Origin: Pseudomonadota bacterium
Lineage (GTDB): Bacteria > Pseudomonadota > Alphaproteobacteria > SHVZ01
Assembly: GCA_016195085.1 (NCBI GenBank)
Contig: JACQAG010000054.1
Location: forward strand, 7,045-71,044
DNA length: 64,000 bases
Direction of reading: 5' to 3'
Shown here: piece after piece, positions 1-64,000 of the stretch
Layout: the number at the start of each line of letters is the position of its first letter
How positions within the stretch are numbered: the first letter of the stretch is position 1
Position numbers and translations under genes: made by a program
The notes under the pieces: generated by a model
Told to the model about the DNA's origin: nothing
The model's input: only the letters and a program-made list of their open reading frames with translations
The model's database searches: none

Positions 1-1258
1 TGATGAAGGTGGCGGCGACCGGGTGGTTGACCGTGGGATTGGCGCCGATGACGACGATGACGTCGGCGTTGGCGCATTCGGAGACCGGTGCGGTGACCGC
101 CCCCGAGCCGATGGTCTCCATCAGGGCCGCCACCGAGGAGGCGTGGCAGAGCCGGGTGCAATGGTCGACATTGTTGGTGCCGAAGCCGGTGCGGACCAGC
201 TTCTGGAAGAGGAACGCCTCTTCATTCGAGCCCTTGGCGGAGCCGAAGCCGGCGAGCGCATTGCCGCCATCGGTCTCGCGGATGCGCTTCAACCCCTGGG
301 CGGCGGCGTCGAGCGCCTCGTCCCAGCCGGCTGGGCGGAAATGGGTCCAGGGATTGGCGGGATCGCAATCGAGCGACCGGTCCTTGGGCGCGTCCTGGCG
401 CCGGATCATCGGCTGGGTCAGCCGGTGGCGGTGGTGGACATAGTCGAAGCCGTAGCGGCCCTTGACGCAGAGCCGGTTGTGGTTCGCCGGACCGTCGCGG
501 CCGTCGACCGAAACGAGCTTGCCCTCCTTCATATTGAAAGTGAGCTGGCAGCCGACGCCGCAATAGGGACAAAGCGAGTCGACGGCCTTGTCCGGCGTCA
601 CCGCCTTGCGGCCGGCCATGTCGAGGAGCGAGGCCGGCATCAAGGCCCCGGTCGGACAGGCCTGCACGCATTCCCCGCAGCCCACGCAGGTCGACTGGCC
701 CATGGGATCGTCGAAGTCGAAGACGATCTTCGAGTCATGGCCGCGATAAGCCATGCCGATGACGTCGTTCACCTGCACCTCGCGGCAGGCGCGCACGCAG
801 AGCCCACATTGGATGCAGGCATCGAGATGAACCCCGATCGCCGGATGGCTGCGGTCCGGGGTCGGGGCGCCGCGGCCGGCAAAGCGGCTGGAGGCCACAC
901 CCATGCGCTCGGCCCATTGCCAGATGAGGGCATTGGGGTCATGGCTGTCGTTGCGCTGGGGCTGATCGGCCAGCAGCAGCTCCATGATCATCGCCCGCGC
1001 CTTCTTGGCGCGCTCCGAGCCGGTGGTGACGCGCATGCCGGCCTTGGGCTTGCGGATGCAGGAGGCGGCCAGCACGCGCTCGCCTGCGATCTCGACCATG
1101 CAGGCCCGGCAATTGCCGTCGGGGCGATAGCCCGGCGCCGGCTTGAAGCAGAGATGCGGGATCTCGGTTCCTTGCCGGTTCGCCACCTGCCAGATGGTCT
1201 CCTCGGGACTGGCCTCGACCTCGCGCCCGTCGAGCTGGAAGCGGATGAGTTCGCTCAT
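1..1258 (-). CDS. fdsA: NAD-dependent formate dehydrogenase alpha subunit (FdsA/NuoG-like), 3'-truncated by window edge
   Basis: Minus-strand translation from ATG at 1258 (MSELIRFQLDGREVEA...) shows 2Fe-2S and 4Fe-4S Cys motifs (CRACMVE, CIQCGLCVRAC, CVGCGECVQACP) and a molybdopterin-oxidoreductase N-terminus. Absent from the ORF track because no in-window stop. ATGA overlap with fdsB. Confidence 0.85.
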   Translation of the reverse strand, partial: MSELIRFQLDGREVEASPEETIWQVANRQGTEIPHLCFKPAPGYRPDGNCRACMVEIAGERVLAASCIRKPKAGMRVTTGSERAKKARAMIMELLLADQPQRNDSHDPNALIWQWAERMGVASSRFAGRGAPTPDRSHPAIGVHLDACIQCGLCVRACREVQVNDVIGMAYRGHDSKIVFDFDDPMGQSTCVGCGECVQACPTGALMPASLLDMAGRKAVTPDKAVDSLCPYCGVGCQLTFNMKEGKLVSVDGRDGPANHNRLCVKGRYGFDYVHHRHRLTQPMIRRQDAPKDRSLDCDPANPWTHFRPAGWDEALDAAAQGLKRIRETDGGNALAGFGSAKGSNEEAFLFQKLVRTGFGTNNVDHCTRLCHASSVAALMETIGSGAVTAPVSECANADVIVVIGANPTVNHPVAATFI

Positions 1259-2958
1259 GCGAAGTCCTCTGGAAAATAGCGGAGCGCTGTCAGCATCGGA
1301 TTGGGTGCCGCCTGGCCCAAGCCGCAAATCGACGCATCCTGCATGGCGGTGCTGAGCTCGCTCAAGAGGGGGCGGTCCCATCGGGGCTGGCCCAAGAGGG
1401 CGGCCGCCTTCTCGGTGCCGACCCGGCAGGGCGTGCATTGGCCACAGCTCTCATGGGCGAAGAAGCGCATGAGGTTGTGGGCGGCCATGCGCACATCGTC
1501 CTGATCGGAGAGCACCACCACCGCGGCCGAGCCGATGAAGCAGCCATGGGGCTCGAGCGTGCCGAAGTCGAGGGGGAGATCGGCCATGCTCGCCGGCAGA
1601 ATACCCCCCGAGGCGCCGCCCGGCAGATAGCCCTTGAAGCGATGGCCCGCAGCCATGCCGCCGCAGAAATCATCGATCAGACGACGGACGGTAATCCCCG
1701 CCGGGGCGATCTTGACGCCCGGTTGCTTGACCCGGCCGGAGACCGAGAAGGTGTGGAGCCCCTTGCGCCCGTTCTCGCCTTGGCCCACGAACCAGGCGGC
1801 GCCGCGCTCGACGATGTCGCGCACCCAATGGAGCGTCTCGACATTGTTGATGAGCGTCGGCCGGCCGAACAACCCGACCTCGGAGGGGTAGGGCGGTTTG
1901 TGCCGCGGCAGGCCGCGCTTGCCCTCGATGCTTTCCAGCATCGCCGACTCTTCACCGCAGATATAGGCGCCGGCGCCGCGCCTGAGCTCGATCTCCAGCC
2001 CTTGGCTGAGCCCGCTCTCGGCCAGCGCCTTCAGCTCCTCGCCGAGGAGTGCCCTGATGCCGGGATACTCGTCGCGGAGATAGACGTAGATCGACTTCGC
2101 CTCGATCGCCCAGGCGCCGATCAGCATGCCCTCCAGCATCCGGTGCGGGTCGGTCTCCAGGAAGTAGCGGTCCTTGAAGGTTCCGGGCTCGCCCTCATCG
2201 GCATTGATCGCCAAGAGCCGCGGAGCGGGCTGCTGGCGAACCAGGCGCCACTTCTGACCGGTCGGAAAGCCGGCACCGCCGAGGCCGCGCAATCCCGCCT
2301 GCTCCAAGACGGCGATGATCTCTTCGGGCTTGCGGCGCCCGGCTCGGCAGGCTTCGAGCAATTGGTACCCGCCATCCCGGCGGTAGCTCGCCAGGCGGCG
2401 ATGGCTGATCGGCTGCGGCGTGGTTTCCCCCGCAACCAGGGCGGCGCGGATGCTGGCGGCATCGGCATGCGCGATCAATCTTTGGCCGACATGGACGGCG
2501 GGTGCCTTGTCGCAGGCGCCGATGCAAGGCGCCGGCACGACGCGAACGCCGGGGCCGACATCGGCGGCGAGCGCCGCCATGAGACGCTCGGCGCCGGCCA
2601 AGGCGCAGCTCAAGGAGTCGCAAACCCTGACCGTGACCGCAGCCGGAGCGGGCGCGCCGTCCTCGATCATATCGAAGTGGTGATAGAAGGTGGCGACCTC
2701 GTAGACCTCGGCCAGCGGCAGCTTGAGCTCATGGGCCAGTGCCGCCAGCAAGCCGGCCGGCAGCCCGCGATGGCGATCCTGAACGAGATGCAGATATTCG
2801 ATCAGCAGATCGCGGCGGCGCGGGCCGGGACCCAACAGCGTGCGGATCTCGGCCAGCGCTTGGCCATCGACCTGCCGACCCTTCGGCTGCGGTCTCGCCT
2901 TGCCGCGGCCGGCGCCGTGGTGGCGCGGCTTCCCCCCGGCAACTTCGTTATCGGGCAT
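1255..2958 (-). CDS. fdsB: formate dehydrogenase beta subunit (NuoF-like 51 kDa FMN/NADH-binding with N-terminal NuoE-like thioredoxin-fold 2Fe-2S domain)
   Basis: 567 aa ORF. NuoF-like motifs (GLRGLGGAGFPTG, ESCGQCTPCR) plus an N-terminal 2Fe-2S thioredoxin-like segment (VCDSLSC...CIGACD). N-terminal ~45 aa are basic/Pro-rich, so the true start may be downstream. Confidence 0.85.
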   Translation of the reverse strand: MPDNEVAGGKPRHHGAGRGKARPQPKGRQVDGQALAEIRTLLGPGPRRRDLLIEYLHLVQDRHRGLPAGLLAALAHELKLPLAEVYEVATFYHHFDMIEDGAPAPAAVTVRVCDSLSCALAGAERLMAALAADVGPGVRVVPAPCIGACDKAPAVHVGQRLIAHADAASIRAALVAGETTPQPISHRRLASYRRDGGYQLLEACRAGRRKPEEIIAVLEQAGLRGLGGAGFPTGQKWRLVRQQPAPRLLAINADEGEPGTFKDRYFLETDPHRMLEGMLIGAWAIEAKSIYVYLRDEYPGIRALLGEELKALAESGLSQGLEIELRRGAGAYICGEESAMLESIEGKRGLPRHKPPYPSEVGLFGRPTLINNVETLHWVRDIVERGAAWFVGQGENGRKGLHTFSVSGRVKQPGVKIAPAGITVRRLIDDFCGGMAAGHRFKGYLPGGASGGILPASMADLPLDFGTLEPHGCFIGSAAVVVLSDQDDVRMAAHNLMRFFAHESCGQCTPCRVGTEKAAALLGQPRWDRPLLSELSTAMQDASICGLGQAAPNPMLTALRYFPEDFA

Positions 2959-3100
2959 TCCTTCTTTCCTCCGCGGGTTGCCGGGATTCTATTCCCGTCC
3001 CCGATGGCCGTGCCCCGTCCGGCAGCTCCCGAACCTGCTTACCTCGTCGCACCAAGCTCACGCCAATTTGCCCCTGTGATCGCCGCATCGGTCGGCGCCA

Positions 3101-3355
3101 TCATTTTTGATCGTCATTTGGCCCGACCGGGTCGAGACTGATGATGTCGCTGTTGATCAGGCGCTTGCCTGCATGCTCGAAATTGACCGTTACCCGGTTG
3201 CCGATTGCGGACTGCACCTGTCCGATGCCCCAGTCGGGCTGCCCCGGGTGCCGCACCAATGTGCCGGGAGTGATCTGCTGGGACAAGCCTGTCGCTCGCG
3301 AAGCTAAGATTGCAGTATAGGAAATCTCCGCGGCGCGTTGAAGGCCGCCCAGCAA
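3101..3355 (-). CDS. small DUF3553-like protein
   Basis: 84 aa. Motif TPGTLVRHPGQPDWGIGQVQSAIGNRVTVNFE matches, from memory, the alphaproteobacterial DUF3553 signature. Start uncertain. Confidence 0.45.
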   Translation of the reverse strand: MLGGLQRAAEISYTAILASRATGLSQQITPGTLVRHPGQPDWGIGQVQSAIGNRVTVNFEHAGKRLINSDIISLDPVGPNDDQK

Positions 3356-3371
3356 GAGGCTCCGAGAACCC

Positions 3372-4004
3372 GTGTCATCGAGTATTCATCTAGGGGAGCT
3401 GCTGATCTCGCGCATCTGCCATGACCTCGCCAGTCCGGTCGGCGCGGTCATGAGCGGTCTCGAGCTCATCGAGGAATTCGAAGGCGAAACCGCCGACGAT
3501 GCGCTCAGGCTGATGGCCGATAGCGCGCGCATCGCTGCCCGGCGCATGGCCTTCTATCGGCTGGCCTTCGGCTTTGCCGGCAATGCCGCAAATCTGTCCC
3601 TGGCCGAGGCGCGCGCCCTGCTCATGGACTTTTTGGTCGGCGGGCGGGCCAGGCTGGACTGGCCGGAAGCCACCGACGTCGCCAATCATTGCCCCGAGGA
3701 AGGGGGCGTCAAGCTCCTGCTGATGCTTGTCTTCGTTGCGCTCGAAGCCTTGCCCCGCGGCGGCACGGTCGCCGTCGGGTTCGATCTGGCGGGGGGGATC
3801 GCCCGGATCCAGGCGCAGGGGCCCGGCGCTCGGATCGCGCCTGCGAACGAGGCGGCTCTCACCGGCGCCGAGGACATCCTCCAGCGCCTGGATGCGGGAA
3901 CCGCGCCGTCCTACTACGCGGGTCGCCTGGCCCAGAGGCTCGGTGCGGGGCTCATGCTCGAGCCCGGCACCGATCGCCTCAGCCTATCGGCGCGGCTGCC
4001 CTAG
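3372..4004 (+). CDS. chpT: histidine phosphotransferase ChpT (CckA-ChpT-CtrA phosphorelay)
   Basis: 210 aa. N-terminal [12 protein letters not shown] HisKA-like motif typical of ChpT, and ChpT-like length. Convergent and stop-overlapping with ctrA. Confidence 0.75.
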
Positions 4005-4732
4005 GCGATCGCCGGTTCCTTGGCGGCGCCGCGAGCGCGCTTCGGCGGCTCTTCGGCCTGCGGGTCGCGGAGCACATAGCCCCGGCCCCAGACCGTCTCG
4101 ATGTAGTTCTCGCCGTCGGTCGCCAGCATCAGCTTCTTGCGCAGCTTGCAGACGAAGACGTCGATGATCTTGTGCTCGGGCTCGTCCATGCCGCCGTAGA
4201 GATGATTGAGGAACATCTCCTTGGTGAGCGTGCTGCCCTTCCTGAGGGCCAAGAGCTCGAGGATGCTGTACTCCTTGCCGGTCAAGTGCACCGGCTTGCC
4301 GTCCGCTTCGACCAGGCGCTGGGCGATGTTGATGGTGAGCTTGCCGGTCCGGATGAGCGGGTCGGAATGGCCTTTGGAGCGCCGCACGATCGCCTGGATG
4401 CGGGCGATGAGCTCACGCCGATCGAAGGGCTTGGTCATGTAGTCGTCGGCACCGATGCCGAGGCCCTTGATCTTGTCGTCGGGTGCCGCCAATCCCGACA
4501 GGATCAGGATCGGCGTCTGGATCTTGGCGGCGCGCAGCCGGCGCAGCACCTCGTAGCCGTCGATGTCGGGAAGCATGAGATCGAGAAGGATGATGTCGTA
4601 GTCGTAGAGCTTCCCGATCTCCAGGCCGTCTTCGCCGAACTCGGAGATGTCGACGACGAAGCCGCTCGACTTCAGCATCAGCTCCAGGCTGCGTGCCGTC
4701 GCCGAATCGTCTTCCACCAAGAGAATGCGCAT
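4001..4732 (-). CDS. ctrA: cell-cycle response regulator CtrA (OmpR family)
   Basis: MRILLVEDD...[12 protein letters not shown] receiver plus winged-helix C-terminus ...[10 protein letters not shown]. Start ATG at 4732 with GGGAGGGG SD; the longer ORF-track start (4756) is rejected. Confidence 0.9.
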
Positions 4733-4770
4733 AAGCCACCCCTCCCACTGGCACACACAACCTAAAGATA

Positions 4771-4797
4771 TTAACCGTTCCTGAAGGAATGGTTAAC
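4771..4797. promoter_or_regulatory. imperfect 26-bp palindrome TTAACCGTTCC-N4-GGAATGGTTAA(C) in the ctrA/fliI divergent promoter region
   Basis: Read directly: ttaaccgttcctgaaggaatggttaac. Arms contain TTAAC (CtrA half-site) and, on the bottom strand, GTTAACCATT (resembles the SciP/CtrA-type motif). Confidence 0.4.
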
Positions 4798-4879
4798 GAC
4801 GTAGCAACAACCGCGGCCCGGGCGTGCGGAATGTGTCCTTTCCTGCTATGATACGCCTCCGCGGGGCAGGGGTTTCCCG

Positions 4880-6226
4880 ATGCTGATCAATCCGTTGCGG
4901 CAGGCAGTGAAAGAGGTGGAGAAGCTGCCGGAATACCGCCTTTACGGCCGCGTTGCCTCGGTTTTAGGCATGATGGTGGAGGTGGGCGGGGTCGAGCGGC
5001 AGCTTTCCATCGGCGATCGCTGTCTCCTCATGGCCCGCGGCGGCCGCCGGGTCCCCTGCGAGGTGGTGGGGTTCCGGCAGAACCGGGCCTTGGTCATGCC
5101 CTTCGTCCCGCTCGAAGGGGTGGGTGTGGGCAGCCGCGCCGAGGTGGCGGAGTCGGAGCCGGTGGTGTTTCCCGATGAAGCCTGGCTCGGCCGCGTGGTC
5201 AACGCCATGGGCGAGCCGGTCGACGGCAAGGGCCCGCTGGTGAATGGCCGGCAGGGCTATCCGCTTCGCGCCCAGCCGCCGAAGGCGCATGAGCGCGCCA
5301 GGCTCGGCGGCAAGATCGATCTGGGCGTGCGCGGGCTCAACACCTTCCTCACCACCGTCATGGGCCAGCGCATGGGCATCTTCGCCGGCTCCGGCGTGGG
5401 CAAGTCGGTGCTGATGTCGATGATCGCCCGCTACACCTCGGCCGATGTCAACGTCATCGGGCTCGTCGGCGAGCGCGGACGCGAGGTGCAGGAGTTCATC
5501 CAGGACATTCTCGGTCCCGAAGGCCTGGCACGATCGGTCATCGTGGTCGCGACTTCGGACGAGTCGCCGCTGATGCGCCGGCAAGCTGCCTATCTCACGC
5601 TCGCCATCTCCGAATTTTTCCGCGACCTCGGCAAAGAGGTGCTCTGCCTCATCGACAGCATCACCCGCTTTGCCATGGCGCAGCGCGAGATCGGGCTCTC
5701 GGCGGGCGAGCCGCCCGCGAGCAAGGGCTATACGCCGACCGTGTTCGGCGAGCTGCCGCGCCTGTTGGAGCGCGCCGGGCCCGGCATCGGCAAGGGCAAC
5801 ATCACCGGACTCTTCGCCGTGCTGGTGGAAGGCGACGACCATAACGAGCCGATCGCCGACTCGGTGCGCGGCATCATCGACGGCCATATCGTGCTGGAAC
5901 GGCATATTGCCGAGCGCGGCCGCTATCCGGCGATCAACATCATGAGGAGCATCAGCCGCGCCATGCCGGCCTGCAATACGCCGGAGGAGAACCGCCTGGT
6001 GGTCAAGGCGCGTTCGCTCCTCAGCCTTTATGAGGATATGGCCGAGCTCATCCGCCTCGGCGCCTATCGCCGCGGCAGCGACCCAAGAGTGGACGAAGCG
6101 ATCGCCTATTACCCGGCGCTCGAGCGCTTCCTCGCCCAGGACAAGGATGAGCGCTGCGACCTGGAAACCGGCTATGCGCAGCTCGGCCAGATCCTGGACA
6201 ATCCCCCCGTCGGCGATCAGGTCTAG
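4880..6226 (+). CDS. fliI: flagellum-specific ATP synthase FliI
   Basis: 448 aa. Walker A GSGVGKS, Walker [12 protein letters not shown], FliI/T3SS ATPase throughout. Confidence 0.95.
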
Positions 6227-6237
6227 CGCGGTAGACG

Positions 6238-6666
6238 GTGAAGAGCCTCTCCAGCCTCATACGCCTGGTCAAATGGCGCATCGACGAGAAGCGCCGGGAG
6301 CTCATGGACCGCGAGAGCGAAGCCGAGGCGCTTCGGTGGAAGCTGCAGCAGGGCGAGGAGGAGATCCGCGCCGAGCAGGCATGGGCCAAAACCACCTTCG
6401 AGGCGGGCCTGGGATACGGTGCCTATGCGCGGCGCGCCATCCAGCGGCGCGCCATGCTGACCCAGGCCTTGGCCGAGGCCGAGGCCAAAGTCGAGGTCGT
6501 CCGTGCCGAGCTCGCCGATCTCTTTTTGGAGCAGAAGCAATACGAGATCACCCAGGCAAACCGTGAAAGGCGCGAGCGCGAGCGCCTGGCCAAGATCGAG
6601 CAAGGCGAGCTGGACGAGATCGCGCTCAACCAGCACAAGGCCAAGAAGGTGGACGCCGCGGGCTAA
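6238..6666 (+). CDS. fliJ: flagellar export chaperone FliJ
   Basis: 142 aa coiled-coil, charged protein directly downstream of fliI (conserved fliI-fliJ order). GTG start. Confidence 0.65.
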   Translation: MKSLSSLIRLVKWRIDEKRRELMDRESEAEALRWKLQQGEEEIRAEQAWAKTTFEAGLGYGAYARRAIQRRAMLTQALAEAEAKVEVVRAELADLFLEQKQYEITQANRERRERERLAKIEQGELDEIALNQHKAKKVDAAG

Positions 6667-6710
6667 ATATTCGGATTCGATCGTCGTCGCGCAGGCGACG
6701 CGAAGAAACA

Positions 6711-6859
6711 GACCCTCACCCCAGCCCTCTCCCGCGATGCGGGAGAGGGAGAGAGAGGTGGCGGTCACCCCCTCTCCCGCTGGGGGTGGACTTTGGGAGG
6801 GGGTGGGGATCACCCCCTCCCCGACCCTCCCCGGGCGGGAGAGGGCTGGGGTGAGGGTC
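6711..6859. repeat. REP/MITE-like element: 25-bp perfect inverted repeat arms (6711-6735 / 6835-6859) enclosing nested G/C-rich palindromes
   Basis: gaccctcaccccagccctctcccgc ... gcgggagagggctggggtgagggtc are exact reverse complements. Interior has further palindromes (gcgggagaggg/ccctctcccgc; gggagggggtgggg/ccccctcccc). Lies between the convergent fliJ and VOC genes. Confidence 0.7.
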
Positions 6860-6867
6860 CTCACTGA

Positions 6868-7719
6868 TCAACGCCGGTTCTCGCGGAAGCGCAGGATGAC
6901 GCCGCAGGCATCCTCAGGAGCTACGCGGAGGAGATCGTCTTCCTCCTGGAAGCTCACGCCGTTCCTCTCGAGCAAGCCGCTGGTCTCGGCGAGCGCGGCG
7001 ACGGCGAGAGTGATCGCCGACAGATAGGGCAGGGCCACGCCGGCGAGCGCCACGCGCCGTTGCTCGGCTTCGGCTTGGGTCATGAACTCGAGCCGCGCGC
7101 CGCCTCCGGCGTCGACCACGAGCCGGCCGTTCGCTTCACGAACCGCGGCGGCGCCGAACAGCGTCTCCTGCTGCCGCCGGACGAGGGTGATGTCGGCGAC
7201 CACGGCGGTGAGCGCGGCGACGGCCAGGCTACCATTGGCGTGGCGCGTCCATTCGGGGCGGCGGATCAGCTCCGGCGTCAGATGCTGGCAAACGAGCGAG
7301 GCCATCAATCCCTCGGTCTGCCGCTGATCGAAGAACACCAGGCGGAAGCGGGGATGGACCTCGCCTTCGGCGAGCTCGAAGCGGCGGGTGAGCTCGCGGG
7401 GCGTCGTCGCGTCCAGCCCGCAGGCGCGGGCAAGACTGTAGGTTTCATCGGCCGAGCGCGGGACGAAGGCGACGCCCATCAGGCCTTCGCGCCGCTCGAG
7501 GAAGCCGTCGAGGCCATGCAGGTAGCGCTCGGCATCGACGATGCCGCGCAGCTCCAGATAGTCCCTCTGAAACATGATGCACCAATTGCCGGTGCCCCAT
7601 TCCAGATGGCTGCCGCGGGGTGGAATGGTGAAGCCCAGGCGCTGGTAGAAGCCGCGCGCCGCCGCCATGTCGCGGACGGCGATGACGGGGTGATCGATGC
7701 CGATGATCCCGATGCTCAT
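6868..7719 (-). CDS. VOC (glyoxalase/bleomycin-resistance/extradiol dioxygenase) family protein, two-module
   Basis: 283 aa. Two glyoxalase-like halves (VAVRDMAAARGFYQRLGF...; ...HANGSLAVAALTAVVADI). Weak by-eye family call. Confidence 0.5.
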   Translation of the reverse strand: MSIGIIGIDHPVIAVRDMAAARGFYQRLGFTIPPRGSHLEWGTGNWCIMFQRDYLELRGIVDAERYLHGLDGFLERREGLMGVAFVPRSADETYSLARACGLDATTPRELTRRFELAEGEVHPRFRLVFFDQRQTEGLMASLVCQHLTPELIRRPEWTRHANGSLAVAALTAVVADITLVRRQQETLFGAAAVREANGRLVVDAGGGARLEFMTQAEAEQRRVALAGVALPYLSAITLAVAALAETSGLLERNGVSFQEEDDLLRVAPEDACGVILRFRENRR

Positions 7720-7727
7720 CCCTTGCC

Positions 7728-8102
7728 TCAGCCCCGCTTCTGCTGGGCCAACAGCTCGGGATTGCTCCAGCCGGGCTGGCGGTCCTCGACGACGACGCTG
7801 TGCTCGACCGCTTGCGGCATCCCCGCGCGCTTTCCGGCCCGGATCTCGATCATGGTCCAGCGCGGCACGATTTCGTTGTTGAGATCATCCAGCATGGCAA
7901 GGGTCATGGCTTCGAGGGACAGCCAGGGTTGCTGGGAGAGAAGGGCAAGATAGGTCTCGAGCGCGGCAGGCTGCAGGATGTCGCGGTCCGGCACATAGCA
8001 GAGGCGCACGCTCAAGTCGTTCTTGCCGACCGTGCCCAGATCCGCCTCCAGGCGCACGACATAGTCGACCTGGCCCGAGGGATTGGGCTCGCTCGCCAAG
8101 AG
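7728..8102 (-). CDS. QueF-like T-fold protein lacking the catalytic Cys (hypothetical)
   Basis: By-eye alignment to unimodular QueF (YkvM): YVPDRDIL..ALETYL vs YIPDEKMVESKSLKLYL; EAMTLAMLDDL vs EDCMNIIMNDL; PRWTMIEIRAGKRAG vs PRYIEVWGKFTPRGG. The QueF CP(K)TGQPD thioimide Cys motif is absent. Start set at TTG ~8102; the ORF-track extension to 8369 overlaps the upstream gene and is rejected. Confidence 0.35.
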   Translation of the reverse strand, partial: LLASEPNPSGQVDYVVRLEADLGTVGKNDLSVRLCYVPDRDILQPAALETYLALLSQQPWLSLEAMTLAMLDDLNNEIVPRWTMIEIRAGKRAGMPQAVEHSVVVEDRQPGWSNPELLAQQKRG

Positions 8103-8160
8103 CCGACGACGTTCGCTGCGGGCTTCGGGAGTCGGCAAGGCTGGACCTCGGAGCCGCGCG

Positions 8161-10527
8161 TCAGGCCGAGATCTGGGCGGCGTGCCCGAAGAGGCGGGCG
8201 GAGTCGGGCTCGACGAAACGCGGCGTGGCTTGGAATGCGATCTGACCGGCGATGCCCGTGCCCTCGCAGGCCTTGGTGAAGATGGCATTGATCTCGCGCC
8301 GCATGTCCGCCGGCAGCGCGGCCTTGGTGCGAATAACGAGATCGAGCCGCTTGGCATGCACCAGCCCATCCAGCTGGAAGGCGCCGAGCCTGGTCAGGTC
8401 AAGATCGACCAGGAACCGGGTCGACGGCTCCTGCGCCTCCCTCTCGGTCTGCTCCTGGCCGCCATCCTTATGCACGTACAGGCGGAGCTGCCTGATCGCC
8501 TCGCCGTCGAACACCGGCACGAACAGGGCGCGCCAATCCCCGGAGCTGGTTTTTGCATCGCTCGCCTCCGCCATCTGCCGGAATTCCTGGCCGAGCTTGC
8601 TCAAGAGCCGGCCGCGACCGCTGCGCTCGAGCGCGCTCGTGCTCTGCTCGCCGAGCCACGCCCGCACGTCGCCGCCCTTGAGGGCTGCGATGAAGAAAGC
8701 GAGCCCACCGGCGAGCTGTTGACCCGGGCGGGCGATCACGTGCTCGCTCAGCGACTGGGCCAGCTGCGGGTTGATCGCCCGCAAGGCATCCAGCGCTTCG
8801 GCGAGGGCCGGCCATTCATGGGCGAGCTGGATCAAAGGGTCGGGCTTGACCGCGCCCGGCGCCGCGCCGCTCGTCGCCAGCTTCGGCGCCAGCGACAGCA
8901 CCTCCATGCTGATTGGAGTGCCGACCGGTGGACTCATGCGCGTGACGAGAGTGAAAACACCATCCTCCGTGTCGACGACAGGCTCGCCCGCGAGCGTGGT
9001 GCCGGTGATCGAGCCGGTGAGGATCGGTGCGCCGGCTTGGGGGAGAACCGGCGGTCCCGAGCCGCCGAGGCTGAGCACGCGCACCAGGATGGCGCCACCG
9101 GGTCTGAGCGCCAGGACCGGATTGGCATGGGGACCGATTTCGGCCGGCGCGAGGTCTGCCGAGCCGTCGCTCGCGCCTGCTTGGGCCGGGGTGGCCGGTG
9201 CCGAGGTCTCGCTCGCCGCCGCGCCGGGCGGAGGTGCCGCGGTGCTTGCTGCGGCGTTGGCCGCTGCGCTCGCCTTCTGGGCGGCCGGCGATGCGGGGCC
9301 GGTGAGCGGAGTGGCTGGTGGAGTCGGCGACCGAGCCGCCGCATCTGCCGGTGGGCTCGCCGCGGCGACTGACGCTGGTGTTGCAGCCGCGGGGACGGGC
9401 GCTGGCGCCACCGAGGGGGGCGTCGACATCGAAGGAGGTGCGGCCGCTGCTTGCGGCGCCGCAGCCCCTCTGGCGGTGGCAGGCGCGGGTCCCGCCGTTG
9501 CCGGTGCGGCGCCGCGCGCGCCCCCAGCCGAGGCGAGGAGCCCGAGGGCGGAGAGCAGATTCTGCACGAGCCCGCTGCCCGGCGCGGCGCTGACACTGCC
9601 CGGTGAAGCGGCGGCCGCCACATAGGCCGGCTGGGCCGGCATGTTCGGCACCGGCTCGCCGGGCGCGGGCTCGTTGCCGGAAGTGCCCGCCGGTACCGCG
9701 GTCGCTGGATAGGGCGATTGCGGACGCGCCGGTGCGGGGCGGTTGGCCGGAGATTTCGGATCGCTCGGCGCTTCGACGGCCGCTTCGAGCAGCATCGTCG
9801 CCAAAGTCTGAGGGCTCACCAGCGTCGCCGGCCGGCGGGCGGCCGGGTCTGCTTGCGGATCGCTGGGCACGGCCAAGCGCGGCACGGGCAGGGGCTGCGG
9901 CAAGGTTGCCACGGGCGGGGGTGCCGTGTTGGGCGGAGATACGGTGTTGGATGCGGGCGGCGTGTTGGGCGGAGACGCCGCGCTCGGCAGAGGCGCCGTG
10001 TTGGGCAGCGGTGCCGGCGCGCCTGCCTCGGCGCTTTGACCTTGGCCCGGGCTGCGCTGCGCCAGCACTGCGGTAACGACGGTGCCGGGTGTGAGCACGA
10101 TCGCCGGGTCAAGCGGCGCCGTCGGATTGCCGAGGTTGACCGCCGGCTCTGCAACCGGGCTTGCCGTGGCGCCGGGTCCGGCAGAGGCCGGCGCCCTGCC
10201 GTCGCTGACCGAGAGCAGAGCCACCTGCGGGACGGCGCCGGTGCTCTGCACTTGCAAGGCCACCTTGGCGCCGTCGGGGAGGGCGGTCGCCAGCGCGATC
10301 GGTCCGTGATCGGTCACCACGAGCGCGCGGCCCTGCTCATCGGTGCCGGCGACGGTGCCTTGGATGATGGCGCCGGCATTGACGCTCGCAAATTCCGGCG
10401 GCGGATTCTGCACCGGCAGCAGCGGCAGCGCCGGCTGCACCGCCGATACGGTCTGCGTCGGACTGGCCTGCGGAACGGCTGGAGCTAGCTGAGGTCCCGC
10501 AGCCGCCGTAGGCAGGATGGTGCTCAC
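8161..10527 (-). CDS. Pro/Ala-rich FliK-like protein (C-terminal Flg_hook-type domain), second copy
   Basis: 788 aa, >300 aa of low-complexity P/A/S-rich sequence. C-terminus RFLVDLDLTRLGAFQLDGLVHAKRLDLVIRTKAALPADMRRE resembles the FliK/YscP substrate-specificity-switch domain pattern. Immediately downstream of flhG. Confidence 0.4.
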   Translation of the reverse strand: MSTILPTAAAGPQLAPAVPQASPTQTVSAVQPALPLLPVQNPPPEFASVNAGAIIQGTVAGTDEQGRALVVTDHGPIALATALPDGAKVALQVQSTGAVPQVALLSVSDGRAPASAGPGATASPVAEPAVNLGNPTAPLDPAIVLTPGTVVTAVLAQRSPGQGQSAEAGAPAPLPNTAPLPSAASPPNTPPASNTVSPPNTAPPPVATLPQPLPVPRLAVPSDPQADPAARRPATLVSPQTLATMLLEAAVEAPSDPKSPANRPAPARPQSPYPATAVPAGTSGNEPAPGEPVPNMPAQPAYVAAAASPGSVSAAPGSGLVQNLLSALGLLASAGGARGAAPATAGPAPATARGAAAPQAAAAPPSMSTPPSVAPAPVPAAATPASVAAASPPADAAARSPTPPATPLTGPASPAAQKASAAANAAASTAAPPPGAAASETSAPATPAQAGASDGSADLAPAEIGPHANPVLALRPGGAILVRVLSLGGSGPPVLPQAGAPILTGSITGTTLAGEPVVDTEDGVFTLVTRMSPPVGTPISMEVLSLAPKLATSGAAPGAVKPDPLIQLAHEWPALAEALDALRAINPQLAQSLSEHVIARPGQQLAGGLAFFIAALKGGDVRAWLGEQSTSALERSGRGRLLSKLGQEFRQMAEASDAKTSSGDWRALFVPVFDGEAIRQLRLYVHKDGGQEQTEREAQEPSTRFLVDLDLTRLGAFQLDGLVHAKRLDLVIRTKAALPADMRREINAIFTKACEGTGIAGQIAFQATPRFVEPDSARLFGHAAQISA

Positions 10528-10539
10528 GGCCCGAGCCGG

Positions 10540-11325
10540 CTACCCGCCGACGAGGTTGCGCACGATCGCCTCGACGTCGGCGGCTGCATCGGAGCCGGGA
10601 TGGCGCGTGAGCAGCGGTGTTTGATTGCGAATGCTTTCGACCACCTTCTTATCGCGTCTGACGATGCCGGCGAGCGGCGGCGCGATCTTGAGGAAGCCCT
10701 GGCAAGCCCGAAGCAGCGTCTGGTAGGTGCGTTGGCCTTCGGCGACGGAGCCCGCCATGTTGACGACGACGCGGATATCCACCTCGGGCTCGTCGGCATG
10801 GGTCACCTTGATGAACGCATAGGCGTCGGTGAGCGACGTCGGTTCTACCGTGGTTACCACCAGGCAGGTGCCGGCGCTCGCCGCCAGGAGCCGCACGGTG
10901 CGATCGAGACCGGCTCCGAGATCGAGGACGACGCTGTCATAGCTTGCGGCGAGCGCCACCAGCTCGGAGCGAAGCTGCGTCAGGCGCTGGCCGGGGAGGG
11001 TCGCCAGCGAGCCGTTGCCGGAGCGGCCGGCGATGATGTCGAAGCCGCCGTCGCCGTAGCGGGTGGTGGCCTGGGCGAGGGTGATGCGGCCGCCGATGAC
11101 GCCGCCCAGATCCCGCTCCGGCATCAGGCCCAGCTGAATGTCGACATTCGCCAGGCCAAGATCTCCGTCGAACAGGAGAGCCTTGCGGCCATGGCGGGCG
11201 AAGGCATGGGCGAGCGTGATGGCAAACCAGGTCTTGCCGACACCGCCCTTGCCGGAGGCGACAGCGATGGCGTTGCGCGCTTTGGGCAACGGCGAGGCTC
11301 CAGCGGCGGAATGGACGGTCGTCAT
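10540..11325 (-). CDS. flhG: MinD/ParA-family flagellar number regulator FlhG (FleN)
   Basis: Deviant Walker A AVASGKGGVGKT. Immediately downstream of and overlapping flhF. Confidence 0.8.
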   Translation of the reverse strand: MTTVHSAAGASPLPKARNAIAVASGKGGVGKTWFAITLAHAFARHGRKALLFDGDLGLANVDIQLGLMPERDLGGVIGGRITLAQATTRYGDGGFDIIAGRSGNGSLATLPGQRLTQLRSELVALAASYDSVVLDLGAGLDRTVRLLAASAGTCLVVTTVEPTSLTDAYAFIKVTHADEPEVDIRVVVNMAGSVAEGQRTYQTLLRACQGFLKIAPPLAGIVRRDKKVVESIRNQTPLLTRHPGSDAAADVEAIVRNLVGG

Positions 11326-12344
11326 GACGCGGCCCTATTGCGGTAGACCTGCTCTTCCTCCGCGCTCAAATCGGGAAGCAAGAGTCGTGCCAAAGACACG
11401 GGATTCAAAGCCTTAAGCCCTTCGGCGACCGACGCGGTGATGCTGACATCGGCGAATTTGAGGCGGCTGCCATCGACCGCGACCAAGAGGCTCGCGAGCC
11501 GCCGCGCCAGGTCGATGCGGGTTGCAACCAGGCTCTTGGCGCCGACGGCGGCGAAGGCGCGGGCGATGTCGGCTGCTTCCAAAGGATCCCCCCCGGCGGC
11601 GAGGACAAGCGCAGTCTCGGCCTTCGCGGCCTCCACCAGCTTCGCAAGCGCGCGCATCTCGTCCTCCAGATAGGGATTGCGACCGGCGGTGTCGATGATC
11701 GTCACGCCATTGCGCCCGCAGGCCGCGAGCGCGTCCTGCAGACGCTGCGGCGATTCCGCGGTCATGACGTCGATCTTGAGGACGCGGGCGAAGACCTCGA
11801 GCTGCTCGTAGCCGCCGGCACGCTCGAGATCGGTGGTGATCAGATTGACCTCGCGCTTGCGCATGACCGCGCGGGCGGCGAGCTTGGCAACGGTCAGCGT
11901 CTTGCCCACCCCGGGGGGGCCGATCAGCATGATCGGCTGGCGCTGGCGGCCGTCGGGAAGCGGATGAAAGCTGAAGGTCCCGTCGAGCGCGCCGGCCAAG
12001 GCCAGGATCGGATCGTCGACGCCGAGCGTGGTGGCCGCGCGCAACAGCCGCTCCGCCAAATTCGCCGGCACCCCATGCCGGTCGAGCGCATCGCTCAGCA
12101 CCTCGATGGTGTCTTCGCGTCGGGCCGGACGCTGCCCCGGCCGACCGTCGGAGTTTCGTCCTTTACCCGGCGCCGCGGCGCCGTCGACTTCCGCCTCGTA
12201 GCCCTCGAGCGCAGCGGTCACCCGCACGCCCTGGCCCCCTTCGCCCCGCTGGGTCGAGACGATGATCGCCTCCTCGCCCAAATGCTCGCGCACCAGCCGC
12301 ATGGCATCGGACATGGTCGAAGCATTGAAGGTCTTGAGGCGCAT
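11322..12344 (-). CDS. flhF: flagellar biosynthesis SRP-type GTPase FlhF
   Basis: GPPGVGKTLTVAKLA, DTAGR, and a polar-flagellum flhA-flhF-flhG arrangement. Confidence 0.85.
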   Translation of the reverse strand: MRLKTFNASTMSDAMRLVREHLGEEAIIVSTQRGEGGQGVRVTAALEGYEAEVDGAAAPGKGRNSDGRPGQRPARREDTIEVLSDALDRHGVPANLAERLLRAATTLGVDDPILALAGALDGTFSFHPLPDGRQRQPIMLIGPPGVGKTLTVAKLAARAVMRKREVNLITTDLERAGGYEQLEVFARVLKIDVMTAESPQRLQDALAACGRNGVTIIDTAGRNPYLEDEMRALAKLVEAAKAETALVLAAGGDPLEAADIARAFAAVGAKSLVATRIDLARRLASLLVAVDGSRLKFADVSITASVAEGLKALNPVSLARLLLPDLSAEEEQVYRNRAAS

Positions 12345-12365
12345 GGCGTTCGGGTGGGGCTGTCT

Positions 12366-14483
12366 CTAAATCTGGCCGAGCGTCTTGATCTTGGCTTTGG
12401 GGTGGATCTCGTTCTGCGACATCACCACTGTCGCCGGCCGGAACCGCTCGATGATCGAGCGCACATAGGGCCGGATCACCGGGCTGGTGAGCAGCGCCGG
12501 TACCTCGCCCATCATGGCAAAGCGCTCGAAGGTCTGGCGCACGGCGGTGATGAACTCCTGCAGCTTCGAGGGCGCCATGGAGAGCTGGCGATCGTCGCCG
12601 CTGCCGACCAGCGACTCGGCGAATGCCTGCTCCCATTCCGGCGCGAGGGTGATGAGCGGAATGTATCCCTGGTCGGCGGCATTGGCGTCGCTGATCTGGC
12701 GGGCGAGCCGGGTGCGCACATGCTCGGTGATCTGGCCGATGTTGCGGGTGAAGCCTGCCGCCTCCGAGATGCCTTCGAGGATAGTCGGCAGATCGCGAAT
12801 GGAGACGCGCTCGGATAGCAGGTTTTGCAAGACCCGCTGCAGGCCGCCGACCGAGATCTGGCTCGGGACGACGTCGGCGACGAGCTTCTGGTGGGTCTGG
12901 TTGGTCTCGTCCAGCAGCTTCTGGGCTTCGCTGAAGGACAGCAGATCGGGCATGTTGTCCTTCACCACCTCGGTCAGATGCGTCGTGATCACCGTCGGCG
13001 GATCGACGACCGTATAGCCGCGGAACATCGCCTCTTCGCGATTGGATTGCGGCACCCAGACCGCCGGCAGGCCGAAGGTGGGCTCGGTCGTCTCCTCGCC
13101 GGCGAGATTGATCTTGCCGCCGCGGGGATCCATGACCAGCAGCATCCCGGGTCGCAGATCGCCGCGCCCGGCCTCGACTTCTTTTACTCTCAGCACATAG
13201 CTGTTGGCCGGAAGCTGCAAATTGTCCTGGATGCGCACCGAGGGCATGATGAAGCCCATCTCGGAGGCGAGCTGGCGGCGGAGCGCCTTGATCTGGTCCG
13301 TCAGCCGGCCGCCCTCCGCATTGCGCACGAGCGGCAGCAGGCCGTAGCCCAGCTCGAGGCGAATGAGATCGATGGCAAGCGCGGTCGAGATCGGCTCTTC
13401 GGCCACCGGCGCCGGCTTCATCGCTTCGGCCTGGCGCTCCTGCTCGCGCACCTGGCGGCGCTGCATCTGCGCATAGGCGACGTAGCCCATGAACGCAGCC
13501 AGCGCCAGGAACGGAACCTTCGGGATGCCGGGGAGCATGGCCAAGACCACCAGAAGGCCGCCGCTCATCGCCAGCGCCTTCGGGTAGGCGGCGAGCTGGC
13601 CGAGGAGCGCCCTGTCCGTGGCCCCTGAGAGGCCGGCCTTCGTTGCCAGGATGCCGGCGCCGACCGAGACGACGAGGGCCGGGATCTGCGAGACCAGCCC
13701 GTCGCCGATGGTCAGCACCGTGTAGTTGTTGAGGGCTTGGCTGAGGGAGAGCCCGTGCTGGAAGGTGCCGATCAGCAATCCGCCGAGGATGTTGATGAAG
13801 GTGATGAGCACGCCGGCAACCGCGTCGCCGCGCACGAATTTCGAGGCGCCGTCCATGGCGCCGTAGAAGGTGCTCTCGTCCTCGAGCTCCTTGCGCCGCC
13901 GCCGCGCCTCGCGCTCCTCGATCAGCCCCGCCGAGAGATCGGAGTCGATCGCCATCTGCTTGCCCGGCATGCCGTCGAGGGCAAAGCGGGCGGCGACTTC
14001 GGCGATGCGCCCCGAGCCCTTGGTGATGACGATGAAGTTGATGATGATCAGGATGCTGAAGACGACCACGCCGATGATGAAATTGCCGCCCATCATGAAC
14101 TTGCCGAAGGCCTCGATGACGTGCCCGGCGGCGCCGGTGCCCGAATGGCCGTTCTCCAGGATGAGGCGGGTGGCGGCGATGTTGAGCGCCAGGCGCAAGA
14201 GCGTCGTGACCAGGAGGATGGTCGGGAAGGCGCTGAGATCGAGCGGCTTCTGGATGAACATGACGGTCATCAGGATCAGGAACGCCACGGTGATCGAGAT
14301 GCCGAGACTGATGTCCAAGAGCCAAGTCGGCATCGGCACCAGGAGCACGCCCATGATCGCCATGACGCCGAAGGCAAGCCCGAGATCCGAGTTGCCCTTG
14401 GTTAGGCCCTGAAGCTGCTGCCAGAATCCACCGAGATTGACCTCGGCCTGAGGTTGCGGCTGCTCGTTGGCGGTTTCGGCCAT
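12366..14483 (-). CDS. flhA: flagellar export apparatus protein FlhA
   Basis: 705 aa. N-terminal TM region and conserved FlhA cytoplasmic domain (FHGLSLSQALNNYTVLTIGDGLVSQIPAL...). Confidence 0.95.
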   Translation of the reverse strand: MAETANEQPQPQAEVNLGGFWQQLQGLTKGNSDLGLAFGVMAIMGVLLVPMPTWLLDISLGISITVAFLILMTVMFIQKPLDLSAFPTILLVTTLLRLALNIAATRLILENGHSGTGAAGHVIEAFGKFMMGGNFIIGVVVFSILIIINFIVITKGSGRIAEVAARFALDGMPGKQMAIDSDLSAGLIEEREARRRRKELEDESTFYGAMDGASKFVRGDAVAGVLITFINILGGLLIGTFQHGLSLSQALNNYTVLTIGDGLVSQIPALVVSVGAGILATKAGLSGATDRALLGQLAAYPKALAMSGGLLVVLAMLPGIPKVPFLALAAFMGYVAYAQMQRRQVREQERQAEAMKPAPVAEEPISTALAIDLIRLELGYGLLPLVRNAEGGRLTDQIKALRRQLASEMGFIMPSVRIQDNLQLPANSYVLRVKEVEAGRGDLRPGMLLVMDPRGGKINLAGEETTEPTFGLPAVWVPQSNREEAMFRGYTVVDPPTVITTHLTEVVKDNMPDLLSFSEAQKLLDETNQTHQKLVADVVPSQISVGGLQRVLQNLLSERVSIRDLPTILEGISEAAGFTRNIGQITEHVRTRLARQISDANAADQGYIPLITLAPEWEQAFAESLVGSGDDRQLSMAPSKLQEFITAVRQTFERFAMMGEVPALLTSPVIRPYVRSIIERFRPATVVMSQNEIHPKAKIKTLGQI

Positions 14484-14500
14484 GACCGGCTTCTACCGGC

Positions 14501-15874
14501 TCAGCTCGTCAAGCTCGCGCGCTCGCCCTCGCCCGGCATCGGCACCGGCACGCCCTCCTGGGTGTATTGCTTCAGCTTGTTGCGGAGCGTGCGGATGGAG
14601 ATGCCGAGAATATTGGCGGCGTGCGTACGGTTGCCAAGGCAATGCTGGAGCGTGTCGATTATGAGGTCGCGCTCGACGTCGGCCACGGTGCGGCCAACGA
14701 GCTGGGTGCGCTCGCCGGTGGCACGGGAGGAGGCGGCCTTGGCCGCCGCCGGCACCACGCCGCCATCGCCGCTTTGCTCGCCGGTGAGCATGATGTTCTC
14801 GACCTCGATCGCCGAGCCTTGGGCCAGGAGCACGGCGCGGTGCATGGTGTTTTCCAGCTCGCGCACATTGCCCTTCCAATGGTGGGCCTGCAGGCGCTCG
14901 AGTGCGCCGGGCGACAGCGACTTATCCGGCAGGCCGTTGGCGGCGGCATACTTTTTGGAGAAATACTCCGCCAGCGCGTGAATGTCCGCCGGCCGCTCGC
15001 GCAGGCCGGGCATGCGCAGATTGAACACGTTCAGCCGGAAATACAGATCCTCGCGGAACTCGCCCTTCTTGACCGACTCATCGAGATCGCGGTTCGAGGT
15101 GGCCAGCAGGCGGATGTTCACCTTGACCGGCTGATTGCCGCCGACACGGTCGATCTCGCGTTCCTGCACGGCGCGCAAGAGCTTCGCCTGCAGGCGCGGA
15201 TGCATCTCGCTGATCTCGTCCAGGAGCAGCGTGCCGCCATTGGCCTCCTCGAACTTGCCGACACGTCGGGCGATGGCGCCCGTGAACGAGCCCTTCTCGT
15301 GCCCGAACAGCTCGCTTTCCAGCAGGTTCTCCGGAATGGCGGCGCAATTGACCGAGACGAACTTCTCGTTCGACCGCCGGCTCTTGGCGTGGAGATAGCG
15401 GGCCATCACCTCCTTGCCGGTACCGGATTCTCCGGTGATGAGCACGCTCGCGTCCGACGGCGCGATCTGATCGGCGAGCCTGATGACGCTCGCCATCGCC
15501 GGGTCGCGGTAGACGAGCCGCGTGCTGTCCTCCGCGACCGCCTCCAGGACCGCGGCGATCAGCTCGGCATTGGGCGGCAGGGGAATGTATTCCTTGGCGC
15601 CGGCCTTGATCGCCTGCACCGCCGCATTGGCATCGGTGCCGATGCCGCAGGCCACCACCGGCACGTTGATCCGCTCGTTCTTCAGGCTGCTGACGAGCAT
15701 CGCCACGTCGAGCTTGACGTCGATCATCACCAGATCGGCGCCTTGGCCGGAGCGCAGAGCGGTCATCGCCGCTGGGATCGCCTGCACATGGGCAACCTTG
15801 GCGCCGCGCTCGTGCGCGATCTTGCCGGCGGTGGTTATATGGCCGTCGAGCGAGCCGACGATGAGTAGCCGCAT
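14501..15874 (-). CDS. flbD: sigma-54-dependent flagellar transcriptional activator (FlbD/FleR-type, NtrC family)
   Basis: Receiver-like N-terminus, AAA+ sigma-54 interaction domain (GESGTGKE, GAFTGA-like ESELFGHEKGSFTGA), C-terminal Fis HTH. Confidence 0.85.
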   Translation of the reverse strand: MRLLIVGSLDGHITTAGKIAHERGAKVAHVQAIPAAMTALRSGQGADLVMIDVKLDVAMLVSSLKNERINVPVVACGIGTDANAAVQAIKAGAKEYIPLPPNAELIAAVLEAVAEDSTRLVYRDPAMASVIRLADQIAPSDASVLITGESGTGKEVMARYLHAKSRRSNEKFVSVNCAAIPENLLESELFGHEKGSFTGAIARRVGKFEEANGGTLLLDEISEMHPRLQAKLLRAVQEREIDRVGGNQPVKVNIRLLATSNRDLDESVKKGEFREDLYFRLNVFNLRMPGLRERPADIHALAEYFSKKYAAANGLPDKSLSPGALERLQAHHWKGNVRELENTMHRAVLLAQGSAIEVENIMLTGEQSGDGGVVPAAAKAASSRATGERTQLVGRTVADVERDLIIDTLQHCLGNRTHAANILGISIRTLRNKLKQYTQEGVPVPMPGEGERASLTS

Positions 15875-15905
15875 GAGACGTCTCCGATCGAGCGAGTTCC
15901 GCTCT

Positions 15906-16751
15906 TCAGTCGAAATTCCTGAGCCGCTTGTCGGGCGGCAGCAAGGTGTTGAGCAGCATTTCCAGCCGCCGAGGATTCTCTTGCCGCCCGATGGAAGCGG
16001 CGGCGGTCAGGTAGATCGTGTTGACGAGGGCCTCCTCGCCCGAATTGCGGTCGAGCTTGGCCGCCAGCGGCGCAAACAGCATGTTGCCGAGGACCGCACC
16101 GTAGAACGTGGTGAGCAACGCCACCGCCATGCCCGGACCGATCGCCGCCGGATTGTCCAAATGGGCCAGCATCTGCACGAGCCCGACCAGCGTACCGATG
16201 AGGCCCATGGCCGGCGCCACTTCGGCCGCCCGACGGAGCACGCTGGCGCTTCTCTGATGCCGCGACATGATGGCGACCAGCTCCTGGTGCATGACGTGCT
16301 CGACCTCCTCCGGCGAGGCGCCGTCGACGACCATGGAGAGGGCTCGCCGGAGAAAGGGAAGAGCGCCGAGGAGGCCGAGCTGCCGCTCCAGCACCAGCAC
16401 ACCCTGGTTGCGGGCTAGCTGCGCCAGCTCAAGCACGTGCTCGGCGGCCTGGCGCGGGTCCCGGCTGGCGCGAACCAGCGCCAGCGCCACCGCCTTCTGC
16501 GTGCGGGCGATGTCGCTAAGCGAGAAGCACACCGTCGTCACCGCGAAGGTGCCGCCGAAGACGATGAGCGCCGCCGGCAAGTCGATGAAGGCGGAGGGCG
16601 AGCCGCCCAGCGCCATGGCCGCAAACATCAGACCAAAACCGGCGGTCAAGCCGAGAAAGGTGGCGAGATCGACCTGCCGGCGCGGCGGTGCGGCGGAGCG
16701 CTCGCTGGGCGCGATGTCGGTCAATTTGATCCTGGTGGCCGGATGGGTCAT
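15906..16751 (-). CDS. motA: flagellar stator protein MotA/PomA
   Basis: 281 aa, four TM segments, MotA/TolQ/ExbB signature (PAMGLIGTLVGLVQM). No motB adjacent. Confidence 0.85.
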   Translation of the reverse strand: MTHPATRIKLTDIAPSERSAAPPRRQVDLATFLGLTAGFGLMFAAMALGGSPSAFIDLPAALIVFGGTFAVTTVCFSLSDIARTQKAVALALVRASRDPRQAAEHVLELAQLARNQGVLVLERQLGLLGALPFLRRALSMVVDGASPEEVEHVMHQELVAIMSRHQRSASVLRRAAEVAPAMGLIGTLVGLVQMLAHLDNPAAIGPGMAVALLTTFYGAVLGNMLFAPLAAKLDRNSGEEALVNTIYLTAAASIGRQENPRRLEMLLNTLLPPDKRLRNFD

Positions 16752-16763
16752 GGCAAGCGAGCT

Positions 16764-17117
16764 CTACGACCTCTCCGACTTGATGATTTCCGTCATGGTC
16801 ACGCCGAGGCGCTCGTCCACGATCACCACCTCGCCGCGAGCGACGAGGCGATTGTTGACGTAGATGTCGATCGCCTCGCCGACCTTGCGGTCGAGCTCGA
16901 CCACGGCGCCGCGGCCGAGCTTCAAGAGGTTGCTCACCTGCATCGTGGCCTTGCCCAAGACCGCGGAGACCTGCACGGGAATGTCGTAGACCGCCTCGAG
17001 ATCGCGTGCCGATTGCGGGCCGCGCCCCGCATCGATCGCTTCGTCCTCTTCCTCCGCTTGCGCGGCTTGTGCGCCGGCCTCGAGCTCGTTCAGCTCCAGA
17101 TTTTCGTCCTTACCCAT
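16764..17117 (-). CDS. fliN: flagellar motor switch protein FliN
   Basis: 117 aa. SpoA/FliN C-terminal domain (IPVQVSAVLGKATMQVSNLLKLGRGAVVELD...IYVNNRLVARGEVVIVDERLGV). Confidence 0.85.
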   Translation of the reverse strand: MGKDENLELNELEAGAQAAQAEEEDEAIDAGRGPQSARDLEAVYDIPVQVSAVLGKATMQVSNLLKLGRGAVVELDRKVGEAIDIYVNNRLVARGEVVIVDERLGVTMTEIIKSERS

Positions 17118-17168
17118 GCTGCGTTCTCCTCATGCGAGCCGCTCTCGCGCGGCGGACGCCGACTCGTG

Positions 17169-17900
17169 TCATGCGCTGGCGGCAGCGGCGGAAGCGGGCA
17201 GGGCAGGGGCGGCGCCCTCCTCGGCGTCCGGTGAACGATCGAGCGCGCGGGCGACGATACGATCGATCTCGCGCCACTGCTCCTCGTTCAGGCGCTCGGC
17301 CGCCCCCGACGACCACTCCAACCGACAATCGCTGTCGCCCAGCGACTCCTCGCCGAACAGCACGAGTTGCCCCTCGAAGCTGCAGGCCTTGCCGGCGGCC
17401 TCGATCTGCGGGCGGAGCGGTTCGACCAGCTCGCTCGATACCCGGATGACGATGCGCGGCTCGTCGATCAAGGTCTCGATCACCTGGCGAACCAGGCTCT
17501 GGATCTCCTCGGAGCCGTGGCGGCGGACATGGGCGGGAATGACCTTGCGTGCGATCGCGTGGGTAACCTCGAGCGCATTCTGCATGGTCTCGTGGATCGC
17601 CTGGCTCTGGTCGCGGCCGAGCTCGGCCAGGGCCCGGCTCACCTGGTCCATGGCATCGGCGAGACGGCGCTCGAGCGAGGCCTGAGCCTCGACCAGGCCG
17701 GTATTGCGGCCTTCGTTGAAGCCCGCCTGGCGCGCCGCCTGCAGCTCCTCTTCGGAAAATGTCGGCGGCGGCGGCGCGGCGTTGGCTTCGGCTTCCTGGG
17801 CGGCGCGCTCCTCCTCCTCGCGCAGCCGATGAGCGCGCTCGACCGGCGTCTCCTCATCGAAGGAGTTCTCGAAAAGATACGGGCGGATCGTTGCCGGCAC
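17169..17900 (-). CDS. fliH: flagellar assembly protein FliH
   Basis: 243 aa, charged coiled-coil N-terminus. Positioned between fliG and fliN as in alphaproteobacterial fliF operons. Confidence 0.6.
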   Translation of the reverse strand: MPATIRPYLFENSFDEETPVERAHRLREEEERAAQEAEANAAPPPPTFSEEELQAARQAGFNEGRNTGLVEAQASLERRLADAMDQVSRALAELGRDQSQAIHETMQNALEVTHAIARKVIPAHVRRHGSEEIQSLVRQVIETLIDEPRIVIRVSSELVEPLRPQIEAAGKACSFEGQLVLFGEESLGDSDCRLEWSSGAAERLNEEQWREIDRIVARALDRSPDAEEGAAPALPASAAAASA

Positions 17901-17916
17901 TGGGCATTCCCCGGGG

Positions 17917-18936
17917 TTAGTAGACCAACTCGTCGCCGCCCTTATTGTCGGACAGCACGATCTCGCCGCGCGAGGCCAGGTCCTTGGCGAGGTTGACCAT
18001 GTACATCTGCGCCTCGTCCACCTCCTTCAAGCGGATCGGGCCCATGGAGGCCATGTCCTCGCGCAGGAGCTTGCCGGCGCGCTCGGACATGTTGGAGAAG
18101 AACATGTCGCGGAGCTGCTCGGAGGCGCCCTTCAGCGCGATCGCCAGCTTGCTCTTCTCCACCGTGCGCAGCAGCGTCTGCACGCCGCCCGGATCCAGGC
18201 GGGACAGGTCCTCGAAAGTGAACATCAGCGCGCGGATCTTCTCGGCGGAGTCCTTGTTGCGCTCTTCGAGCGCGGCGATGAAGCGCGACTCGGTGGCGCG
18301 GTCGAGGCTGTTGAAGATCTCCGCCATCATCTCATGGGCATCGCGCCTGGTGGTGCGCGCGAGGTTGCTCATGAACTCGGTGCGCAAGGTGCGCTCCACG
18401 TCGGAGAGCACATCCTTCTGCACCGCCTCCATGCGCAGCATGCGCATCACCACTTCCATGGCGAAGTTCTCGGGCAGCATGCTCAAGACCTTGGCTGCGT
18501 GCTCGCCCTTGACCTTGGACAAGACCACGCCGACGGTCTGCGGATATTCGTTCTTGAGGTAGTTGGCGAGCACCACCTCGTTTACGTTGCCGAGCTTGTC
18601 CCACATGGTCCGGCCGGCGGGACCGCGGATCTCGTCCATGATCCCCGAGACCCGGTCGCCGTCCATGACCTTCATCAACAGGCGCTCGGTCGAATCGAAG
18701 GTGCCGACCAAGGAGCCGGTGGAGGAGATCTGCTCGGCGAACTCCACGAACAGCCGCTCGACCACGTTCGAGGAGACCGTGCCGAGATTGGCCATGACCT
18801 GGGAGATCTCCTTGATCTCGTCGTCGCTCATCAGCGCAAAGAGCTTGGAAGCGTGCTCCTCGCCCAAGCTCATGAGCAGCATCGCCGCCTTCTCTGGACC
18901 ACTGAGCGCCCGATAATCCTCGCGAACGCGCATCAC
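17917..18936 (-). CDS. fliG: flagellar motor switch protein FliG
   Basis: 339 aa. FliG middle/C-terminal motifs ([20 protein letters not shown]). Confidence 0.9.
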
Positions 18937-18989
18937 CCTGCTCCCCTTACCGCAAGCCCACCCGAAAAGGGCCTGCGGCCATCACCTGC

Positions 18990-20645
18990 TCAGGTGGCTT
19001 CCTGATACATCCAGTTGCGGACGATGGCGACGGCTTCCTCCGGGTGCTTGTCGACGATCTCGCCGATCTTCTTCAAGGACGACGCGCGGACCCGACCCTC
19101 GACGCGGTTGATGTCGATCATCGCGTCGAGCAGATCTTCCGGCTCCTCTTCCGGGGGCGCCAGCGCCGCGGCGGTGTCGAGCGGGCCGGCGAGTGCGGCC
19201 ATGCCGGCACCCGGCGGGCCGGCGACGGCTTCCGGTCCTAGGGCCGCGCCGGCTGCCGGCAACGCCTCGAACAGCCTGGTCAGGACCGGGCGGACCACCA
19301 GCAGGATCACCAGCAGGCCGACCACGCCCAAGACGATGATCTCGGCCAGCTGCAGGAACTCGCGCTTGGAGATGCCGAAGAGCGTGGTCGCGGTATCGGC
19401 GACCTCTTCGATCTGGGCGAAGGGCAGGTTGGCGAGCTCGACCTGGTCGCCGCGATTCGCATCGAAGCCGATTGCAGACTTCACCAGGGCCTCGAGCTGC
19501 TGCATCTCATCCTTGTTGCGGGCGGCGTAGGTCTTGTCCGGTCCGGAGTAGATGCCGTCGACCAGAACCGCGACCGACAGGCGCTTGACCGCGCCGCCCT
19601 CGCGCACCGTGTTGCGGACGATGCGGCTCACCTCGTAGTTGACGGTCTCCTCGTTGCGGCCCGAGCGCGAGCCGGTGCTCCCGCCGCCGACATTGACGCC
19701 GGTCTGGCCTTCCGGGAGGTTGTTCTGCACGGTGACCGCCTGATTGGGCTGGCCTTCGGTCGAATTTGAGGTCTCCTCGACGGTCTGGGTCGAGCGCACG
19801 ACCTGGCCATTGGGATCGAAGCTCTCGGCGTTCTCGGTCACCCGATCGAAATTCACCTCGGCGGAGACCTCGGCGCGGACCTTGCCGAAGCCGACCGAGC
19901 GCTCGAGCAACGCCTCGACCTGGCTACGAATGCGACCCTCGTAGGCGATGCGCATTTCTTCGGCATTGGTGACGGCCAGGCTCTGCACGTTGACCTCGCC
20001 GCCCCGGGCGAGGAGATTGCCCCGATCGTCGACGATCGAGATGCGCGACGGCTTGAGATCGGGGACGGCAGCGGCAACCAGCTGCTGGACCGCCTGCACC
20101 TGCGGCTTGTCGAGCTGCTTGCCACCGCGCATCTTCAGGATGATTGAGGCGCTCGGGTCCTGACGCTCCCGGCTGAACAGCTCGCGGCGCGGCAGCACCA
20201 GATGGACCCTTGCGGCGGCAATGCCGGCAATGGTGCCGATGGTACGGGCGAGCTCGCCTTCGAGGGCCCGGACCTGGTTGATCGCCTGGACGAAGTTGCT
20301 GGTGCCAAGGCCTTGAGTTTTATCAAAAATCTCATAACCAACGGAACCGCCGGAGGGGAGCCCGGCCTGGGCCAGGGAGACGCGAAGATTGAGCGCCTGG
20401 TCGGCGGGGACAAGGATCTGCGTGCCGCCGGCGGCCAGCCGGAACGGCACGCTTTGCTGGGAGAGCTTGTTGACGATCTGGCTGGTTTCGGCCGGATCGA
20501 GATCGGCATAGAGAAGGGTCAGATCGGGCTGCCCGAGCCGGGTCATGAGGAAGATGAAGAAGCCCAGCATCACCAGACCCACGCCGCCGAGGGCGGCGAC
20601 CCGGACCGTGCCGAGATTCTTGATCATCTGAACGAGTGCGTTCAC
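18990..20645 (-). CDS. fliF: flagellar M-ring protein FliF
   Basis: 551 aa. N-terminal TM plus YscJ/FliF secretin-like domain, C-terminal TM. Confidence 0.9.
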   Translation of the reverse strand: MNALVQMIKNLGTVRVAALGGVGLVMLGFFIFLMTRLGQPDLTLLYADLDPAETSQIVNKLSQQSVPFRLAAGGTQILVPADQALNLRVSLAQAGLPSGGSVGYEIFDKTQGLGTSNFVQAINQVRALEGELARTIGTIAGIAAARVHLVLPRRELFSRERQDPSASIILKMRGGKQLDKPQVQAVQQLVAAAVPDLKPSRISIVDDRGNLLARGGEVNVQSLAVTNAEEMRIAYEGRIRSQVEALLERSVGFGKVRAEVSAEVNFDRVTENAESFDPNGQVVRSTQTVEETSNSTEGQPNQAVTVQNNLPEGQTGVNVGGGSTGSRSGRNEETVNYEVSRIVRNTVREGGAVKRLSVAVLVDGIYSGPDKTYAARNKDEMQQLEALVKSAIGFDANRGDQVELANLPFAQIEEVADTATTLFGISKREFLQLAEIIVLGVVGLLVILLVVRPVLTRLFEALPAAGAALGPEAVAGPPGAGMAALAGPLDTAAALAPPEEEPEDLLDAMIDINRVEGRVRASSLKKIGEIVDKHPEEAVAIVRNWMYQEAT

Positions 20646-20699
20646 TGGCGCCTACCTCTCCGCCCGGCTGCGACGGGTTCTGAGCGAACCCTGGCCGTG

Positions 20700-20900
20700 G
20701 CATGATCTGAGGATCCCCCGGATGGGCAAATTTTGCCTAGTACCGTACTCCAAAAGCGATTCGTTGAGAACCCTCTTTCTATAAAATTTTATGTTTTTTT
20801 GCCCTAAAAAAATTCCACTTTCTACTCTTTGGCGCGGTTACGGTGAAAATGCGCCGGGTGCCGAGCCACATTTTGCCGAGACCGTCACAGTTTGAGGCCA
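20700..20900. promoter_or_regulatory. AT-rich divergent promoter region (fliF operon leftwards; TPR-GT41 gene rightwards) carrying GGCA-N5-TGCC motif copies
   Basis: Local AT-rich island in a ~70% GC sequence (tataaaattttatgtttttttgccctaaaaaaattcc). ggcaaattttgcc at 20725-20737 and gccacattttgcc at 20875-20887. Confidence 0.4.
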
Positions 20901-21025
20901 AAATCCGGCTTCCGAGCGCGAAGCACGCCCCGAGCGCTCACCCTAGCCTTAGTTCGATTAACAAAGCCTAGCCCAAGCCCTATCCTCGGGGCGCTCGAGG
21001 GACGGGTCAGGGAAGCGGGGCCGGG

Positions 21026-23443
21026 ATGGGGCGAGGGCAGCGACCGGCGACAGGGCCGGCGAGACGCAGGGCGGCTGAAGCTTTGCAGCGCGGCATGGCG
21101 GCGCACAGCGCCGGCCAGTTCGCGGCTGCCGCGGCGCTCTACCGGGCCGTCCTCGATGTCGATCCGCGCCATGCGGATGCGCTCAGGCTCTTCGGTCTCA
21201 CCTGCTTTCAAACCGGCCAGACGGCGACGGCCATCGAATGGCTGAGCAAAGCCGTGCGGGAGGCGCCCACCACCTCCCAGTACCGGACCGACCTTGCCTT
21301 GGTGCAGATGTCCGCCGGGCGGCTCGAGGAGGCCACGCGCATGCTCGCGGCCGCCCTGGCGCTGGCGCCGGAGAGCCCCGAAGCATGGTTCAACCGGGCG
21401 ATGCTGGCGGAGGGGGCGAAGCGCCGCGACGAGGCAATGGCGCTGTTTCGCCGCGCTACATGGACCCGTCCCGAAATGGCCGAGGCCCATGCCGCGCTGG
21501 GCACGCTCCTGGTGGCGCGGGGAAACACGAAAGCCGCGGTCGGGCCGCTCTCCCAGGCGATTGCCCTCGATCCGGAACTGTCCGAGGCGCGCTTGAAGCT
21601 CGGCGGCGCCCTGCAGGAGTTGGGCCGGCAAGAAGAGGCTCTCGCCTACTATGCCGGCGGGTGCGCGGCGCAGCCCGAGGTCGTCGAGTTCCACAACAAC
21701 CGGGGCAACGTGCTCCTGGCCTTGGGGCGGGCCGAAGAGGCGGCAGGCGCATACCGCGTCGGGCTCGCGTTCCGACCGGATCTGGGCGAGACCTTCAACA
21801 ATCTCGGCAACGCCGTCATTGCCGGGCCGCATCGAGACGAAGCCGGTCCCTTCTACCGGCGGGCGGTGCTGTTGCGACCGAACCTCGCCGAGGCCTTGAG
21901 CGGGCTCGGACGCTGGCTGGTCGACCGTGAAGCCCATGAGGAGGCGATCCAGCGCTTTCGCCAAGCGCTCGCGATCGAGCGCGAGCGGCCGGAATATCTG
22001 AGCAATCTCGGCAGCGTGTTGCGCACCGTTGGCCAGCTCGACGAGGCGCTGCGCTTGTTTCGCCACGCGCTGGCCTTGGCTCCCGGGAATCCGGAAGGCC
22101 ACAACAACATGGCGAGCGCCACGCTCACCCTCGGCGATGCCGATGACGCCATTCGCAACTATCGCCGCACGCTGGCGATTGCGCCTGCCGTGCTCGACGT
22201 GTGCCGCAATCTGCTGACCGCGACCTTGTATTCGACCGCGGTCTTGCCGGCCGCAGCCTTTGCCGAGCACCGGCGGTTTGCGGAGCTGTTTCGGCCCAAA
22301 GAAGCGCCCACGCCGCTGCCGGCTCGAGCCCGCGAGCCGGAGAAGCGCTTGCGCATCGGCTACCTCTCCTCCGACTTCCGCCATCACCCGATCGCACGCA
22401 ACACCTGGCCTTGGCTCACCGAGCGCGATCGGACCCACTTCGAGGTGGTGTGCTTCGCCGAGGTGCACAAACCCGATCACGTGACCGAGCAGCTGAAGCC
22501 GCTGGTGGATGGCTGGATATCGATCATCGGCCGCAGCGATGCGGAGGTGGCCGCCGAAGTGCGCCGCGCCGGGATCGACATCCTGATCATTCTGGCGGGG
22601 CATTTCGACCGCAACCGGCCCTTGGTCGCCACCTACCGTCCGGCGCCGATCACGGCGAGCGCCCATGACGGAGCGACCAGCGGGCTCGAGGAGATGGATT
22701 ACCTCTTGGCAGACCCGATCGTCTGTCCGCGGCATGGACGCGAGGGCTTCACCGAACGGGTGGTGCGCTTGCCGCTCATCTCGCTGCAGCGACCCATCGA
22801 CGGGGCGCCCTCGATGGAGCCGCCGCCGGTGCTGCGCACGGGCGCCATCACCTTCGGATCCTTCAACAACCCGGCGAAGGTAACGCCGGCCACCGTCGAG
22901 CTATGGGCGGGCGTGCTGCACGCGGTGCCGGGCTCACGCATAGTGCTCAAATACCGCAACGTGTTCGGAGCGGCAGCGGCCCGACAACGCCTGCAGGCGA
23001 TGTTCGCCCGGCGCGGCATTCCTGCCGAGCGATTGGTGATGGCGGCGGCGAGCGGCACGGCGGATCCGGTGCTGCATCACTTGGCGCTCTACCACCATGT
23101 CGACATCGCTCTCGACACGTTTCCGTTCAACGGTTCGACGACGACGTTCGAGGCGTTGTGGATGGGCTTGCCGGTGGTCACGCTCATGGGCGAGACCATG
23201 ATGGCGCGTTGGGCGGGCTCGATGCTGGCCCATGTCGGCAGGCGAGAGTGGGCGGCGGAGACGGCCGCAGACTATGTCCGCATCGCTGGCGCGCTCGCCG
23301 GTGATCGCGACCGGCTCGTCCGCGAGCGTCAGGCGCTCCGTAGCGATGTGGCGCGTTCGCCCTTGTGCGACGCGCCACGCGCCATGCGGCATCTCGAGCG
23401 GACGTACAGGGCCTTGTGGCGGCGCTGGTGCGCCGCCGCCTAG
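21026..23443 (+). CDS. TPR-repeat + GT41 (OGT/SPINDLY-like) protein glycosyltransferase, FlmG-like (paralog 1)
   Basis: 805 aa. N-terminal TPR repeats (AxxHxAGRLxEAExLYRxVL...PxHADALxLxG). C-terminal shared motifs ITFGSFNNPAKV, VDIALDTFPFNGSTTTFEALWMGLPVVTL, SPLCDA. Start could be downstream. Confidence 0.8.
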   Translation: MGRGQRPATGPARRRAAEALQRGMAAHSAGQFAAAAALYRAVLDVDPRHADALRLFGLTCFQTGQTATAIEWLSKAVREAPTTSQYRTDLALVQMSAGRLEEATRMLAAALALAPESPEAWFNRAMLAEGAKRRDEAMALFRRATWTRPEMAEAHAALGTLLVARGNTKAAVGPLSQAIALDPELSEARLKLGGALQELGRQEEALAYYAGGCAAQPEVVEFHNNRGNVLLALGRAEEAAGAYRVGLAFRPDLGETFNNLGNAVIAGPHRDEAGPFYRRAVLLRPNLAEALSGLGRWLVDREAHEEAIQRFRQALAIERERPEYLSNLGSVLRTVGQLDEALRLFRHALALAPGNPEGHNNMASATLTLGDADDAIRNYRRTLAIAPAVLDVCRNLLTATLYSTAVLPAAAFAEHRRFAELFRPKEAPTPLPARAREPEKRLRIGYLSSDFRHHPIARNTWPWLTERDRTHFEVVCFAEVHKPDHVTEQLKPLVDGWISIIGRSDAEVAAEVRRAGIDILIILAGHFDRNRPLVATYRPAPITASAHDGATSGLEEMDYLLADPIVCPRHGREGFTERVVRLPLISLQRPIDGAPSMEPPPVLRTGAITFGSFNNPAKVTPATVELWAGVLHAVPGSRIVLKYRNVFGAAAARQRLQAMFARRGIPAERLVMAAASGTADPVLHHLALYHHVDIALDTFPFNGSTTTFEALWMGLPVVTLMGETMMARWAGSMLAHVGRREWAAETAADYVRIAGALAGDRDRLVRERQALRSDVARSPLCDAPRAMRHLERTYRALWRRWCAAA

Positions 23444-23452
23444 GCCCTATTG

Positions 23453-24778
23453 CTATTGTTTAAGTCGCGTCGCCTCATCCAGCATCTGATCCGCCGTGGT
23501 AATCACCCTGGCCGCGGCGTTATAGGCGCGCTGCACGATGATCATGTTGGTGAATTCCTGGGAAAGGTCGACGGTCGAGTTTTCCAAGGAGGAGGGCGAG
23601 ATCGCGCCCGAGGCGCCGGTGTTGGCCGGCCGCAGGAACGGATTGCCCGACGCGCTGGTGGTGCTGTAGGCGTTGCCGTTGATGCGCTGCAGGCCGTCCG
23701 CGTTCTGATAGGTGGCGACCGCCAGCCGGTAGATCTTCTGCGACAAACCATTGGCGAAGGTGGCGGTGATGAAGCCGTTGTTGTCGACGCCGACGCCGGT
23801 CAAGGCCGCCGGCGGCACGCCATCCTGGGTGATGCTATTCACCGCATAGGGCGAACCGACTTGGGTCGTGCCGTTGCCCGTGCCGATGGTGCCGAAGTTG
23901 ATGTTGATCGTCTGCGGCTGGGCGACGCCGGCGGGGAGGCCGATCACGGCCGAGAAGTTGATGCCGGAGACCGCAAGGATGCCGGAGGTCGCCGGCGTGG
24001 TGTTGCCGTTGACGTTGATCAGCTGGCCCTGGTTGTTGAAGTTGACGGTGAAGGCGGTGGCCGGCGTGGTGATGCTGGTCGGGTTGAAGGAGACGTTCAC
24101 CGTCCATTGGTTCAAGGTGGCCGTAGCGTTCCAGGTCAAGACCATGGTCTCGGGATTGCCGAGCGCGTCGTAGGTGGTGATGTTGGTGGTCTGCGCCGCC
24201 GGCGTCGCCACCGCCGTGGGCGGCAGGTTCAGCGCGGCGGTGATATTCGCCGTCGCGCGGGCGACCGAGGACTGACCGGTCAGGTTCACCGTCTGCAGAT
24301 TGGCGAACAGGTCCGTTTGGCTGGTGGTGACGCCGGCAGGCGTCAGCACGTTGCCGAACGGATCCAGCTTGTAGCCCTGCAGGAAATAGCCGCCGGCGTT
24401 GAACAGGTTGCCGTTCTTGTCGCTGGTGAAGTTGCCGGCGCGGGTGAACAGCGTGTTCGAGTTGGCCGCCTGGGTGCCGCCGGGCTGGGTGGTGACCACG
24501 AAGAAGCCCTGCCCGGTGATGGCGACGTCGGTCGGCGACGTGCTGGCCTGGATCAGGCCCTGCTTGTCCACTTGCGTGAACGGATTGCCCTGCACGCCGC
24601 CCGGCGAGTAGCTCGTGGTGCTCTGGCCATTCGTCACCAGGGTCGAGAAGCGCGTCTGCGTTCCCTTGTAGCCGACGGTGTTCACATTGGCGATGTTGTC
24701 GGAGATCGACGCCATCGAATTGCCGTTGGCGAACAGACCCGACACGCCCGCGAATAGTGCACCATAGATGCTGCTCAT
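23453..24778 (-). CDS. flgE: flagellar hook protein FlgE
   Basis: 441 aa. N-terminal MSSIYGALFAGVSGLFANGNSMASISDNIANVNTVGYK and C-terminal ...QRAYNAAARVITTADQMLDEA rod/hook conserved ends. Confidence 0.9.
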   Translation of the reverse strand: MSSIYGALFAGVSGLFANGNSMASISDNIANVNTVGYKGTQTRFSTLVTNGQSTTSYSPGGVQGNPFTQVDKQGLIQASTSPTDVAITGQGFFVVTTQPGGTQAANSNTLFTRAGNFTSDKNGNLFNAGGYFLQGYKLDPFGNVLTPAGVTTSQTDLFANLQTVNLTGQSSVARATANITAALNLPPTAVATPAAQTTNITTYDALGNPETMVLTWNATATLNQWTVNVSFNPTSITTPATAFTVNFNNQGQLINVNGNTTPATSGILAVSGINFSAVIGLPAGVAQPQTININFGTIGTGNGTTQVGSPYAVNSITQDGVPPAALTGVGVDNNGFITATFANGLSQKIYRLAVATYQNADGLQRINGNAYSTTSASGNPFLRPANTGASGAISPSSLENSTVDLSQEFTNMIIVQRAYNAAARVITTADQMLDEATRLKQ

Positions 24779-24848
24779 GACGCTTCTCCTTCTCTAACCT
24801 TCGCGGGCCTCTCGGCCGCTCTCCAAATTTGAACCGTTGCGCTGAGTC

Positions 24849-25514
24849 CTAGGATTCGACGCTGGTGATGTCCGACATGTTGACCTTGACCGACCCGATG
24901 AGCAGGACCGGACCCGAGCTGTCGACTTCGACGCCGGTGACCTTGCCGCCGACCTGGGTGGTGACGGTGACCGGCTGATTTTGCCGATCGACGGCGCCGA
25001 CGGTGATCTTGTAAGTGCCGTCGGCCAGCTGGATGCCGTTGTCGTCCTTGCCGTCCCAGCTGAAGCTGTGATCGCCCGTGGCCGTCTCGCCGACACCGTG
25101 GAACACCACCTTGCCGGTGGAATCGGTGATGGCGATCGAGGTCGCCTGCGCCGTCGCGGACAGGTTGTAGCCGAAGGTGGCGGCGCCATTTTGCAGTTGC
25201 TGGCTGCTGCCGTTGGCGCGAATGGTGTGGCCGATATAGGTGGTGGCCTGGGACACCTGGTTGCCGGTCTGCAGCGAGATCAGCTTCTCCAGGTTCTTGT
25301 TGGTGGTGATCGACTGCTCGACGGCGCTGAACTGCACTAGCTGCGTGGTGAACTGCGTGGAGTCCATCGGGCTCAGCGGATCCTGGTTCTTGAGCTGCGT
25401 GGTCAAGAGCGTCAGGAACTTGTCGGCGGTCTGCGACAGGTTCGCGAGCGCGTTCGTGGAATTGCTGGCATTGCTCGTTGCCGACGAGTTGGTGAGGCTG
25501 CTGATGCCGGTCAT
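24849..25514 (-). CDS. flgD: flagellar hook capping/assembly protein FlgD
   Basis: 221 aa. FlgD motif FLTLLTTQLKNQDPLSPMDSTQFTTQLVQFS. Confidence 0.85.
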   Translation of the reverse strand: MTGISSLTNSSATSNASNSTNALANLSQTADKFLTLLTTQLKNQDPLSPMDSTQFTTQLVQFSAVEQSITTNKNLEKLISLQTGNQVSQATTYIGHTIRANGSSQQLQNGAATFGYNLSATAQATSIAITDSTGKVVFHGVGETATGDHSFSWDGKDDNGIQLADGTYKITVGAVDRQNQPVTVTTQVGGKVTGVEVDSSGPVLLIGSVKVNMSDITSVES

Positions 25515-25535
25515 GACTCTGTGTCCTTCGCGCTC

Positions 25536-27602
25536 TTACACGCTGACGTCGACGCCGCCGGCGGCACGCCGCCAAGCAGCTGCCGGAGGTGAAGCAGGAT
25601 CCGTGCCAATCTCGCGTTCGCTCGGCGCCGACACCAGCGTGCGACGCCCGGCGTCGCGGTCGGCGAACTGGTCAGCGCTGCGCTGTTCGCGCAGGTTGAA
25701 GCTCAGGCTGCCGGAGTCGGTCTTGAGGCCGGCGTCCTTCAGCGCTTGGTCGAGATGCGTGGCGTCCCGGCGAAGCCAGTCCAAGGTTTCCGGCTTGTCG
25801 GCGGTGATCGCGGCGGCGACATGGCCGTCACGCCGGATATCGAGCTGCACATCGATGCGGCCGAGGGACTCCGGCTTCAGCTGGATGGTGATGCGGTTGC
25901 TGTCCGATTGCACCGCCTTCGAGACTTGGACCGCGATCTGCTCGGCCACCGGTGGGGGCACGTGAACGGCTCGGCTTGGCGCCGGAGCGTCCGTGCGTGT
26001 CGTCGCGTCCGCTTGCTGTGCAGGCGGCGCGGAGGCAAGGGGCGTTGGCTGTCCGGCGCCGCTGGGCTTGCTCGAACCGGCATCGGCGGCAAGCGTATCG
26101 GTGGCCGCCTGCGGCTGGTCGCTCGGCTGCGCCGCGGCTTGCGCGTGCCCACCTGCCGCACCCAGCTCGGAGGCGAAATCCGGCAGGGTCGGCTGGGCGA
26201 AGGCGGCCGCCGCATTCGCACCCGCGAGCTGGTCGCCGTTCAGCAACCTGGCCGTCAGGCTCTGTGCCGGCATCTTTGCGGCGCCTGAGCTCTGCGCCAG
26301 CGCCGCGACGGCAGCGCTTGCCGGGACCGACGGAGTATCGGAGGCGCTCTGCGCGATAAGCAGCGCGGCAAGGGAGGCGGTGCTGAGCGGCGCATCGTTG
26401 CCGTCATCATCGGCCGTGGAAGAGGGCACCACCGCCACCGTGGCCGCTGGCAGAAGGACCAGGCCCGTCTCGGTGGCCGTCGCCGTGGCAGTCGGGTTGG
26501 CATTGACCGTGGGGGTGGCCACGAAGGCGGTGGTGCGATCCGGCCCGCTGGCAGCGGCAGGCGCAGGATCTTGGACATCGGTCGTGCTTGCCGCTGCCGG
26601 CGCCACCGGCGCTGCCTGATTAGGAGTTGCCGACGCCGCGCTTGCGAGCGGCTCGGGGGCGGCAGGGGCGGGGGCGGATTGCGGCGCCGGGGCGGATTGC
26701 GGCGCCGGGGCGGCAAGCGCGCTCGCCGTGACGGGCTGCGCGGCGCCAGACGCATCGGCGGCGGCTGCCGTGTCTTGAGTGATGTCCGTCAGGGACGGGG
26801 CGGTGCCGCTCGGGACCGTCGCCGCGACGGTTGCCGCCTGGTCGGCGGCGGCCGCGGCTGCTGCGGCCGCTGTCGGTGGGGCGACGGCAGGCGTCGACGT
26901 GGGGTCGACGGCGACGCTGGCGTTGGCCGCCGTCGGATCGAAGGAAGCGGTGGCGAGAGCAGCGCTGCTGGCGTCGTCGTCATCCGCGGCACTTGCGGTT
27001 GCGCCGACAGCGGCAATAACGACTGGCGGGCTCGCGGCCGGCGCCGGCGGGTCGGAATTCGGTGATGTCTGGGCGGATGCCGCATCGGACGGATCTTGGC
27101 ATGCATCGGCGACCGCGGCCGCACCCTTCGAATGGTTGTCGGTCTGGCCGGCGGCGCCGCCGTTTGCCTGGGACGCTGCCGTCTTATCGGCATCGGCGGC
27201 ATCGGAGCGGACCACCGCGTTGCGCCGGGACGCCTTCGACGATGCGCCGGCTTTAGGCTTAGGGTCCGCGGCGCGGTCGGCGCGGCGGTCGTTGTTGCTG
27301 TCGTCGCGCGCTTTCTGGGAGGCACCGCGGCGTGTGCGGCGGTCGTCCTCGGCAGCGCGGGCGGCAGCGTTGCTGTCTAGGCTCGAAGGCGCCGAGCGCG
27401 GAGCGGCGCTGACATCGGTGGAGGCGGTATCGTTGGAAGCAGGGGCGTTCGCTCGGGAGCCCAGGAGTCCCGCCGCGCGCCGATCGACCGCCTGATCGAG
27501 GTGGGCGGCGAACTCTGCGCCATGATCACCGTCGTCGTTGGCACGCGCGCGCGATGGCGCAGGAATGGCCGAGGCGACGATGTCGATGCCGATTGCGTCC
27601 AT
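25536..27602 (-). CDS. fliK: flagellar hook-length control protein FliK (Pro/Ala-rich, C-terminal Flg_hook domain)
   Basis: 688 aa. C-terminus RITIQLKPESLGRIDVQLDIRRDGHVAAAITADKPETLDWLRRDATHLDQALKDAGL matches the FliK T3S4 domain pattern. fliK-flgD-flgE order. Confidence 0.7.
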   Translation of the reverse strand: MDAIGIDIVASAIPAPSRARANDDGDHGAEFAAHLDQAVDRRAAGLLGSRANAPASNDTASTDVSAAPRSAPSSLDSNAAARAAEDDRRTRRGASQKARDDSNNDRRADRAADPKPKAGASSKASRRNAVVRSDAADADKTAASQANGGAAGQTDNHSKGAAAVADACQDPSDAASAQTSPNSDPPAPAASPPVVIAAVGATASAADDDDASSAALATASFDPTAANASVAVDPTSTPAVAPPTAAAAAAAAADQAATVAATVPSGTAPSLTDITQDTAAAADASGAAQPVTASALAAPAPQSAPAPQSAPAPAAPEPLASAASATPNQAAPVAPAAASTTDVQDPAPAAASGPDRTTAFVATPTVNANPTATATATETGLVLLPAATVAVVPSSTADDDGNDAPLSTASLAALLIAQSASDTPSVPASAAVAALAQSSGAAKMPAQSLTARLLNGDQLAGANAAAAFAQPTLPDFASELGAAGGHAQAAAQPSDQPQAATDTLAADAGSSKPSGAGQPTPLASAPPAQQADATTRTDAPAPSRAVHVPPPVAEQIAVQVSKAVQSDSNRITIQLKPESLGRIDVQLDIRRDGHVAAAITADKPETLDWLRRDATHLDQALKDAGLKTDSGSLSFNLREQRSADQFADRDAGRRTLVSAPSEREIGTDPASPPAAAWRRAAGGVDVSV

Positions 27603-27642
27603 GATGTCGTAGCCGTCTGTCTATTGTGGCAGCTCGAATGGA

Positions 27643-27658
27643 AGCAATTCGCAGGCCA
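27643..27658 (-). promoter_or_regulatory. sigma-54 (-24/-12) promoter for fliK-flgD-flgE
   Basis: Minus-strand TGGCCTGCGAATTGCT: GG-N10-GC spacing, TTGC at -12. The GC of the -12 element lies 41 nt upstream of the fliK ATG. Consistent with the FlbD activator encoded in the window. Confidence 0.55.
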
Positions 27659-27792
27659 GGTGCGATTTCGCGCAAAGTTGCGCGACCACAAGGGGTTATT
27701 CGGAAAAATCCGACACCGGAAAGGCTGGGATGACGCTGCGGGGCAGATTCTGCAGAGGTACCCCCGGCACATTTTGCCGGGCGCTGACCGGC

Positions 27793-29811
27793 TCAATAAT
27801 GCCCAGCGAGCTCGACGGCGACCGGCCGGTTGCTGTGGTAGTAGGCGCCGCGCCGGTGCCCGTACCAGACCACCTCGCGACACCAGGTGGCGAGATCCTC
27901 GTAGCTCTCCTTCGAGCGCTCGATGCGGTAGCTGACCTCGCCTGCCGTCAGCGGCTCCCGCTGGCCGTTGAGCACGCCTCGGTAGAAGCGCCAGGTATCG
28001 TAGTTCAAGCTCAAGGTGCAATCGTCGTATTGCTGCGGCTGGCTCAGCAACGCTTGGTTCAGTCGCAGTGCATCCTTGACCGGCTCCGCAGGCGCCGATG
28101 GCGCATGCTGAGCCAGCACCTCAGAGATCCGGCGCAATGACTCGGCAAAGAACGCATCCAGCTTCCTCTCCGCGGTCAGCTTGATGAACTGGAATTCGTC
28201 GGCCGGCCACCAGATCCCGAGATAGTCCGGCGAATAGACGAGCTCGTGCCCGCCGTCCTGGATCGACTGCGCCTCAGCCAGGAAGAAATCGCGGATCGAG
28301 GCGATGAGCGGATATTCGGAAGAATCTACCTCGGTGAAGGCTTCGATCAGGCGCCGATAGCCGACGCCGGAGACCTCGTGCGCGACCACCAGAGGAATCT
28401 GCAGGAGCTTGTCGAAGTGCAGGAGGGCGGTCATCCAGGCGAAGGTGCGCGTGCGCCGCCAGTCCTCCTTCGGCATCGCGCGCGTGGCGATCACCAGCTG
28501 CTGCATCTCGGCGATTCCGTCGATATCCTCCTCGAGCGAGCCGTGCACGTTGATGATCTTCGTCGGCACGGTGACCATGCCGTACTTCGCCTGATAGGCG
28601 GGATCGCCCATCTCCGCGTTGGGAAGGATCGACAGGTTGTTGAACTGGATGCGGTTGTGCTGGCCGCCCTCGATCACCCGGGCCACGCCGTCGACGAAGG
28701 CATCGTAGGTCTCGCCGGGCAGACCGATGATGAGGTCGGAATATGTGGCGACGTTGTCGCGGGTGAACCGCTTCTGCAGCTCCTCGTAGGTGGCAAGCGA
28801 GATGTTCTGCCGCTTGATGCTCTCAAGCGTGTGCATGTCGACGCTCTGCAGAGCCAAGGCCACGCCCTTGCTCAAGCCGGCATCGGAAAGGATTTTCTGC
28901 GTCGTATAGGCGCGTTCGGTGGCGTTCTTGGTATTCTGCACCGAAAGCGCCTTCGGATAGCCCTTGGCGCGCTTGTTGGCGGCGGCGTATTCGGCGATCT
29001 GGATGTCCCGCGGCAGGATGCCGAAATTGGCATCGCAACAGAAGATGAACTCGATCTTGCGCTCGCTGAACCAATCGAGCTCGGCCTTGAGCCGATCCAT
29101 CTCGAAGGTGAAGACCTTGCTCTGGGTGGCAGAACCCCAGTCGCAGAACGTGCAAGCGAAGGGACAGCCGCGATTGGTCTCCCAGAGCACGATCCAGGTT
29201 TCCTCGCGATGCGCCTCGATGAGCGGCCTGAAGGTGCCGCTGAGATAGGGCGAGGGCGTGGCCTCGATCTCGCGCGTTCGGCCGGCCTTCGGCTGATGGT
29301 GAAAGGCGCCATCCGGGGGGAGAAAGCTGATGCCCGGCACGCCTGAGAGGTCGCCGCTGGGGAGCGCTTCCAAGAGATTGAGGAAGACCTGCTCGCCCTC
29401 GCCATGGCAGGCAATGTCGACGAAGGGATTGGCCCTAAGCCACGCCTCGGCCCGGTCCGGCACTTGCGGTCCGCCGAAGACGATGACGACATCGGGACGG
29501 ACCTGCTTCAAACGCTTGGCGATCTCCAGGCTTAACCGCTCGTTCCAGACATAGAGGCTGAAACCGACAATGTCGGCCGAACGCAGGTGCTCGACCGCGG
29601 CATCGGCCCGCAAACGCTTATAGAGCGGCAGCAGGAAGCGGTACCGCGCAGGAGCGGCAGCATGCGCCAGGGTGTGCGCCTGGAGCAGGCCGATGGAATA
29701 GGGGAGGTAGTTTTGGCCCGAAAAGCTGTTGTTGATCTGGGCCAAGCCGACGACAAGCGGGTTGCCGGGCGTCCCCTTCACCTCGCCTTTGGTTGCACCT
29801 GCCTGACCCAT
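27793..29811 (-). CDS. B12-binding-domain radical SAM protein (class B rSAM)
   Basis: 672 aa. N-terminal cobalamin-binding-like domain, radical SAM CxxxCxxC (RGCPFACTFCDW), large C-terminal extension. Confidence 0.8.
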   Translation of the reverse strand: MGQAGATKGEVKGTPGNPLVVGLAQINNSFSGQNYLPYSIGLLQAHTLAHAAAPARYRFLLPLYKRLRADAAVEHLRSADIVGFSLYVWNERLSLEIAKRLKQVRPDVVIVFGGPQVPDRAEAWLRANPFVDIACHGEGEQVFLNLLEALPSGDLSGVPGISFLPPDGAFHHQPKAGRTREIEATPSPYLSGTFRPLIEAHREETWIVLWETNRGCPFACTFCDWGSATQSKVFTFEMDRLKAELDWFSERKIEFIFCCDANFGILPRDIQIAEYAAANKRAKGYPKALSVQNTKNATERAYTTQKILSDAGLSKGVALALQSVDMHTLESIKRQNISLATYEELQKRFTRDNVATYSDLIIGLPGETYDAFVDGVARVIEGGQHNRIQFNNLSILPNAEMGDPAYQAKYGMVTVPTKIINVHGSLEEDIDGIAEMQQLVIATRAMPKEDWRRTRTFAWMTALLHFDKLLQIPLVVAHEVSGVGYRRLIEAFTEVDSSEYPLIASIRDFFLAEAQSIQDGGHELVYSPDYLGIWWPADEFQFIKLTAERKLDAFFAESLRRISEVLAQHAPSAPAEPVKDALRLNQALLSQPQQYDDCTLSLNYDTWRFYRGVLNGQREPLTAGEVSYRIERSKESYEDLATWCREVVWYGHRRGAYYHSNRPVAVELAGHY

Positions 29812-29920
29812 AGCTATATCCCGCTGCGGCCCGAGATCCTCGATACTCGGCGCCTAGACTCCGCGTTGAGTGATATCAAATAAGGAGGACGCGTGCCAGG
29901 GCGCTGGGGTCCGTCGAGCC

Positions 29921-30910
29921 TCACGCGAATCGCCGCCCGGCGCCGGCACGATACCAATCGACGGTTTTGCCGATCGCCTCCAGCAGGGTAGTTCGCGGCT
30001 GAAAGCCTAGGATCTCGCGCGCGCGCGCGATGTCGGCGACCTTGCGCGGCTCGCCGGCCGGTCGGCTGGTATCCCAGCGGACGGTGGGTTGCCGGCCGGT
30101 GGCCGCGAGCACCGCCTCGACGACCTCGCGGATCGAATGACCGATGCCGCTGCCGAGATTGATCGGCCCCTGGCCAAGACCGCGCTCGTAGGCGCGAAGC
30201 AGGCCGTCAACGACGTCGTCGACATAGAGGAAATCCCGAACCGCGGTGCCGTCGCCCCAGACCACGAGAGGATCCTCGCCAGCCTCGACGCGGCCGATCA
30301 GCGCCGGCACGACCAGCGCCGTCTTGGGATCGAAGTTGTCGAAAGGGCCGAAACAGTTGACCGGTCGGACGACGGCAATGTCGGTCATGCCATATTGCTT
30401 GGCGATGGCCTCGATCTGCTTCTCGGCGATTCGCTTGGCCCAGGCGGCATATTGATCGGCCGGGTGCGGATTCGCCGACCAGGCCAGGTCCTCCTGGTAG
30501 AGCGCCATGGACGGATAGACCGACACGGTCGAGGTGTAGACGAGGGCGCCGACGCCGGCACGGCGCGCTGCCTCGAGCGTGTTGAGGCAGATCAGCAGGT
30601 TCTCGCCCAGCATCGTCGCCGCCTGGGTATTCTGGATGCCGATCGAACCGCGCCGGCCGGCCAGATGGAAGACGACCTCGATGCCGTCCATCAGCGACTC
30701 GGCAAAGGAGCGGTGGGTGAGATCTCCGACCTGGTGCTCGCCACTCTGGAGGGCCGGCGACGGCGCGCGCGTCGAGGTGGTGCGCACCTGGACGCCTCGG
30801 CTCAGCAGCGTCGGGACCAGCGCCCTACCGATCAACCCGGTGGCGCCGGTCACCAAGACCCGACGGCCATCGTAAGGCTGCTGCGCGAAGGGATGCTGGT
30901 CTCGGCTCAT
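29921..30910 (-). CDS. NAD-dependent epimerase/dehydratase (SDR) family protein
   Basis: 329 aa. GATGLIGRAL Rossmann motif. Paralog of 49926-50918. Confidence 0.8.
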   Translation of the reverse strand: MSRDQHPFAQQPYDGRRVLVTGATGLIGRALVPTLLSRGVQVRTTSTRAPSPALQSGEHQVGDLTHRSFAESLMDGIEVVFHLAGRRGSIGIQNTQAATMLGENLLICLNTLEAARRAGVGALVYTSTVSVYPSMALYQEDLAWSANPHPADQYAAWAKRIAEKQIEAIAKQYGMTDIAVVRPVNCFGPFDNFDPKTALVVPALIGRVEAGEDPLVVWGDGTAVRDFLYVDDVVDGLLRAYERGLGQGPINLGSGIGHSIREVVEAVLAATGRQPTVRWDTSRPAGEPRKVADIARAREILGFQPRTTLLEAIGKTVDWYRAGAGRRFA

Positions 30911-30960
30911 CGCGACGCCGAGACTATGCCGAGAAGCGCGACTCGCGCTACACCCGCGCG

Positions 30961-32928
30961 GTGACGACCGTGGACCAGATGCTGGCTGAAGGTCTTGCCC
31001 ATCACCGCGGCGGGCGGGTCCCGGAGGCGCGCTCGCTCTATGCGCGCGTGCTCGACCTCGAGCCGAGCCAACCCGACGCCCTGGCGCTTTTCGGCACCAT
31101 TGAGCTGCAAGCCGGGCGCGCGACGGCGGCGCTGAGCCTCCTCAGCCGGGCGCTTGCGCTGCAGCCCGACCGCCGGGATGCCCTCATCGGCCGCGCCCGC
31201 GCCTTGCAACAGATGGGTGAGCCGGCCGCTGCAATCGGCCAGCTCAAGCGTGGGCTGGCGCTCCGCGGTTCCGACGCGGGGCTCCTGTTCGAGCTCGGCC
31301 AGTGGCTGTTCGCATCCGATCCGCTCGCGGCGCTCAGGACTTTCTCCCACGCCCTCCAGCTGCAGCCGGATGCCGTAGGGCCGCTCTGCGGCATCGGGGC
31401 CGCTCTGGACCGGCTCGGCCGCGCTGAGGATGCCGCCCGAACGCTGCGCATGGCCGGTGCGTTCGCGCCTCAGCATCCTCCGGCTTGGCTGATGGCGGGG
31501 CTGATCGCCCGCAGCAACGGTCGGCTGGGTGACGCGCTGCGCGACCTCGCCCGCGCCCTTGCGCTTGTGCCGAACAGCATCGAGGCGCTTGATGCGCTCG
31601 TCTGGTGCCGGCAGCTCGCAGGCGATGTGCGAGGGACGGTGAGAGCCGCACGAGCGGCGCACCAGCTGGTGCCGGATCGCGTCGATCTGCACGCATCCTA
31701 CATTCTCTCGCTCCTTCCGGTCGCCGCTGCGAGCACGGCCGAGATTCTGGCGCAGTGCCGAGCTTGGGATGCGCGGTTCGCGCGCTCGCTGTCCGGCGCG
31801 CTGCCGCCCCCGGGAAACGATCCCGATCCCGATCGTCGACTGCGCGTCGGCTACATTGCGGCGCAGGGCTTTCGCATGCACACCACGGCGAGCGTGCTCT
31901 GGCCGTTGATTGAAGGCCACGACTCGCGGCAGGTCGAAGTCTTCTGCTACAGCGACGTGGCGCCGAACAACGAGGATTGGGTAACCCAGCGCCTGCAGTC
32001 CCTCGCCTTTGGATGGTGTCGGGCCGGCGGACTCTCCGATGCGGAGCTCGCCCAGCAGATCCGCTCCGACCGGATCGATGTGCTGGTTGACATGTATGGC
32101 TATCCGCCGGGCTCGCGGCTGCTGAGTCTTGCGCGGCGCCCGGCTCCGGTGCAGGTGAACGGCTTGCCGATGGGTAGCTTTGGGCTCGATGCGGTGGCTT
32201 GGGCGATTACTGACGATCAGCTGACCCCCGCCGGAAGCGAGGAGTGGTTCCACGAGCGGCTACTGCGCGTGCCGCTCGCCTATTGCTATCGGCCGCTCGT
32301 GCCGGCGCCGGAAGCCAAGTGGGATCCGGCCGCCTCGCGCGGCATCGTCTTCAGCTCCTTGAACCAACCCGGCAAGATCTCGGAAGCCGCGCTCGCCGCC
32401 TGGGCCCGCATATTGCTGCGTCTGCCCGATGCCAGGCTGGTGCTGAAGGGTATGGGCTTCATCGACGCTGCCGTCCGCGCCGCTTTCCTCAGGCGCGCCC
32501 GGAGCGTCGGCATGCCTGAAGAACGGCTGGAGCTACGTCCATGGTCGTCCAGCACGGCCGAGCACCTCGCTACCTATGACGAGATCGACATCGCCCTCGA
32601 TCCATTTCCATATTGCGGCGTGACCACGACTTGCGAGGCGTTGTCCATCGGTGTCCCCGTGGTCACCCTCGCCGGCGATCGGGTCATCGGACGCTATGGC
32701 GCTACGTTCTTGAGCGCAATCGGTCTCGGTCATCTCGTTGCCGATTCTGTCGAGCGCTATGTCGACATCGCATCGACGCTTGCCTCCGACCGCAGGGTGC
32801 TGGCGGAGCTGCGCGTGAGCCTCCGTCGGGATTTTGCCGCGTCCGCAATTTGCGACGGCGCCGCCTATGCGCGCTCGCTTGAGGCGGCCTATCGCGTGAT
32901 GTGGCGCGATTGGTGCAGCCGGCGGTGA
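30961..32928 (+). CDS. TPR + GT41 FlmG-like glycosyltransferase (paralog 2)
   Basis: 655 aa. TPR N-terminus. C-terminal VDIALDPFPYCGVTTTCEALSIGVPVVTLAGD and AICDGAAYARSLEAAYRVMW. GTG start. Confidence 0.8.
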   Translation: MTTVDQMLAEGLAHHRGGRVPEARSLYARVLDLEPSQPDALALFGTIELQAGRATAALSLLSRALALQPDRRDALIGRARALQQMGEPAAAIGQLKRGLALRGSDAGLLFELGQWLFASDPLAALRTFSHALQLQPDAVGPLCGIGAALDRLGRAEDAARTLRMAGAFAPQHPPAWLMAGLIARSNGRLGDALRDLARALALVPNSIEALDALVWCRQLAGDVRGTVRAARAAHQLVPDRVDLHASYILSLLPVAAASTAEILAQCRAWDARFARSLSGALPPPGNDPDPDRRLRVGYIAAQGFRMHTTASVLWPLIEGHDSRQVEVFCYSDVAPNNEDWVTQRLQSLAFGWCRAGGLSDAELAQQIRSDRIDVLVDMYGYPPGSRLLSLARRPAPVQVNGLPMGSFGLDAVAWAITDDQLTPAGSEEWFHERLLRVPLAYCYRPLVPAPEAKWDPAASRGIVFSSLNQPGKISEAALAAWARILLRLPDARLVLKGMGFIDAAVRAAFLRRARSVGMPEERLELRPWSSSTAEHLATYDEIDIALDPFPYCGVTTTCEALSIGVPVVTLAGDRVIGRYGATFLSAIGLGHLVADSVERYVDIASTLASDRRVLAELRVSLRRDFAASAICDGAAYARSLEAAYRVMWRDWCSRR

Positions 32929-35291
32929 CCGACCAACGGATTGCCGAGGCCCTCGGGCATTACGCGGCCGGGCGGGTGAGGGAAGCGGTCCGGCTTTCCA
33001 TCGAGGTACTGACCAATGAGCCGGAGCAAGCCGACGCACTGCATATCCTGGGCGTGGTGGCGCTCGATGCCGGCCGTGCCGAGCAGGCCATCGATCTGAT
33101 CGGCCGCGCGCTCGGTCGGCGCAATCAAGACGCCATCATGCACAACAATCTCGGCAACGCTCAGCGCCGTTTGCGGCGGAGCGCCGAGGCGGTTCACAGC
33201 TTTCGGCGTGCGCTTGCCGGCATCCCGCACGTGGCCGAGATATGGACCAATCTTGGCGCAGCCTTGGCCGATGAGCGGGATTCGCCGGCAGCGCACCGCA
33301 CGTATCGACGTGCGTTGGCGCTCGATCCTGCGTGCGCCGATGCGCAGCTCGCGCAGGCCCTGTTGGACCAAGCAGAAGGGGTTGACGCGCGCCTCCGTCT
33401 CGAACGCGCCCTGGCGCAGGCGCCGACTCTGGGAGCCGCCTGGTTCGCACTCGGCAACGGCAGAATGGCCGTCAGGCACAACGCGGCTGCGGAAAGCGCC
33501 TACGGCCGCCTGACGGCGCTCGATCCGAAGGACGCGGCGGCTTGGACCAATCGGGGTGCCGCCCGCCATCGCCTGGGCGACTGGCGGGGTGCCGAGGCGG
33601 CGTTCGAGCGCGCGCTCGCGCTCGAACCCGAGCAGGCGGATGCCGAGAATGCCTGGGGCAGCCTGCGCCTTGATCAGTATCGCACCGCTGAGGCCGCTCG
33701 CTCGTTTGCGCGCGCTCTCGTTCAGCGCCCGGAATTCGCGGCGGCCCACTACCATCACGGCAACGCGCTCTTTGCCCTGGGAGGCCTGGATCAGGCGGTA
33801 AAGGAGTTCCAACGCGCGCTCGATTGCGACCCGCATATAGCCGAAGCGGCCGTCAACCTCGGCAATACGCGCCGCGATCAGGGACGGATGCTGGCGGCCA
33901 AGCAGGCGTACGACCGCGCGATCGCGATCCGCGACCTGCCGGGAGCTCGAGTGCGGCTGGCCACGCTGCTGCCGGTCATCCCGGTGTCGCTGGCCGCCAT
34001 CGAGGAGTCGCGGACGCGTCTGGCTGAAGCGGTGGAGGAGCTGAGGCGCCGTGGAACCGCGCTCGCGGATCCTTTGGCGGAGGTCGGGGCCGCCAACTTC
34101 TATCTCGCCTATCACGGCCTGGACGACAGGGCGCTGCAAGAGCAGCTGTCCCGATTCTACCGCGAGGCCTGCCCGGATCTAACGCTAGCGCTGGCCGAGC
34201 CGCAGGCAAGGCCGCGCGCGGACGGCCGGATCGCCATCGGATTCGTTTCAACCTTGCTGCGCACCCACACCATCGGCCGGCTGAATGCCGGCCTCATCCG
34301 CCATCTCGACCGCCGCCGGTTCCACGTGAGCGTCATCGGGCCGGCCCATGGCCAGGACGCGATCGCAAGCGAGATCGCCAGCTCCGCCGATCGGGCGATC
34401 ACCTTGCCGAGAGACCTGCAAGCGGCGCGGCGAGCGATCGCCGCAGCGGGGCTCCATGTCGTCTACTACCCCGACATCGGCATGGACCCTATGACCTACT
34501 TCCTCGCCTACGCGCGGCTGGCGCCGCTGCAGGTCGCAAGCTGGGGCCACCCGGACACGACCGGTCTTTCTTCGATCGACTTCTTCCTCTCCGCCGACAC
34601 CATGGAGCCCCGGGAGGCCGACCAGCACTACACCGAGCGTCTCGCCAGATTGGCCGGGCCCACGGTCTGCGTTTCCCGACCGCAGGCGCCGGCGCGGAGG
34701 AAGACGCGTGCGGAACTGGGATTGCCCGAGGCGGCCACGCTCTACGTCTGTCCGCAAAGCCTGTTTAAGCTGCACCCGGAGTTCGATCCGGTGCTCCGGC
34801 GAATCCTCGAAGGCGATCCCCGGGGCCGGCTCGTGCTGATCCATGGCAAGGACCGGCATTGGGCCGAACTCGTGCTCGAGCGCCTGGGCGCCGGCGTCGC
34901 GGAGCGGACGATCGTGTTGCCGATGCTGTCCACCGCCGATTTCCTTAGCCTGCTTGCGAACGCCGATGTGATGTTGGACCCGCTGCACTACAGCGGCGGA
35001 CATACCAGCCTGGAAGCCCTCGCCTTGGGCCTGCCCATCGTCACTTGGCCGGGGCGCTTCATGCGGGCGCGCCATACCTATGGCTTCTATCGGCTCATGG
35101 GCTATGAGACGCTGGTGGCCAGAGATCCCCGGCACTATGTGGAGCTGGCCGTGGCCCTTGGGCGGGATCGCGGGCTTCGGGACGAAGCACGGCGCAGCAT
35201 TCGCGATTCGAACGCCGTGCTCTACGACAACCAGCCGACGGTGGGCGCCATCGGCGATTTCCTGGAGGCGGCCTTGGCGGCACGCTGGTGA
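32925..35291 (+). CDS. TPR + GT41 FlmG-like glycosyltransferase (paralog 3)
   Basis: ~788 aa. Many TPRs, GT41-like C-terminus. Start GTG 32925 (GTGA overlap with upstream stop) or GTG 32901. Confidence 0.75.
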   Translation: MTDQRIAEALGHYAAGRVREAVRLSIEVLTNEPEQADALHILGVVALDAGRAEQAIDLIGRALGRRNQDAIMHNNLGNAQRRLRRSAEAVHSFRRALAGIPHVAEIWTNLGAALADERDSPAAHRTYRRALALDPACADAQLAQALLDQAEGVDARLRLERALAQAPTLGAAWFALGNGRMAVRHNAAAESAYGRLTALDPKDAAAWTNRGAARHRLGDWRGAEAAFERALALEPEQADAENAWGSLRLDQYRTAEAARSFARALVQRPEFAAAHYHHGNALFALGGLDQAVKEFQRALDCDPHIAEAAVNLGNTRRDQGRMLAAKQAYDRAIAIRDLPGARVRLATLLPVIPVSLAAIEESRTRLAEAVEELRRRGTALADPLAEVGAANFYLAYHGLDDRALQEQLSRFYREACPDLTLALAEPQARPRADGRIAIGFVSTLLRTHTIGRLNAGLIRHLDRRRFHVSVIGPAHGQDAIASEIASSADRAITLPRDLQAARRAIAAAGLHVVYYPDIGMDPMTYFLAYARLAPLQVASWGHPDTTGLSSIDFFLSADTMEPREADQHYTERLARLAGPTVCVSRPQAPARRKTRAELGLPEAATLYVCPQSLFKLHPEFDPVLRRILEGDPRGRLVLIHGKDRHWAELVLERLGAGVAERTIVLPMLSTADFLSLLANADVMLDPLHYSGGHTSLEALALGLPIVTWPGRFMRARHTYGFYRLMGYETLVARDPRHYVELAVALGRDRGLRDEARRSIRDSNAVLYDNQPTVGAIGDFLEAALAARW

Positions 35292-35325
35292 GTTCCGTGG
35301 CGGCAACGCCGGTGCTCGGCTATAG

Positions 35326-36543
35326 ATGCGGGCATCGATGCACGCTTTGATTCTCGATCCCGGCCTCTCCACCCCGATCGGCCACCACTACAACCTCGAT
35401 GCCTGCCTCGTGCAAGAGCTGGCGCAGCTGGGAATGCCGGCGCGCATCATCTCCCATGCCGAAACGGCCCCGGTGATCGTCGAGAAGCTGGGTACCGTAC
35501 CGCATTTTCGCTCACACCCATACCTGATGCGCTCCACCGATCAGCTCGTGGGGCCGCTGGAGGACTATCTCGAGTTCAACGAGGTGCTGGCGACCGATCT
35601 CGCCTCGCTTGCCAGCAAGGTCGATTGGACCGATGCGCTGGTGATCCTGCATACGGTCAACGATCGCATGCTCTTCGGCCTTGCGCGCTGGCTCGGCTCG
35701 GCCGCGCTGCCGGATAGCTGCAAGATCATGATCGTGCTCCCGCACGAATCCGGACTCGACTCCGGCGGCAAAGCCGTCACCTGGAAGGCGCTCTTGTATC
35801 GCCACGCCTTCAATGTCCTGAACCGGCTGGCCGGCGGCCGCGCCAGCCTCCTCACTCTGTCGGAGCTGCAGGTGCGGGACTTCGGCCTGCTCTCGGGGCA
35901 ACCCGTGAAAAACATGCCATATCCATCCTGCGCGGTCGGCTGGCGCCGGGCGAATGGGGCGCCGCAGCGCTCCGAGCGCCCGCGGCGCCGTGTGCTCTAC
36001 TGCGGAGAAGCGACCCGCCGGAAGGGCTTTGATCTGCTGCCGGAGATCATCCGCAAGGTGAGCGCGGCCAGAGCCGATGCGGAGTTCGTGATCCAGCTCC
36101 ATGGATGGCATCCGAACGACCCGCTGCTGGCGGAGGTGGCGAGCCTGACGCGCACCCAGGCGAACGTGCATACGGTTTCGGGCTTCACCTTGCCCGAGGA
36201 CTTCTACCGGCTGCTCGACGACGCCGACCTGATCGTGCTGCCCTACCAGGCGCCTGTCTACAAGGCCGGCACCTCGGCGATCTTCGAGGAGGCGATGTAT
36301 CTCGGGTGTCCTTGCGTGGTGCCGCCTGAAACGATGATGGCAACTGCGTTGGGCCGGCATCCCGAGGCGGGGGCGGTCGCGGCCGACGCCAGCGCCGCCG
36401 CGCTCGCCGATGCGGTGCTCCGCGTGCTCGCCGACTATCCCCGCTACCAAGCGGGAGCGATGGCCGCCTCGCTCGAATGGCGCGCCCGCGATGGCATCGA
36501 TCGCTTCGCCCAATTTCTCGTCGATCAAGTCCGCAGCCGATGA
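35326..36543 (+). CDS. GT-B glycosyltransferase (GT4-like)
   Basis: 405 aa. C-terminal glycos_transf_1-like region (RRKGFDLLPEII...IFEEAMYLGCPCVV). Confidence 0.6.
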   Translation: MRASMHALILDPGLSTPIGHHYNLDACLVQELAQLGMPARIISHAETAPVIVEKLGTVPHFRSHPYLMRSTDQLVGPLEDYLEFNEVLATDLASLASKVDWTDALVILHTVNDRMLFGLARWLGSAALPDSCKIMIVLPHESGLDSGGKAVTWKALLYRHAFNVLNRLAGGRASLLTLSELQVRDFGLLSGQPVKNMPYPSCAVGWRRANGAPQRSERPRRRVLYCGEATRRKGFDLLPEIIRKVSAARADAEFVIQLHGWHPNDPLLAEVASLTRTQANVHTVSGFTLPEDFYRLLDDADLIVLPYQAPVYKAGTSAIFEEAMYLGCPCVVPPETMMATALGRHPEAGAVAADASAAALADAVLRVLADYPRYQAGAMAASLEWRARDGIDRFAQFLVDQVRSR

Positions 36544-38498
36544 GCGATGCGGGCGAGCACATCGCCCAGGGTTTGGCCGCGCATCAGAGCGGTCGGTTGG
36601 ACGAGGCAGAGCGCCTCTATCGTCTAGCGCTGGGCGCCCAACCCCGGAGCGCCGAGGCCTTGCATCTCCTCGGCCTCGTCATGCATCAGACCGGGCGGAC
36701 GGGGTCGGCGCTCGGCTTCCTCAAGGGGGCGGTGCGGGAAGCATCGCTGCCTCAGCATCGTCTGAGCTTGGCCAGCGTGCTGGTGGCCCTTGGACGCCAT
36801 GCCGAAGCCGCGGTTGAGCTGCGCCGGTTCCTCGCCGAGAGCCCGGCCGATGCCGAGGCCGCATTGGCGCTGGCCGCCGTCTCCAGATCAGCCGGTGTTG
36901 TGGCGTCGGCAGTCATCTGGGCGAGGCGCACGCTGGCGGTTCGCAGCGACTATGCCGAGGCCGCCTACAATCTCGGCAACTGGCTGCAGGCCATCGGCCA
37001 GACCCAGGCAGCGCTCGTGGCGTACCGTCGCGCGCTCGCAGCCCGCGGCGACTATGGCGATGCGCTGGCGAACCTGGCGCCGGCGCTCCTCGATTTCGGT
37101 CGGCCGTCGGGGGCATGGCAGGCGGCGCGGCAAGCGATCGCCTTGGCGCCCTCCCATGCCGCAGCCCTCAACAATCACGGGCAAGCAGTGCAGGCGGCCG
37201 GTATGACGCGCCCGGCCACCGTCTCGTTTCGCCGGGCCCTTGCCGCCGAGCCGCAGCTCGTGGCCGCGCACAGCAACTACCTCTTCAGCTTGAGCTACGC
37301 TCCGGAGACGACGCATGGCGAGCTGTTCGCCGCCTATCAGGAATGGGCGGTGCGCCACGCGCCGTCGCCTGCGGCTTGGCCTCGCCACCGCAACTCTCGG
37401 GACGGCGAGCGGAGGCTGCGCATCGGCTATCTCTCGGCCGATCTCGCCGATCATCCCGTCGGCCACAATTTGATCGGGCTCATCGAGGCGCATGATCGGC
37501 AATCGGTGGAGCTCTATGCCTATGCGGCGGTATCGCGCCCCGACCCCATGACCGCGCGATTCCGCCGGGCCTTCTCGCATTGGCGCGACCTCGAGGGCAT
37601 CGACGACGCACGGGCCGCCCAGCTCGTCCGCACCGATGCGATCGATATTCTGGTGAGCATCGCCGGCCACACCGCCCACAATCGCCTCATGGTCGCGGCG
37701 CAGAAGCCGGCGCCGGTACAAGCGAGCCTGTATGACCTTTCCACCACCGGTCTTGCCGCCATGGATGCTTGGTTCACCGATCCAGCGCTGCATCCGTCGG
37801 ATAGCGCCGAGCGCTTCACCGAGCATCTCGTCCCTCTGCCGTGCCTCTATCTGCACGCTCCGCCCGATCCATCGCCCGAACCGGGTTCGGCGCCGGCGGA
37901 AGAGGCGGGCCGCATCACCTTCGGGTCCTGCAACAATCCGGCGAAGCTGACGGACGCGGTGCTCGCGTTGTGGGCGAGGGTGATGGGCGCGGTTCCGGGC
38001 TCGCGCCTTCTCATGAAATACCAGGATCGATTCGCCGATGCCGCGCTGCAACGACGGGTCACGGCGCTATTCGGCGATCACGGGATCGCGCGCGATCGGC
38101 TCGACTTCGTCGGCGGGCGACTGCCCCGGGCTGGTCAGCTGGCGATTCTCAACCGTGTCGACATCGCGCTCGATCCTTTTCCCTTCAATGGGTCGACGAC
38201 CACCTTCGAAGCGCTGTGGATGGGCGTACCCGTCGTCAGCCTCGCCGGAGACCGCTTCCTCGGACGGGTGGGCGCCAGTTTCCTTGCGCAAATCGGCCTT
38301 GGCTCCCTCGTCGCCGCCGATGCCGAGGCCTATGTCAGGCTCGCCCGAGAGCTGGCCGCCGATGCGCCACGGCGCGCCCGATTGCGCCAGGAGCTCCGCC
38401 CTCGGTTGCTGGCATCGCCGCTCTGCGACGCCCCGGCCCATGCGCGCGCCTTCGAAGCGGCACTTCGTGCGCTTTGGCGCGCGTGGTGCTCCCGCTGA
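36540..38498 (+). CDS. TPR + GT41 FlmG-like glycosyltransferase (paralog 4)
   Basis: Start ATG 36540 (ATGA overlap with upstream stop). Shared motifs ITFGSCNNPAKLT, VDIALDPFPFNGSTTTFEALWMGVPVVSLAGD, SPLCDAPAHARAFEAALRALW. Confidence 0.8.
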   Translation: MSDAGEHIAQGLAAHQSGRLDEAERLYRLALGAQPRSAEALHLLGLVMHQTGRTGSALGFLKGAVREASLPQHRLSLASVLVALGRHAEAAVELRRFLAESPADAEAALALAAVSRSAGVVASAVIWARRTLAVRSDYAEAAYNLGNWLQAIGQTQAALVAYRRALAARGDYGDALANLAPALLDFGRPSGAWQAARQAIALAPSHAAALNNHGQAVQAAGMTRPATVSFRRALAAEPQLVAAHSNYLFSLSYAPETTHGELFAAYQEWAVRHAPSPAAWPRHRNSRDGERRLRIGYLSADLADHPVGHNLIGLIEAHDRQSVELYAYAAVSRPDPMTARFRRAFSHWRDLEGIDDARAAQLVRTDAIDILVSIAGHTAHNRLMVAAQKPAPVQASLYDLSTTGLAAMDAWFTDPALHPSDSAERFTEHLVPLPCLYLHAPPDPSPEPGSAPAEEAGRITFGSCNNPAKLTDAVLALWARVMGAVPGSRLLMKYQDRFADAALQRRVTALFGDHGIARDRLDFVGGRLPRAGQLAILNRVDIALDPFPFNGSTTTFEALWMGVPVVSLAGDRFLGRVGASFLAQIGLGSLVAADAEAYVRLARELAADAPRRARLRQELRPRLLASPLCDAPAHARAFEAALRALWRAWCSR

Positions 38499-38646
38499 GG
38501 GCCCGGCCGCGTGCCGAGTGCGTTCCGTTGGCCCGGCCTTTCTGCTATAGCTCGACCTGACCGCAACACGAGCGCTGGTTCGATCCGGCTCCCGGCGAGC
38601 CCAATCGGCCGAGTTCGCCAATTCGTCCCAAAAGGGGCATCAATAT

Positions 38647-39531
38647 ATGACTACGGCTGCGCCACAGAGTGCCACGCTCGCCATCGCCGGCGGCCAGGAT
38701 GCCTTCAACATCCTGAAGAATTGCCGTCACGGAGCGATGCTGTTCAACCGCAATGACCAGTATGTCGGTCGCTCGCTGGAACTTTACGGCGAGTACTGCG
38801 AGGCGCGGGTGGAAACGCTGCGCCAGCTTCTGCAGCAGGGCGACGTCGTCGTCGATGTCGGCGCCTATATCGGGAACACCACCTTGTTCTACGCCCGAGC
38901 GGTGGGCGAGAAGGGCGCGGTCGTCGCCTTCGAGCCGCAGCGTGTGATCTTTCAGACGTTGTGCGCCAACTTGGCCTTGAACAGCATGACCAACGTGTAT
39001 GCCGTGCATGCCGCCGTCGGCGACGAGCGCGGGCAAGCTGTGGTGCCGCTCCTGAAGCCGGAGTTGGAAAACAACTTCGCGGCTCTCGGGCTCGAAGATT
39101 CCAAATGGGACCAGGGCGATAGCGTTCCGGTGACGACGATCGACAATCTGGAGTTGCGCAACTGCCGCTTCATATCGGTGGATGTCGAGGGCATGGAGCT
39201 GGCGGTGCTCAAAGGGGCGGAGGCCACCATCGCCACCTGCGCTCCAATCTTGTTCGTCGCCAACCATCGCAAGGACAAGTCTGCCGCCTTGATCACCCAC
39301 CTTCTCGATCGCGGCTATCAGCTCTACTGGGACGTCGCCAAGGTCTACTCGCCATCGAATTTCTTCGGCAAAGCCGACAACGTCTTCGAAGACATGGTCA
39401 ACGTCGGGATGATCGGACTGCCGCCTGGCGACACGCTTGCGGTCGACGGACGCCAGATTACCAGCGCGACCGACACTTGGCATGGCACGGCCACGGTGCG
39501 CATCTTCGCGCCGCCAGGCAAGGGCGGTTGA
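38647..39531 (+). CDS. FkbM-family SAM-dependent methyltransferase
   Basis: 294 aa. VVDVGAYIGNTTLFYARAVGEKGAVVAFEPQ FkbM-domain signature. Confidence 0.7.
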   Translation: MTTAAPQSATLAIAGGQDAFNILKNCRHGAMLFNRNDQYVGRSLELYGEYCEARVETLRQLLQQGDVVVDVGAYIGNTTLFYARAVGEKGAVVAFEPQRVIFQTLCANLALNSMTNVYAVHAAVGDERGQAVVPLLKPELENNFAALGLEDSKWDQGDSVPVTTIDNLELRNCRFISVDVEGMELAVLKGAEATIATCAPILFVANHRKDKSAALITHLLDRGYQLYWDVAKVYSPSNFFGKADNVFEDMVNVGMIGLPPGDTLAVDGRQITSATDTWHGTATVRIFAPPGKGG

Positions 39532-39548
39532 TCACCACCGGCTGACGC

Positions 39549-41426
39549 GTGCGGGAAGGGGCGGCCAGAGCGGCAATCGACACACTTCTCGCCGCTGCTT
39601 TGGCCGATCACCGCTCGGGACGACTTGCCGAAGCGGCGGCGGGCTACCAGGCGGTGCTGGCCCAATCCCCCGAGCATGTCGACGCACTGCATCTCCTCGG
39701 ACAGATCGCGCGCGATCAGGGCCTTCTCGACGCCGCCTCGCACTTGATCGGACGCGCGGTCGAGCGCGATCCGAGCTTCGCCGAGGCCCAAAACAGCTTG
39801 GGCACGGTGGTCAAGGCCAAAGGCGACCTCGTTCGGGCGATCGGGTGCTTTCAGACGGCGGTCCGTTTGCAGCCGAACTACGGGGTGGCGCTCAACAATC
39901 TGGGCAATGCGTGGATGGATTTGGGCGACCGTCCAACGGCCGCCGCCGCGATCGGCCGCGCCCTGGTGCTGGACCCGACCTACGCCGAGGCCCATGGCAA
40001 TCTCGGGAACGCCCTGCAACTGCAGGGCGAGGTCGACGAGGCGCAGCCGTGCTATCGGCGTGCGCTGGCGCTCACACCCGGCTCCGCCACGTCATGGAGC
40101 AACCTCGCCAGCCTCGACCAAGCGCTGGCCGAAGCCGAATCCGCCGAGCGGCGCTTCCGGCGGGCGCTGGCGATCAAGCCGGAGCCATGGCTACACAGCA
40201 ACCTGCTCTTTGCCATGTCCTATGATCCGGCGGTGACGTCGGAGCGTCTGTTCGCCGAGTACCGGCGCTGGGAGCAACGCCATGGGCGGCCCTGCTATGG
40301 GCGGATCCGTGCGTATGCCAACCCGCGCCAGCCCGATCGGCGCCTCAGGCTCGGCTACGTCTCCGCCGATTTCCGCGCGCATCCGGTCGGTTGGAACGTG
40401 CTGGGGCTGATCGAGCGGCATGATCGGGAGCGGTTCCAGGTCTTCTGCTACGGCGATGTTCTCCGGCCGGACCGTATTACCGAGCGCTTCGCCCAGCGGG
40501 CCGAGGTCTGGCGTGGCGTCACCGGCGTCGGAGACGAGGCGCTGGCCGAGCGCATACGCGCCGACGGGATCGATGTTCTCGTCATCCTCGCCGGTCACAC
40601 CGGCCGCAATCGACTGCGCGCGGCGGCCTTTAAGCCGGCCCCGGTGCAGGTGAGCTTTCACGATCTGTCGACGAGCGGCCTCGAGGTGATGGATGCGTGG
40701 CTGACCGATCCCAGCCTGCATCCGGCGGACACGCACGAGCGCTTCACCGAGAAATTGATCCGCTTGCCTTGCTTCTATTTGCATCAAGCTCCGGAGGACG
40801 CGCCGGAGCCGGGACCGGCGCCGGAGACCCGGAACGGGTTCATCACCTTCGGCTCGTGCAACAACACCGCAAAGCTCAATCGCGAGGTCCTGGCGCTGTG
40901 GTCCGATGTGCTCCGCGCTGTTCCAGGCTCTCGGTTGCTCTTCAAGTATCTCAACCGCTTCGCCGCTCCGGGACTGCGCCGGCGCATCGGCGAGACCATG
41001 GCGCGGCTCGGCATCGCTGCCTCTCGGCTGGAGTTCCTGCCCGGCGAGCTCGGCCGTGGCGAGCAGCTCGCCGTCTTGACCGGTGTCGACATCGCTCTCG
41101 ACCCATTTCCCTTCAGCGGATCGACCGCGACGTTTGAAGCGCTTTGGATGGGCGTGCCTGTCGTCTCGCTGGCAGGCGAACGGTTCCTCGGGCGGGTAGG
41201 GGGCTCGGTCCTGGCTCAAGTCGGTCTGTCCGACCTCGTCGGCGCGGATCGAGCGGCCTATGTGCGGATTGCCGCCGCGCTCGCCGGCGATCGCGGACGT
41301 CGCATGGAACTCCGCCAAGAGCTTCGCGGCCGGCTCGCTGTTTCGCCCCTTTGCGAGGCCGACGCCTATGCGCGTTCGGTCGAGGTGGCCTACCGCACAC
41401 TCTGGCAGACTTGGTGCCGGGGGTGA
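39549..41426 (+). CDS. TPR + GT41 FlmG-like glycosyltransferase (paralog 5)
   Basis: 625 aa, GTG start. ITFGSCNNTAKLN, VDIALDPFPFSGSTATFEALWMGVPVVSLAGE, SPLCEADAYARSVEVAYRTLW. Confidence 0.8.
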   Translation: MREGAARAAIDTLLAAALADHRSGRLAEAAAGYQAVLAQSPEHVDALHLLGQIARDQGLLDAASHLIGRAVERDPSFAEAQNSLGTVVKAKGDLVRAIGCFQTAVRLQPNYGVALNNLGNAWMDLGDRPTAAAAIGRALVLDPTYAEAHGNLGNALQLQGEVDEAQPCYRRALALTPGSATSWSNLASLDQALAEAESAERRFRRALAIKPEPWLHSNLLFAMSYDPAVTSERLFAEYRRWEQRHGRPCYGRIRAYANPRQPDRRLRLGYVSADFRAHPVGWNVLGLIERHDRERFQVFCYGDVLRPDRITERFAQRAEVWRGVTGVGDEALAERIRADGIDVLVILAGHTGRNRLRAAAFKPAPVQVSFHDLSTSGLEVMDAWLTDPSLHPADTHERFTEKLIRLPCFYLHQAPEDAPEPGPAPETRNGFITFGSCNNTAKLNREVLALWSDVLRAVPGSRLLFKYLNRFAAPGLRRRIGETMARLGIAASRLEFLPGELGRGEQLAVLTGVDIALDPFPFSGSTATFEALWMGVPVVSLAGERFLGRVGGSVLAQVGLSDLVGADRAAYVRIAAALAGDRGRRMELRQELRGRLAVSPLCEADAYARSVEVAYRTLWQTWCRG

Positions 41427-43600
41427 CGGTGGACGTGCTCCGCGCTGCCATCGCGCGACACCGCTCCGGCGATCTTGCGGGGGCAGAGCAGCTTTACCGG
41501 CAAGTGCTCGAAGCCGAGCCCGGACGAGCCGACACACTGCACCTGCTTGGGCTCCTGCTCGGCGCCGTCGGCCGCAGCGACGAGGCTGCTAGCTATCTCA
41601 GCGAGGCGGCAAGGCGGGTTCCCGCGCAGGCGCTCTACCAGCTCGCCGCCGGAGAGGCTTTGCGCGCCGCCGGCAAAAGTGCGGAGGCCGGCGCTCTCCT
41701 GGAGAAGGCGCGGCAACGCTTCCCGGCGGATGCGGCGCTCGCGACGGCCCTCGGCCTTGCCCTCTTCGATCAAGCCAACGTCGCGATGGCGGCGGGCCGC
41801 CTGCCGATGGCCGAGGCGTTGTTGCGGCGTGCGATCGATCTCATGCCGCTGTCGGCCGAAGCGCATTTCAATCTTGGCAACGCCTTGAGCGAACAAGGGC
41901 GGCTTGAGGCAGCGCTCGGCGCCTATGGCGCGGCCCTCGAGCGGGCTCCGCTGCTGGGACCGGCGCATACCAACCTCATGCGGGCGTTGAAGCGCCTCGG
42001 CCGAACCGGCGAGGCTGCCCTCCATGGTCGCCGGGCGATCGCGATCGAGCCGTCCTCATACCCGGCCTTGGTGAACTTCGGAGATCTTTGGATCGTCGCC
42101 GGTCGCCTGCATCTGGCCGGGGCGCCGCTCCGGCGTGCCCGCTGGATCAATGCCGCGCCGGCCGAAGCGTTGCTGACCGAGGGCGTCTCGAGCCTGCTCG
42201 CCGGTCACTTCGGCGCCGCGCGTCGCGCCATCGCGGCGGCGCTCGCGCTGGCACCAGGGTTGCCAACGGCGTTCAACAATTTTGCAGCCGCCGGCATCGA
42301 GCCCAGGGAGGTCCGACGGAGCTTTCAGCGGGCGCTCGCGATCGAACCCGGTAATGCCCAGGTGCACAGCAATCTGCTGTTCGCCGAGGCCTACGCGGCG
42401 GAACTGGACAACCCTGCCCGGTTTGCCGAGATCCGGCGCTGGCAAAGCCGTCATGCCCTGCTCCGACCGACCCGCGGCGGTCCCCACGCCAATCGCCGCG
42501 AGCCCGAGCGGCCGCTCAAGGTGGGTTATCTGTCGGCCGATCTGCGTAGCCACCCCATCGCCTACAACCTCGAAGGCCTGTTCGAGAACCACGATGGGTC
42601 GGTCGTCGAGACCTATGCCTACAGCCTGGCCGCCGCCCCCGACGAGGTAACAAACCGGCTGACGCAAAAGGTCAACCAGTGGCGCAACGTTGCCGGTCTC
42701 GGCGAGGCGGAGATCGCCGAGCGCGCGCGGCAGGATGGCATCGACATCCTGGTGCTGCTGGCCGCGCATATCGGCGACAACCGGCCGCTGGTCGCAGCCT
42801 ATGGAGCCGCTCCGGTCCAGATCGCCTTTCACGATGTCATGAGCAGCGGAGTCGCCGCCATCGGCTATTGGCTCACGGACTGGGTGTTGCACCCTCAGGA
42901 CACGCCCGAGCAATTCACCGAAAGGCTGGTGCGGCTGCCTTGCTTTTATCTGCACCGACCGCCGGCCGGGGCACCCGAGCCGATGGTCGCACCCGCCGCA
43001 CAGAGTCGCTATATAACATTCGGATCGTGCAATAACCCGTTAAAAATAAACGATTTAGTGGTTGACGTCTGGGGCCGGATCCTGCACCAGGTTCCAGACT
43101 CGCGGCTCCTGCTCAAATACAAAAATTGTTTCGCCGACGCTTATGTGCAGGACTGCTTTCGCAGACGCTTTGCCGAGCGCAACGTCCCAAGCGAGCGGCT
43201 GATGTTCGTCGGCGGCGATCTGGCCCGGAGCGAGCAGCTGGCGTTGCTCAACCGTATCGATGTCGCCCTCGATCCGTTTCCGTTCAACGGCTCGACTACC
43301 AGCTTCGAGGCCTTGTGGATGGGCGTGCCGCTGGTGACCATGGCCGGCGACCACTTCGTCGCCCGGGTCGGTGCCAGCTTGCTCGTGCCGCTGGGCCTTG
43401 AGGAGTGGGTGGCGCATGACGCCGATGAGTACCGCAGGATCGCGATCCGCCTCGCAGGCGAGGCGCGGGGGGCGAAGGAACCGCGGATTCGGTTGCGCCA
43501 CCAGGTCGCCGCCTCGCCGCTCTGCGATGCCCGGGCTTACGCCCGCGCCATCGAGAGCGCATACCGGTCGATGTGGCGGGAGTGGTGCGCCCAGCGATGA
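41423..43600 (+). CDS. TPR + GT41 FlmG-like glycosyltransferase (paralog 6)
   Basis: Start GTG 41423 (GTGA overlap); the ORF-track 41144 start overlaps the upstream gene and is rejected. ITFGSCNNPLKIN, VDVALDPFPFNGSTTSFEALWMGVPLVTMAGD. Confidence 0.8.
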   Translation: MTVDVLRAAIARHRSGDLAGAEQLYRQVLEAEPGRADTLHLLGLLLGAVGRSDEAASYLSEAARRVPAQALYQLAAGEALRAAGKSAEAGALLEKARQRFPADAALATALGLALFDQANVAMAAGRLPMAEALLRRAIDLMPLSAEAHFNLGNALSEQGRLEAALGAYGAALERAPLLGPAHTNLMRALKRLGRTGEAALHGRRAIAIEPSSYPALVNFGDLWIVAGRLHLAGAPLRRARWINAAPAEALLTEGVSSLLAGHFGAARRAIAAALALAPGLPTAFNNFAAAGIEPREVRRSFQRALAIEPGNAQVHSNLLFAEAYAAELDNPARFAEIRRWQSRHALLRPTRGGPHANRREPERPLKVGYLSADLRSHPIAYNLEGLFENHDGSVVETYAYSLAAAPDEVTNRLTQKVNQWRNVAGLGEAEIAERARQDGIDILVLLAAHIGDNRPLVAAYGAAPVQIAFHDVMSSGVAAIGYWLTDWVLHPQDTPEQFTERLVRLPCFYLHRPPAGAPEPMVAPAAQSRYITFGSCNNPLKINDLVVDVWGRILHQVPDSRLLLKYKNCFADAYVQDCFRRRFAERNVPSERLMFVGGDLARSEQLALLNRIDVALDPFPFNGSTTSFEALWMGVPLVTMAGDHFVARVGASLLVPLGLEEWVAHDADEYRRIAIRLAGEARGAKEPRIRLRHQVAASPLCDARAYARAIESAYRSMWREWCAQR

Positions 43601-45792
43601 ACGATGAGCCGCAAGCCGTGCCGCGTTCGGCGGAGGCCAGCTATGAAGCCGGAAACGCCAGCTTCGCCGCGGGCGACCTCGCCGCGGCGCGCTCGGCCTA
43701 CGCCGCCGCCGTTCGTCGCAAGCCGGGGTTTGCCGAGGCGCACTACAATCTTGGCATCGTGCTGCACCGGCTTGGCGACCGCGAGGGTGCCGCGCGATCG
43801 TTTGCGGCGGCGCTGACGATCCGTCCGCATCTCGCGCTGGCGCGCCTCAACCTGGCGACGCTTCGCCACGAGAGCGGGGACCTTCGGAGCGCGATCCGCC
43901 TCTACCGCGGCGTGCTTGCAGAAGAGCCGCAGCTGAGCGACGCGCTGGGCAATCTGGGGCAGGCCCTCGGGCGTCATACTGAAGCGGGAGCTCCGGCGCT
44001 GATCTGGCTCGCGCGCGCCTTGGCCGTTTCGCCCTTGGACGCCTCGACACTTTGCAATTTGGGCGCGATGCTCGACGACAACCGCGCCGCGCAGCGACGG
44101 CTCCGAGGATCCCTGGCCTTGGCCCCGATGCTGGCCGCCGCGCAACTGAACTACGGCACTCGGCTGCGCGAAGCAGCCGCGTGGCCGGCAGCGCAGCGCT
44201 GCTACCGCCGGGCACTGGTCCTTGCCCATGGCGCCGTGGCGCTGACCAATCTTGCCCTTGTCGCTCTCGATCTCAACGATGGCGTGGAGGCCGAGCGCCG
44301 CTATCGCCAGGCGCTTGCGCTCGAGCCGGCTCTTGCCGGTACGCATCGCGGCAGGGCCGAGCTGGAGCATCGGCGAGGAGAAATCGGCCGCTCTTGGCTG
44401 CGTGCCGCCCGTGCCTTGGCGATCGATCCCGACGATGGCGGCGCGGCCAACAACCTCGCCAACGCCCTCCTGGCTCTGGGCAAGGCCGGTACCGCCGTCA
44501 GCTACTACCGACAGGCCCTCGAAGCTGATTCTTCGAATCAGCTATACCATAACAACTTATTGTTCTGTTTGGCTTATGTGCCGGACTCGACTATCGAGGA
44601 TCTGTACCTCGAAGCGCGCCGCTGGGAAGCCCGGCACGCGGCTTCGAATTATCGGGAGATCCTTCGGCACGACAATCCGCGGCTGCTGGATCGGAGGCTC
44701 CGGGTTGCCTATCTCTCCGCGGATTTCCGCGATCACCCCGTTGCCTGGAACCTGCTCGGGCTGCTCGAGAACCATGATCGCCCTGCGATCGCCGCTTTTG
44801 GATACGCGGAGCTCAGAACCACGCCCGATGCCATGACCGAGCGTTGCCGCGGATTGATGGAGGGTTGGCGTGATACCGCAGGCCTCAGCGATCGGGCCGT
44901 GGCGAAGCAAATCCGCAGCGACGCCATCGACATCCTCGTCACCATCGCCGGGCATACCGGGCCCAACCGTCTGGGCGTGGCCTCCTTCAGGCCGGCGCCG
45001 GTGCAAGTGAGCATGTACGACATCACGACCAGCGGGCTCGAGGTCATGGATGCCTGGCTGACCGATTCAGTGCTGCATCCGGCCGATACCGCCGAGAAGG
45101 CCACCGAGCGGTTGGTGCGGTTGGCGCGCTTTTGCGTGCATCGGCCGCCGGAAGCCTCACCCCCGCTCGTGCCGCCGCCGGTTTGCGGGCGGGGCTACGT
45201 CACTTTCGGCTCCTGCAACAATCCGGCAAAGCTGAACGAGCCCGTGGCGGCGGCCTGGGCCTCGATCCTGCGGCAGGTTCCGGGCTCGCGGCTTGCGTTG
45301 AAGTACAAGGGTTGGTTTCGCGATCCGATGGTCGCCTGCCGCTTCACCGAGCTCTTCGCCAGCCATGGCATCGCTCCGGACAGGCTGGAGCTCCTGGGAG
45401 GCGACCTTCCCAAAGCAAGCCAGCTCGCGGTGCTGAACGGGTTCGACATCGCCCTCGATCCGTTTCCCTTCAACGGATCGACCACGACCTTCGAAGCGTT
45501 GTGGATGGGGCTTCCGGTCGTGAGTCTCGCCGGCCATCGCTCAACCGGGCGAATGGGGGCCGATATGCTGCAGGGGCTTGGGCTGGGCGAGCTGGTCGCC
45601 GGCGCGGTCGAGGACTATGTCCGCATCGCCGTTGCCCTGGCGCGGGACCCGGAGCGTTTGGCGGCCCTGCGTGCGAGGCTAAGGCCGCTGCTATCGGCCT
45701 CGGCGTGGTGCGATGCGGTGGGCTACGCGCGGACGGTCGAGGCTGCCTACCGCACGCTCTGGCGAGAGTGGTGCGCCGGCGAACGGCCGTGA
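43597..45792 (+). CDS. TPR + GT41 FlmG-like glycosyltransferase (paralog 7)
   Basis: Start ATG 43597 (ATGA overlap). VTFGSCNNPAKLN, FDIALDPFPFNGSTTTFEALWMGLPVVSLAGH. Confidence 0.8.
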   Translation: MNDEPQAVPRSAEASYEAGNASFAAGDLAAARSAYAAAVRRKPGFAEAHYNLGIVLHRLGDREGAARSFAAALTIRPHLALARLNLATLRHESGDLRSAIRLYRGVLAEEPQLSDALGNLGQALGRHTEAGAPALIWLARALAVSPLDASTLCNLGAMLDDNRAAQRRLRGSLALAPMLAAAQLNYGTRLREAAAWPAAQRCYRRALVLAHGAVALTNLALVALDLNDGVEAERRYRQALALEPALAGTHRGRAELEHRRGEIGRSWLRAARALAIDPDDGGAANNLANALLALGKAGTAVSYYRQALEADSSNQLYHNNLLFCLAYVPDSTIEDLYLEARRWEARHAASNYREILRHDNPRLLDRRLRVAYLSADFRDHPVAWNLLGLLENHDRPAIAAFGYAELRTTPDAMTERCRGLMEGWRDTAGLSDRAVAKQIRSDAIDILVTIAGHTGPNRLGVASFRPAPVQVSMYDITTSGLEVMDAWLTDSVLHPADTAEKATERLVRLARFCVHRPPEASPPLVPPPVCGRGYVTFGSCNNPAKLNEPVAAAWASILRQVPGSRLALKYKGWFRDPMVACRFTELFASHGIAPDRLELLGGDLPKASQLAVLNGFDIALDPFPFNGSTTTFEALWMGLPVVSLAGHRSTGRMGADMLQGLGLGELVAGAVEDYVRIAVALARDPERLAALRARLRPLLSASAWCDAVGYARTVEAAYRTLWREWCAGERP

Positions 45793-47981
45793 GCGGTACC
45801 GATCAGGTCTTTCAGGCGGCGTTCGCCTTGCACCAGGCCGGTCGCCTGGCGGAGGCGGAGGCGCTGTACGGGCATCTCTTGAGCCGCGAACCCAACCACG
45901 CCGAGGCGCTGCATTTCTCGGGCGTGCTGGCGCTGTCGGCGGGACGCCCGGACGAGGCCGTCCGGCGCATCGCCCGCGCCCTCGAGCTGGCGCCGGAAGC
46001 GGCCGATGCCCATGCCCATCTGGGTCTCGCCTTCAAAGCGGTCAGCCGCCTTGAGGAGGCGCGCGCCAGTCTCGAGACCGCCGTCCGCCTGGATCCGACC
46101 GATGCCGGCAAGCACAACAATTTGGGCGTGGTCTTGCGCGCCGCCGGCGAACCGATGGCCCCTCGCTCATTTCGCAGAGCGCTCGTCTTCGATCCCGGAT
46201 TTGCCGAGGCCCACAACAACCTCGGCAATGCCGCGCACGACCTGCATGATCTCGACCAGGCCGCCGCCCGCCTCGCGCGAGCCGTCGCGCTGCGGCCCGG
46301 CTATGCCGATGCCTTGCGCAATCTCGGCACCGTGCTCGCCGCCGGCGGCGCGTTGCAGCGGGCGGTTACGGCGTATATGCGCGCGCTCGAGCTCAAACCC
46401 GATCAGCTCGATACCATCCACAATTTGGGCGCGACACTTCTGTCGCTCGACCGGGTCGAGGCGGCGCTCGCCTGCTTTCGGCGTGAAGCGGCCTCGCGCC
46501 CTGGCGAGGCCGGGGCGTGGGGCAGCCTCGGCGCCGCCGAAAAGGCCCAGGGCCGCATCGGCCGGGCGATCGTCCAGCATCGCAGGGCGCTCGCGATCGA
46601 TGGCGACGACGCCTCTTCGGTCAACAATTTGGCCGATGCTCTTCAGGCGCTGGGCGATGTCACGGCGGCGGCAAGGCAGTTTCGGCGTGCAATCCAGCTT
46701 CGTCCAAAAGATCAAGATATGAACAGCAATCTATTGTTTTGTTTGTGTTACGACGCAGGCACAAGCAACGCTGGGCTCTTTGCCGAGGCGCGGCAATGGG
46801 AGTCCCGGCACGCCGCTCCCCATTACGCGCGCACCCGGACCCACGCCAACCGGGCCGAGCCCGAGCGCCTGCTCAATCTTGGCTATGTTTCGGCAGATTT
46901 CCGCGACCATCCGGTCGGCCGCAATGTCCTTGGTCTCCTCCAACACCACGACCGCCAGGAGATCCGGGTCCATTGCTATGCCGAGCAGCGACTGGCCATC
47001 GATGCCCTGACTGAGCGCTTTCGCGCGCTGTCGCCGTGCTGGCGCGCGACCACGGGGCTTCCCGATGAGGCGATCGCCGCCCTCATCGGCAAGGACCAAA
47101 TCGATATCCTCGTGCTGCTGGCTGGGCATACCGGGCACAACCGGCTCGGCGTGGCCGCCCATCGGCCGGCGCCGGTGCAGGTGAGCTTCCATGACGTGAC
47201 GACGAGCGGCCTCGGCGTCATGGATGCCTGGCTCACCGACGCCGTCCTCCATCCCGACGACAGCACCGAGGCGTTCACCGAAGCCCTGGTGCGGCTCCCA
47301 TGCTTTTACCTGCATCGACCGCCTGATCCCTCGCCGGCGGTCGCGCCGCCGCCGCATCTGAGCACCGGCCGGATCACCTTCGGCTCATGCAACAATCCGG
47401 CGAAGCTGGGCGAGAGGGTGATCGAGACGTGGTCGGCGATCCTCAGATCGGTCCCGGGTGCGCGCCTGCTCTTGAAGTACGTCGATTGGTTCGCCGACCC
47501 GGCGGTGGCGGGGCGCATTGCCGGCATGTTTCAACGCCACGGGATCGGCCCGGAGCGACTCGATTTCCTTGGCGGCGATCTCAGGCGCGTGGAGCAGCTG
47601 GCGGTACTGCATCGGATCGACATTGCGCTCGATCCATTCCCCTTCAACGGCTCGACCACCACCTTCGAGGCGCTATGGATGGGGGTTCCGGTGGTGAGCC
47701 TCGCGGGCGGGCGCTTCGTCGGGCGCGTGGGGGCGAGCGTGTCGGCGCAGCTCGGCCTCGACGATTTGGTTGCCGCGACAACGGCGGACTACGTTCGGAT
47801 CGCCGTCGCCCTGGCAGCGGACCATGGCCGCCTGGCAAGGCTTCGAAGTGACCTGCGTCCTCGCCTGGCAGCCTCGCCGCTCTTGGATGCCCCGGCCTAT
47901 GCGCGATCCGTCGAGCAAGCCTATCGGGAGCTGTGGCGCACCTGGTGCGCCAACCGGCGGGGCGTCAGGCCCGCGGATTGA
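45789..47981 (+). CDS. TPR + GT41 FlmG-like glycosyltransferase (paralog 8)
   Basis: Start GTG 45789 (GTGA overlap); the ORF-track 45132 start is rejected. ITFGSCNNPAKLG, IDIALDPFPFNGSTTTFEALWMGVPVVSLAGG. Confidence 0.8.
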   Translation: MSGTDQVFQAAFALHQAGRLAEAEALYGHLLSREPNHAEALHFSGVLALSAGRPDEAVRRIARALELAPEAADAHAHLGLAFKAVSRLEEARASLETAVRLDPTDAGKHNNLGVVLRAAGEPMAPRSFRRALVFDPGFAEAHNNLGNAAHDLHDLDQAAARLARAVALRPGYADALRNLGTVLAAGGALQRAVTAYMRALELKPDQLDTIHNLGATLLSLDRVEAALACFRREAASRPGEAGAWGSLGAAEKAQGRIGRAIVQHRRALAIDGDDASSVNNLADALQALGDVTAAARQFRRAIQLRPKDQDMNSNLLFCLCYDAGTSNAGLFAEARQWESRHAAPHYARTRTHANRAEPERLLNLGYVSADFRDHPVGRNVLGLLQHHDRQEIRVHCYAEQRLAIDALTERFRALSPCWRATTGLPDEAIAALIGKDQIDILVLLAGHTGHNRLGVAAHRPAPVQVSFHDVTTSGLGVMDAWLTDAVLHPDDSTEAFTEALVRLPCFYLHRPPDPSPAVAPPPHLSTGRITFGSCNNPAKLGERVIETWSAILRSVPGARLLLKYVDWFADPAVAGRIAGMFQRHGIGPERLDFLGGDLRRVEQLAVLHRIDIALDPFPFNGSTTTFEALWMGVPVVSLAGGRFVGRVGASVSAQLGLDDLVAATTADYVRIAVALAADHGRLARLRSDLRPRLAASPLLDAPAYARSVEQAYRELWRTWCANRRGVRPAD

Positions 47982-49881
47982 GGGCGGGCTCGGAACGCGC
48001 TCGGCACCATTCCCGCCATAATCCGCGACAGGCCGCTTCAAATTGGCGGGCATAGTCCCGGCCATCGGCAAGCGGAGAGGCGGCGATCTGTTGGCGCAAA
48101 TCCGCGCGGAGCCGGCGCAGGCGGCTCGGATCGCGAGCGAGCCCGACGGCAATCCGCACATAGGTCTCCGGGTCTCCGGCCACCAGCGTCTCTAGGCCGA
48201 CCCGGACCAGCATGCTGGCGCCCTGACGGGCGACCAAGGTGTTTCCTGCGAGCGTGACGATAGGCACGCCCATCCACAGGACTTCGGCGCTCGACAGGCC
48301 GCCGGTGAAGGGCAGAGGGTCGAGCGCGATGTCGACGCTACCCAGCGCCGCCAGATGGCCGCGGGCAGCGGGCACGCGGCCGAGATACCGGACCCGCTCC
48401 CGGTCGATACCGGCTTCGGCGAGGGAATAGGTCAACCGCCGCCTCGGCCCCGACTCGGAGAGCGCGATCGCCTTCACCAGCAAACGCGCCTCCGGCAGCG
48501 CATCCAGGATGCGCGCCCAAAGCGTTAGGGTCTCGGGCGTCAGCTTGGTAAGGTTGTTGAAGGAGCCGAGCGTCACATGTCCCGAGCGGTCAGCCGGCAA
48601 AGGCTCGACCGCCGGGGCGTCCTGTGGCGGCTCGAACACGGCAAAGCCGGCATCGAGGCGCAGGAGCCGGTCCTGGTCGGCATCAGCGCCATCGCCCGGC
48701 GGATCCAGCCAGCGGTCGGTGATCCTGGCGTCGATGGCGCTCAAGCCGGTCGCGGTCACGTGATTGAGGGCGGCGATCTGGATGGGGGCCTTGCGGCAGG
48801 CGAAGCGGCGCCGATCGCGGGCGAGGTAGCCGGTGACCGACACCATGATGTCGACGCCATCGGCGCGGGCGGCGGCGGCGACGGCGTCGTCGTCCAATCC
48901 GGCGATGTCGCGCCAACCGTCCGCCATGGCGCGCAGACGTTCGGTATCGTCATCCGGCCGCGCCACCTCGGCATAGCCCAGAACCCGGAACCGGTGGCGA
49001 TCATGGTGAGCCCACAGCGGGCGCAGTTGCATGAGGAATTGATGCCGCCTCAGGTCCGGAGAGAGGTAGGCGATGGTCAGTCGACGCTCGGGGTCGGCGG
49101 AATTGGCGAAGCTTGGTGCCGGCCCGCAATTCCTCTCGGCCATGCGCCCCCAACGGCGACTTGCCCGCGACTGCCGAGCGGCGTCGGATTCGGGCATGAA
49201 GCAAAGCGCGAAGATGAGGTTGCTGTGGGGATCATCGTCCTCGGGCTTCAGAGCGATGGCACGGTCATAGGCGCGGACCGCATCGGCAAAGCGGCCGCGA
49301 TCCCTGAGATGGTTGGCGCGGTTGAACCACGCCTCGGCATAGGCCGGCTCCAAGGCGAGCGCGCGGGCGAAGCGAGCCTCGGCGCGGTCGTCGTCGGCGA
49401 GTGCTGCCAGCGAGCCCAAGGCGAACCAGGCATCGGCATAGTTGAAATCGTGGGCGATCGTCCGCCACAAGGTGCGCTCGGCCGCGGCACCTTCTCCTTC
49501 GTCAACGAGCGCGCCGCCCAGATTGGTCAATATCGGCACCACCCCAGGAGCCAGCGCCACCGCCCGGCGGTAGGAGCCCGCGGCCTCCTCGCCTCGCCCG
49601 AGGCGCTTCAGCGCGTTGCCGAGATTGCTGTGGTAAAGCGCTTGATCGGAGGAGATTTGGATGGCGCGACCGATCAGGTCTATCGATTCGGCGGGACGGC
49701 CCATGTCGGAAAAGGCCACACCGAGGAGATGCAATGCATCGGCGTGCTGCTGCTCGCGCTGGAGAATCGCACGATAGAGTTGGGCCGCTTCGCCGATGCG
49801 CCCGGCGCCATGCAGGCTGATCGCTTGCGCCAGGATCTCGCTCACTAGCATCGGCCGGCGGGGCTCAGTCGACATGGGCAA
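47965..49881 (-). CDS. TPR + GT41 FlmG-like glycosyltransferase (paralog 9)
   Basis: 638 aa. VTLGSFNNLTKLT, VDIALDPLPFTGGLSSAEVLWMGVPIVTLAGN. 3' end overlaps the convergent paralog 8 by 17 nt. Confidence 0.8.
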   Translation of the reverse strand: MPMSTEPRRPMLVSEILAQAISLHGAGRIGEAAQLYRAILQREQQHADALHLLGVAFSDMGRPAESIDLIGRAIQISSDQALYHSNLGNALKRLGRGEEAAGSYRRAVALAPGVVPILTNLGGALVDEGEGAAAERTLWRTIAHDFNYADAWFALGSLAALADDDRAEARFARALALEPAYAEAWFNRANHLRDRGRFADAVRAYDRAIALKPEDDDPHSNLIFALCFMPESDAARQSRASRRWGRMAERNCGPAPSFANSADPERRLTIAYLSPDLRRHQFLMQLRPLWAHHDRHRFRVLGYAEVARPDDDTERLRAMADGWRDIAGLDDDAVAAAARADGVDIMVSVTGYLARDRRRFACRKAPIQIAALNHVTATGLSAIDARITDRWLDPPGDGADADQDRLLRLDAGFAVFEPPQDAPAVEPLPADRSGHVTLGSFNNLTKLTPETLTLWARILDALPEARLLVKAIALSESGPRRRLTYSLAEAGIDRERVRYLGRVPAARGHLAALGSVDIALDPLPFTGGLSSAEVLWMGVPIVTLAGNTLVARQGASMLVRVGLETLVAGDPETYVRIAVGLARDPSRLRRLRADLRQQIAASPLADGRDYARQFEAACRGLWREWCRARSEPALNPRA

Positions 49882-49925
49882 AGGCCCCTGGATCTGCGCG
49901 CCCCAACCGGCTAAACCCTAGGCCG

Positions 49926-50918
49926 ATGTCGATTTTTACCGGCAAGAACGTGCTCGTCACCGGCGGCACCGGCCTCATCGGTCGCCCGTTGGTGGAAATG
50001 CTGCTTGCCGAGCGGGCGGCGGTGCGCGTCGCCTCGCTCGACGATCCATCACGGGTGGTGCCGGGGGCCGAGTTTCGTCGTCTCGACCTTACGGTGCTCG
50101 ACAATTGCCTCGAGGCTTGCCGCGACATCGATCATGTCTTTCATCTTGCCGGCATCAAAGGCTCGCCGGCAATGACGCATTCCCGGCCGGCCAGCTTCTT
50201 CTTCCCGACGATCTCGTTCAACACCAACATGATGGAGGCGGCGCGCCGGTGTGCCGTCGAGCGCTATCTCTTCACCTCCACCGTCGGCGTCTATTCCCCG
50301 GCGGAGGTGATGCACGAGGACGATGTCTGGCGGAGCTTCCCCTCGCCGAACGATCGCTTCGCCGGATGGGCGAAGCGCATGGGCGAGCTGCAGGCGGAGG
50401 CTTATGCGCTCGAATATGGCTGGGACAAGATCGGCATCGTGCGGCCGCCCAACGTCTATGGACCGTTCGACAACTTCGATCCCGAGGGCGGCATGGTCGT
50501 GCCCTCGCTCATTCGCCGCGCCGTCGACGGCGAGCGGCCGCTGACGGTCTGGGGCGACGGCACGCCGGTGCGCGACTTCATCCATGCCCGCGACGTGGCC
50601 CGCGGCATGCTGGTTGTGATGGAGAAGGGACTCGGCCCTCCGGTCAATCTCGGCTCCGGGACCGGAACCTCGATTCGCCGGCTGGTCGAGGTCGTGGTCG
50701 CCGCGCTGGGCGAGCCCTGCGAGGTCGCGTGGGATACCAGCAAGCCGGCAGGCGACCGCATGCGGGTGCTGGACGTCGCGCGCGCGCGCGCGATCGGCTT
50801 TGAGGCGGAGGTCTCGATCGAGGACGGTATCGCCGAGACCCTGGCTTGGTACCGAGCCAACCGCGCCGGTCTGCCCAAAAGGTACGACGTGTTCAAGGAT
50901 CAAGTCTTCCGGCCCTGA
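49926..50918 (+). CDS. NAD-dependent epimerase/dehydratase (SDR) family protein
   Basis: 330 aa. VLVTGGTGLIGRPL. Paralog of 29921-30910, sharing ...VRPPNVYGPFDNFDPEGGMVVPSLI. Confidence 0.8.
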   Translation: MSIFTGKNVLVTGGTGLIGRPLVEMLLAERAAVRVASLDDPSRVVPGAEFRRLDLTVLDNCLEACRDIDHVFHLAGIKGSPAMTHSRPASFFFPTISFNTNMMEAARRCAVERYLFTSTVGVYSPAEVMHEDDVWRSFPSPNDRFAGWAKRMGELQAEAYALEYGWDKIGIVRPPNVYGPFDNFDPEGGMVVPSLIRRAVDGERPLTVWGDGTPVRDFIHARDVARGMLVVMEKGLGPPVNLGSGTGTSIRRLVEVVVAALGEPCEVAWDTSKPAGDRMRVLDVARARAIGFEAEVSIEDGIAETLAWYRANRAGLPKRYDVFKDQVFRP

Positions 50919-51016
50919 CGTCGTGCGCATACCTGACATGCTGCGACGGTCATGGAATGTCTCAAATGGTGTTACCAATTGCCATCCTGTCGGGGGCCAA
51001 GACAGGAGCGATCGTC

Positions 51017-51271
51017 ATGAGCAGGAATATGGTGTTTGCGACCGTCGCGGCGGCATTTCTCGGCCTTGTCGGGCCGGCCGTCGCAGGCGATCCGCCTACG
51101 GCGGATACGACCGTGACCTTCCAGTGCCCGGGAGAATCGCCGCAGCAGTTCCACTACTACGGCTCTCGCGCAGGACGCAGCGACGAAACCGCCAAATTGG
51201 AGGCCCAGTGGTACTGGAACCGGACGCGAGCCGATCATGGAGCAGGCTGCACGATCCTCAGCCCAAAATAG
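51017..51271 (+). CDS. small secreted hypothetical protein (signal peptide, 2 Cys)
   Basis: 84 aa from ATG 51017, preceded by an AGGAG SD. MSRNMVFATVAAAFLGLVGPAVA/GD signal-peptide-like N-terminus. The longer ORF-track start is rejected. Confidence 0.35.
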   Translation: MSRNMVFATVAAAFLGLVGPAVAGDPPTADTTVTFQCPGESPQQFHYYGSRAGRSDETAKLEAQWYWNRTRADHGAGCTILSPK

Positions 51272-51296
51272 CTATCGGACGCCGCCGCGCCGCATC

Positions 51297-52301
51297 CTAG
51301 TCGTCGACCTGCCCATCGGGCTCGTAGACGATGATGCGGCTGCCGGCGGCGCCGATCCCGACGGGGACGTGGATGAGCCGGCTCAAACGGTCGGTGACCG
51401 CCGCGCGCTTGCCGGGCTCGACGAGGAAAGCCATGAAGCCGCCGCCGCCGGCGCCGAGGAGCTTGCCGCCGGTGGCGCCAGCGGCCATCGCCGCCTCGTA
51501 GATCTCGTCGATATGCGCGTTGGACACGCTGTCGGCGAGCTCGCGCTTCAGCCGCCAGCCCTCGTGCAGGAGCCGGCCCAGCTCCGTCATCTTGCGCATC
51601 GGGTTCGTCAAGATCGCCTCGGCCTCGTCCACCATCTGGGTCATGGTGCGCAGCTGGGTGGCACGCTTGTCGAGATTGGCGATCTTCTCCCTGGCGATGT
51701 CGGTCGAATAGCGCGAAACGCCGGTGAAGAACAGCAGCAGCCCTTGCTCGAGCTCCTGGCGCTTCACGTCGGGGATGACGATCGGCCGCACCTCGAAGCG
51801 CCCGTCGGTGCCGAAATTGATGCGCGCGAGGCCGCCATAGGCGGCCCAGATCTGGTCCTGGCTGCCGACGCTCTCGCCGATGATTTCCTGCTCGATGCGG
51901 ATCGTCTCTTCCGCAAGCTTGCGCTTGGTGATCATCTTGCCTTGCAAGGCGAAGAGCGCGTTGAGCAGCCCGGCGGTGAAGGACGAGCTGGATCCGAGGC
52001 CGGAGCGCGCCGGCAGATCGCCATCATGGTGGATCTCGATGCCGGACTCGAACGGGTGCTCCTGCAGGACGGCGCGCACCGAGGGATGGACGATGTCGTC
52101 GATGGCCTTCACCAGCTCGATGCGGGCGTAGACGATCCGGTGCTTGTGCTCGAAGAACGGCGGCAGCGGCCTGACGGTGATGTAGCAGTATTTGTTGATG
52201 GCCGTTCCCAGCACGGCGCCCCCGTGCTCCCGGTACCATCTCGGATAGTCCGTACCGCCTCCGAACAGAGATACGCGGAACGGGGTGCGACTGATGATCA
52301 T
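51297..52301 (-). CDS. GHMP-family sugar kinase, HddA-like (D-glycero-D-manno-heptose 7-phosphate kinase-type)
   Basis: Start at MIISRTPFRVSLFGGGTDYP (ATGA overlap with upstream gene). GHMP motif PARSGLGSSSS. The ORF-track N-terminal extension is rejected. Confidence 0.7.
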   Translation of the reverse strand: MIISRTPFRVSLFGGGTDYPRWYREHGGAVLGTAINKYCYITVRPLPPFFEHKHRIVYARIELVKAIDDIVHPSVRAVLQEHPFESGIEIHHDGDLPARSGLGSSSSFTAGLLNALFALQGKMITKRKLAEETIRIEQEIIGESVGSQDQIWAAYGGLARINFGTDGRFEVRPIVIPDVKRQELEQGLLLFFTGVSRYSTDIAREKIANLDKRATQLRTMTQMVDEAEAILTNPMRKMTELGRLLHEGWRLKRELADSVSNAHIDEIYEAAMAAGATGGKLLGAGGGGFMAFLVEPGKRAAVTDRLSRLIHVPVGIGAAGSRIIVYEPDGQVDD

Positions 52302-53041
52302 GAGTCCTCGCCGACCGGACGCCGGGATTCCCGGAAGAACGCGGTCGCTCCCGACAGGCTTTCGGGCGTGCCGATGTCGATGAATGCCCCCTGGCGCACC
52401 ACCGCATGTAGCGCACTTGGCTGGAGCTTTTCCAGGAAATCCCGCTCGAGCGACGGACCATCGCTGCCGGCCAGGCGATCCAGCGCCTGCCGTCCGAAGC
52501 AGTACAGCCCGGCATTGATGAGAGCGGGGCCCGCGCTGGACGGATCCTTCTCGACGAAGCGCTCGACATTGCCCTGGCGGCCCACGATCACGCGGCCGTA
52601 GCGTCTGGCGTCGGCGACCTCCACGCACAGCATCGAGGCTTCGGCGCCGCTCTTTTGATGCTCGCTCACCACACCCGCCAGCTCGACCTCGACGGCGCTG
52701 TCGCCATTCAACACCAGCACCGGATCGGAATGGAGCTGCTTCATGGCGAATCTGAGCGCGCCAGCGGTTCCCAGCGGCGCCGGCTCGACCACGGGGATGA
52801 CGGACAGGCGATCCGGCGCTCTGCCGCTCAGATGCGCCAGAACACGCTCGGCCAGGTGGCCGAGGCAGAGCACGACCCGTTCGAGCCCGGCTGCTTCGAG
52901 CCGGACGAGCAACAAATCGAGAAAGGTGGTGCCACCGATCGGCGCCAGGACTTTCGGTGTGCTGCCGAGCACGCCCGCGATGCGGGTGCCCTGGCCCCCG
53001 GCGAGCACCACCGCGTCGATCTTGGCTAAGGTCCCGGGCAT
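52298..53041 (-). CDS. sugar-1-phosphate nucleotidyltransferase, HddC-like (guanylyltransferase-type)
   Basis: Start MPGTLAKIDAVVLAGGQGTRI (G-x-G-T-R nucleotidyltransferase motif). Immediately upstream of the GHMP kinase, as in hddC-hddA pairs. Confidence 0.7.
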   Translation of the reverse strand: MPGTLAKIDAVVLAGGQGTRIAGVLGSTPKVLAPIGGTTFLDLLLVRLEAAGLERVVLCLGHLAERVLAHLSGRAPDRLSVIPVVEPAPLGTAGALRFAMKQLHSDPVLVLNGDSAVEVELAGVVSEHQKSGAEASMLCVEVADARRYGRVIVGRQGNVERFVEKDPSSAGPALINAGLYCFGRQALDRLAGSDGPSLERDFLEKLQPSALHAVVRQGAFIDIGTPESLSGATAFFRESRRPVGEDS

Positions 53042-53075
53042 GGTCCTGAAGCCGTTGCGCCCGGCATGAGCCCGT

Positions 53076-54029
53076 TCACGCGGCGCGGCGGACGGTCTCA
53101 CGATACCAGCCGTGAGTCCGTCCGAGACCCGTGTCGAGATCGGTCCGGGGTTTCCAGCCCATGGCGGCCAGGCGCGAGCCTTCGAGGCGTTTCAGCGGCA
53201 TGCCGTCGGGCTTGTCGGCGAGGTATCGGAATTCGCCATGATAGCCGATCACGGCGGCGATGCGGCTCGCGAGCTCGGCGATCGACACGTCCTCGCCCAG
53301 GCCGAGATTGATGACGCGCTCATTGCTGTATCGTTCCATGAGGAAGACGAGGCCGTCGGCGGCATCGTCGACGTAGAGGAACTCCCGCCTTGGCGTGCCC
53401 GTGCCCCAGATCTCCACCGGACCGCCGGACGACGTCGCCGCATCGACCTTGCGGATCAGCGCCGGCACGACATGGCTGGAGCCGAGATCGAAGTTGTCGC
53501 CGGGACCGTAGAGGTTGGTCGGAATGACGGCGATGAAATCCTTGCCATGCTGGCGGCGATAGGCCTGGCAGAGCTTGATGCCGGCGATCTTGGCCACCGC
53601 ATACCACTCATTCGTCGGCTCGAGCGGACCAGTGAGCAGCGCCTCCTCACGCATGGGCTGGGCGCAGAGCCTCGGATAGACGCAAGATGAACCGAGGAAC
53701 ATCAGCTTGGCGACCCCAGCCTTGGCCGCAGCATGGATGACGTTCGCCTCGATCGCCAGGTTGTCGTAGAGAAACTCCGCCGGCCGGCTGTCATTGGCGA
53801 GGATGCCGCCGACGACGGCGGCGGCGAGAATGATCGCGTCGGGCCGCATCTCGGCGAGCCATGCCTCGACCGCCGCCTGCTGCCTCAAATCGAGCGCCGC
53901 CCGCTCGACCGTCAAGACCGTCGCGCCGTCGGCCGCCAGCCGGCGCGCCAGCGCCGCGCCGACCATGCCCTTGTGTCCGGCGACCCAGACGCGCTTGTGG
54001 GCGAGGGGGAACAACGTGCCTGCCGCCAT
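53076..54029 (-). CDS. fcl: GDP-L-fucose synthase-like epimerase/reductase (Fcl/WcaG; possibly ColC-type)
   Basis: 317 aa. KRVWVAGHKGMVGAAL Fcl N-terminus, conserved S-x-YA-x-AK catalytic region (NEWYAVAKIAG). Confidence 0.8.
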   Translation of the reverse strand: MAAGTLFPLAHKRVWVAGHKGMVGAALARRLAADGATVLTVERAALDLRQQAAVEAWLAEMRPDAIILAAAVVGGILANDSRPAEFLYDNLAIEANVIHAAAKAGVAKLMFLGSSCVYPRLCAQPMREEALLTGPLEPTNEWYAVAKIAGIKLCQAYRRQHGKDFIAVIPTNLYGPGDNFDLGSSHVVPALIRKVDAATSSGGPVEIWGTGTPRREFLYVDDAADGLVFLMERYSNERVINLGLGEDVSIAELASRIAAVIGYHGEFRYLADKPDGMPLKRLEGSRLAAMGWKPRTDLDTGLGRTHGWYRETVRRAA

Positions 54030-54039
54030 GGTCCTGGCC

Positions 54040-54984
54040 TCAGACGTTCGAGTACACCGAGTTCTGCAGCATGGTGTAGCCCTTGATCATCTCCTTGATG
54101 CCGTCGTCGAGGCTGTATTTCGGCCGGAAGCCAGTCTGCTCGATCTTGGCGTTGGAGACGATGTAGTCGCGCTTGTCCGGATCTTCACCGATTGGCGCCT
54201 CGAGAAAGACGAACTTGGGCAGATGCGTGCGAATGCGCTCGCACAGCTCCAGCTTCGACAAATTCGCATCCGACAGGCCGACATTATAGGCCTGGTCGCG
54301 CATCTCCTCGAAATTGGCGAGCCCGTGCAGGAAGGTGCGGGCGACGTCGCGGACGTGGATAAAGTTGCGCTTGAAGTGCGGCTCGAACAGCACCACCGCG
54401 CGGTCGTTGAGGGCGCGATAGACGAAGTCATTGACCAGGAGGTCGATACGCATGCGCGGGCTCATGCCGAACACAGTGGCGAGCCGGAAGCTGATGGCGT
54501 TCCCGTGCTCGAGCGCGATCGCCTCCGCCTCGACCTTGGTACGGCCATAGAGGGAGATGGGGTTGAGCGAGTCGTTCTCGGTGATCGCCTTGCCCTTCTG
54601 GCCGATGCCATAGCCGGAATTGGTGATCGGCATCAGCAGGCGCTGGCCGCGGCTCATCAGCTTCGTCAGGCTGGCGATGGCGTCGCGGTTGACGCTGACG
54701 GCACCGATCTTGTCGCGGTCGCAAAGCGGGGCGCCAACCAAGGCGGCGAGCGGAATTACCACGTCGGCCTGCTTCAGGAGCGGCTTCAGGGTCGCCTCGT
54801 CGCGCGCATCGCCGCGGACCACCGAAAAGTTCGGATCGGCGCACACGTGGTTGAGCGAATTCTGCTTGAACAGGAAATTATCGATCACGGCGACTCGATG
54901 GCCGTCGGCCAGGAGTGCCGGCACCAGCGTGGATCCGAGATAGCCGGCGCCGCCGGTCACGACGATCGAGTAGGTCTGAGCCAT
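54040..54984 (-). CDS. NAD(P)-dependent sugar epimerase/reductase (short SDR, extended type)
   Basis: 314 aa. IVVTGGAGYLGS, YxxxK (LYGRTKVEAE). Possibly the 4-reductase or 4,6-dehydratase of the pathway; function not resolved. Confidence 0.7.
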   Translation of the reverse strand: MAQTYSIVVTGGAGYLGSTLVPALLADGHRVAVIDNFLFKQNSLNHVCADPNFSVVRGDARDEATLKPLLKQADVVIPLAALVGAPLCDRDKIGAVSVNRDAIASLTKLMSRGQRLLMPITNSGYGIGQKGKAITENDSLNPISLYGRTKVEAEAIALEHGNAISFRLATVFGMSPRMRIDLLVNDFVYRALNDRAVVLFEPHFKRNFIHVRDVARTFLHGLANFEEMRDQAYNVGLSDANLSKLELCERIRTHLPKFVFLEAPIGEDPDKRDYIVSNAKIEQTGFRPKYSLDDGIKEMIKGYTMLQNSVYSNV

Positions 54985-55047
54985 GCGCGCAATCCTAGCA
55001 GATTCGCCTTGGGGAGGGACGCCTCAGGCGCCGTCTGCGTCGCTGCG

Positions 55048-56226
55048 TCAATTGCAGGTGCGGTCGAGCACGTGGTGCAGGCGTTCGATCTGCGCCGTGA
55101 GGTCGGTCGGATGGTTGCCGACGAAGAAGCCGTGGTCGTGAGCGGTATCCGCGTTCGGCGTCGACCCGCCCACGACCTCGTAGTCGAAATACTTGATGGC
55201 GGGATGCCTGAGGAAATTGCCGCCGGTGATGATGCGGAAGCCGATATCGGCTTCCTTGAGCGCGGCGAACACCCGCTCGCGCGCGATGTTGCGCTCGGGG
55301 TTGAGGATGATGGTGAAGGAGAAGGCGGAGCTCTTGCCGTTCTCGCGCTGGATGATGAAGCGGGGATCCTTGCCCAGGAGCTGGTGAAACAGCGCCATGT
55401 TCCGGCGCCGCTGCACGGTCATTCCCGGCAGCTTCTTCAGCTGCTCCACGCCGATCGCTCCCGAAAGCTCGATCGGCCGCACATTGTAGCCGGGCATGAT
55501 GAACTTATAGGCTTCGTAGAAGTCGCTTCCCGAACGGCGATAGACCGGGCTGTCGGGCGGCAGATCGCGGGTCCAGCCGTGGTTGCGGATGACACGCATG
55601 AGATGCGCGAGCTCCGTATCGTCGGTGATCACCATCCCGCCTTCCATGGTCGAGATGTGGTGGGAGAAGAAGGTGCTGTGCGTACCGACATCGCCGAAGG
55701 TGCCAGCCTTGCGGCCCGCCAGCTCGGCATCCATGGACTCGCAATTGTCTTCCATGAAGAACAGGCCCTGCGCGTCGGCGAAGCGCCGCATGGCGTCGAG
55801 CGCAGCCGGATTCCCGAGGATCGAGACGGCAAGGATCATGCGCGTGCGGGCCCCAAGCGCGGCCTCGAGCTTGGAGACATCCATGTTGAGGGTCTCGAGC
55901 TCGACATCGACGAACTTCAGCTTGAGGCCGTATTGCTGCAGGGGATGATAGGTGGTGCTCCAGGAAATGGCGGGCACGATCACCTCGTCGCCGCGCTGGA
56001 GAGGTCTGTCCTTCTTGTGGAAGAAGGCCGCGACCGCCACCAGGTTGGCCGAGGATCCGGAGTTCACCATGACCGCATGCTTGGCGCCGAAATAGGCGGC
56101 GAACGCCTCCTCGAAGGCGCGCACATTCGGACCCATGGTGAACTGTCCCGACGCGATCACACGGTTGATCGCCTCGATCTCCTCCTGGCCCCAGGTCGGG
56201 GTGGCGAGCTCGTAGAACATCCTCAC
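55048..56226 (-). CDS. DegT/DnrJ/EryC1-family PLP enzyme with His replacing the Schiff-base Lys: ColD/E1-type NDP-4-keto-6-deoxyhexose 3-dehydratase
   Basis: 392 aa. FFSHHISTMEGG, where aminotransferases of this family have SFH..K.I...EGG; the His sits at the Lys position, as in ColD (GDP-4-keto-6-deoxy-mannose 3-dehydratase). No Fe-S Cys cluster, so ColD-like rather than E1. Confidence 0.7.
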   Translation of the reverse strand: MRMFYELATPTWGQEEIEAINRVIASGQFTMGPNVRAFEEAFAAYFGAKHAVMVNSGSSANLVAVAAFFHKKDRPLQRGDEVIVPAISWSTTYHPLQQYGLKLKFVDVELETLNMDVSKLEAALGARTRMILAVSILGNPAALDAMRRFADAQGLFFMEDNCESMDAELAGRKAGTFGDVGTHSTFFSHHISTMEGGMVITDDTELAHLMRVIRNHGWTRDLPPDSPVYRRSGSDFYEAYKFIMPGYNVRPIELSGAIGVEQLKKLPGMTVQRRRNMALFHQLLGKDPRFIIQRENGKSSAFSFTIILNPERNIARERVFAALKEADIGFRIITGGNFLRHPAIKYFDYEVVGGSTPNADTAHDHGFFVGNHPTDLTAQIERLHHVLDRTCN

Positions 56227-56260
56227 CCCGCCTTGCGCGTCATTGCCACGTGCGAGACCA

Positions 56261-57334
56261 TCAGAAGGGTCCGCGGAACTGGCTCTGGTAAGCGAGCTTG
56301 GCGCGCTCCGGATCGGGCCGCCAGGATTTGTCCTTCGGCTTGACCATGCGGTGTGCCGTCTCGGCGATCGTGCCGGGATTAGGGTAATAGAGCGCTTCCA
56401 GCGCCGGCGTCGTCGGGCAGGTCGTCGGCATGAAGCCCATGCGTTTGACGGCGATCCCGGCCTCCGACCCTACCTCCTCGAAGACCCGGGCGACGATTTC
56501 AGCCGAGGCCCCGCCGCAGGTCCAGGCATTGTCGACGACCAGAAGGCGCTTCGTGCGACGCGCCGAGGCGATGATGGTGTCCACGTCGAGCGGCACCAGG
56601 CTGATGGGATCGATCACTTCGGCGCGAATGCCGACCTCGGCCAGGAGCTCGGCCGATCTGAGGCACTCGACCACCATGTTGGACACGCCGACCATGGTTA
56701 TGTCGTCGCCCTTCATTGCCACCCGCCCCTTGCCGAGCGGCACCGTGAAGGGCGCCTCAGGCGTATAGGCTTCGGTCGGATAGAGGAGGCGGTGCTCGAC
56801 GAAGATCGTCGGGTTGTCGTCTCGAATGGCTGCGATGAGGCAGCCCTTGGCGTCATGGGCGTTGGACGGTGCGACGACCTTGAGGCCCGGCACATGCATG
56901 AACATGGCATGCAGACCCTGGCTGTGCTGCGCGCCTTGGCCCCAGGATTTGCCGATCATGCTGCGCACCACCATCGGCACCTTGACCGAGCCGCCATACA
57001 TGTAATGAGCCTTGGCGGCCATGTTGATGAGCTGGTTCATGCACAGCATGAGGAAGTCCATGCGGATGTGCACATGGATCGGCCGCATGCCGGCCATCGC
57101 CGCGCCGATCGCCATGCCCGACATCGCGTCTTCGGAGAGCGGCGTGTTGAATACGCGATCGCGACCGAAGCGCTGCTGCAATCCGAGGGTCGAGCCTTGA
57201 ATGCCCTTGGGATCGTCCACGTCGAGCCCGAACAGGAAGACCGAAGGGTCCCGCTCCATTTCTTGGATCACCGCTTCCTTGAGCGCATCCACATAGCGCA
57301 GGATGCGGCCGGGATGCGCCGCTTCAGGAGGCAT
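56261..57334 (-). CDS. TPP-dependent 2-oxoacid dehydrogenase E1 beta subunit (transketolase-like C-terminal half)
   Basis: 357 aa, PDH/acetoin-dehydrogenase E1-beta-like throughout. No E2/E3 genes nearby. Confidence 0.85.
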   Translation of the reverse strand: MPPEAAHPGRILRYVDALKEAVIQEMERDPSVFLFGLDVDDPKGIQGSTLGLQQRFGRDRVFNTPLSEDAMSGMAIGAAMAGMRPIHVHIRMDFLMLCMNQLINMAAKAHYMYGGSVKVPMVVRSMIGKSWGQGAQHSQGLHAMFMHVPGLKVVAPSNAHDAKGCLIAAIRDDNPTIFVEHRLLYPTEAYTPEAPFTVPLGKGRVAMKGDDITMVGVSNMVVECLRSAELLAEVGIRAEVIDPISLVPLDVDTIIASARRTKRLLVVDNAWTCGGASAEIVARVFEEVGSEAGIAVKRMGFMPTTCPTTPALEALYYPNPGTIAETAHRMVKPKDKSWRPDPERAKLAYQSQFRGPF

Positions 57335-58331
57335 AGACCTGCTCCATCAGCTCGCGGGGCTCCGGGAACGGGCTCTCCTCGGCAAATCGGATCGCCTCCG
57401 CGACGAGCGTCTCGACCTCGCGATCGACGGCGGCGCGGGCTGTGGCATCGAGCGCTCGGCCGGCGCTCTCCACCTGATCGGTGCTGCGCCAGCGCTCGAG
57501 CTCGTCCTTGCCGCGATAGCCGATGTGGTAGTCCTCGCCGGGCCCGACATGCTCCTTCCAGCGGTAAACATGGGCCTCGATGAACACTGGACCGGAAGCG
57601 CCACTGCGCATGGCGGCGACGGCCTCCGCGGTCGCCGATCGGATGGCGAAGACGTCCCCGTCGGCGATCTTGTGCGCCGGGATGCCGAAGGTCTCGACGC
57701 GCTCGCAGAGCCGATCGGTCGCCCAACGCTTCGATTGTGGAGTGTGGATCGCGTAAAAATTGTTCTCGCAGACGAACAGCATCGGCAGGCGATGCAGGCT
57801 CGCGAAGTTGAGGGACTCGTAGAACACGCCCTCCTCGGTCGCCCCGTCGCCGAAGAAGGCGGCTACCACCTGTCCCTTGCCGCGGCGCTTGTAGGCGAGC
57901 GCGTAGCCCATGGCGATCGGCACGGTGGTTCCGACGACGGCGGAGGTGCCCAGCACGTTGGCCGCCATGTCGACGAGATGCATGGAGCCGCCCTTGCCGC
58001 GGGCGCAGCCGGTCGCCTTGCCATAGAGCTCGGCGAACATGCCCTTGAGGTTGCCGCCCTTGGCTAGATAGGTGGCGTGGCCCCGATAGGTGCCCGATAC
58101 GGCATCATCGGCGCGGAGCGCATCGCACACTCCCACCGCCACGGACTCCTGGCCGATCGATAGATGCACCGGGCTTTTGATCTTGTCCGTGGGGTAGATG
58201 CGCGCCACTTCCTCTTCGGCGCGCCGGATCAGCCGCAACGACCGGTAGATGCGCGTGAGGTCGGCTTTGCTGAGATCGGAAAGGTTGGGTTTCGCCACGC
58301 CATAGCCTCGTCGCCTGCCGCCGGCGACCAT
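57324..58331 (-). CDS. TPP-dependent 2-oxoacid dehydrogenase E1 alpha subunit
   Basis: TPP-binding GDG-x-N region (FFGDGATEEGVFYESLNFASLHRLPMLFVCENN) and YRGHATYLAKGG. Start placed at ATG 58331; the ORF-track 58460 start overlaps the upstream gene. Confidence 0.75.
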   Translation of the reverse strand: MVAGGRRRGYGVAKPNLSDLSKADLTRIYRSLRLIRRAEEEVARIYPTDKIKSPVHLSIGQESVAVGVCDALRADDAVSGTYRGHATYLAKGGNLKGMFAELYGKATGCARGKGGSMHLVDMAANVLGTSAVVGTTVPIAMGYALAYKRRGKGQVVAAFFGDGATEEGVFYESLNFASLHRLPMLFVCENNFYAIHTPQSKRWATDRLCERVETFGIPAHKIADGDVFAIRSATAEAVAAMRSGASGPVFIEAHVYRWKEHVGPGEDYHIGYRGKDELERWRSTDQVESAGRALDATARAAVDREVETLVAEAIRFAEESPFPEPRELMEQVYAS

Positions 58332-58402
58332 GCAAAATGCGATCCGCGGACTCTCGCTCCTACTATCAGAGCCACCGGCGAGCGTACAGGTCTTTGTACC
58401 GC

Positions 58403-60511
58403 TCAAGGCCCCTCGAGCGTGATCGCCCGGGCCGGAGCGCCGCTTTGATAGATACGCCACGCCTCGGTGTAGGCTCGCTCGAGATTGCGCGCGAGGCGGG
58501 CTGAGTCGAATAGCGGGTGGGTCTCGCGGTTGCGTCTGAGCTGCGCCTTCAGCCGGGCCATCTCGACCGGAGATTGGGCGAGCTCGACCGCCATCGCCTC
58601 GAAGCCGGCGACCGTCGTGGCGGACAGCTCCTCCATGCCGATGCCCGCATTGAGGCTGGCGCCGACGCGGGCGGGCATGGTCTCGCCGATGAGGGTGAGC
58701 ACCGGTAGCCCGGCCCAGAGCGCATCCAGGCTGGTCACGCCCGAGGTGTAGAGGAAGGTGTCGATGAACAGGTCGGCGAGGCTGAGCCGCGCCAGGTGGT
58801 CGGCCTTGGCCGGTGGCGGCGGCGTGAAGACCAGCCGTTCCGGCTCGATTCCGGCGGCGGCGGCAGCGCGTCTGAGATTGCGCGCGCCGACCGGGTCGTA
58901 GTCATTGAGCCACAGGACCGCGTTCGGGATCCGCGCCAGGATACGCATCCACGCGGCAAAGGCCGTGGGGTCGATCTTGTAGAAGCCACCGAAATTCGCC
59001 AACACGAAGCCGTGCGCAGGCAGACCCCATTTGCCCCGATCGGACTCCGGCATCGCCATGTCGAGGGGCGGGGCAGGGTAGTAGCTGGGCGGCAACCTGA
59101 TCAGCTTTTCGGAATAGAAGGCATCGATTCCCGGTCCGAACAAGACGCTGTCGCCGATGACGTAGTCCACGAAGTCGGTGCCGGTCGGCCCGACATAGCA
59201 ATGGTGCAGCATTTGCAGCGGCGCAATCCGCTGGCTCATGACCGAAAGCGACAAGAGCCCGTCATTGCCGGAGAGATAGCCGTCAAGGTCGACCAGGATA
59301 TCGAGCCCATCGGCGGCGATCGCGCGTTGAAAGGCTTCACGGTCCGCGCCATCGACCGCGCGGAAGGCATGCGCCGCCGCGGCTAGCCGCTCTTGCAGGC
59401 GATCGTCGGCTCGAGTCGAGTAGAGGTAGACCTCGAAGGCGTCGCGATCATGCGCGGCGACGATGGGCAGCTGTGCCGCGCCGATGTGGTGGTCCCAAAG
59501 CTTGCTCGACAGGTATCCCAGCCGAATCCGCCCTCGGCCGGTCCTGCGATCCGCCGGCCATGCCGGTTCGCGTGGCGCAAATCGGTGCCGGGCGAAGTGG
59601 CGCGCGGCCTCGAAGAGCGTCCTGCTGTCCACCGCCAGAAACAGGAACAGGACGGGATTGACCAGGAAGCGGGCACTGTCCTCTTCGATCGCCGCCCGCA
59701 CGAGCTCGCCCACGCGCCTTGTGTAGTCGCGACGGGTCGGCCAATCCGCCTGATTCAGCATGTGGAAATAGTAGATATGCTCGTGGAATTGCGGGTTGCC
59801 AAAGTCGAGATCGACCGCCCGCTGCATCAAGGCGACACCCCGTTCCTTCTCGCCCAGCAGGTAGAGATTTCGGCCGGCGAGGAACTGCAGCTCCGGGATC
59901 TCGGATCCCAGCATCGCCACCCGCTGCATGTGCGCGATCGCCGACGCGCGCTGCGCCAGATTGAAGGCGCTCTGACCAAGAGCCACCTGCGGAAGCATGG
60001 CTGCGGGGGCGAGCGCAAGCTGCCGGCGGCCGGCGGTGACCGCCATCCGGTCCTCCCTCAGGGCGGTTGCCACGCGGGCGATTTCGCCCTCCAGCGTCGC
60101 GCTGTCTGGGTGGAGCGTGCGTGCGCGAACGAGAATCGCAAGGGTGGCTCTCGCGCGGTTCGAGGCGATACTAAGCGAGCCCAGATGCTCGATGGCTTCC
60201 AGCGAGGCCAGGGAAACCGCAAGCCCGCGCCAATAGCCGGCAATGGCGCTGCCTGCATCGCCGCGGCGTTCGGCGTCGAGTGCCAGCTGGAATCGGCTTG
60301 GCGAGTCCGCGGGCGCAAGCGCAAGGACCCGCCTCAGCGCCGCGCAGGCTTCAGCGCTCTGGCCGCGGGTCGTGTATGCCGAGGCGAGGTGCCGCCAACG
60401 CCGCAATAGCCCGGCATCGTCCGTTGTCTCTGCCAACCAGCCTCCCAGCGAGTTGCCTTGAAGATATCGGCAACCCCACGGCCTGTGCCACAATTGCTGT
60501 TGTTGACCCAT
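58403..60511 (-). CDS. divergent TPR + GT41-like glycosyltransferase (paralog 10)
   Basis: 702 aa. TPR-like N-terminus. C-terminal FVLANFGGFYKIDPTAF, LFIDTFLYTSGVTSLDALWAGLPVLTLIGE, HPLFDSARLARNLERAYTEAW. More divergent than the other paralogs. First gene of the minus-strand sugar operon. Confidence 0.65.
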   Translation of the reverse strand: MGQQQQLWHRPWGCRYLQGNSLGGWLAETTDDAGLLRRWRHLASAYTTRGQSAEACAALRRVLALAPADSPSRFQLALDAERRGDAGSAIAGYWRGLAVSLASLEAIEHLGSLSIASNRARATLAILVRARTLHPDSATLEGEIARVATALREDRMAVTAGRRQLALAPAAMLPQVALGQSAFNLAQRASAIAHMQRVAMLGSEIPELQFLAGRNLYLLGEKERGVALMQRAVDLDFGNPQFHEHIYYFHMLNQADWPTRRDYTRRVGELVRAAIEEDSARFLVNPVLFLFLAVDSRTLFEAARHFARHRFAPREPAWPADRRTGRGRIRLGYLSSKLWDHHIGAAQLPIVAAHDRDAFEVYLYSTRADDRLQERLAAAAHAFRAVDGADREAFQRAIAADGLDILVDLDGYLSGNDGLLSLSVMSQRIAPLQMLHHCYVGPTGTDFVDYVIGDSVLFGPGIDAFYSEKLIRLPPSYYPAPPLDMAMPESDRGKWGLPAHGFVLANFGGFYKIDPTAFAAWMRILARIPNAVLWLNDYDPVGARNLRRAAAAAGIEPERLVFTPPPPAKADHLARLSLADLFIDTFLYTSGVTSLDALWAGLPVLTLIGETMPARVGASLNAGIGMEELSATTVAGFEAMAVELAQSPVEMARLKAQLRRNRETHPLFDSARLARNLERAYTEAWRIYQSGAPARAITLEGP

Positions 60512-60576
60512 TGCAATCTACGCTATCGACGGCTCCGTCCCGCGCGGCTGCCACTCGCGAGGCGGAACTAACGCCT

Positions 60577-62538
60577 ATGGACGTCATCGATCGATCGATC
60601 AAAGCGGCGCTGCGCCTCTACAACGACGGCAACCCGGATGCGGCCGAGCAAGTATGCAGGGGCATTCTCAAGGTCGAGCCGACCAATGCCGAGGTTCTGC
60701 ATCTCCTGGCGCAGTTCGACTGTCGCCTCGGGCGGGCGCGGCGCGCGGCCGGAATCGCCCGCCAGGCGATCGCGCTGGAGCCGGCACGGGCAAAATTTCT
60801 GCTGACCCTAGGGACCGCCGAACAGGAGATGCGCAACGAGAAGGCCGCTGGCGACGGCTACCGGCGCTCCATCGCCGTCGATATCGAGCACGCTGAAGCC
60901 CATCTCAATTTAGGCGCGTTGCAGCCGATTCGAAGCAAGAGCGCACGCGCCTGCTGGCGACGGGCGGCGGTGTTGCGCCCTGATCTTCCCGAGGTCCACA
61001 ACAATTTGGCGGGCAGGGCGCTCGCCAGCGCCAAGGTCGTCGAAGCCGAGCGGCGTTTCGGCCGCGCTCTGTCGCTGCGGCCAAGCTACCCGCAAGCGTG
61101 GAATGGCCTCGCCAGCGCGGCAGGAGCGACCGGAGCCATGCATCGCTCGTTGCTGGCGGCGCGCCGGGCGCTGGCTCTGGCGCCGGCCTTTGCCGAAGCC
61201 ATGAACAATCAAGGCACCATCCTGGTGGCGGCGGGCGCGGTTGGACCTGCCGTGCGGTGGCTTTCGCGAGCGGTGGCGACTGCGCCGGGTTATGCCGATG
61301 CCGGCAGCAATTTGCTCTTTGCCTTTGCCTACGACGACTCGATCGCCCTCGCGGCGCTGTTCGCCGCGCAGCTCGCCTGGGCGAAGCGACACGCGCCCGT
61401 GCTACGGCCGCTCGAGACACGCCACGGCAATGCGCCGGAACCGGAGCGTCGCCTGCGCGTGGGCTATGTCTCGGCGGATTTTCGCGAGCACCCGATTGCT
61501 TGGAATGTCGAGGGTTTGTTCGAGCACCACGATCGGCGGAGCGTCGAGCTCCATCTCTATTCCTCGACCGTCAGCGCGGATCGAACGACGGAGCGGCTGC
61601 GCCGCCTGGCCGAGCACTGGCACGATGCAACCGACCTCGGAGCGGCGGATATCGCCGAGGCAGTGCGCCGCGACGGCATCGACGTGCTGGTGAGTCTGGC
61701 GCCGCACACCGCCTCCAATCGGCCGCTGTTCATGGCCTACCGGCCAGCGCCGGTCCAGGTGGCTTTCCACGGCATCGGCTCGACCGGCCTCGAGGCAGTC
61801 TCCTATTGGATCACCGATCCGGTCCTGCACCCCGAGGACAGCCGGGAAGCCTTCACCGAGGAGCTCGTGCGCCTGCCGTGCTTCTATCTGCATCGCCCGC
61901 CCGAGGACGCCCCCGAGCCGAGCGGCGTGCCCAGCCTCGCCTTGGGGGCGATAACCTTCGGTTCCTGCAACAACCCGGCGAAGCTCTCGCCGGCGGCCGT
62001 CAGGCTGTGGGCAGAGGTGCTGCGAGCCTTGCCCGCCAGCCGCCTGCTGGTGAAATACGTCGATCGATTCCGCGATCCCTTGGCCGCGCGGCGTCTGCTC
62101 GAGGCATTCGCGGCATACGGCATTGGCGAGGAGCGCATTGTCCGCTCGGGCGGTCTCTTGGATCGTCGCGGCCAGCTCGAGCTGCTGAGCAGCGTCGACA
62201 TTGCCCTCGACCCCGTGCCGTTCAACGGCTCGACCACCAGTTTCGAGGCGCTGTGGATGGGAGTGCCCCTGGTGACCTTGCTGGGGGATCGGTTTGTCGG
62301 GCGGGTCGGAGCGAGCTTGCTCCAGCAAGTCGGGTTGGCAGACCTCATCGCCCGGACGCCGGCGGACTACGTCGCGATCGCCGCTCGGCTCGCGGGCGAT
62401 GGACAGCGTCTGAAGGCGTTGCGTGCCTCGCTCAGGCAGCGAGTCGCCGCATCGCCGCTATGCGATGCGCCGGCGCATGCGCGTTCGATCGACGCGGCCT
62501 ACCGCATGATGTGGCGGCGATGGTGCCGCCGTCCGTGA
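60577..62538 (+). CDS. TPR + GT41 FlmG-like glycosyltransferase (paralog 11)
   Basis: Start ATG 60577 (MDVIDRSIKAAL...); the ORF-track 60280 start overlaps the divergent gene. ITFGSCNNPAKLS, VDIALDPVPFNGSTTSFEALWMGVPLVTLLGD. Confidence 0.8.
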   Translation: MDVIDRSIKAALRLYNDGNPDAAEQVCRGILKVEPTNAEVLHLLAQFDCRLGRARRAAGIARQAIALEPARAKFLLTLGTAEQEMRNEKAAGDGYRRSIAVDIEHAEAHLNLGALQPIRSKSARACWRRAAVLRPDLPEVHNNLAGRALASAKVVEAERRFGRALSLRPSYPQAWNGLASAAGATGAMHRSLLAARRALALAPAFAEAMNNQGTILVAAGAVGPAVRWLSRAVATAPGYADAGSNLLFAFAYDDSIALAALFAAQLAWAKRHAPVLRPLETRHGNAPEPERRLRVGYVSADFREHPIAWNVEGLFEHHDRRSVELHLYSSTVSADRTTERLRRLAEHWHDATDLGAADIAEAVRRDGIDVLVSLAPHTASNRPLFMAYRPAPVQVAFHGIGSTGLEAVSYWITDPVLHPEDSREAFTEELVRLPCFYLHRPPEDAPEPSGVPSLALGAITFGSCNNPAKLSPAAVRLWAEVLRALPASRLLVKYVDRFRDPLAARRLLEAFAAYGIGEERIVRSGGLLDRRGQLELLSSVDIALDPVPFNGSTTSFEALWMGVPLVTLLGDRFVGRVGASLLQQVGLADLIARTPADYVAIAARLAGDGQRLKALRASLRQRVAASPLCDAPAHARSIDAAYRMMWRRWCRRP

Positions 62539-64000
62539 CCTCGATCATGCAGCGAGGACTGGATGAGCACCGCGCCGGCCGCCTTGCCCAGGCGGAGAGC
62601 TGTTATCGAGAAGCGCTGGCCGGCGATCCCGACAATCCCGACGCGCTGCATCTCCTCGGCGTCATCGAGCTCGATCGCGGCAACATCGAAGCGGCACTTG
62701 GCCTGATCGGCCGCGCGGTCGAGCGCGACGATCGGCGCGGAGAGTTCCGCGTCAATCTCGCCAATGCCCTGCAGGCGGCCGGGCGGCGGGCCGACGCGCT
62801 CGTCCAATATCGACGCGCGATCCAGCTGATGCCGCTCTCCCCGGAAGCCCGCAACAACATGGGCGCGGCATTGCTGGCAGGGGGCGACTTCACCCAGGCC
62901 GTCGCCAGCCTGAAATCGGCGATCGCCATCCGGCGCGACTATGGCGAGGCGCACTACAATCTGGGCACGGCGCTTGGCAACCTCGACCGATACCAGGCGG
63001 CGCTGGCGGAGTTTCGGATCGCGCTGGCGCTGCTCCCCGCCCATGCCGGCGCCTGGACCAATCTCGGCTTCGCCTGCCACAATCTAGGCGATGCACCGAC
63101 GGCGGTCGCCTGCATCGGTCGCGCCGTTCGGCTCCGCCCGGACCATCCTGGAACCCGCACGAATCTCATCAGCGCCATGCGTCTGGTCGATGGGATCGGT
63201 CCCGGCGAGGAGCTGGCGGAGTGCACGGAATTCGGCAGGCGCTTCGGCGCTCCGCTGGCAGGGGCGCTGCCTGAGCTGGGGCGCGATCGCAATCCGGACC
63301 GTCGATTGCGGGTGGGCTATGTCGCCGCCGACGGGTTTCGCCTGCACACCGCGTCCGTCAGCATCTTGCCGCTGATGGAAGCCCAGGAGCGGCAAGGTTT
63401 CGAGTTGTTCTGCTATTCCGATGTCACCACCGCCAAGGAAGACGGGGTGACGGCACGGTATCGCGCCTGCGCATCGGAGTACCGGATGACGGCGGGGCTC
63501 GACGATCACGCCTTGGCCGAGCGAATTCGCGGCGACGCTATCGACGTGCTCGTGGACGTCATCGGCTATCCAAGCGGCTCGCGGCTGTTGGCTTTGGCGC
63601 GGCGGCCGGCGCCGGTGCAGGTGAACTTGCTCTTGATGGGCAGCTTCGGGCTGCCGGCGGTGGGGTGGGCGATCAGCGATGAGATATTGACGCCTGCCGG
63701 CAGTGAGCGGTGGTTCGTCGAGCGCCTCTACAGGCTGCCGTTCGGCTTTTGCTACGACCCGTTGGTTCCGACGCCCGCGGTCGCCCCGGCGCCGAGCACC
63801 GGCGGGGCAGGGATCGTGTTCGGGAGCATGAACCAGCCGGCCAAGCTGTCGCCGTCGACGATCGCGGCATGGAGCGAGATATTGCGGCGTGTTCCGGATG
63901 CGCGGCTGCTGTTGAGAGGCCGGGCCTATGGAGATCCGGCAATCGCCGAACGGTTGCGCGGCGTCTTCGAGCAGCACGGCGTCCAACGCCAACGGCTCGA
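62535..64000 (+). CDS. TPR + GT41 FlmG-like glycosyltransferase (paralog 12), 3'-truncated by window edge
   Basis: GTG 62535 (GTGA overlap) or ATG 62547. TPRs (AESCYREALAGDPDNPDALHLLG...), RRLRVGYVAADGF, IVFGSMNQPAKLS. Runs off the window end. Confidence 0.75.
   Translation, partial: MTSIMQRGLDEHRAGRLAQAESCYREALAGDPDNPDALHLLGVIELDRGNIEAALGLIGRAVERDDRRGEFRVNLANALQAAGRRADALVQYRRAIQLMPLSPEARNNMGAALLAGGDFTQAVASLKSAIAIRRDYGEAHYNLGTALGNLDRYQAALAEFRIALALLPAHAGAWTNLGFACHNLGDAPTAVACIGRAVRLRPDHPGTRTNLISAMRLVDGIGPGEELAECTEFGRRFGAPLAGALPELGRDRNPDRRLRVGYVAADGFRLHTASVSILPLMEAQERQGFELFCYSDVTTAKEDGVTARYRACASEYRMTAGLDDHALAERIRGDAIDVLVDVIGYPSGSRLLALARRPAPVQVNLLLMGSFGLPAVGWAISDEILTPAGSERWFVERLYRLPFGFCYDPLVPTPAVAPAPSTGGAGIVFGSMNQPAKLSPSTIAAWSEILRRVPDARLLLRGRAYGDPAIAERLRGVFEQHGVQRQRL

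Follow-up and report, generated by a model that had tools for sequence, protein, structure and literature searches.

An operon in a flagellar island predicted to make a GDP-activated, C4-branched 3-deoxy-heptose

An operon of sugar-nucleotide enzymes placed between flagellar basal-body/hook genes and a flagellin gene raises the question of which sugar it makes and to what that sugar is attached. The locus lies in an alphaproteobacterium-like genome (ChpT and CtrA are present) and was analyzed as a stretch of 64,000 nucleotides, referred to as the window. The initial annotation proposed a deoxy or dideoxy, possibly C-branched sugar in place of pseudaminic or legionaminic acid. The reading favored here, with a probability of about 0.55, is that the operon and helper genes elsewhere in the island produce a GDP-activated 3-deoxy-4-C-(two-carbon)-branched D-glycero-heptose, which is attached to flagellin by TPR-GT41 (FlmG-like) transferases. 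The inferred sugar would have nine carbons in total, those of the 3-deoxy-heptose and of the two-carbon branch.

Results

Organization of the Operon

Eight minus-strand genes (51297-60511) are packed at operon-like spacing in the order TPR-GT41 (termed T10), E1 alpha, E1 beta, ColD-type, SDR, Fcl-like, nucleotidyltransferase and kinase (Table 1). This is the order given in the initial annotation, and profile searches run for each enzyme with Pfam and NCBIfam agree with the families named there. The region 51297-58331 begins at the stop codon of the kinase gene and ends where E1 alpha starts, with T10 just beyond. Intergenic spacing runs from -11 to +71 bp and includes two overlaps, of 11 bp between E1 beta and E1 alpha and of 4 bp between the kinase and nucleotidyltransferase genes. 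No terminator-like site was found on the coding strand across the seven enzyme genes, which together with the spacing fits a single transcription unit from a 140-bp divergent region (about 60437-60576). Public gene calls (GCA_016178915.1) agree on the boundaries of E1 alpha (335 amino acids), E1 beta (357), the SDR (314), the Fcl-like protein (317), the nucleotidyltransferase (247) and the kinase (334); T10 in the public record is 58403-60436 (677 amino acids), compared with 58403-60511 here.

Table 1. Features of the operon and the surrounding island (window positions)
Feature	Position	Strand	Match or basis
TPR-GT41 paralog adjoining hook genes	20972-23440	+	PF13844 134 bits + TPR repeats
FlgE, FlgD, FliK	23456-27620		
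B12-binding radical-SAM, KedN5-like C-methyltransferase	27796-29853	-	PF02310 + PF04055
Eight-paralog TPR-GT41 array	30721-49881	both	Pfam, NCBIfam, pairwise identities
Array TPR-GT41, first four	30721-32925, 32883-35288, 36330-38495, 39546-41423	+	
GT4 glycosyltransferase within array	35326-36540	+	
FkbM methyltransferase within array	38551-39528	+	
Array TPR-GT41, next three	41138-43597, 43429-45789, 45132-47981	+	
Array TPR-GT41, eighth	47965-49881	-	
SDR2, Fcl-like, divergently oriented	49926-50918	+	PF01370
GHMP kinase	51297-52301	-	PF08544
Nucleotidyltransferase	52298-53041	-	PF00483
Fcl-like	53076-54029	-	NF047922, 460 bits (cut-off 500)
Extended SDR	54040-54984	-	PF01370
DegT-family protein (ColD-type)	55048-56226	-	PF01041
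E1 beta	56261-57334	-	Transket_pyr + Transketolase_C
E1 alpha	57324-58331	-	PF00676, 212 bits
TPR-GT41 T10, first operon gene	58403-60511	-	PF13844, 205 bits
TPR-GT41 paralogs right of operon	60577-62538; 62520 onward, past window end	+	

Kinase and Nucleotidyltransferase

The kinase and nucleotidyltransferase are assigned as an HddA-like GHMP anomeric kinase and an HddC-like sugar-1-phosphate guanylyltransferase, with substrates that are inferred and not assayed. The top NCBIfam match of the kinase is HddA (145 bits, cut-off 600), and the fucokinase domain of Fkp is also matched (103 bits). Its closest solved relatives are WcbL (4USK, 140 bits), a Bacteroides heptose kinase (3K85) and Campylobacter jejuni HddA (4N3O). 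For the nucleotidyltransferase the top NCBIfam matches, both below cut-off, are mannose-1-phosphate guanylyltransferase (150 bits), which ranks first, and HddC (100 bits, cut-off 300). Among solved structures it is closest to Yersinia pseudotuberculosis HddC (5XHW, 108 bits). The distance of both proteins from the HddA/HddC equivalog cut-offs counts against a heptose, as does the lack of GmhA and GmhB in the window; a Pfam scan of every coding-like ORF of the window found no Gmd, GmhA (SIS) or GmhB (HAD).

Related cassettes were compared at 80 loci, for which flanks were read to at most 10 kb per side and less in many. GmhA-like or GmhB-like genes adjoin the cassette in 22 of these, and in Azospirillum lipoferum 4B an HddC-GmhB fusion adjoins the genes for the C4-dehydrogenase, E1 alpha, E1 beta and ColD. 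The heptose origin is strengthened by these neighbors, by the solved relatives WcbL/HddA and HddC and by the 6VO6-type SDR described below, and the HddA/HddC-like pair of the initial annotation is retained despite the low profile scores.

Proposed Formation of a 3-Deoxy-4-keto Sugar

The extended SDR matches PDB 6VO6/6VO8 at 358 bits across residues 6-313; 6VO6 is presumably Cj1427, the GDP-heptose C4-dehydrogenase, with which an NCBI product name agrees. The assignment of the SDR as a Cj1427-type GDP-heptose C4-dehydrogenase rests on this presumed identity and product name, without an assay. The function of Cj1427 has been described (PMC10680097), and in the same work Cj1427 and a C3-dehydratase turned GDP-heptose into GDP-D-glycero-3-deoxy-4-keto-heptose in vitro. 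The DegT-family protein matches Escherichia coli ColD/WbdK (2GMS) over its full length at 391 bits and the CDP-sugar dehydrase E1 at only 178 bits, and has a histidine at the position of the Schiff-base lysine (FFSHHISTMEGG). From its sequence it is predicted to be a ColD-type PLP/PMP-dependent GDP-4-keto-sugar 3-dehydratase, for which there is no assay. The Fcl-like protein, which scores 353 bits against 8DU0 and 315 bits against E. coli GFS, keeps Ser-107, Cys-109, Tyr-136, Lys-140 and His-179 and is assigned as an Fcl/ColC-type GDP-4-keto-sugar epimerase/4-reductase, although its step in the pathway is uncertain.

No 4,6-dehydratase was found in the window by the Pfam scan of every coding-like ORF. 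With the 4-keto group coming from the C4-dehydrogenase, the sugar is thus expected to be 3-deoxy with its C6 hydroxyl present, and the Fcl gene is no proof of 6-deoxygenation in this operon. The 3-deoxygenation in the initial annotation is supported by the ColD-type match, whereas its 6-deoxy and 3,6-dideoxy products are not, a Cj1427-type SDR being present instead of a 4,6-dehydratase.

E1 Alpha/Beta Pair and Helper Genes

The ThDP motif GDG-X26-NN is intact in E1 alpha, which scores 295 bits with TIGR03182 (pyruvate dehydrogenase E1 alpha), under the cut-off of 394, and has human pyruvate dehydrogenase E1 alpha as closest solved relative (168 bits). No gene for an E2 or E3 partner was found in the window. 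E1 alpha adjoins E1 beta in 77/80 related loci, and in 63/80, from many phyla, the two are beside a His-type 3-dehydratase, a pairing that persists even when identity to the dehydratase of the window drops to about 30%. Such E1 alpha/beta pairs are the accepted two-carbon C4 branching enzymes for the paulomycin and avilamycin sugars (PMC4802897), and in the yersiniose route 3-deoxygenation is followed by ThDP-dependent branching (PMC9306805). A two-carbon C4 branch is inferred from the lack of E2/E3, the pairing with the His-type 3-dehydratase and the yersiniose-like logic. On this inference E1 alpha/beta would decarboxylate a 2-oxo acid, probably pyruvate, and add the acyl unit at the C4 ketone. 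A Streptomyces PKS/NRPS cluster without sugar genes also encodes E1 alpha/beta homologues (about 49% identity), so the fold leaves the acceptor undetermined. The reading first suggested, a deoxy and probably C-branched sugar derived from GDP-heptose, held in profile, structure-database and synteny tests, while its chemistry is inferred.

The pathway probably extends past 51297-58331 to two further genes of the island. SDR2 is 32% identical to the Fcl of the operon and is without the catalytic Tyr, Cys and His, with AGWAK in place of YxxxK. Members of its subfamily (52-64% identity) directly follow E1 beta in L039, L047, L053 and L048, and SDR2 probably belongs to the same pathway in an undefined role. 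The B12 radical-SAM protein matches NF033712 below cut-off (282 bits); homologues with 44-60% identity adjoin E1 alpha/beta cassettes in L025, L028, L048, L052 and L070, a B12 radical-SAM gene is found in 28/80 related loci, and the enzyme probably modifies the same sugar.

Flagellar Setting

The island contains 14 divergent TPR-GT41 (FlmG-like) genes. T10 is both the strongest GT41 match of all paralogs and the most divergent (29-35% pairwise identity to the others), and is likely the transferase dedicated to the new sugar; its homologues (41% identity) adjoin the cassette in the Azospirillum loci L024 and L033 and in A. lipoferum 4B. To the right of the window the source contig carries two to three further TPR-GT41 genes, followed by the flagellin gene (Flagellin_N at L083 18236-18708) about 4.8 kb beyond the end of the window. 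The absence of Pse/Leg genes from the window (NeuB-type synthase, CMP-transferase and PseB-type dehydratase) was confirmed by the Pfam scan of every coding-like ORF, and none was found immediately outside on the source contig, read on the right side only and up to the flagellin gene. The sugar probably decorates flagellin in place of pseudaminic or legionaminic acid, the acceptor protein being inferred.

The cassette itself is a widespread module that recurs in many phyla, and the flanks read mostly contain no flagellar genes. In these flanks (at most 10 kb each side, often shorter) a GT41 gene is missing from 77/80 related loci and a flagellar gene was found in none of the 80, indicating that the sugar is not intrinsically a flagellin sugar.

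Discussion

The enzyme families, their catalytic motifs and the conserved linkage of the genes are observed, and a pathway can be proposed in which every substrate is inferred. GmhA from outside the window would supply D-glycero-D-manno-heptose 7-phosphate, the HddA-like kinase would phosphorylate C1, and GmhB, also from outside, would strip the 7-phosphate. The Cj1427-like dehydrogenase would then oxidize C4 with the C6 hydroxyl untouched, and the ColD-like enzyme would take off the C3 hydroxyl to give GDP-3-deoxy-4-keto-heptose while converting glutamate to 2-oxoglutarate. As 2-oxoglutarate is the co-substrate of Cj1427-type enzymes, the two steps may feed each other. E1 alpha/beta would decarboxylate a 2-oxo acid, most likely pyruvate, and addition of the ThDP-bound acyl anion to the C4 ketone would yield a tertiary alcohol with a 4-C-acetyl group, in parallel with YerE (yersiniose), Plm8/Plm9 and AviB1/AviB2 (antibiotic sugars). 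The Fcl-like enzyme probably acts as a C5 epimerase before branching, as a reductase of a ketone, or in both roles; further tailoring may come from SDR2, the B12 radical-SAM C-methyltransferase and the FkbM methyltransferase before T10 transfers the sugar. The order of branching and tailoring and the donor acid are, like the acceptor, inferred.

Several observations could accommodate a different product. A competent Fcl/ColC enzyme acting alone would give a finished unbranched 3-deoxy-L-heptose, with the C4 ketone lost to branching. In one alternative the end product is an unbranched GDP-3-deoxy-heptose, with the C4-dehydrogenase, the ColD-like dehydratase and the Fcl/ColC-like enzyme working just as their counterparts do for colitose or the C. 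jejuni HS:5 sugar, and E1 alpha/beta may do another job such as acyl supply or 2-oxo acid recycling. The Fcl-like protein has every catalytic residue of the bifunctional enzyme, its gene comes immediately after that of the C4-dehydrogenase both in this operon and in its closest relatives (L001, L002, L005, L029 and L057), and C4-reductases readily reduce 3-deoxy-4-keto-heptose in vitro (PMC10680097). This remains unlikely, since Fcl is present in only 26/80 loci compared with 63/80 for the core of E1 alpha/beta and His-type dehydratase, nearby genes encode no other plausible stand-alone E1 substrate, and the pairing of 3-dehydratase with a ThDP enzyme repeats the yersiniose logic (PMC9306805). 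A donor other than pyruvate, such as 2-oxobutyrate, hydroxypyruvate or 2-oxoglutarate from the ColD step, which would give a longer or functionalized branch as in erwiniose or caryophyllose, appears improbable. ErwE and MyGE are ThDP branching enzymes with long functionalized donors (PMC9306805), ColD chemistry makes 2-oxoglutarate locally (PMC10680097), and some related cassettes come with genes for an aldehyde dehydrogenase and an aldo-keto reductase; however, pyruvate dehydrogenase is the closest profile of E1 alpha, pyruvate is the donor for the E1 alpha/beta pairs known to branch sugars (PMC4802897), and the window has no aldolase or other donor-forming gene.

The heptose itself and its destination can also be questioned. 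The mannose-1-phosphate guanylyltransferase and Fkp matches, with GmhA and GmhB missing from the window, would suit a mannose/fucose-type salvage to a GDP-hexose and then a branched 3-deoxy-hexose. This is very improbable given that the closest solved relatives of both activating enzymes are heptose-pathway proteins, that the SDR is closely related to a heptose-specific C4-dehydrogenase, and that related cassettes contain GmhA-like and GmhB-like genes, including the nucleotidyltransferase-GmhB fusion. A proposal that LPS, capsule or a different glycoprotein receives the same sugar, with the flagellar position incidental, draws on related cassettes, most of which have GT2 genes nearby and no flagellar genes; that of A. 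lipoferum is plasmid-borne and has WavE-type LPS genes and GT2 genes as neighbors. It is distinctly unlikely here, where a TPR-GT41 gene heads the operon with 13 more around it, hook/basal-body genes lie on one side and flagellin on the other, and the combination of TPR and GT-B domains is that of FlmG. In addition, Pfam scans of the window found no flippase (Wzx), polymerase (Wzy), ABC exporter or initiating undecaprenyl-phosphate phosphotransferase.

Among known systems, the C. jejuni capsule GDP-heptose pathways (HddA/HddC, Cj1427, the HS:5 C3-dehydratase and C4-reductases) share enzyme families and logic with the operon. In C. jejuni, however, the natural 3-dehydratase route begins with a 4,6-dehydratase and leads to 3,6-dideoxy sugars, and the pairing of Cj1427 with a C3-dehydratase is artificial (PMC10680097); those pathways also have no ThDP or B12 radical-SAM enzyme and supply capsule, not flagellin. 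GDP-L-colitose synthesis (ManB/ManC, Gmd, ColD, ColC) offers the close, full-length ColD homologue, with an Fcl/ColC-type gene two genes downstream in the operon. The operon differs in having no Gmd, the 4-keto group being provided by the Cj1427-type dehydrogenase, in HddA/HddC-like activation in place of ManB/ManC, and in the added E1 alpha/beta pair. YerE, the branching enzyme of yersiniose A, belongs to the acetolactate-synthase type. It is a single-chain ThDP-dependent flavoprotein (PMC4802897), compared with the E1 alpha/beta heterotetramer type here. The chemical order of yersiniose A synthesis is alike, a 4-keto sugar nucleotide being 3-deoxygenated (E1/E3) before a pyruvate-derived two-carbon unit is added at C4 by YerE and reduced by YerF (PMC9306805), but the dehydratase is the Fe-S enzyme E1/RfbH with reductase E3 instead of a ColD type, and the scaffold is a 6-deoxy CDP-hexose and not a GDP-heptose with C6-OH kept. 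AviB1/AviB2 (avilamycin) and Plm8/Plm9 (paulomycin) are likewise stand-alone E1 alpha and E1 beta without E2/E3 among sugar-nucleotide genes, and attach a two-carbon chain from pyruvate to a 4-keto sugar at its C4 position (PMC4802897). They act on dTDP-deoxyhexoses or pentoses of actinomycete antibiotics, in contrast to GDP-heptose in Gram-negative bacteria and other phyla, and the likeness is one of gene organization and chemistry, without a sequence comparison. FlmG of Caulobacter and Brevundimonas has an N-terminal TPR and C-terminal GT-B region and a flagellar cluster as its setting, as for TPR-GT41 in the island, a likeness of architecture and setting without a direct homology comparison. 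FlmG is a single gene using a CMP-Pse or CMP-Leg donor, compared with the 14 paralogs and predicted GDP-sugar donor here.

A search of the literature turned up neither a comparable pathway nor such a sugar. If the proposal is true, the product would be a GDP-activated branched 3-deoxy-heptose, a sugar so far undescribed.

Organization of the Operon and Its Flagellar Island

An ORF listing together with profile scans bears out the initial annotation: eight genes of the proposed families lie in the same direction on the minus strand. The span that it assigned to them (51297-58331) covers the seven enzyme genes, with the glycosyltransferase T10 sitting just upstream. The intergenic gaps range from -11 to +71 bp, a terminator scan of the seven enzyme genes finds no terminator-like site on their coding strand, and a promoter scan returns no promoter-like sites. 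The G+C content of the window is ~67%. Identical gene boundaries are present in the public gene calls of GCA_016178915.1 (contig JACOSK010000068.1), a MAG with the same sequence.

Features of the operon, of the surrounding island and of related loci
Feature	Position	Strand	Source
TPR-GT41 T10	58403-60511	-	ORF listing and profile scans
E1 alpha	57324-58331	-	ORF listing and profile scans
E1 beta	56261-57334	-	ORF listing and profile scans
DegT-family protein (ColD-type)	55048-56226	-	ORF listing and profile scans
Extended SDR (Cj1427-type)	54040-54984	-	ORF listing and profile scans
Fcl-like SDR	53076-54029	-	ORF listing and profile scans
Nucleotidyltransferase (HddC-like)	52298-53041	-	ORF listing and profile scans
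GHMP kinase (HddA-like)	51297-52301	-	ORF listing and profile scans
Divergent Fcl-like SDR (SDR2)	49926-50918	+	
B12-binding radical-SAM protein	27796-29853	-	
TPR-GT41 T3	32883-35288		
GT4-type glycosyltransferase	35326-36540	+	
FkbM-family methyltransferase	38551-39528	+	
Fourteen TPR-GT41 paralogs	20972-64000 and ~4.8 kb beyond (source contig past the right end, L083 11944-17935)		
DUF3553, ChpT-type and CtrA-like genes	3104-4792		
Coding-like ORF, 792 aa	8164-10539	-	
Coding-like ORF, 317 aa	30011-30961	+	
SDR2-subfamily genes at related loci	L039 12927-14030; L047 11998-12981; L053 14190-15179; L048 6303-7295		
HddC-GmhB fusion, Azospirillum lipoferum	L087 10835-12106		
E1 alpha/beta pair, S. 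griseofuscus	L088 12016-14062		

In its left part the window contains chpT, ctrA, fliI, fliJ, flhF, flhA, a sigma-54 activator, motA, fliN, fliG, fliF, flgE, flgD and fliK; a MinD/ParA-type ATPase gene there is read as flhG. The DUF3553 gene, the ChpT-type histidine phosphotransferase and the CtrA-like response regulator directly adjoin the flagellar export genes, a neighborhood that points to an alphaproteobacterial origin. Two long coding-like ORFs located among the flagellar and glycosylation genes match no Pfam family, the longer one having an unusually high G+C content at the second codon position. The glycosylation island from 20972 onward holds twelve TPR-GT41 genes within the window together with the GT4, FkbM and B12 radical-SAM genes, and past its right end the source contig continues with two further TPR-GT41 genes and then the start of a flagellin gene ~4.8 kb beyond. 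The paralogs have the FlmG architecture of N-terminal TPR repeats and a C-terminal GT-B domain in the company of flagellar genes, as seen in Pfam scans of the window and, for the three that extend past it or lie outside it, in precomputed Pfam annotation. With just 27-63% identity among their GT domains, the 14 are not recent duplicates; T3 and T10 are outliers with T10 the most divergent, and T10 is likely the transferase for the operon sugar. The GT41 array also encloses the genes for the GT4-type glycosyltransferase and the FkbM-family methyltransferase, which suggests that the glycan is O-methylated or built from at least two sugars.

C4-Dehydrogenase and 3-Dehydratase

The extended SDR, left unnamed in the initial annotation, is the most informative gene of the operon. 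It matches PDB codes 6VO6/6VO8 at 358 bits across residues 6-313 of 314, and with 6VO6, which we take to be Cj1427, this amounts to close homology to Cj1427 over the full length. The NCBI product name of a 76%-identical homologue agrees with a Cj1427-type identity, and a literature search with the code 6VO6 found nothing relevant.

The DegT-family protein is identified from its alignments as a ColD-type 3-dehydratase of the aspartate-aminotransferase fold. It matches Escherichia coli ColD/WbdK over its full length at 391 bits, compared with 178 bits for the CDP-sugar dehydrase E1 (PDB codes 3BCX/3BB8), and its RfbH profile score of 265 bits falls under the cut-off of 423. The alignment of the protein (FFSHHISTMEGG) with ColD (FYSHHIATMEGG) places a histidine at the position of the Schiff-base lysine, the same column being occupied by lysine in aminotransferase relatives.

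Cj1427, described as specific for heptose, oxidizes GDP-heptose at C4 and recycles its tightly bound NADH with 2-oxoglutarate, a ColD-like C3-dehydratase works with PLP and glutamate and sets 2-oxoglutarate free, and the two together in vitro form GDP-D-glycero-3-deoxy-4-keto-heptose, described as novel in that study (PMC10680097). The 2-oxoglutarate that a ColD-type enzyme releases from glutamate is what a Cj1427-type enzyme uses to reoxidize its bound NADH, and the adjacent dehydratase and dehydrogenase (54040-56226, minus strand) may be metabolically coupled.

Related Loci and Proposed Heptose Activation

Scanning species-representative genomes with E1 alpha returns >500 related loci, and the counts below come from 80 of these with flanks of ±10 kb at most. 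The 80 loci span Alphaproteobacteria, Acidobacteriota, Cyanobacteria, Nitrospirota, Legionella, Hydrogenophaga, Rheinheimera and others. E1 beta is a neighbor in 77 of the 80, and in 63 the E1 pair is linked to a 3-dehydratase gene, a DegT-family gene matching the ColD-like protein of the window. Next in frequency are the GHMP kinase (48/80), the Cj1427-like dehydrogenase (39/80), the nucleotidyltransferase (30/80), a B12 radical-SAM gene (28/80), the Fcl-like gene (26/80) and a GmhA-like or GmhB-like gene (22/80). A GT41 gene is present solely in the three closest alphaproteobacterial loci (3/80), and flagellar genes occur in none of the 80 within flanks of at most ±10 kb. The histidine at the lysine position is kept in nearly all linked DegT proteins, even at ~30% identity to that of the window. 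Type-B cassettes, with a DegT protein ~33% identical, had been considered to carry an aminotransferase, an assignment that was dropped as the alignment shows histidine at this position.

A second cassette arrangement places the C4-dehydrogenase, kinase, Fcl, E1 alpha, E1 beta, dehydratase and radical-SAM genes together (loci L028, L032, L036, L044, L055, L063 and others). Its DegT protein is ~30-37% identical to that of the window and keeps the histidine, so that the pairing of 3-dehydratase with E1 predates either arrangement.

Both activation enzymes of the operon score well under the NCBIfam equivalog cut-offs. For the kinase, the top NCBIfam match is HddA, whose cut-off of 600 bits lies far above the 145 bits scored; among solved structures the heptose kinases WcbL, 3K85 and HddA come closest (114-140 bits). 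The nucleotidyltransferase scores 100 bits for HddC (cut-off 300) and 150 bits for mannose-1-phosphate guanylyltransferase, with Yersinia pseudotuberculosis HddC as its best solved relative. Pfam scans, which cover the window only, detect no SIS or HAD protein among its ORFs to represent GmhA or GmhB. In the related cassettes with such genes, SIS representatives match GmhA at 199 bits and HAD representatives match GmhB at 138 bits. In cyanobacterial loci, L028 and L032 among them, the genes for C4-dehydrogenase, nucleotidyltransferase, GmhB, GmhA, kinase, Fcl, E1 alpha, E1 beta, dehydratase and radical-SAM follow one another in that order. On plasmid AZO_p6 of Azospirillum lipoferum 4B, an HddC-like nucleotidyltransferase is fused to a GmhB-type heptose bisphosphate phosphatase (WP_014189893, publicly annotated only as a HAD-IIIA hydrolase). 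A GT41 gene lies beside this fusion, and after the fusion come the genes for the C4-dehydrogenase, E1 alpha, E1 beta and ColD. A. lipoferum 4B and A. thermophilum are cultured carriers of both the cassette and a T10-like GT41. Judged by gene content and sequence matches, these comparative loci appear to settle a heptose origin for the cassette family, which makes heptose the best reading for the window operon.

The E1 Alpha/Beta Pair and the Predicted Sugar

E1 alpha and E1 beta make up a complete ThDP heterodimer with the GDG-X26-NN motif intact, and no lipoyl, 2-oxoacid_dh or E3 domain that would mark an E2 or E3 partner is found in any window ORF. The pair thus shares with known branching pairs an intact ThDP motif, the lack of E2/E3 and a location among 4-keto-sugar genes. 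The stand-alone pairs Plm8/9 and AviB1/B2 branch 4-keto sugars at C4 with a two-carbon chain that comes from pyruvate (PMC4802897), and in the yersiniose route 3-deoxygenation is followed by ThDP branching (PMC9306805). On pSGRIFU1 of S. griseofuscus, a pair 49% identical to that of the window belongs to a cluster of PKS/NRPS type that contains condensation-domain, ACP and KS genes and lacks sugar genes, implying that stand-alone E1 pairs of this clade serve non-sugar acceptors too.

In the proposed route the Cj1427-type dehydrogenase would oxidize C4 and the ColD-type enzyme would then remove the 3-hydroxyl, giving GDP-D-glycero-3-deoxy-4-keto-heptose. The C6 hydroxyl should be retained since there is no 4,6-dehydratase. 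By analogy with the Plm8/9 and AviB1/B2 pairs and the order of the yersiniose steps, the product is inferred, without any assay, to be a 3-deoxy-heptose bearing a 4-C-acetyl branch, which reduction would convert to 4-C-(1-hydroxyethyl). The earlier prediction of an unusual deoxy sugar is supported overall, with its 6-deoxy part replaced by a 3-deoxy reading.

The Fcl-like protein scores 460 bits against a GDP-L-fucose synthase equivalog cut-off of 500 and keeps Ser-107, Cys-109, Tyr-136, Lys-140 and His-179 of the E. coli enzyme; it probably epimerizes C5, reduces a ketone, or does both. SDR2 has lost the tyrosine of YxxxK (motif FAGWAKRMG) as well as the epimerase cysteine and histidine. Members of its subfamily lie directly after E1 beta in four loci of distant phyla, including Nitrospirota loci, and may be non-canonical or non-redox Fcl-like SDRs; SDR2 probably tailors the operon sugar. 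The same probably holds for the radical-SAM protein located between fliK and the GT41 array, which is nearest the KedN5 C-methyltransferase family (282 bits, below the cut-off) and has homologues of 44-60% identity directly adjoining E1 alpha/beta cassettes of other phyla. In 23 loci such cassettes are adjoined by a second radical-SAM family, of about 500 amino acids.

Discussion

Several known pathways share individual enzymes with the operon. An E1 alpha/beta pair could belong to a true pyruvate dehydrogenase, an assignment ruled out by the lack of E2/E3 in the window, by a score under the pyruvate dehydrogenase equivalog cut-off and by conservation of the pair within sugar cassettes. A ColD-type dehydratase and an Fcl-like enzyme bring to mind GDP-L-colitose or GDP-fucose synthesis. 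In the colitose pathway Gmd supplies the substrate, whereas Pfam scans of the window ORFs give no match to Gmd, nor to flippases, polymerases or exporters. Two window SDRs reach just 60-73 bits against PF16363 and find their best matches elsewhere. The lack of Gmd in the window and the assignment of the 4-keto group to the Cj1427-type dehydrogenase lead to rejection of this pathway. The CDP-type 3,6-dideoxyhexose pathway (RfbH/E1) is likewise excluded, the dehydratase being far closer to ColD and all its partners being GDP-sugar enzymes.

Branching of the YerE/ErwE type, known from erwiniose and caryophyllose, is similar in chemistry and differs from the operon in enzyme family and scaffold (PMC9306805), and is not retained as its identity on these grounds. 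An unbranched 3-deoxy-heptose could result instead if a competent Fcl/ColC-type enzyme draws off the intermediate. The absence of Pse/Leg genes noted initially holds: no NeuB-type synthase (PseI/LegI), CMP-transferase (PseF/LegF) or PseB/LegB dehydratase is found among the window ORFs, and no Pse/Leg genes lie in the 4.8 kb past the right end. FlmG is known solely with Pse and Leg donors, and the GDP-sugar donor predicted for the operon would depart from the CMP-nonulosonate donor of that system. Literature searches returned neither a ThDP-branched GDP-heptose nor a heptose-type flagellin glycan.

The evidence supports, with no enzyme assayed, a combination of GDP-heptose tailoring and ThDP sugar branching, both known, in an unusually expanded FlmG-like flagellin glycosylation island. 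The branched-heptose reading extends to a tentative proposal, given roughly one chance in three (0.35): a widespread unrecognized class of GDP-activated nine-carbon 3-deoxy-4-C-acyl-branched heptoses, often C-methylated by B12 radical-SAM enzymes, would be made by a conserved cassette (HddA/HddC-like, Cj1427-like, ColD-like, E1 alpha/beta) from Alphaproteobacteria to Cyanobacteria, Acidobacteriota and Nitrospirota, and would here replace Pse/Leg as the flagellin O-glycan, installed and elaborated by the 14 FlmG-like TPR-GT41 proteins.

The cassette enzymes are open to direct testing on published GDP-heptose substrates. If the proposal is true, the 3-deoxy C4-branched heptose would be a new type of bacterial sugar, and the operon would be a natural pathway pairing the Cj1427 and C3-dehydratase activities, so far combined only artificially in work on Campylobacter. 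Branching by E1 alpha/beta would extend from actinomycete antibiotic sugars to cell-surface GDP-heptoses of many phyla; species-representative genomes hold >500 related loci. FlmG-like TPR glycosyltransferases would not be limited to CMP-nonulosonic acids, and 14 divergent paralogs in one island would offer a natural test bed for the diversification of donor and acceptor specificity.

Follow-up and report, generated by a model that had tools for sequence, protein, structure and literature searches.

Two adjacent genes in the window, by which we mean the whole stretch of 64 kb analysed here, probably, if by no means certainly, encode a ThDP-dependent carboligase of the E1 (alphaKADH2) type that needs no E2 and acts in a GDP-heptose modification pathway. 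They code for an E1 alpha and an E1 beta subunit and lie within a sugar operon, the genes of which are given below with their positions in the window.

58403-60511, minus strand: TPR and GT41 glycosyltransferase, with which the operon begins (Pfam Glyco_transf_41, 2e-60)
57324-58331, minus strand: E1 alpha, ThDP-binding, 335 aa (Pfam E1_dh, 1.5e-62)
56261-57334, minus strand: E1 beta, 357 aa (Pfam Transket_pyr, 2.9e-38, and Transketolase_C, 7.9e-28)
55048-56226, minus strand: ColD-type PMP/PLP-dependent sugar 3-dehydratase (PDB 2gms, ColD, 5.4e-116, full length)
54040-54984, minus strand: Cj1427-type SDR, homologue of a GDP-heptose C4-dehydrogenase (PDB 6vo6/6vo8, 3e-106)
53076-54029, minus strand: GDP-L-fucose-synthase-type epimerase/reductase, Fcl-like (NCBIfam Fcl, 460 bits against a cut-off of 500; PDB Fcl, 1.7e-104)
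52298-53041, minus strand: sugar-1-phosphate nucleotidyltransferase, HddC/ManC-like (Pfam NTP_transferase, 8e-31; NCBIfam HddC, 99.6 bits)
51297-52301, minus strand: GHMP kinase, HddA-like, heptose-7-phosphate 1-kinase type (Pfam GHMP_kinases_N and _C; best match NCBIfam HddA, 144 bits)

As an earlier note on this DNA had described, the pair sits between the GT41 gene, 71 bp upstream of E1 alpha, and the ColD homologue, approximately 34 to 40 bp downstream of E1 beta. NCBI calls the GT41 gene at 58403-60436 (677 aa), the ColD homologue from a start at 56220 and the nucleotidyltransferase as a protein of 247 aa; products of 335 and 357 aa for the pair are likewise present in NCBI gene calls (GCA_016178915.1, JACOSK010000068.1). 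The alpha start is slightly uncertain, with a GTG at 58298, preceded by GAGG, as the alternative. The alpha stop and the beta start overlap by 11 bp, and the sole terminator-like site on the minus strand (60155-60137) falls inside the GT41 coding sequence, with none between the operon genes, in support of the pair being co-operonic with the sugar genes.

Both subunits have retained their TPP and catalytic residues. The best solved structure for E1 alpha is human PDH E1 alpha (2.3e-48), with which its motifs align: the ThDP/Mg motif GDG-x(25-30)-NN-x-Y is present as FFGDGATEEG...VCENNFYAI (YGDGAANQG...ICENNRYGM in the human protein) and is kept, like the other alpha motifs, across 67 family members. 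The alpha active-site histidine lies in WKEHVGPG, of which KEHV aligns with the position of human H263. In E1 beta, the glutamate of TPLSED and the histidine of AQHSQ align with E59 and H128 in both the human and the G. stearothermophilus enzyme (1ni4_B and 1w85_B). Each of these three residues is at least 95% conserved in the family alignment (71 beta and 67 alpha sequences). By the residue roles of PDH E1, we take the beta glutamate to activate ThDP and the two histidines to be active-site residues. The two sets of motifs and the adjacent alpha and beta genes place the pair among the heterotetrameric (alpha2beta2) 2-oxoacid dehydrogenase E1 enzymes. It does not have the single-chain architecture of YerE-like enzymes (TPP_enzyme_N, M and C), being made of two chains with E1_dh and Transket_pyr/Transketolase_C domains and matching TPP_enzyme_C only below threshold (21.5 bits). 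At the point where a canonical E1 beta ends, the beta subunit carries a conserved, family-specific C-terminal extension of approximately 25 aa that terminates in F-R/K-G-P-F; in canonical enzymes, it is with this end of E1 beta that the E2 binding domain makes contact.

The clade to which the pair belongs is a discrete one, identities being 68% to 90% within it and at most 48% outside. Its 80 species representatives come from at least 5 phyla, with carriers that include Alphaproteobacteria, Acidobacteriota, Myxococcales, Chloroflexota and Opitutia, and are 68% to 83% identical in E1 beta. E1 alpha is adjacent to E1 beta in 77 of these 80 loci, and in 75 the next gene downstream of E1 beta is the ColD homologue; such synteny with the 3-dehydratase ties the pair strongly to the product of that enzyme. 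The Cj1427-like SDR is found at 67 and the GHMP kinase at 53 of the 80 loci.

The earlier note had called the pair an orphan, and our searches agree. Using E. coli AceF (full length, catalytic and lipoyl domains) and Lpd as queries, tblastn detected no E2 or E3 gene in the 64-kb window, nor did E. coli AceF and Lpd, the only queries used there, detect one in the 80 homologous loci (1.19 Mb in total). Pfam scans gave no lipoyl or 2-oxoacid_dh domain among the larger ORFs of the window. Moreover, E1 alpha scores 295.5 bits against a cut-off of 393.85 for true PDH E1 alpha (NCBIfam TIGR03182), and E1 beta 288.3 bits against 321 for PDH E1 beta (NCBIfam NF006667). We have therefore discarded a housekeeping PDH or acetoin complex as the origin of the pair. 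An E1 with a housekeeping or catabolic role (PDH, acetoin or branched-chain) that lies in the sugar operon by chance, with its E2 and E3 encoded elsewhere, would fit with PDH E1 subunits being the nearest solved relatives, with retention of the alpha histidine linked to reductive acetylation and with the labels of PDH or acetoin E1 that homologues bear in public annotations. It is nevertheless very improbable given the E2/E3 searches with the E. coli queries and the scores of both subunits below the PDH equivalog cut-offs. Against it are also the invariance of the sugar-gene synteny across phyla, the conserved beta extension at an end that in canonical enzymes meets the E2 binding domain, and the distance of the E2-linked homologues among plasmid hits, which are at most 45% identical.

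To which sugar would an E1-type carboligase add its unit? The earlier note had assumed an acceptor from an E1/E3-type route, with yersiniose following the same logic. This probably does not hold, given the Cj1427-type SDR, the ColD-type dehydratase, the HddA/HddC-like genes and the missing 4,6-dehydratase; the branch of yersiniose is moreover added by YerE, which belongs to another ThDP family. The dehydratase retains histidine at the position of catalytic His188 (FFSHHISTMEGG compared to FYSHHIATMEGG), a position that was located via the entries 3b8x and 2r0t, which are the mutants H188N and H188K. With a histidine in place of the Schiff-base lysine and full-length similarity to ColD, it is of the ColD type, and an RfbH/E1-type dehydrase in need of an E3 reductase was rejected (2e-51 only, compared to 5e-116 for ColD). 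The SDR aligns over residues 6 to 313 with 6vo6/6vo8, shares TNSGYG...Y-x3-K with them and lacks the dehydratase glutamate; from sequence and genomic context, 6vo6 was assigned to Cj1427 of the C. jejuni capsule heptose locus. Full-length homology and the lack of a 4,6-dehydratase Asp/Glu after the catalytic threonine mark the window protein as Cj1427-type. It was thus rejected as the missing 4,6-dehydratase (TNS instead of TDE or TSE; Cj1427 homologue at 3e-106), as were the SDRs at 49926-50918, 29921-30910 and 53076-54029 as Gmd-type enzymes, all three being Fcl-type. There is no Gmd-type 4,6-dehydratase in the window and none is conserved in the 80 loci, where the extra SDRs are all Fcl-type.

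In C. jejuni, Cj1427 is the GDP-heptose C4-dehydrogenase, and together with a ColD-like C3-dehydratase it yields GDP-D-glycero-3-deoxy-4-keto-heptose in vitro (PMC10680097). Because the operon combines a Cj1427-type SDR and a ColD-type dehydratase with HddA/HddC-like genes and no 4,6-dehydratase, GDP-3-deoxy-4-keto-heptose is the likely acceptor, which would make the product a C9 sugar. Support for the activation of a heptose comes from the best matches, HddA and HddC, from the fusion of the orthologous nucleotidyltransferase function to a GmhB heptose-bisphosphate phosphatase in A. lipoferum 4B and from SIS and HAD genes at some loci. A sugar other than a heptose is nevertheless conceivable, as kinase and nucleotidyltransferase score far under the equivalog cut-offs of HddA and HddC. 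One such acceptor would be GDP-4-keto-3,6-dideoxyhexose, made from GDP-mannose by the ColD homologue and a Gmd encoded elsewhere, and the product a yersiniose-like branched octose. Consistent with this, the dehydratase matches a hexose enzyme, E. coli ColD, over its full length (5e-116), the Fcl-like gene stands near to genuine GDP-fucose synthases, and mannose-1-phosphate guanylyltransferase is a further match of the nucleotidyltransferase (149 bits). We regard a hexose acceptor as unlikely, since no Gmd-type 4,6-dehydratase accompanies the cassette, the invariant SDR is of the Cj1427 type, which produces a 4-keto-heptose without 6-deoxygenation, GDP-mannose needs no GHMP kinase, and related cassettes contain GmhB, SIS and HldE-like genes. 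The earlier suggestion of a two-carbon branch in this sugar pathway hence stands in part: the orphan pair, its place in the operon and the dehydratase synteny support it, but a 3,6-dideoxyhexose is an improbable acceptor.

In the preferred heptose pathway, the Cj1427-like SDR would oxidise C4 of GDP-heptose and the ColD-like enzyme would remove the 3-hydroxyl to give GDP-3-deoxy-4-keto-heptose, two reactions with in vitro precedent in the C. jejuni homologues. The carboligation that we infer to follow would have pyruvate as the donor: the E1 pair would decarboxylate it, and the resulting hydroxyethylidene-ThDP carbanion would attack the C4 ketone, turning C4 into a tertiary alcohol that bears an acetyl branch (4-C-acetyl) and so yielding a nine-carbon branched sugar nucleotide. 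The branch ketone might then be reduced by the Fcl-like enzyme or by an NADH-loaded Cj1427-like enzyme, or be processed otherwise, and the neighbouring GT41/TPR transferases would use the GDP-sugar on a target that we likewise infer. The Fcl-like enzyme may serve in this reduction or in a colitose-like side route; an Fcl-type gene is present in only about 19 to 22 of the 80 cassettes. The core cassette has no obvious dedicated branch ketoreductase.

A carboligase acting on the same sugar, but with another donor (hydroxypyruvate or 2-oxobutyrate) or at another carbonyl (before 3-deoxygenation, or in the side chain), would produce a different branch or a chain extension. We see only a small chance of this. 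The donor cannot be read from sequence, and YerE relatives take C4 to C8 keto acids (PMC9306805); characterised E1-type branching enzymes, however, are reportedly all limited to C2 units from pyruvate (PMC12247030). In A. argentinense Az39, a split transketolase, which would move glycolaldehyde rather than acetaldehyde, occupies the place of the E1 pair, while the Cj1427-like SDR, the HddA-like kinase and a radical SAM gene are kept. As to the carbonyl, the ColD product is the favoured acceptor, given that the ColD homologue is directly adjacent in 75 of 80 loci, and against this can be set the distant E1 beta homologues (44% to 45%) of S. magneticus pDMC1 and A. oryzae. These lie in heptose-type cassettes, which speaks for the preferred pathway, with SDR, DegT, radical SAM and NUDIX genes, in which the DegT proteins are only 27% to 29% identical to the window ColD homologue. 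The ColD-type histidine is kept in the S. magneticus DegT, and neither A. oryzae DegT has a recognisable motif; the SDRs are 57% (S. magneticus) and only 31% (A. oryzae) identical to that of the window. An L-2-hydroxyglutarate oxidase gene adjoins the S. magneticus cassette and matches the by-product of Cj1427, a hint that alpha-ketoglutarate may be used, so that tightly bound NADH is recycled by a ping-pong mechanism. As a general cassette member, this gene (lhgO) was dismissed, since it occurs in S. magneticus and in none of the 80 loci.

The precedent named in the earlier note, AviB1/AviB2 of avilamycin biosynthesis, is genuine. The accepted enzymes for C2 branching in antibiotic sugars are E1-type pairs (PMC12247030, PMC4753412), and the related KbDH-alpha/beta adds in vitro support, as it joins pyruvate to cyclic ketones (PMC12247030). 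AviB1/AviB2, Pau11/Pau12 (paulomycin), KbDH (kibdelomycin) and the aldgamycin and kosinostatin enzymes are all E1 pairs without E2/E3 in NDP-sugar pathways, and for the window pair we propose the reaction of this class, i.e., transfer of a pyruvate C2 unit onto a ring ketone to give a tertiary alcohol. By analogy, C2 branching is supported by AviB1/B2, Pau11/12 and KbDH, and also by the replacement of the pair with a split transketolase in Az39. The likeness is one of genomic context: here, too, an orphan pair lies beside deoxy-keto-sugar genes. The pair differs from the class in its Gram-negative or environmental host, in a surface or flagellar glycan instead of an antibiotic as the destination, and in a GDP-linked, heptose-derived substrate of which the acceptor form would come from a Cj1427-type oxidase and a ColD-type dehydratase. 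The nearest Streptomyces plasmid homologues are 46% to 48% identical; that of S. griseofuscus was rejected as a stand-in for AviB2, as it is located in a PKS/NRPS cluster and not in a sugar cluster, and the S. albogriseolus record is unannotated.

YerE/YerF, ErwE and MyGE also combine ThDP-dependent acyl-anion addition at the C4 ketone of a 3-deoxy-4-keto NDP-sugar with subsequent ketoreduction, for a surface polysaccharide of Gram-negative bacteria. YerE, however, is a single-chain flavoenzyme of the decarboxylase/acetolactate-synthase type that acts on CDP-3,6-dideoxy-4-keto-glucose, whereas the window pair is a heterotetramer-type E1 with a GDP-linked sugar as its presumed substrate, making it a functional analogue and not a homologue. 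The C. jejuni GDP-heptose pathway (HddA, HddC, Cj1427, Cj1428 and the HS:5 C3-dehydratase) is mirrored here by homologues of its kinase, guanylyltransferase, C4-dehydrogenase, Fcl-type reductase and dehydratase, but has no ThDP enzyme. Furthermore, Cj1427 and the C3-dehydratase were there mixed from serotypes HS:2 and HS:5, while here the genes are naturally adjacent and joined to the E1 pair. With the colitose pathway (ColD/ColC), the operon shares a ColD homologue with the catalytic histidine and an Fcl/ColC-like epimerase-reductase; it differs in having no GDP-mannose 4,6-dehydratase and in the additional E1 pair, Cj1427-type SDR and GHMP kinase. Taken alone, the ColD-like and Fcl-like genes of the window would make up a complete colitose-type route, in which the E1 pair would have no necessary role in this genome.

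Sugar-branching E1-type ThDP enzymes have so far been known only from actinomycete antibiotic pathways. A 2025 review assigns the branching of LPS sugars to YerE-like enzymes only, a family unrelated to the present pair, and in the literature that we searched, E1 pairs of O-antigen clusters gave no matches. The cassette joins such a pair to the recently characterised Cj1427/C3-dehydratase heptose chemistry. If our proposal is correct, a nine-carbon C-branched sugar that is so far undescribed is displayed by many bacteria of soil and fresh water, cultivable Azospirillum strains among them, and ketone carboligation by E1 enzymes would gain a defined natural substrate, of interest for preparing tertiary alcohols.

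For caryose, a carbocyclic sugar of which the biosynthetic origin is stated to be unknown (PMC9092360), the proposal would likewise provide a route that is concrete and can be tested. A B12-binding radical SAM gene, with the C-C cyclases HpnJ and BchE as its best family matches, is located inside 25 of the 80 cassettes. That a caryose-type higher sugar with a 4,8-cyclo-3,9-dideoxy-nonose skeleton is made by a pathway with the cassette at its core is a speculative idea, and we doubt it at present. The E1 pair would form the C4-C8 bond, C8 and the C9 methyl being brought in as the acetyl group from pyruvate; the 3-deoxy position would be due to the ColD-type enzyme, and ring closure from C7 to the C8 ketone to the B12-binding radical SAM enzyme. 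The window operon has no radical SAM gene, and the branched nonose made there would therefore be open-chain or methylated; it might be used in flagellar glycosylation by GT41 enzymes that take the GDP-sugar. A link to bradyrhizose was rejected, since no photosynthetic Bradyrhizobium is among the 80 loci and the candidate cluster contains a dTDP-glucose 4,6-dehydratase (PMC4743980). It had come into question as a C10 sugar with a quaternary C4 and a fused carbocycle.

The earlier note had placed the sugar on a flagellar glycan. Flagellar genes are indeed adjacent to the operon, but the 64-kb window contains no flagellin gene, and in most other genomes the cassette is accompanied by GT2 or other glycan genes; a flagellar target is thus suggested by gene adjacency only. 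If it is correct, the bacterial TPR-GT41 protein glycosyltransferases found beside flagellar genes would have a wider donor range. In A. lipoferum 4B, a GT41 gene with a product 42% identical to that of the window also adjoins the cassette. A KedN5-type C-methyltransferase is encoded 25 kb from the window operon.

The E1 alpha/beta pair proposed in the earlier note corresponds exactly to two minus-strand genes, according to both Pfam and the NCBI gene calls for the source contig (GCA_016178915.1, JACOSK010000068.1), which agree on both:

57324-58331, minus strand, E1 alpha (Pfam E1_dh, 1.5e-62)
56261-57334, minus strand, E1 beta (Transket_pyr, 2.9e-38; Transketolase_C, 7.9e-28)

They are genes 2 and 3 of a co-directional run in the order GT41, E1 alpha, E1 beta, DegT-like protein, SDR, Fcl-like protein, nucleotidyltransferase and GHMP kinase. 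Spacing ranges from overlaps (11 bp within the E1 pair, 4 bp between transferase and kinase) to a 71-bp gap, and no terminator-like site lies between these genes on the minus strand (the only one is inside the GT41 coding sequence), so the pair indeed belongs to the sugar operon. It also lacks E2/E3 partners nearby, as had been claimed. Searching by tblastn with E. coli Lpd and with AceF (the entire protein, its catalytic domain or its lipoyl domain) gave no match in the window and, across 1.19 Mb around 80 related loci, nothing but one marginal 47-residue FAD-motif match; Pfam scans of the window's larger ORFs found no lipoyl or 2-oxoacid_dh domain. Both subunits fall under the NCBIfam cut-offs for genuine PDH E1 subunits. 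The TPP and catalytic residues are all present: E1 alpha keeps the GDG...ENN-x-Y ThDP/Mg motif and the His aligned to human His263, E1 beta keeps a Glu ('TPLSED') and a His ('AQHSQ'), and conservation is at least 95% in 67-71 homologues. Judged from its residues, the pair looks fully competent as an enzyme.

Homologues of E1 beta number in the thousands, the best 120 all being 73-90% identical. A species scan with one genome each returned 200 relatives, of which the best 80 (68-83% identity) were taken for locus analysis. These come from Alphaproteobacteria (Azospirillum, Niveispirillum, Elstera, Desertibaculum, Tagaea, Stellaceae, Xanthobacteraceae) and, beyond them, from Acidobacteriota, Myxococcales, Chloroflexota, Opitutia and one betaproteobacterium. 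Among plasmid records, three from Azospirillum are 73-74% identical and the next ones 48% or less, so the clade is discrete. E1 alpha adjoins E1 beta in 77 of the 80 loci, and a DegT-like gene is directly downstream of E1 beta in 75; nearby are the window's SDR type (67/80), a GHMP kinase (53/80), a nucleotidyltransferase (37/80) and an Fcl-like gene (22/80). Clustering of all neighbouring ORFs added a B12-binding radical SAM protein of approximately 507 aa (25 loci), a NUDIX hydrolase (13 loci) and, in a few, SIS and HAD proteins; it yielded no conserved 4,6-dehydratase. The locus is a conserved sugar-nucleotide cassette and not a metabolic dehydrogenase operon, and the system is widespread and uncharacterised, with carriers that can be cultured. 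GT41 is rare by the cassette (7/80), yet present in A. lipoferum 4B. There, on plasmid AZO_p6 (16460-25192), methylthioadenosine phosphorylase and mtnA (methionine salvage), two sulfotransferases and a phosphocholine cytidylyltransferase-family gene adjoin the cassette, which suggests more glycan decoration and salvage of by-products from SAM-using enzymes.

The partner enzymes bear on the sugar substrate. The DegT-like protein is a full-length homologue of the sugar 3-dehydratase ColD (PDB 2gms, 5.4e-116) and keeps the catalytic His that stands in for the usual Lys; an RfbH/E1-type dehydrase is a far poorer match (2e-51). The conserved SDR matches PDB 6vo6/6vo8 over its whole length (3e-106), and all share a 'TNSGYG' motif without the acid/base residues of 4,6-dehydratases. 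We verified by sequence and genomic context that 6vo6 is Cj1427: it is a C. jejuni protein of 313 aa, encoded in the capsule heptose locus with an Fcl-type reductase on one side and a GHMP kinase, SIS and NTP-transferase on the other. Cj1427, a GDP-heptose C4-dehydrogenase, recycles its tightly bound NADH with alpha-ketoglutarate and, together with a ColD-like C3-dehydratase, produces GDP-D-glycero-3-deoxy-4-keto-heptose in vitro (PMC10680097). For the kinase and transferase, HddA and HddC are the best or near-best NCBIfam matches, and A. lipoferum 4B carries a fusion of the transferase with a GmhB-type heptose-1,7-bisphosphate phosphatase. The window's three other SDRs, considered as Gmd-type candidates, are all Fcl-type. 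Taken together, these identities predict a pathway that starts at GDP-heptose and gives a 3-deoxy-4-keto-heptose, not the 3,6-dideoxy-4-keto-hexose previously put forward as acceptor. The window's ColD and Fcl-like gene could alone form a colitose-like route; however, most cassettes have no Fcl-like gene, and it is E1 alpha, E1 beta, ColD and the SDR that stay linked.

With a heptose-derived acceptor, a role for the E1 pair as two-carbon branch donor holds in principle, while its substrate and the yersiniose analogy need correction, the dehydratase being of the ColD type. In yersiniose synthesis, YerE branches a 3-deoxy-4-keto NDP-sugar with pyruvate (PMC4753412, PMC9306805), the same acceptor class as the predicted cassette product. 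Two-carbon branching of antibiotic sugars is an accepted function of orphan E1 alpha/beta pairs (PMC4753412, PMC12247030); a 2025 review names them alphaKADH2 and includes AviB1/B2, Pau11/12 and the aldgamycin, kosinostatin and trioxacarcin enzymes, and KbDH-alpha/beta joins pyruvate to cyclic ketones in vitro (PMC12247030). AviB1/B2, Pau11/12 and KbDH resemble the window's pair in gene setting, and it is a candidate member of their clade. On the strength of the YerE acceptor class and these orphan pairs, we propose that the E1 pair would attach a pyruvate-derived acetyl group at C4 of GDP-3-deoxy-4-keto-heptose and thereby form a branched sugar with nine carbons. The Fcl-like enzyme might then reduce the branch ketone; alternatively, the NADH form of the Cj1427-like protein might do so, with the ketone taking the place of alpha-ketoglutarate. 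We infer the branching step, the pyruvate donor and the fate of the ketone by analogy. Orphan E1 branching itself is already known; new here is a variant in which it is tied to heptose-derived Cj1427/ColD chemistry.

On Streptomyces plasmids, the nearest homologues reach 46-48% identity; the one from S. griseofuscus, whose record is annotated, falls in a PKS/NRPS cluster, and for S. albogriseolus no annotation is given. E1 beta homologues of 44-45% identity occur on Solidesulfovibrio magneticus pDMC1 and an A. oryzae plasmid, beside heptose activation genes, SDR, DegT, radical SAM and NUDIX; SDR identity to that of the window is 57% in S. magneticus and only 31% in A. oryzae. The S. magneticus RS-1 cassette (24342-39663) ends with SIS and lhgO (L-2-hydroxyglutarate oxidase), which fits recycling of L-2-hydroxyglutarate from a Cj1427-type dehydrogenase; none of the 80 loci yielded an lhgO. 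Plasmid p5 of A. argentinense Az39 (8054-15017) keeps a Cj1427-like SDR (73% identical), an HddA-like kinase (62%) and the radical SAM gene, has neither E1 pair nor ColD, and carries a split transketolase pair at their site. Transketolase is a ThDP-dependent C2-transferase, and one ThDP enzyme looks to have been swapped for another. The distant E1 cassettes and the Az39 transketolase are independent observations that strengthen the link between a ThDP enzyme and this heptose chemistry. The Az39 locus also has a second cobalamin-dependent protein, and its radical SAM is HpnJ-like.

E1 beta carries a conserved extension of approximately 25 residues that begins where canonical E1 beta chains stop and ends F-R/K-G-P-F. 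This tail, ending F-[RKA]-G-P-[FY] (56261-56340 in the window), is at least 95% conserved in the clade. It recurs in the A. oryzae (44% identical) and S. griseofuscus (46%) homologues and may be a signature of many E2-independent E1 pairs. The S. magneticus homologue lacks it, as do the aligned PDH E1 beta chains of human and G. stearothermophilus.

The best family matches of the in-cassette radical SAM protein are the C-C cyclases HpnJ (172 bits) and BchE (149 bits), both far under cut-off. Five plasmid records matched it: the four closest (48-74%) are replicons with the E1 cassette or the Az39 transketolase variant, and the fifth, from S. carbinolicus, is weak (27%). Joining C7 to the acetyl carbonyl of a 3-deoxy, C4-acetylated heptose would give the caryose skeleton (4,8-cyclo-3,9-dideoxy-nonose), and caryose biosynthesis is stated to be unknown (PMC9092360). 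The window's operon has no HpnJ-like gene, the window's own radical SAM (27793-29853) being KedN5-like, a C-methyltransferase type, and we regard a cassette route to caryose-type sugars as improbable.

The window (67% G+C) has flagellar genes in its first 27 kb by Pfam scans (fliI, fliJ, flhA, flhF, a MinD/ParA-type ATPase, a sigma-54 activator, motA, fliN, fliH, fliG, fliF, flgE, flgD and fliK) and contains no flagellin gene. From gene position alone we infer a flagellar target for the sugar. At least 11 paralogous TPR-GT41 genes (OGT/SPINDLY-like; 20972-49881 and 58403-62538) lie among and after the flagellar genes, crowding around flgE/flgD/fliK and the sugar operon, an unusually big expansion of putative protein O-glycosyltransferases for a single locus. 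SPINDLY, a plant GT41 enzyme, is described as taking a GDP-sugar, which is suggestive beside these genes. The island also holds one GT1, several SDRs and two genes that may serve sugar methylation:

27793-29853, minus strand, KedN5-family B12-binding radical SAM protein, C-methyltransferase-like
38551-39531, plus strand, FkbM (Methyltransf_21) methyltransferase

Methyltransf_21 also adjoins Cj1427 in one of two C. jejuni capsule contigs examined. A putative 788-aa ORF (8161-10527, minus strand, approximately 72% G+C), with no Pfam match, has flagellar export genes on one side and a glyoxalase-like gene on the other. Formate dehydrogenase/NADH-dehydrogenase-like genes (molybdopterin/Fe-S; Nuo51-type FMN subunit) at 2-2988, minus strand, appear unrelated to the glycan island.
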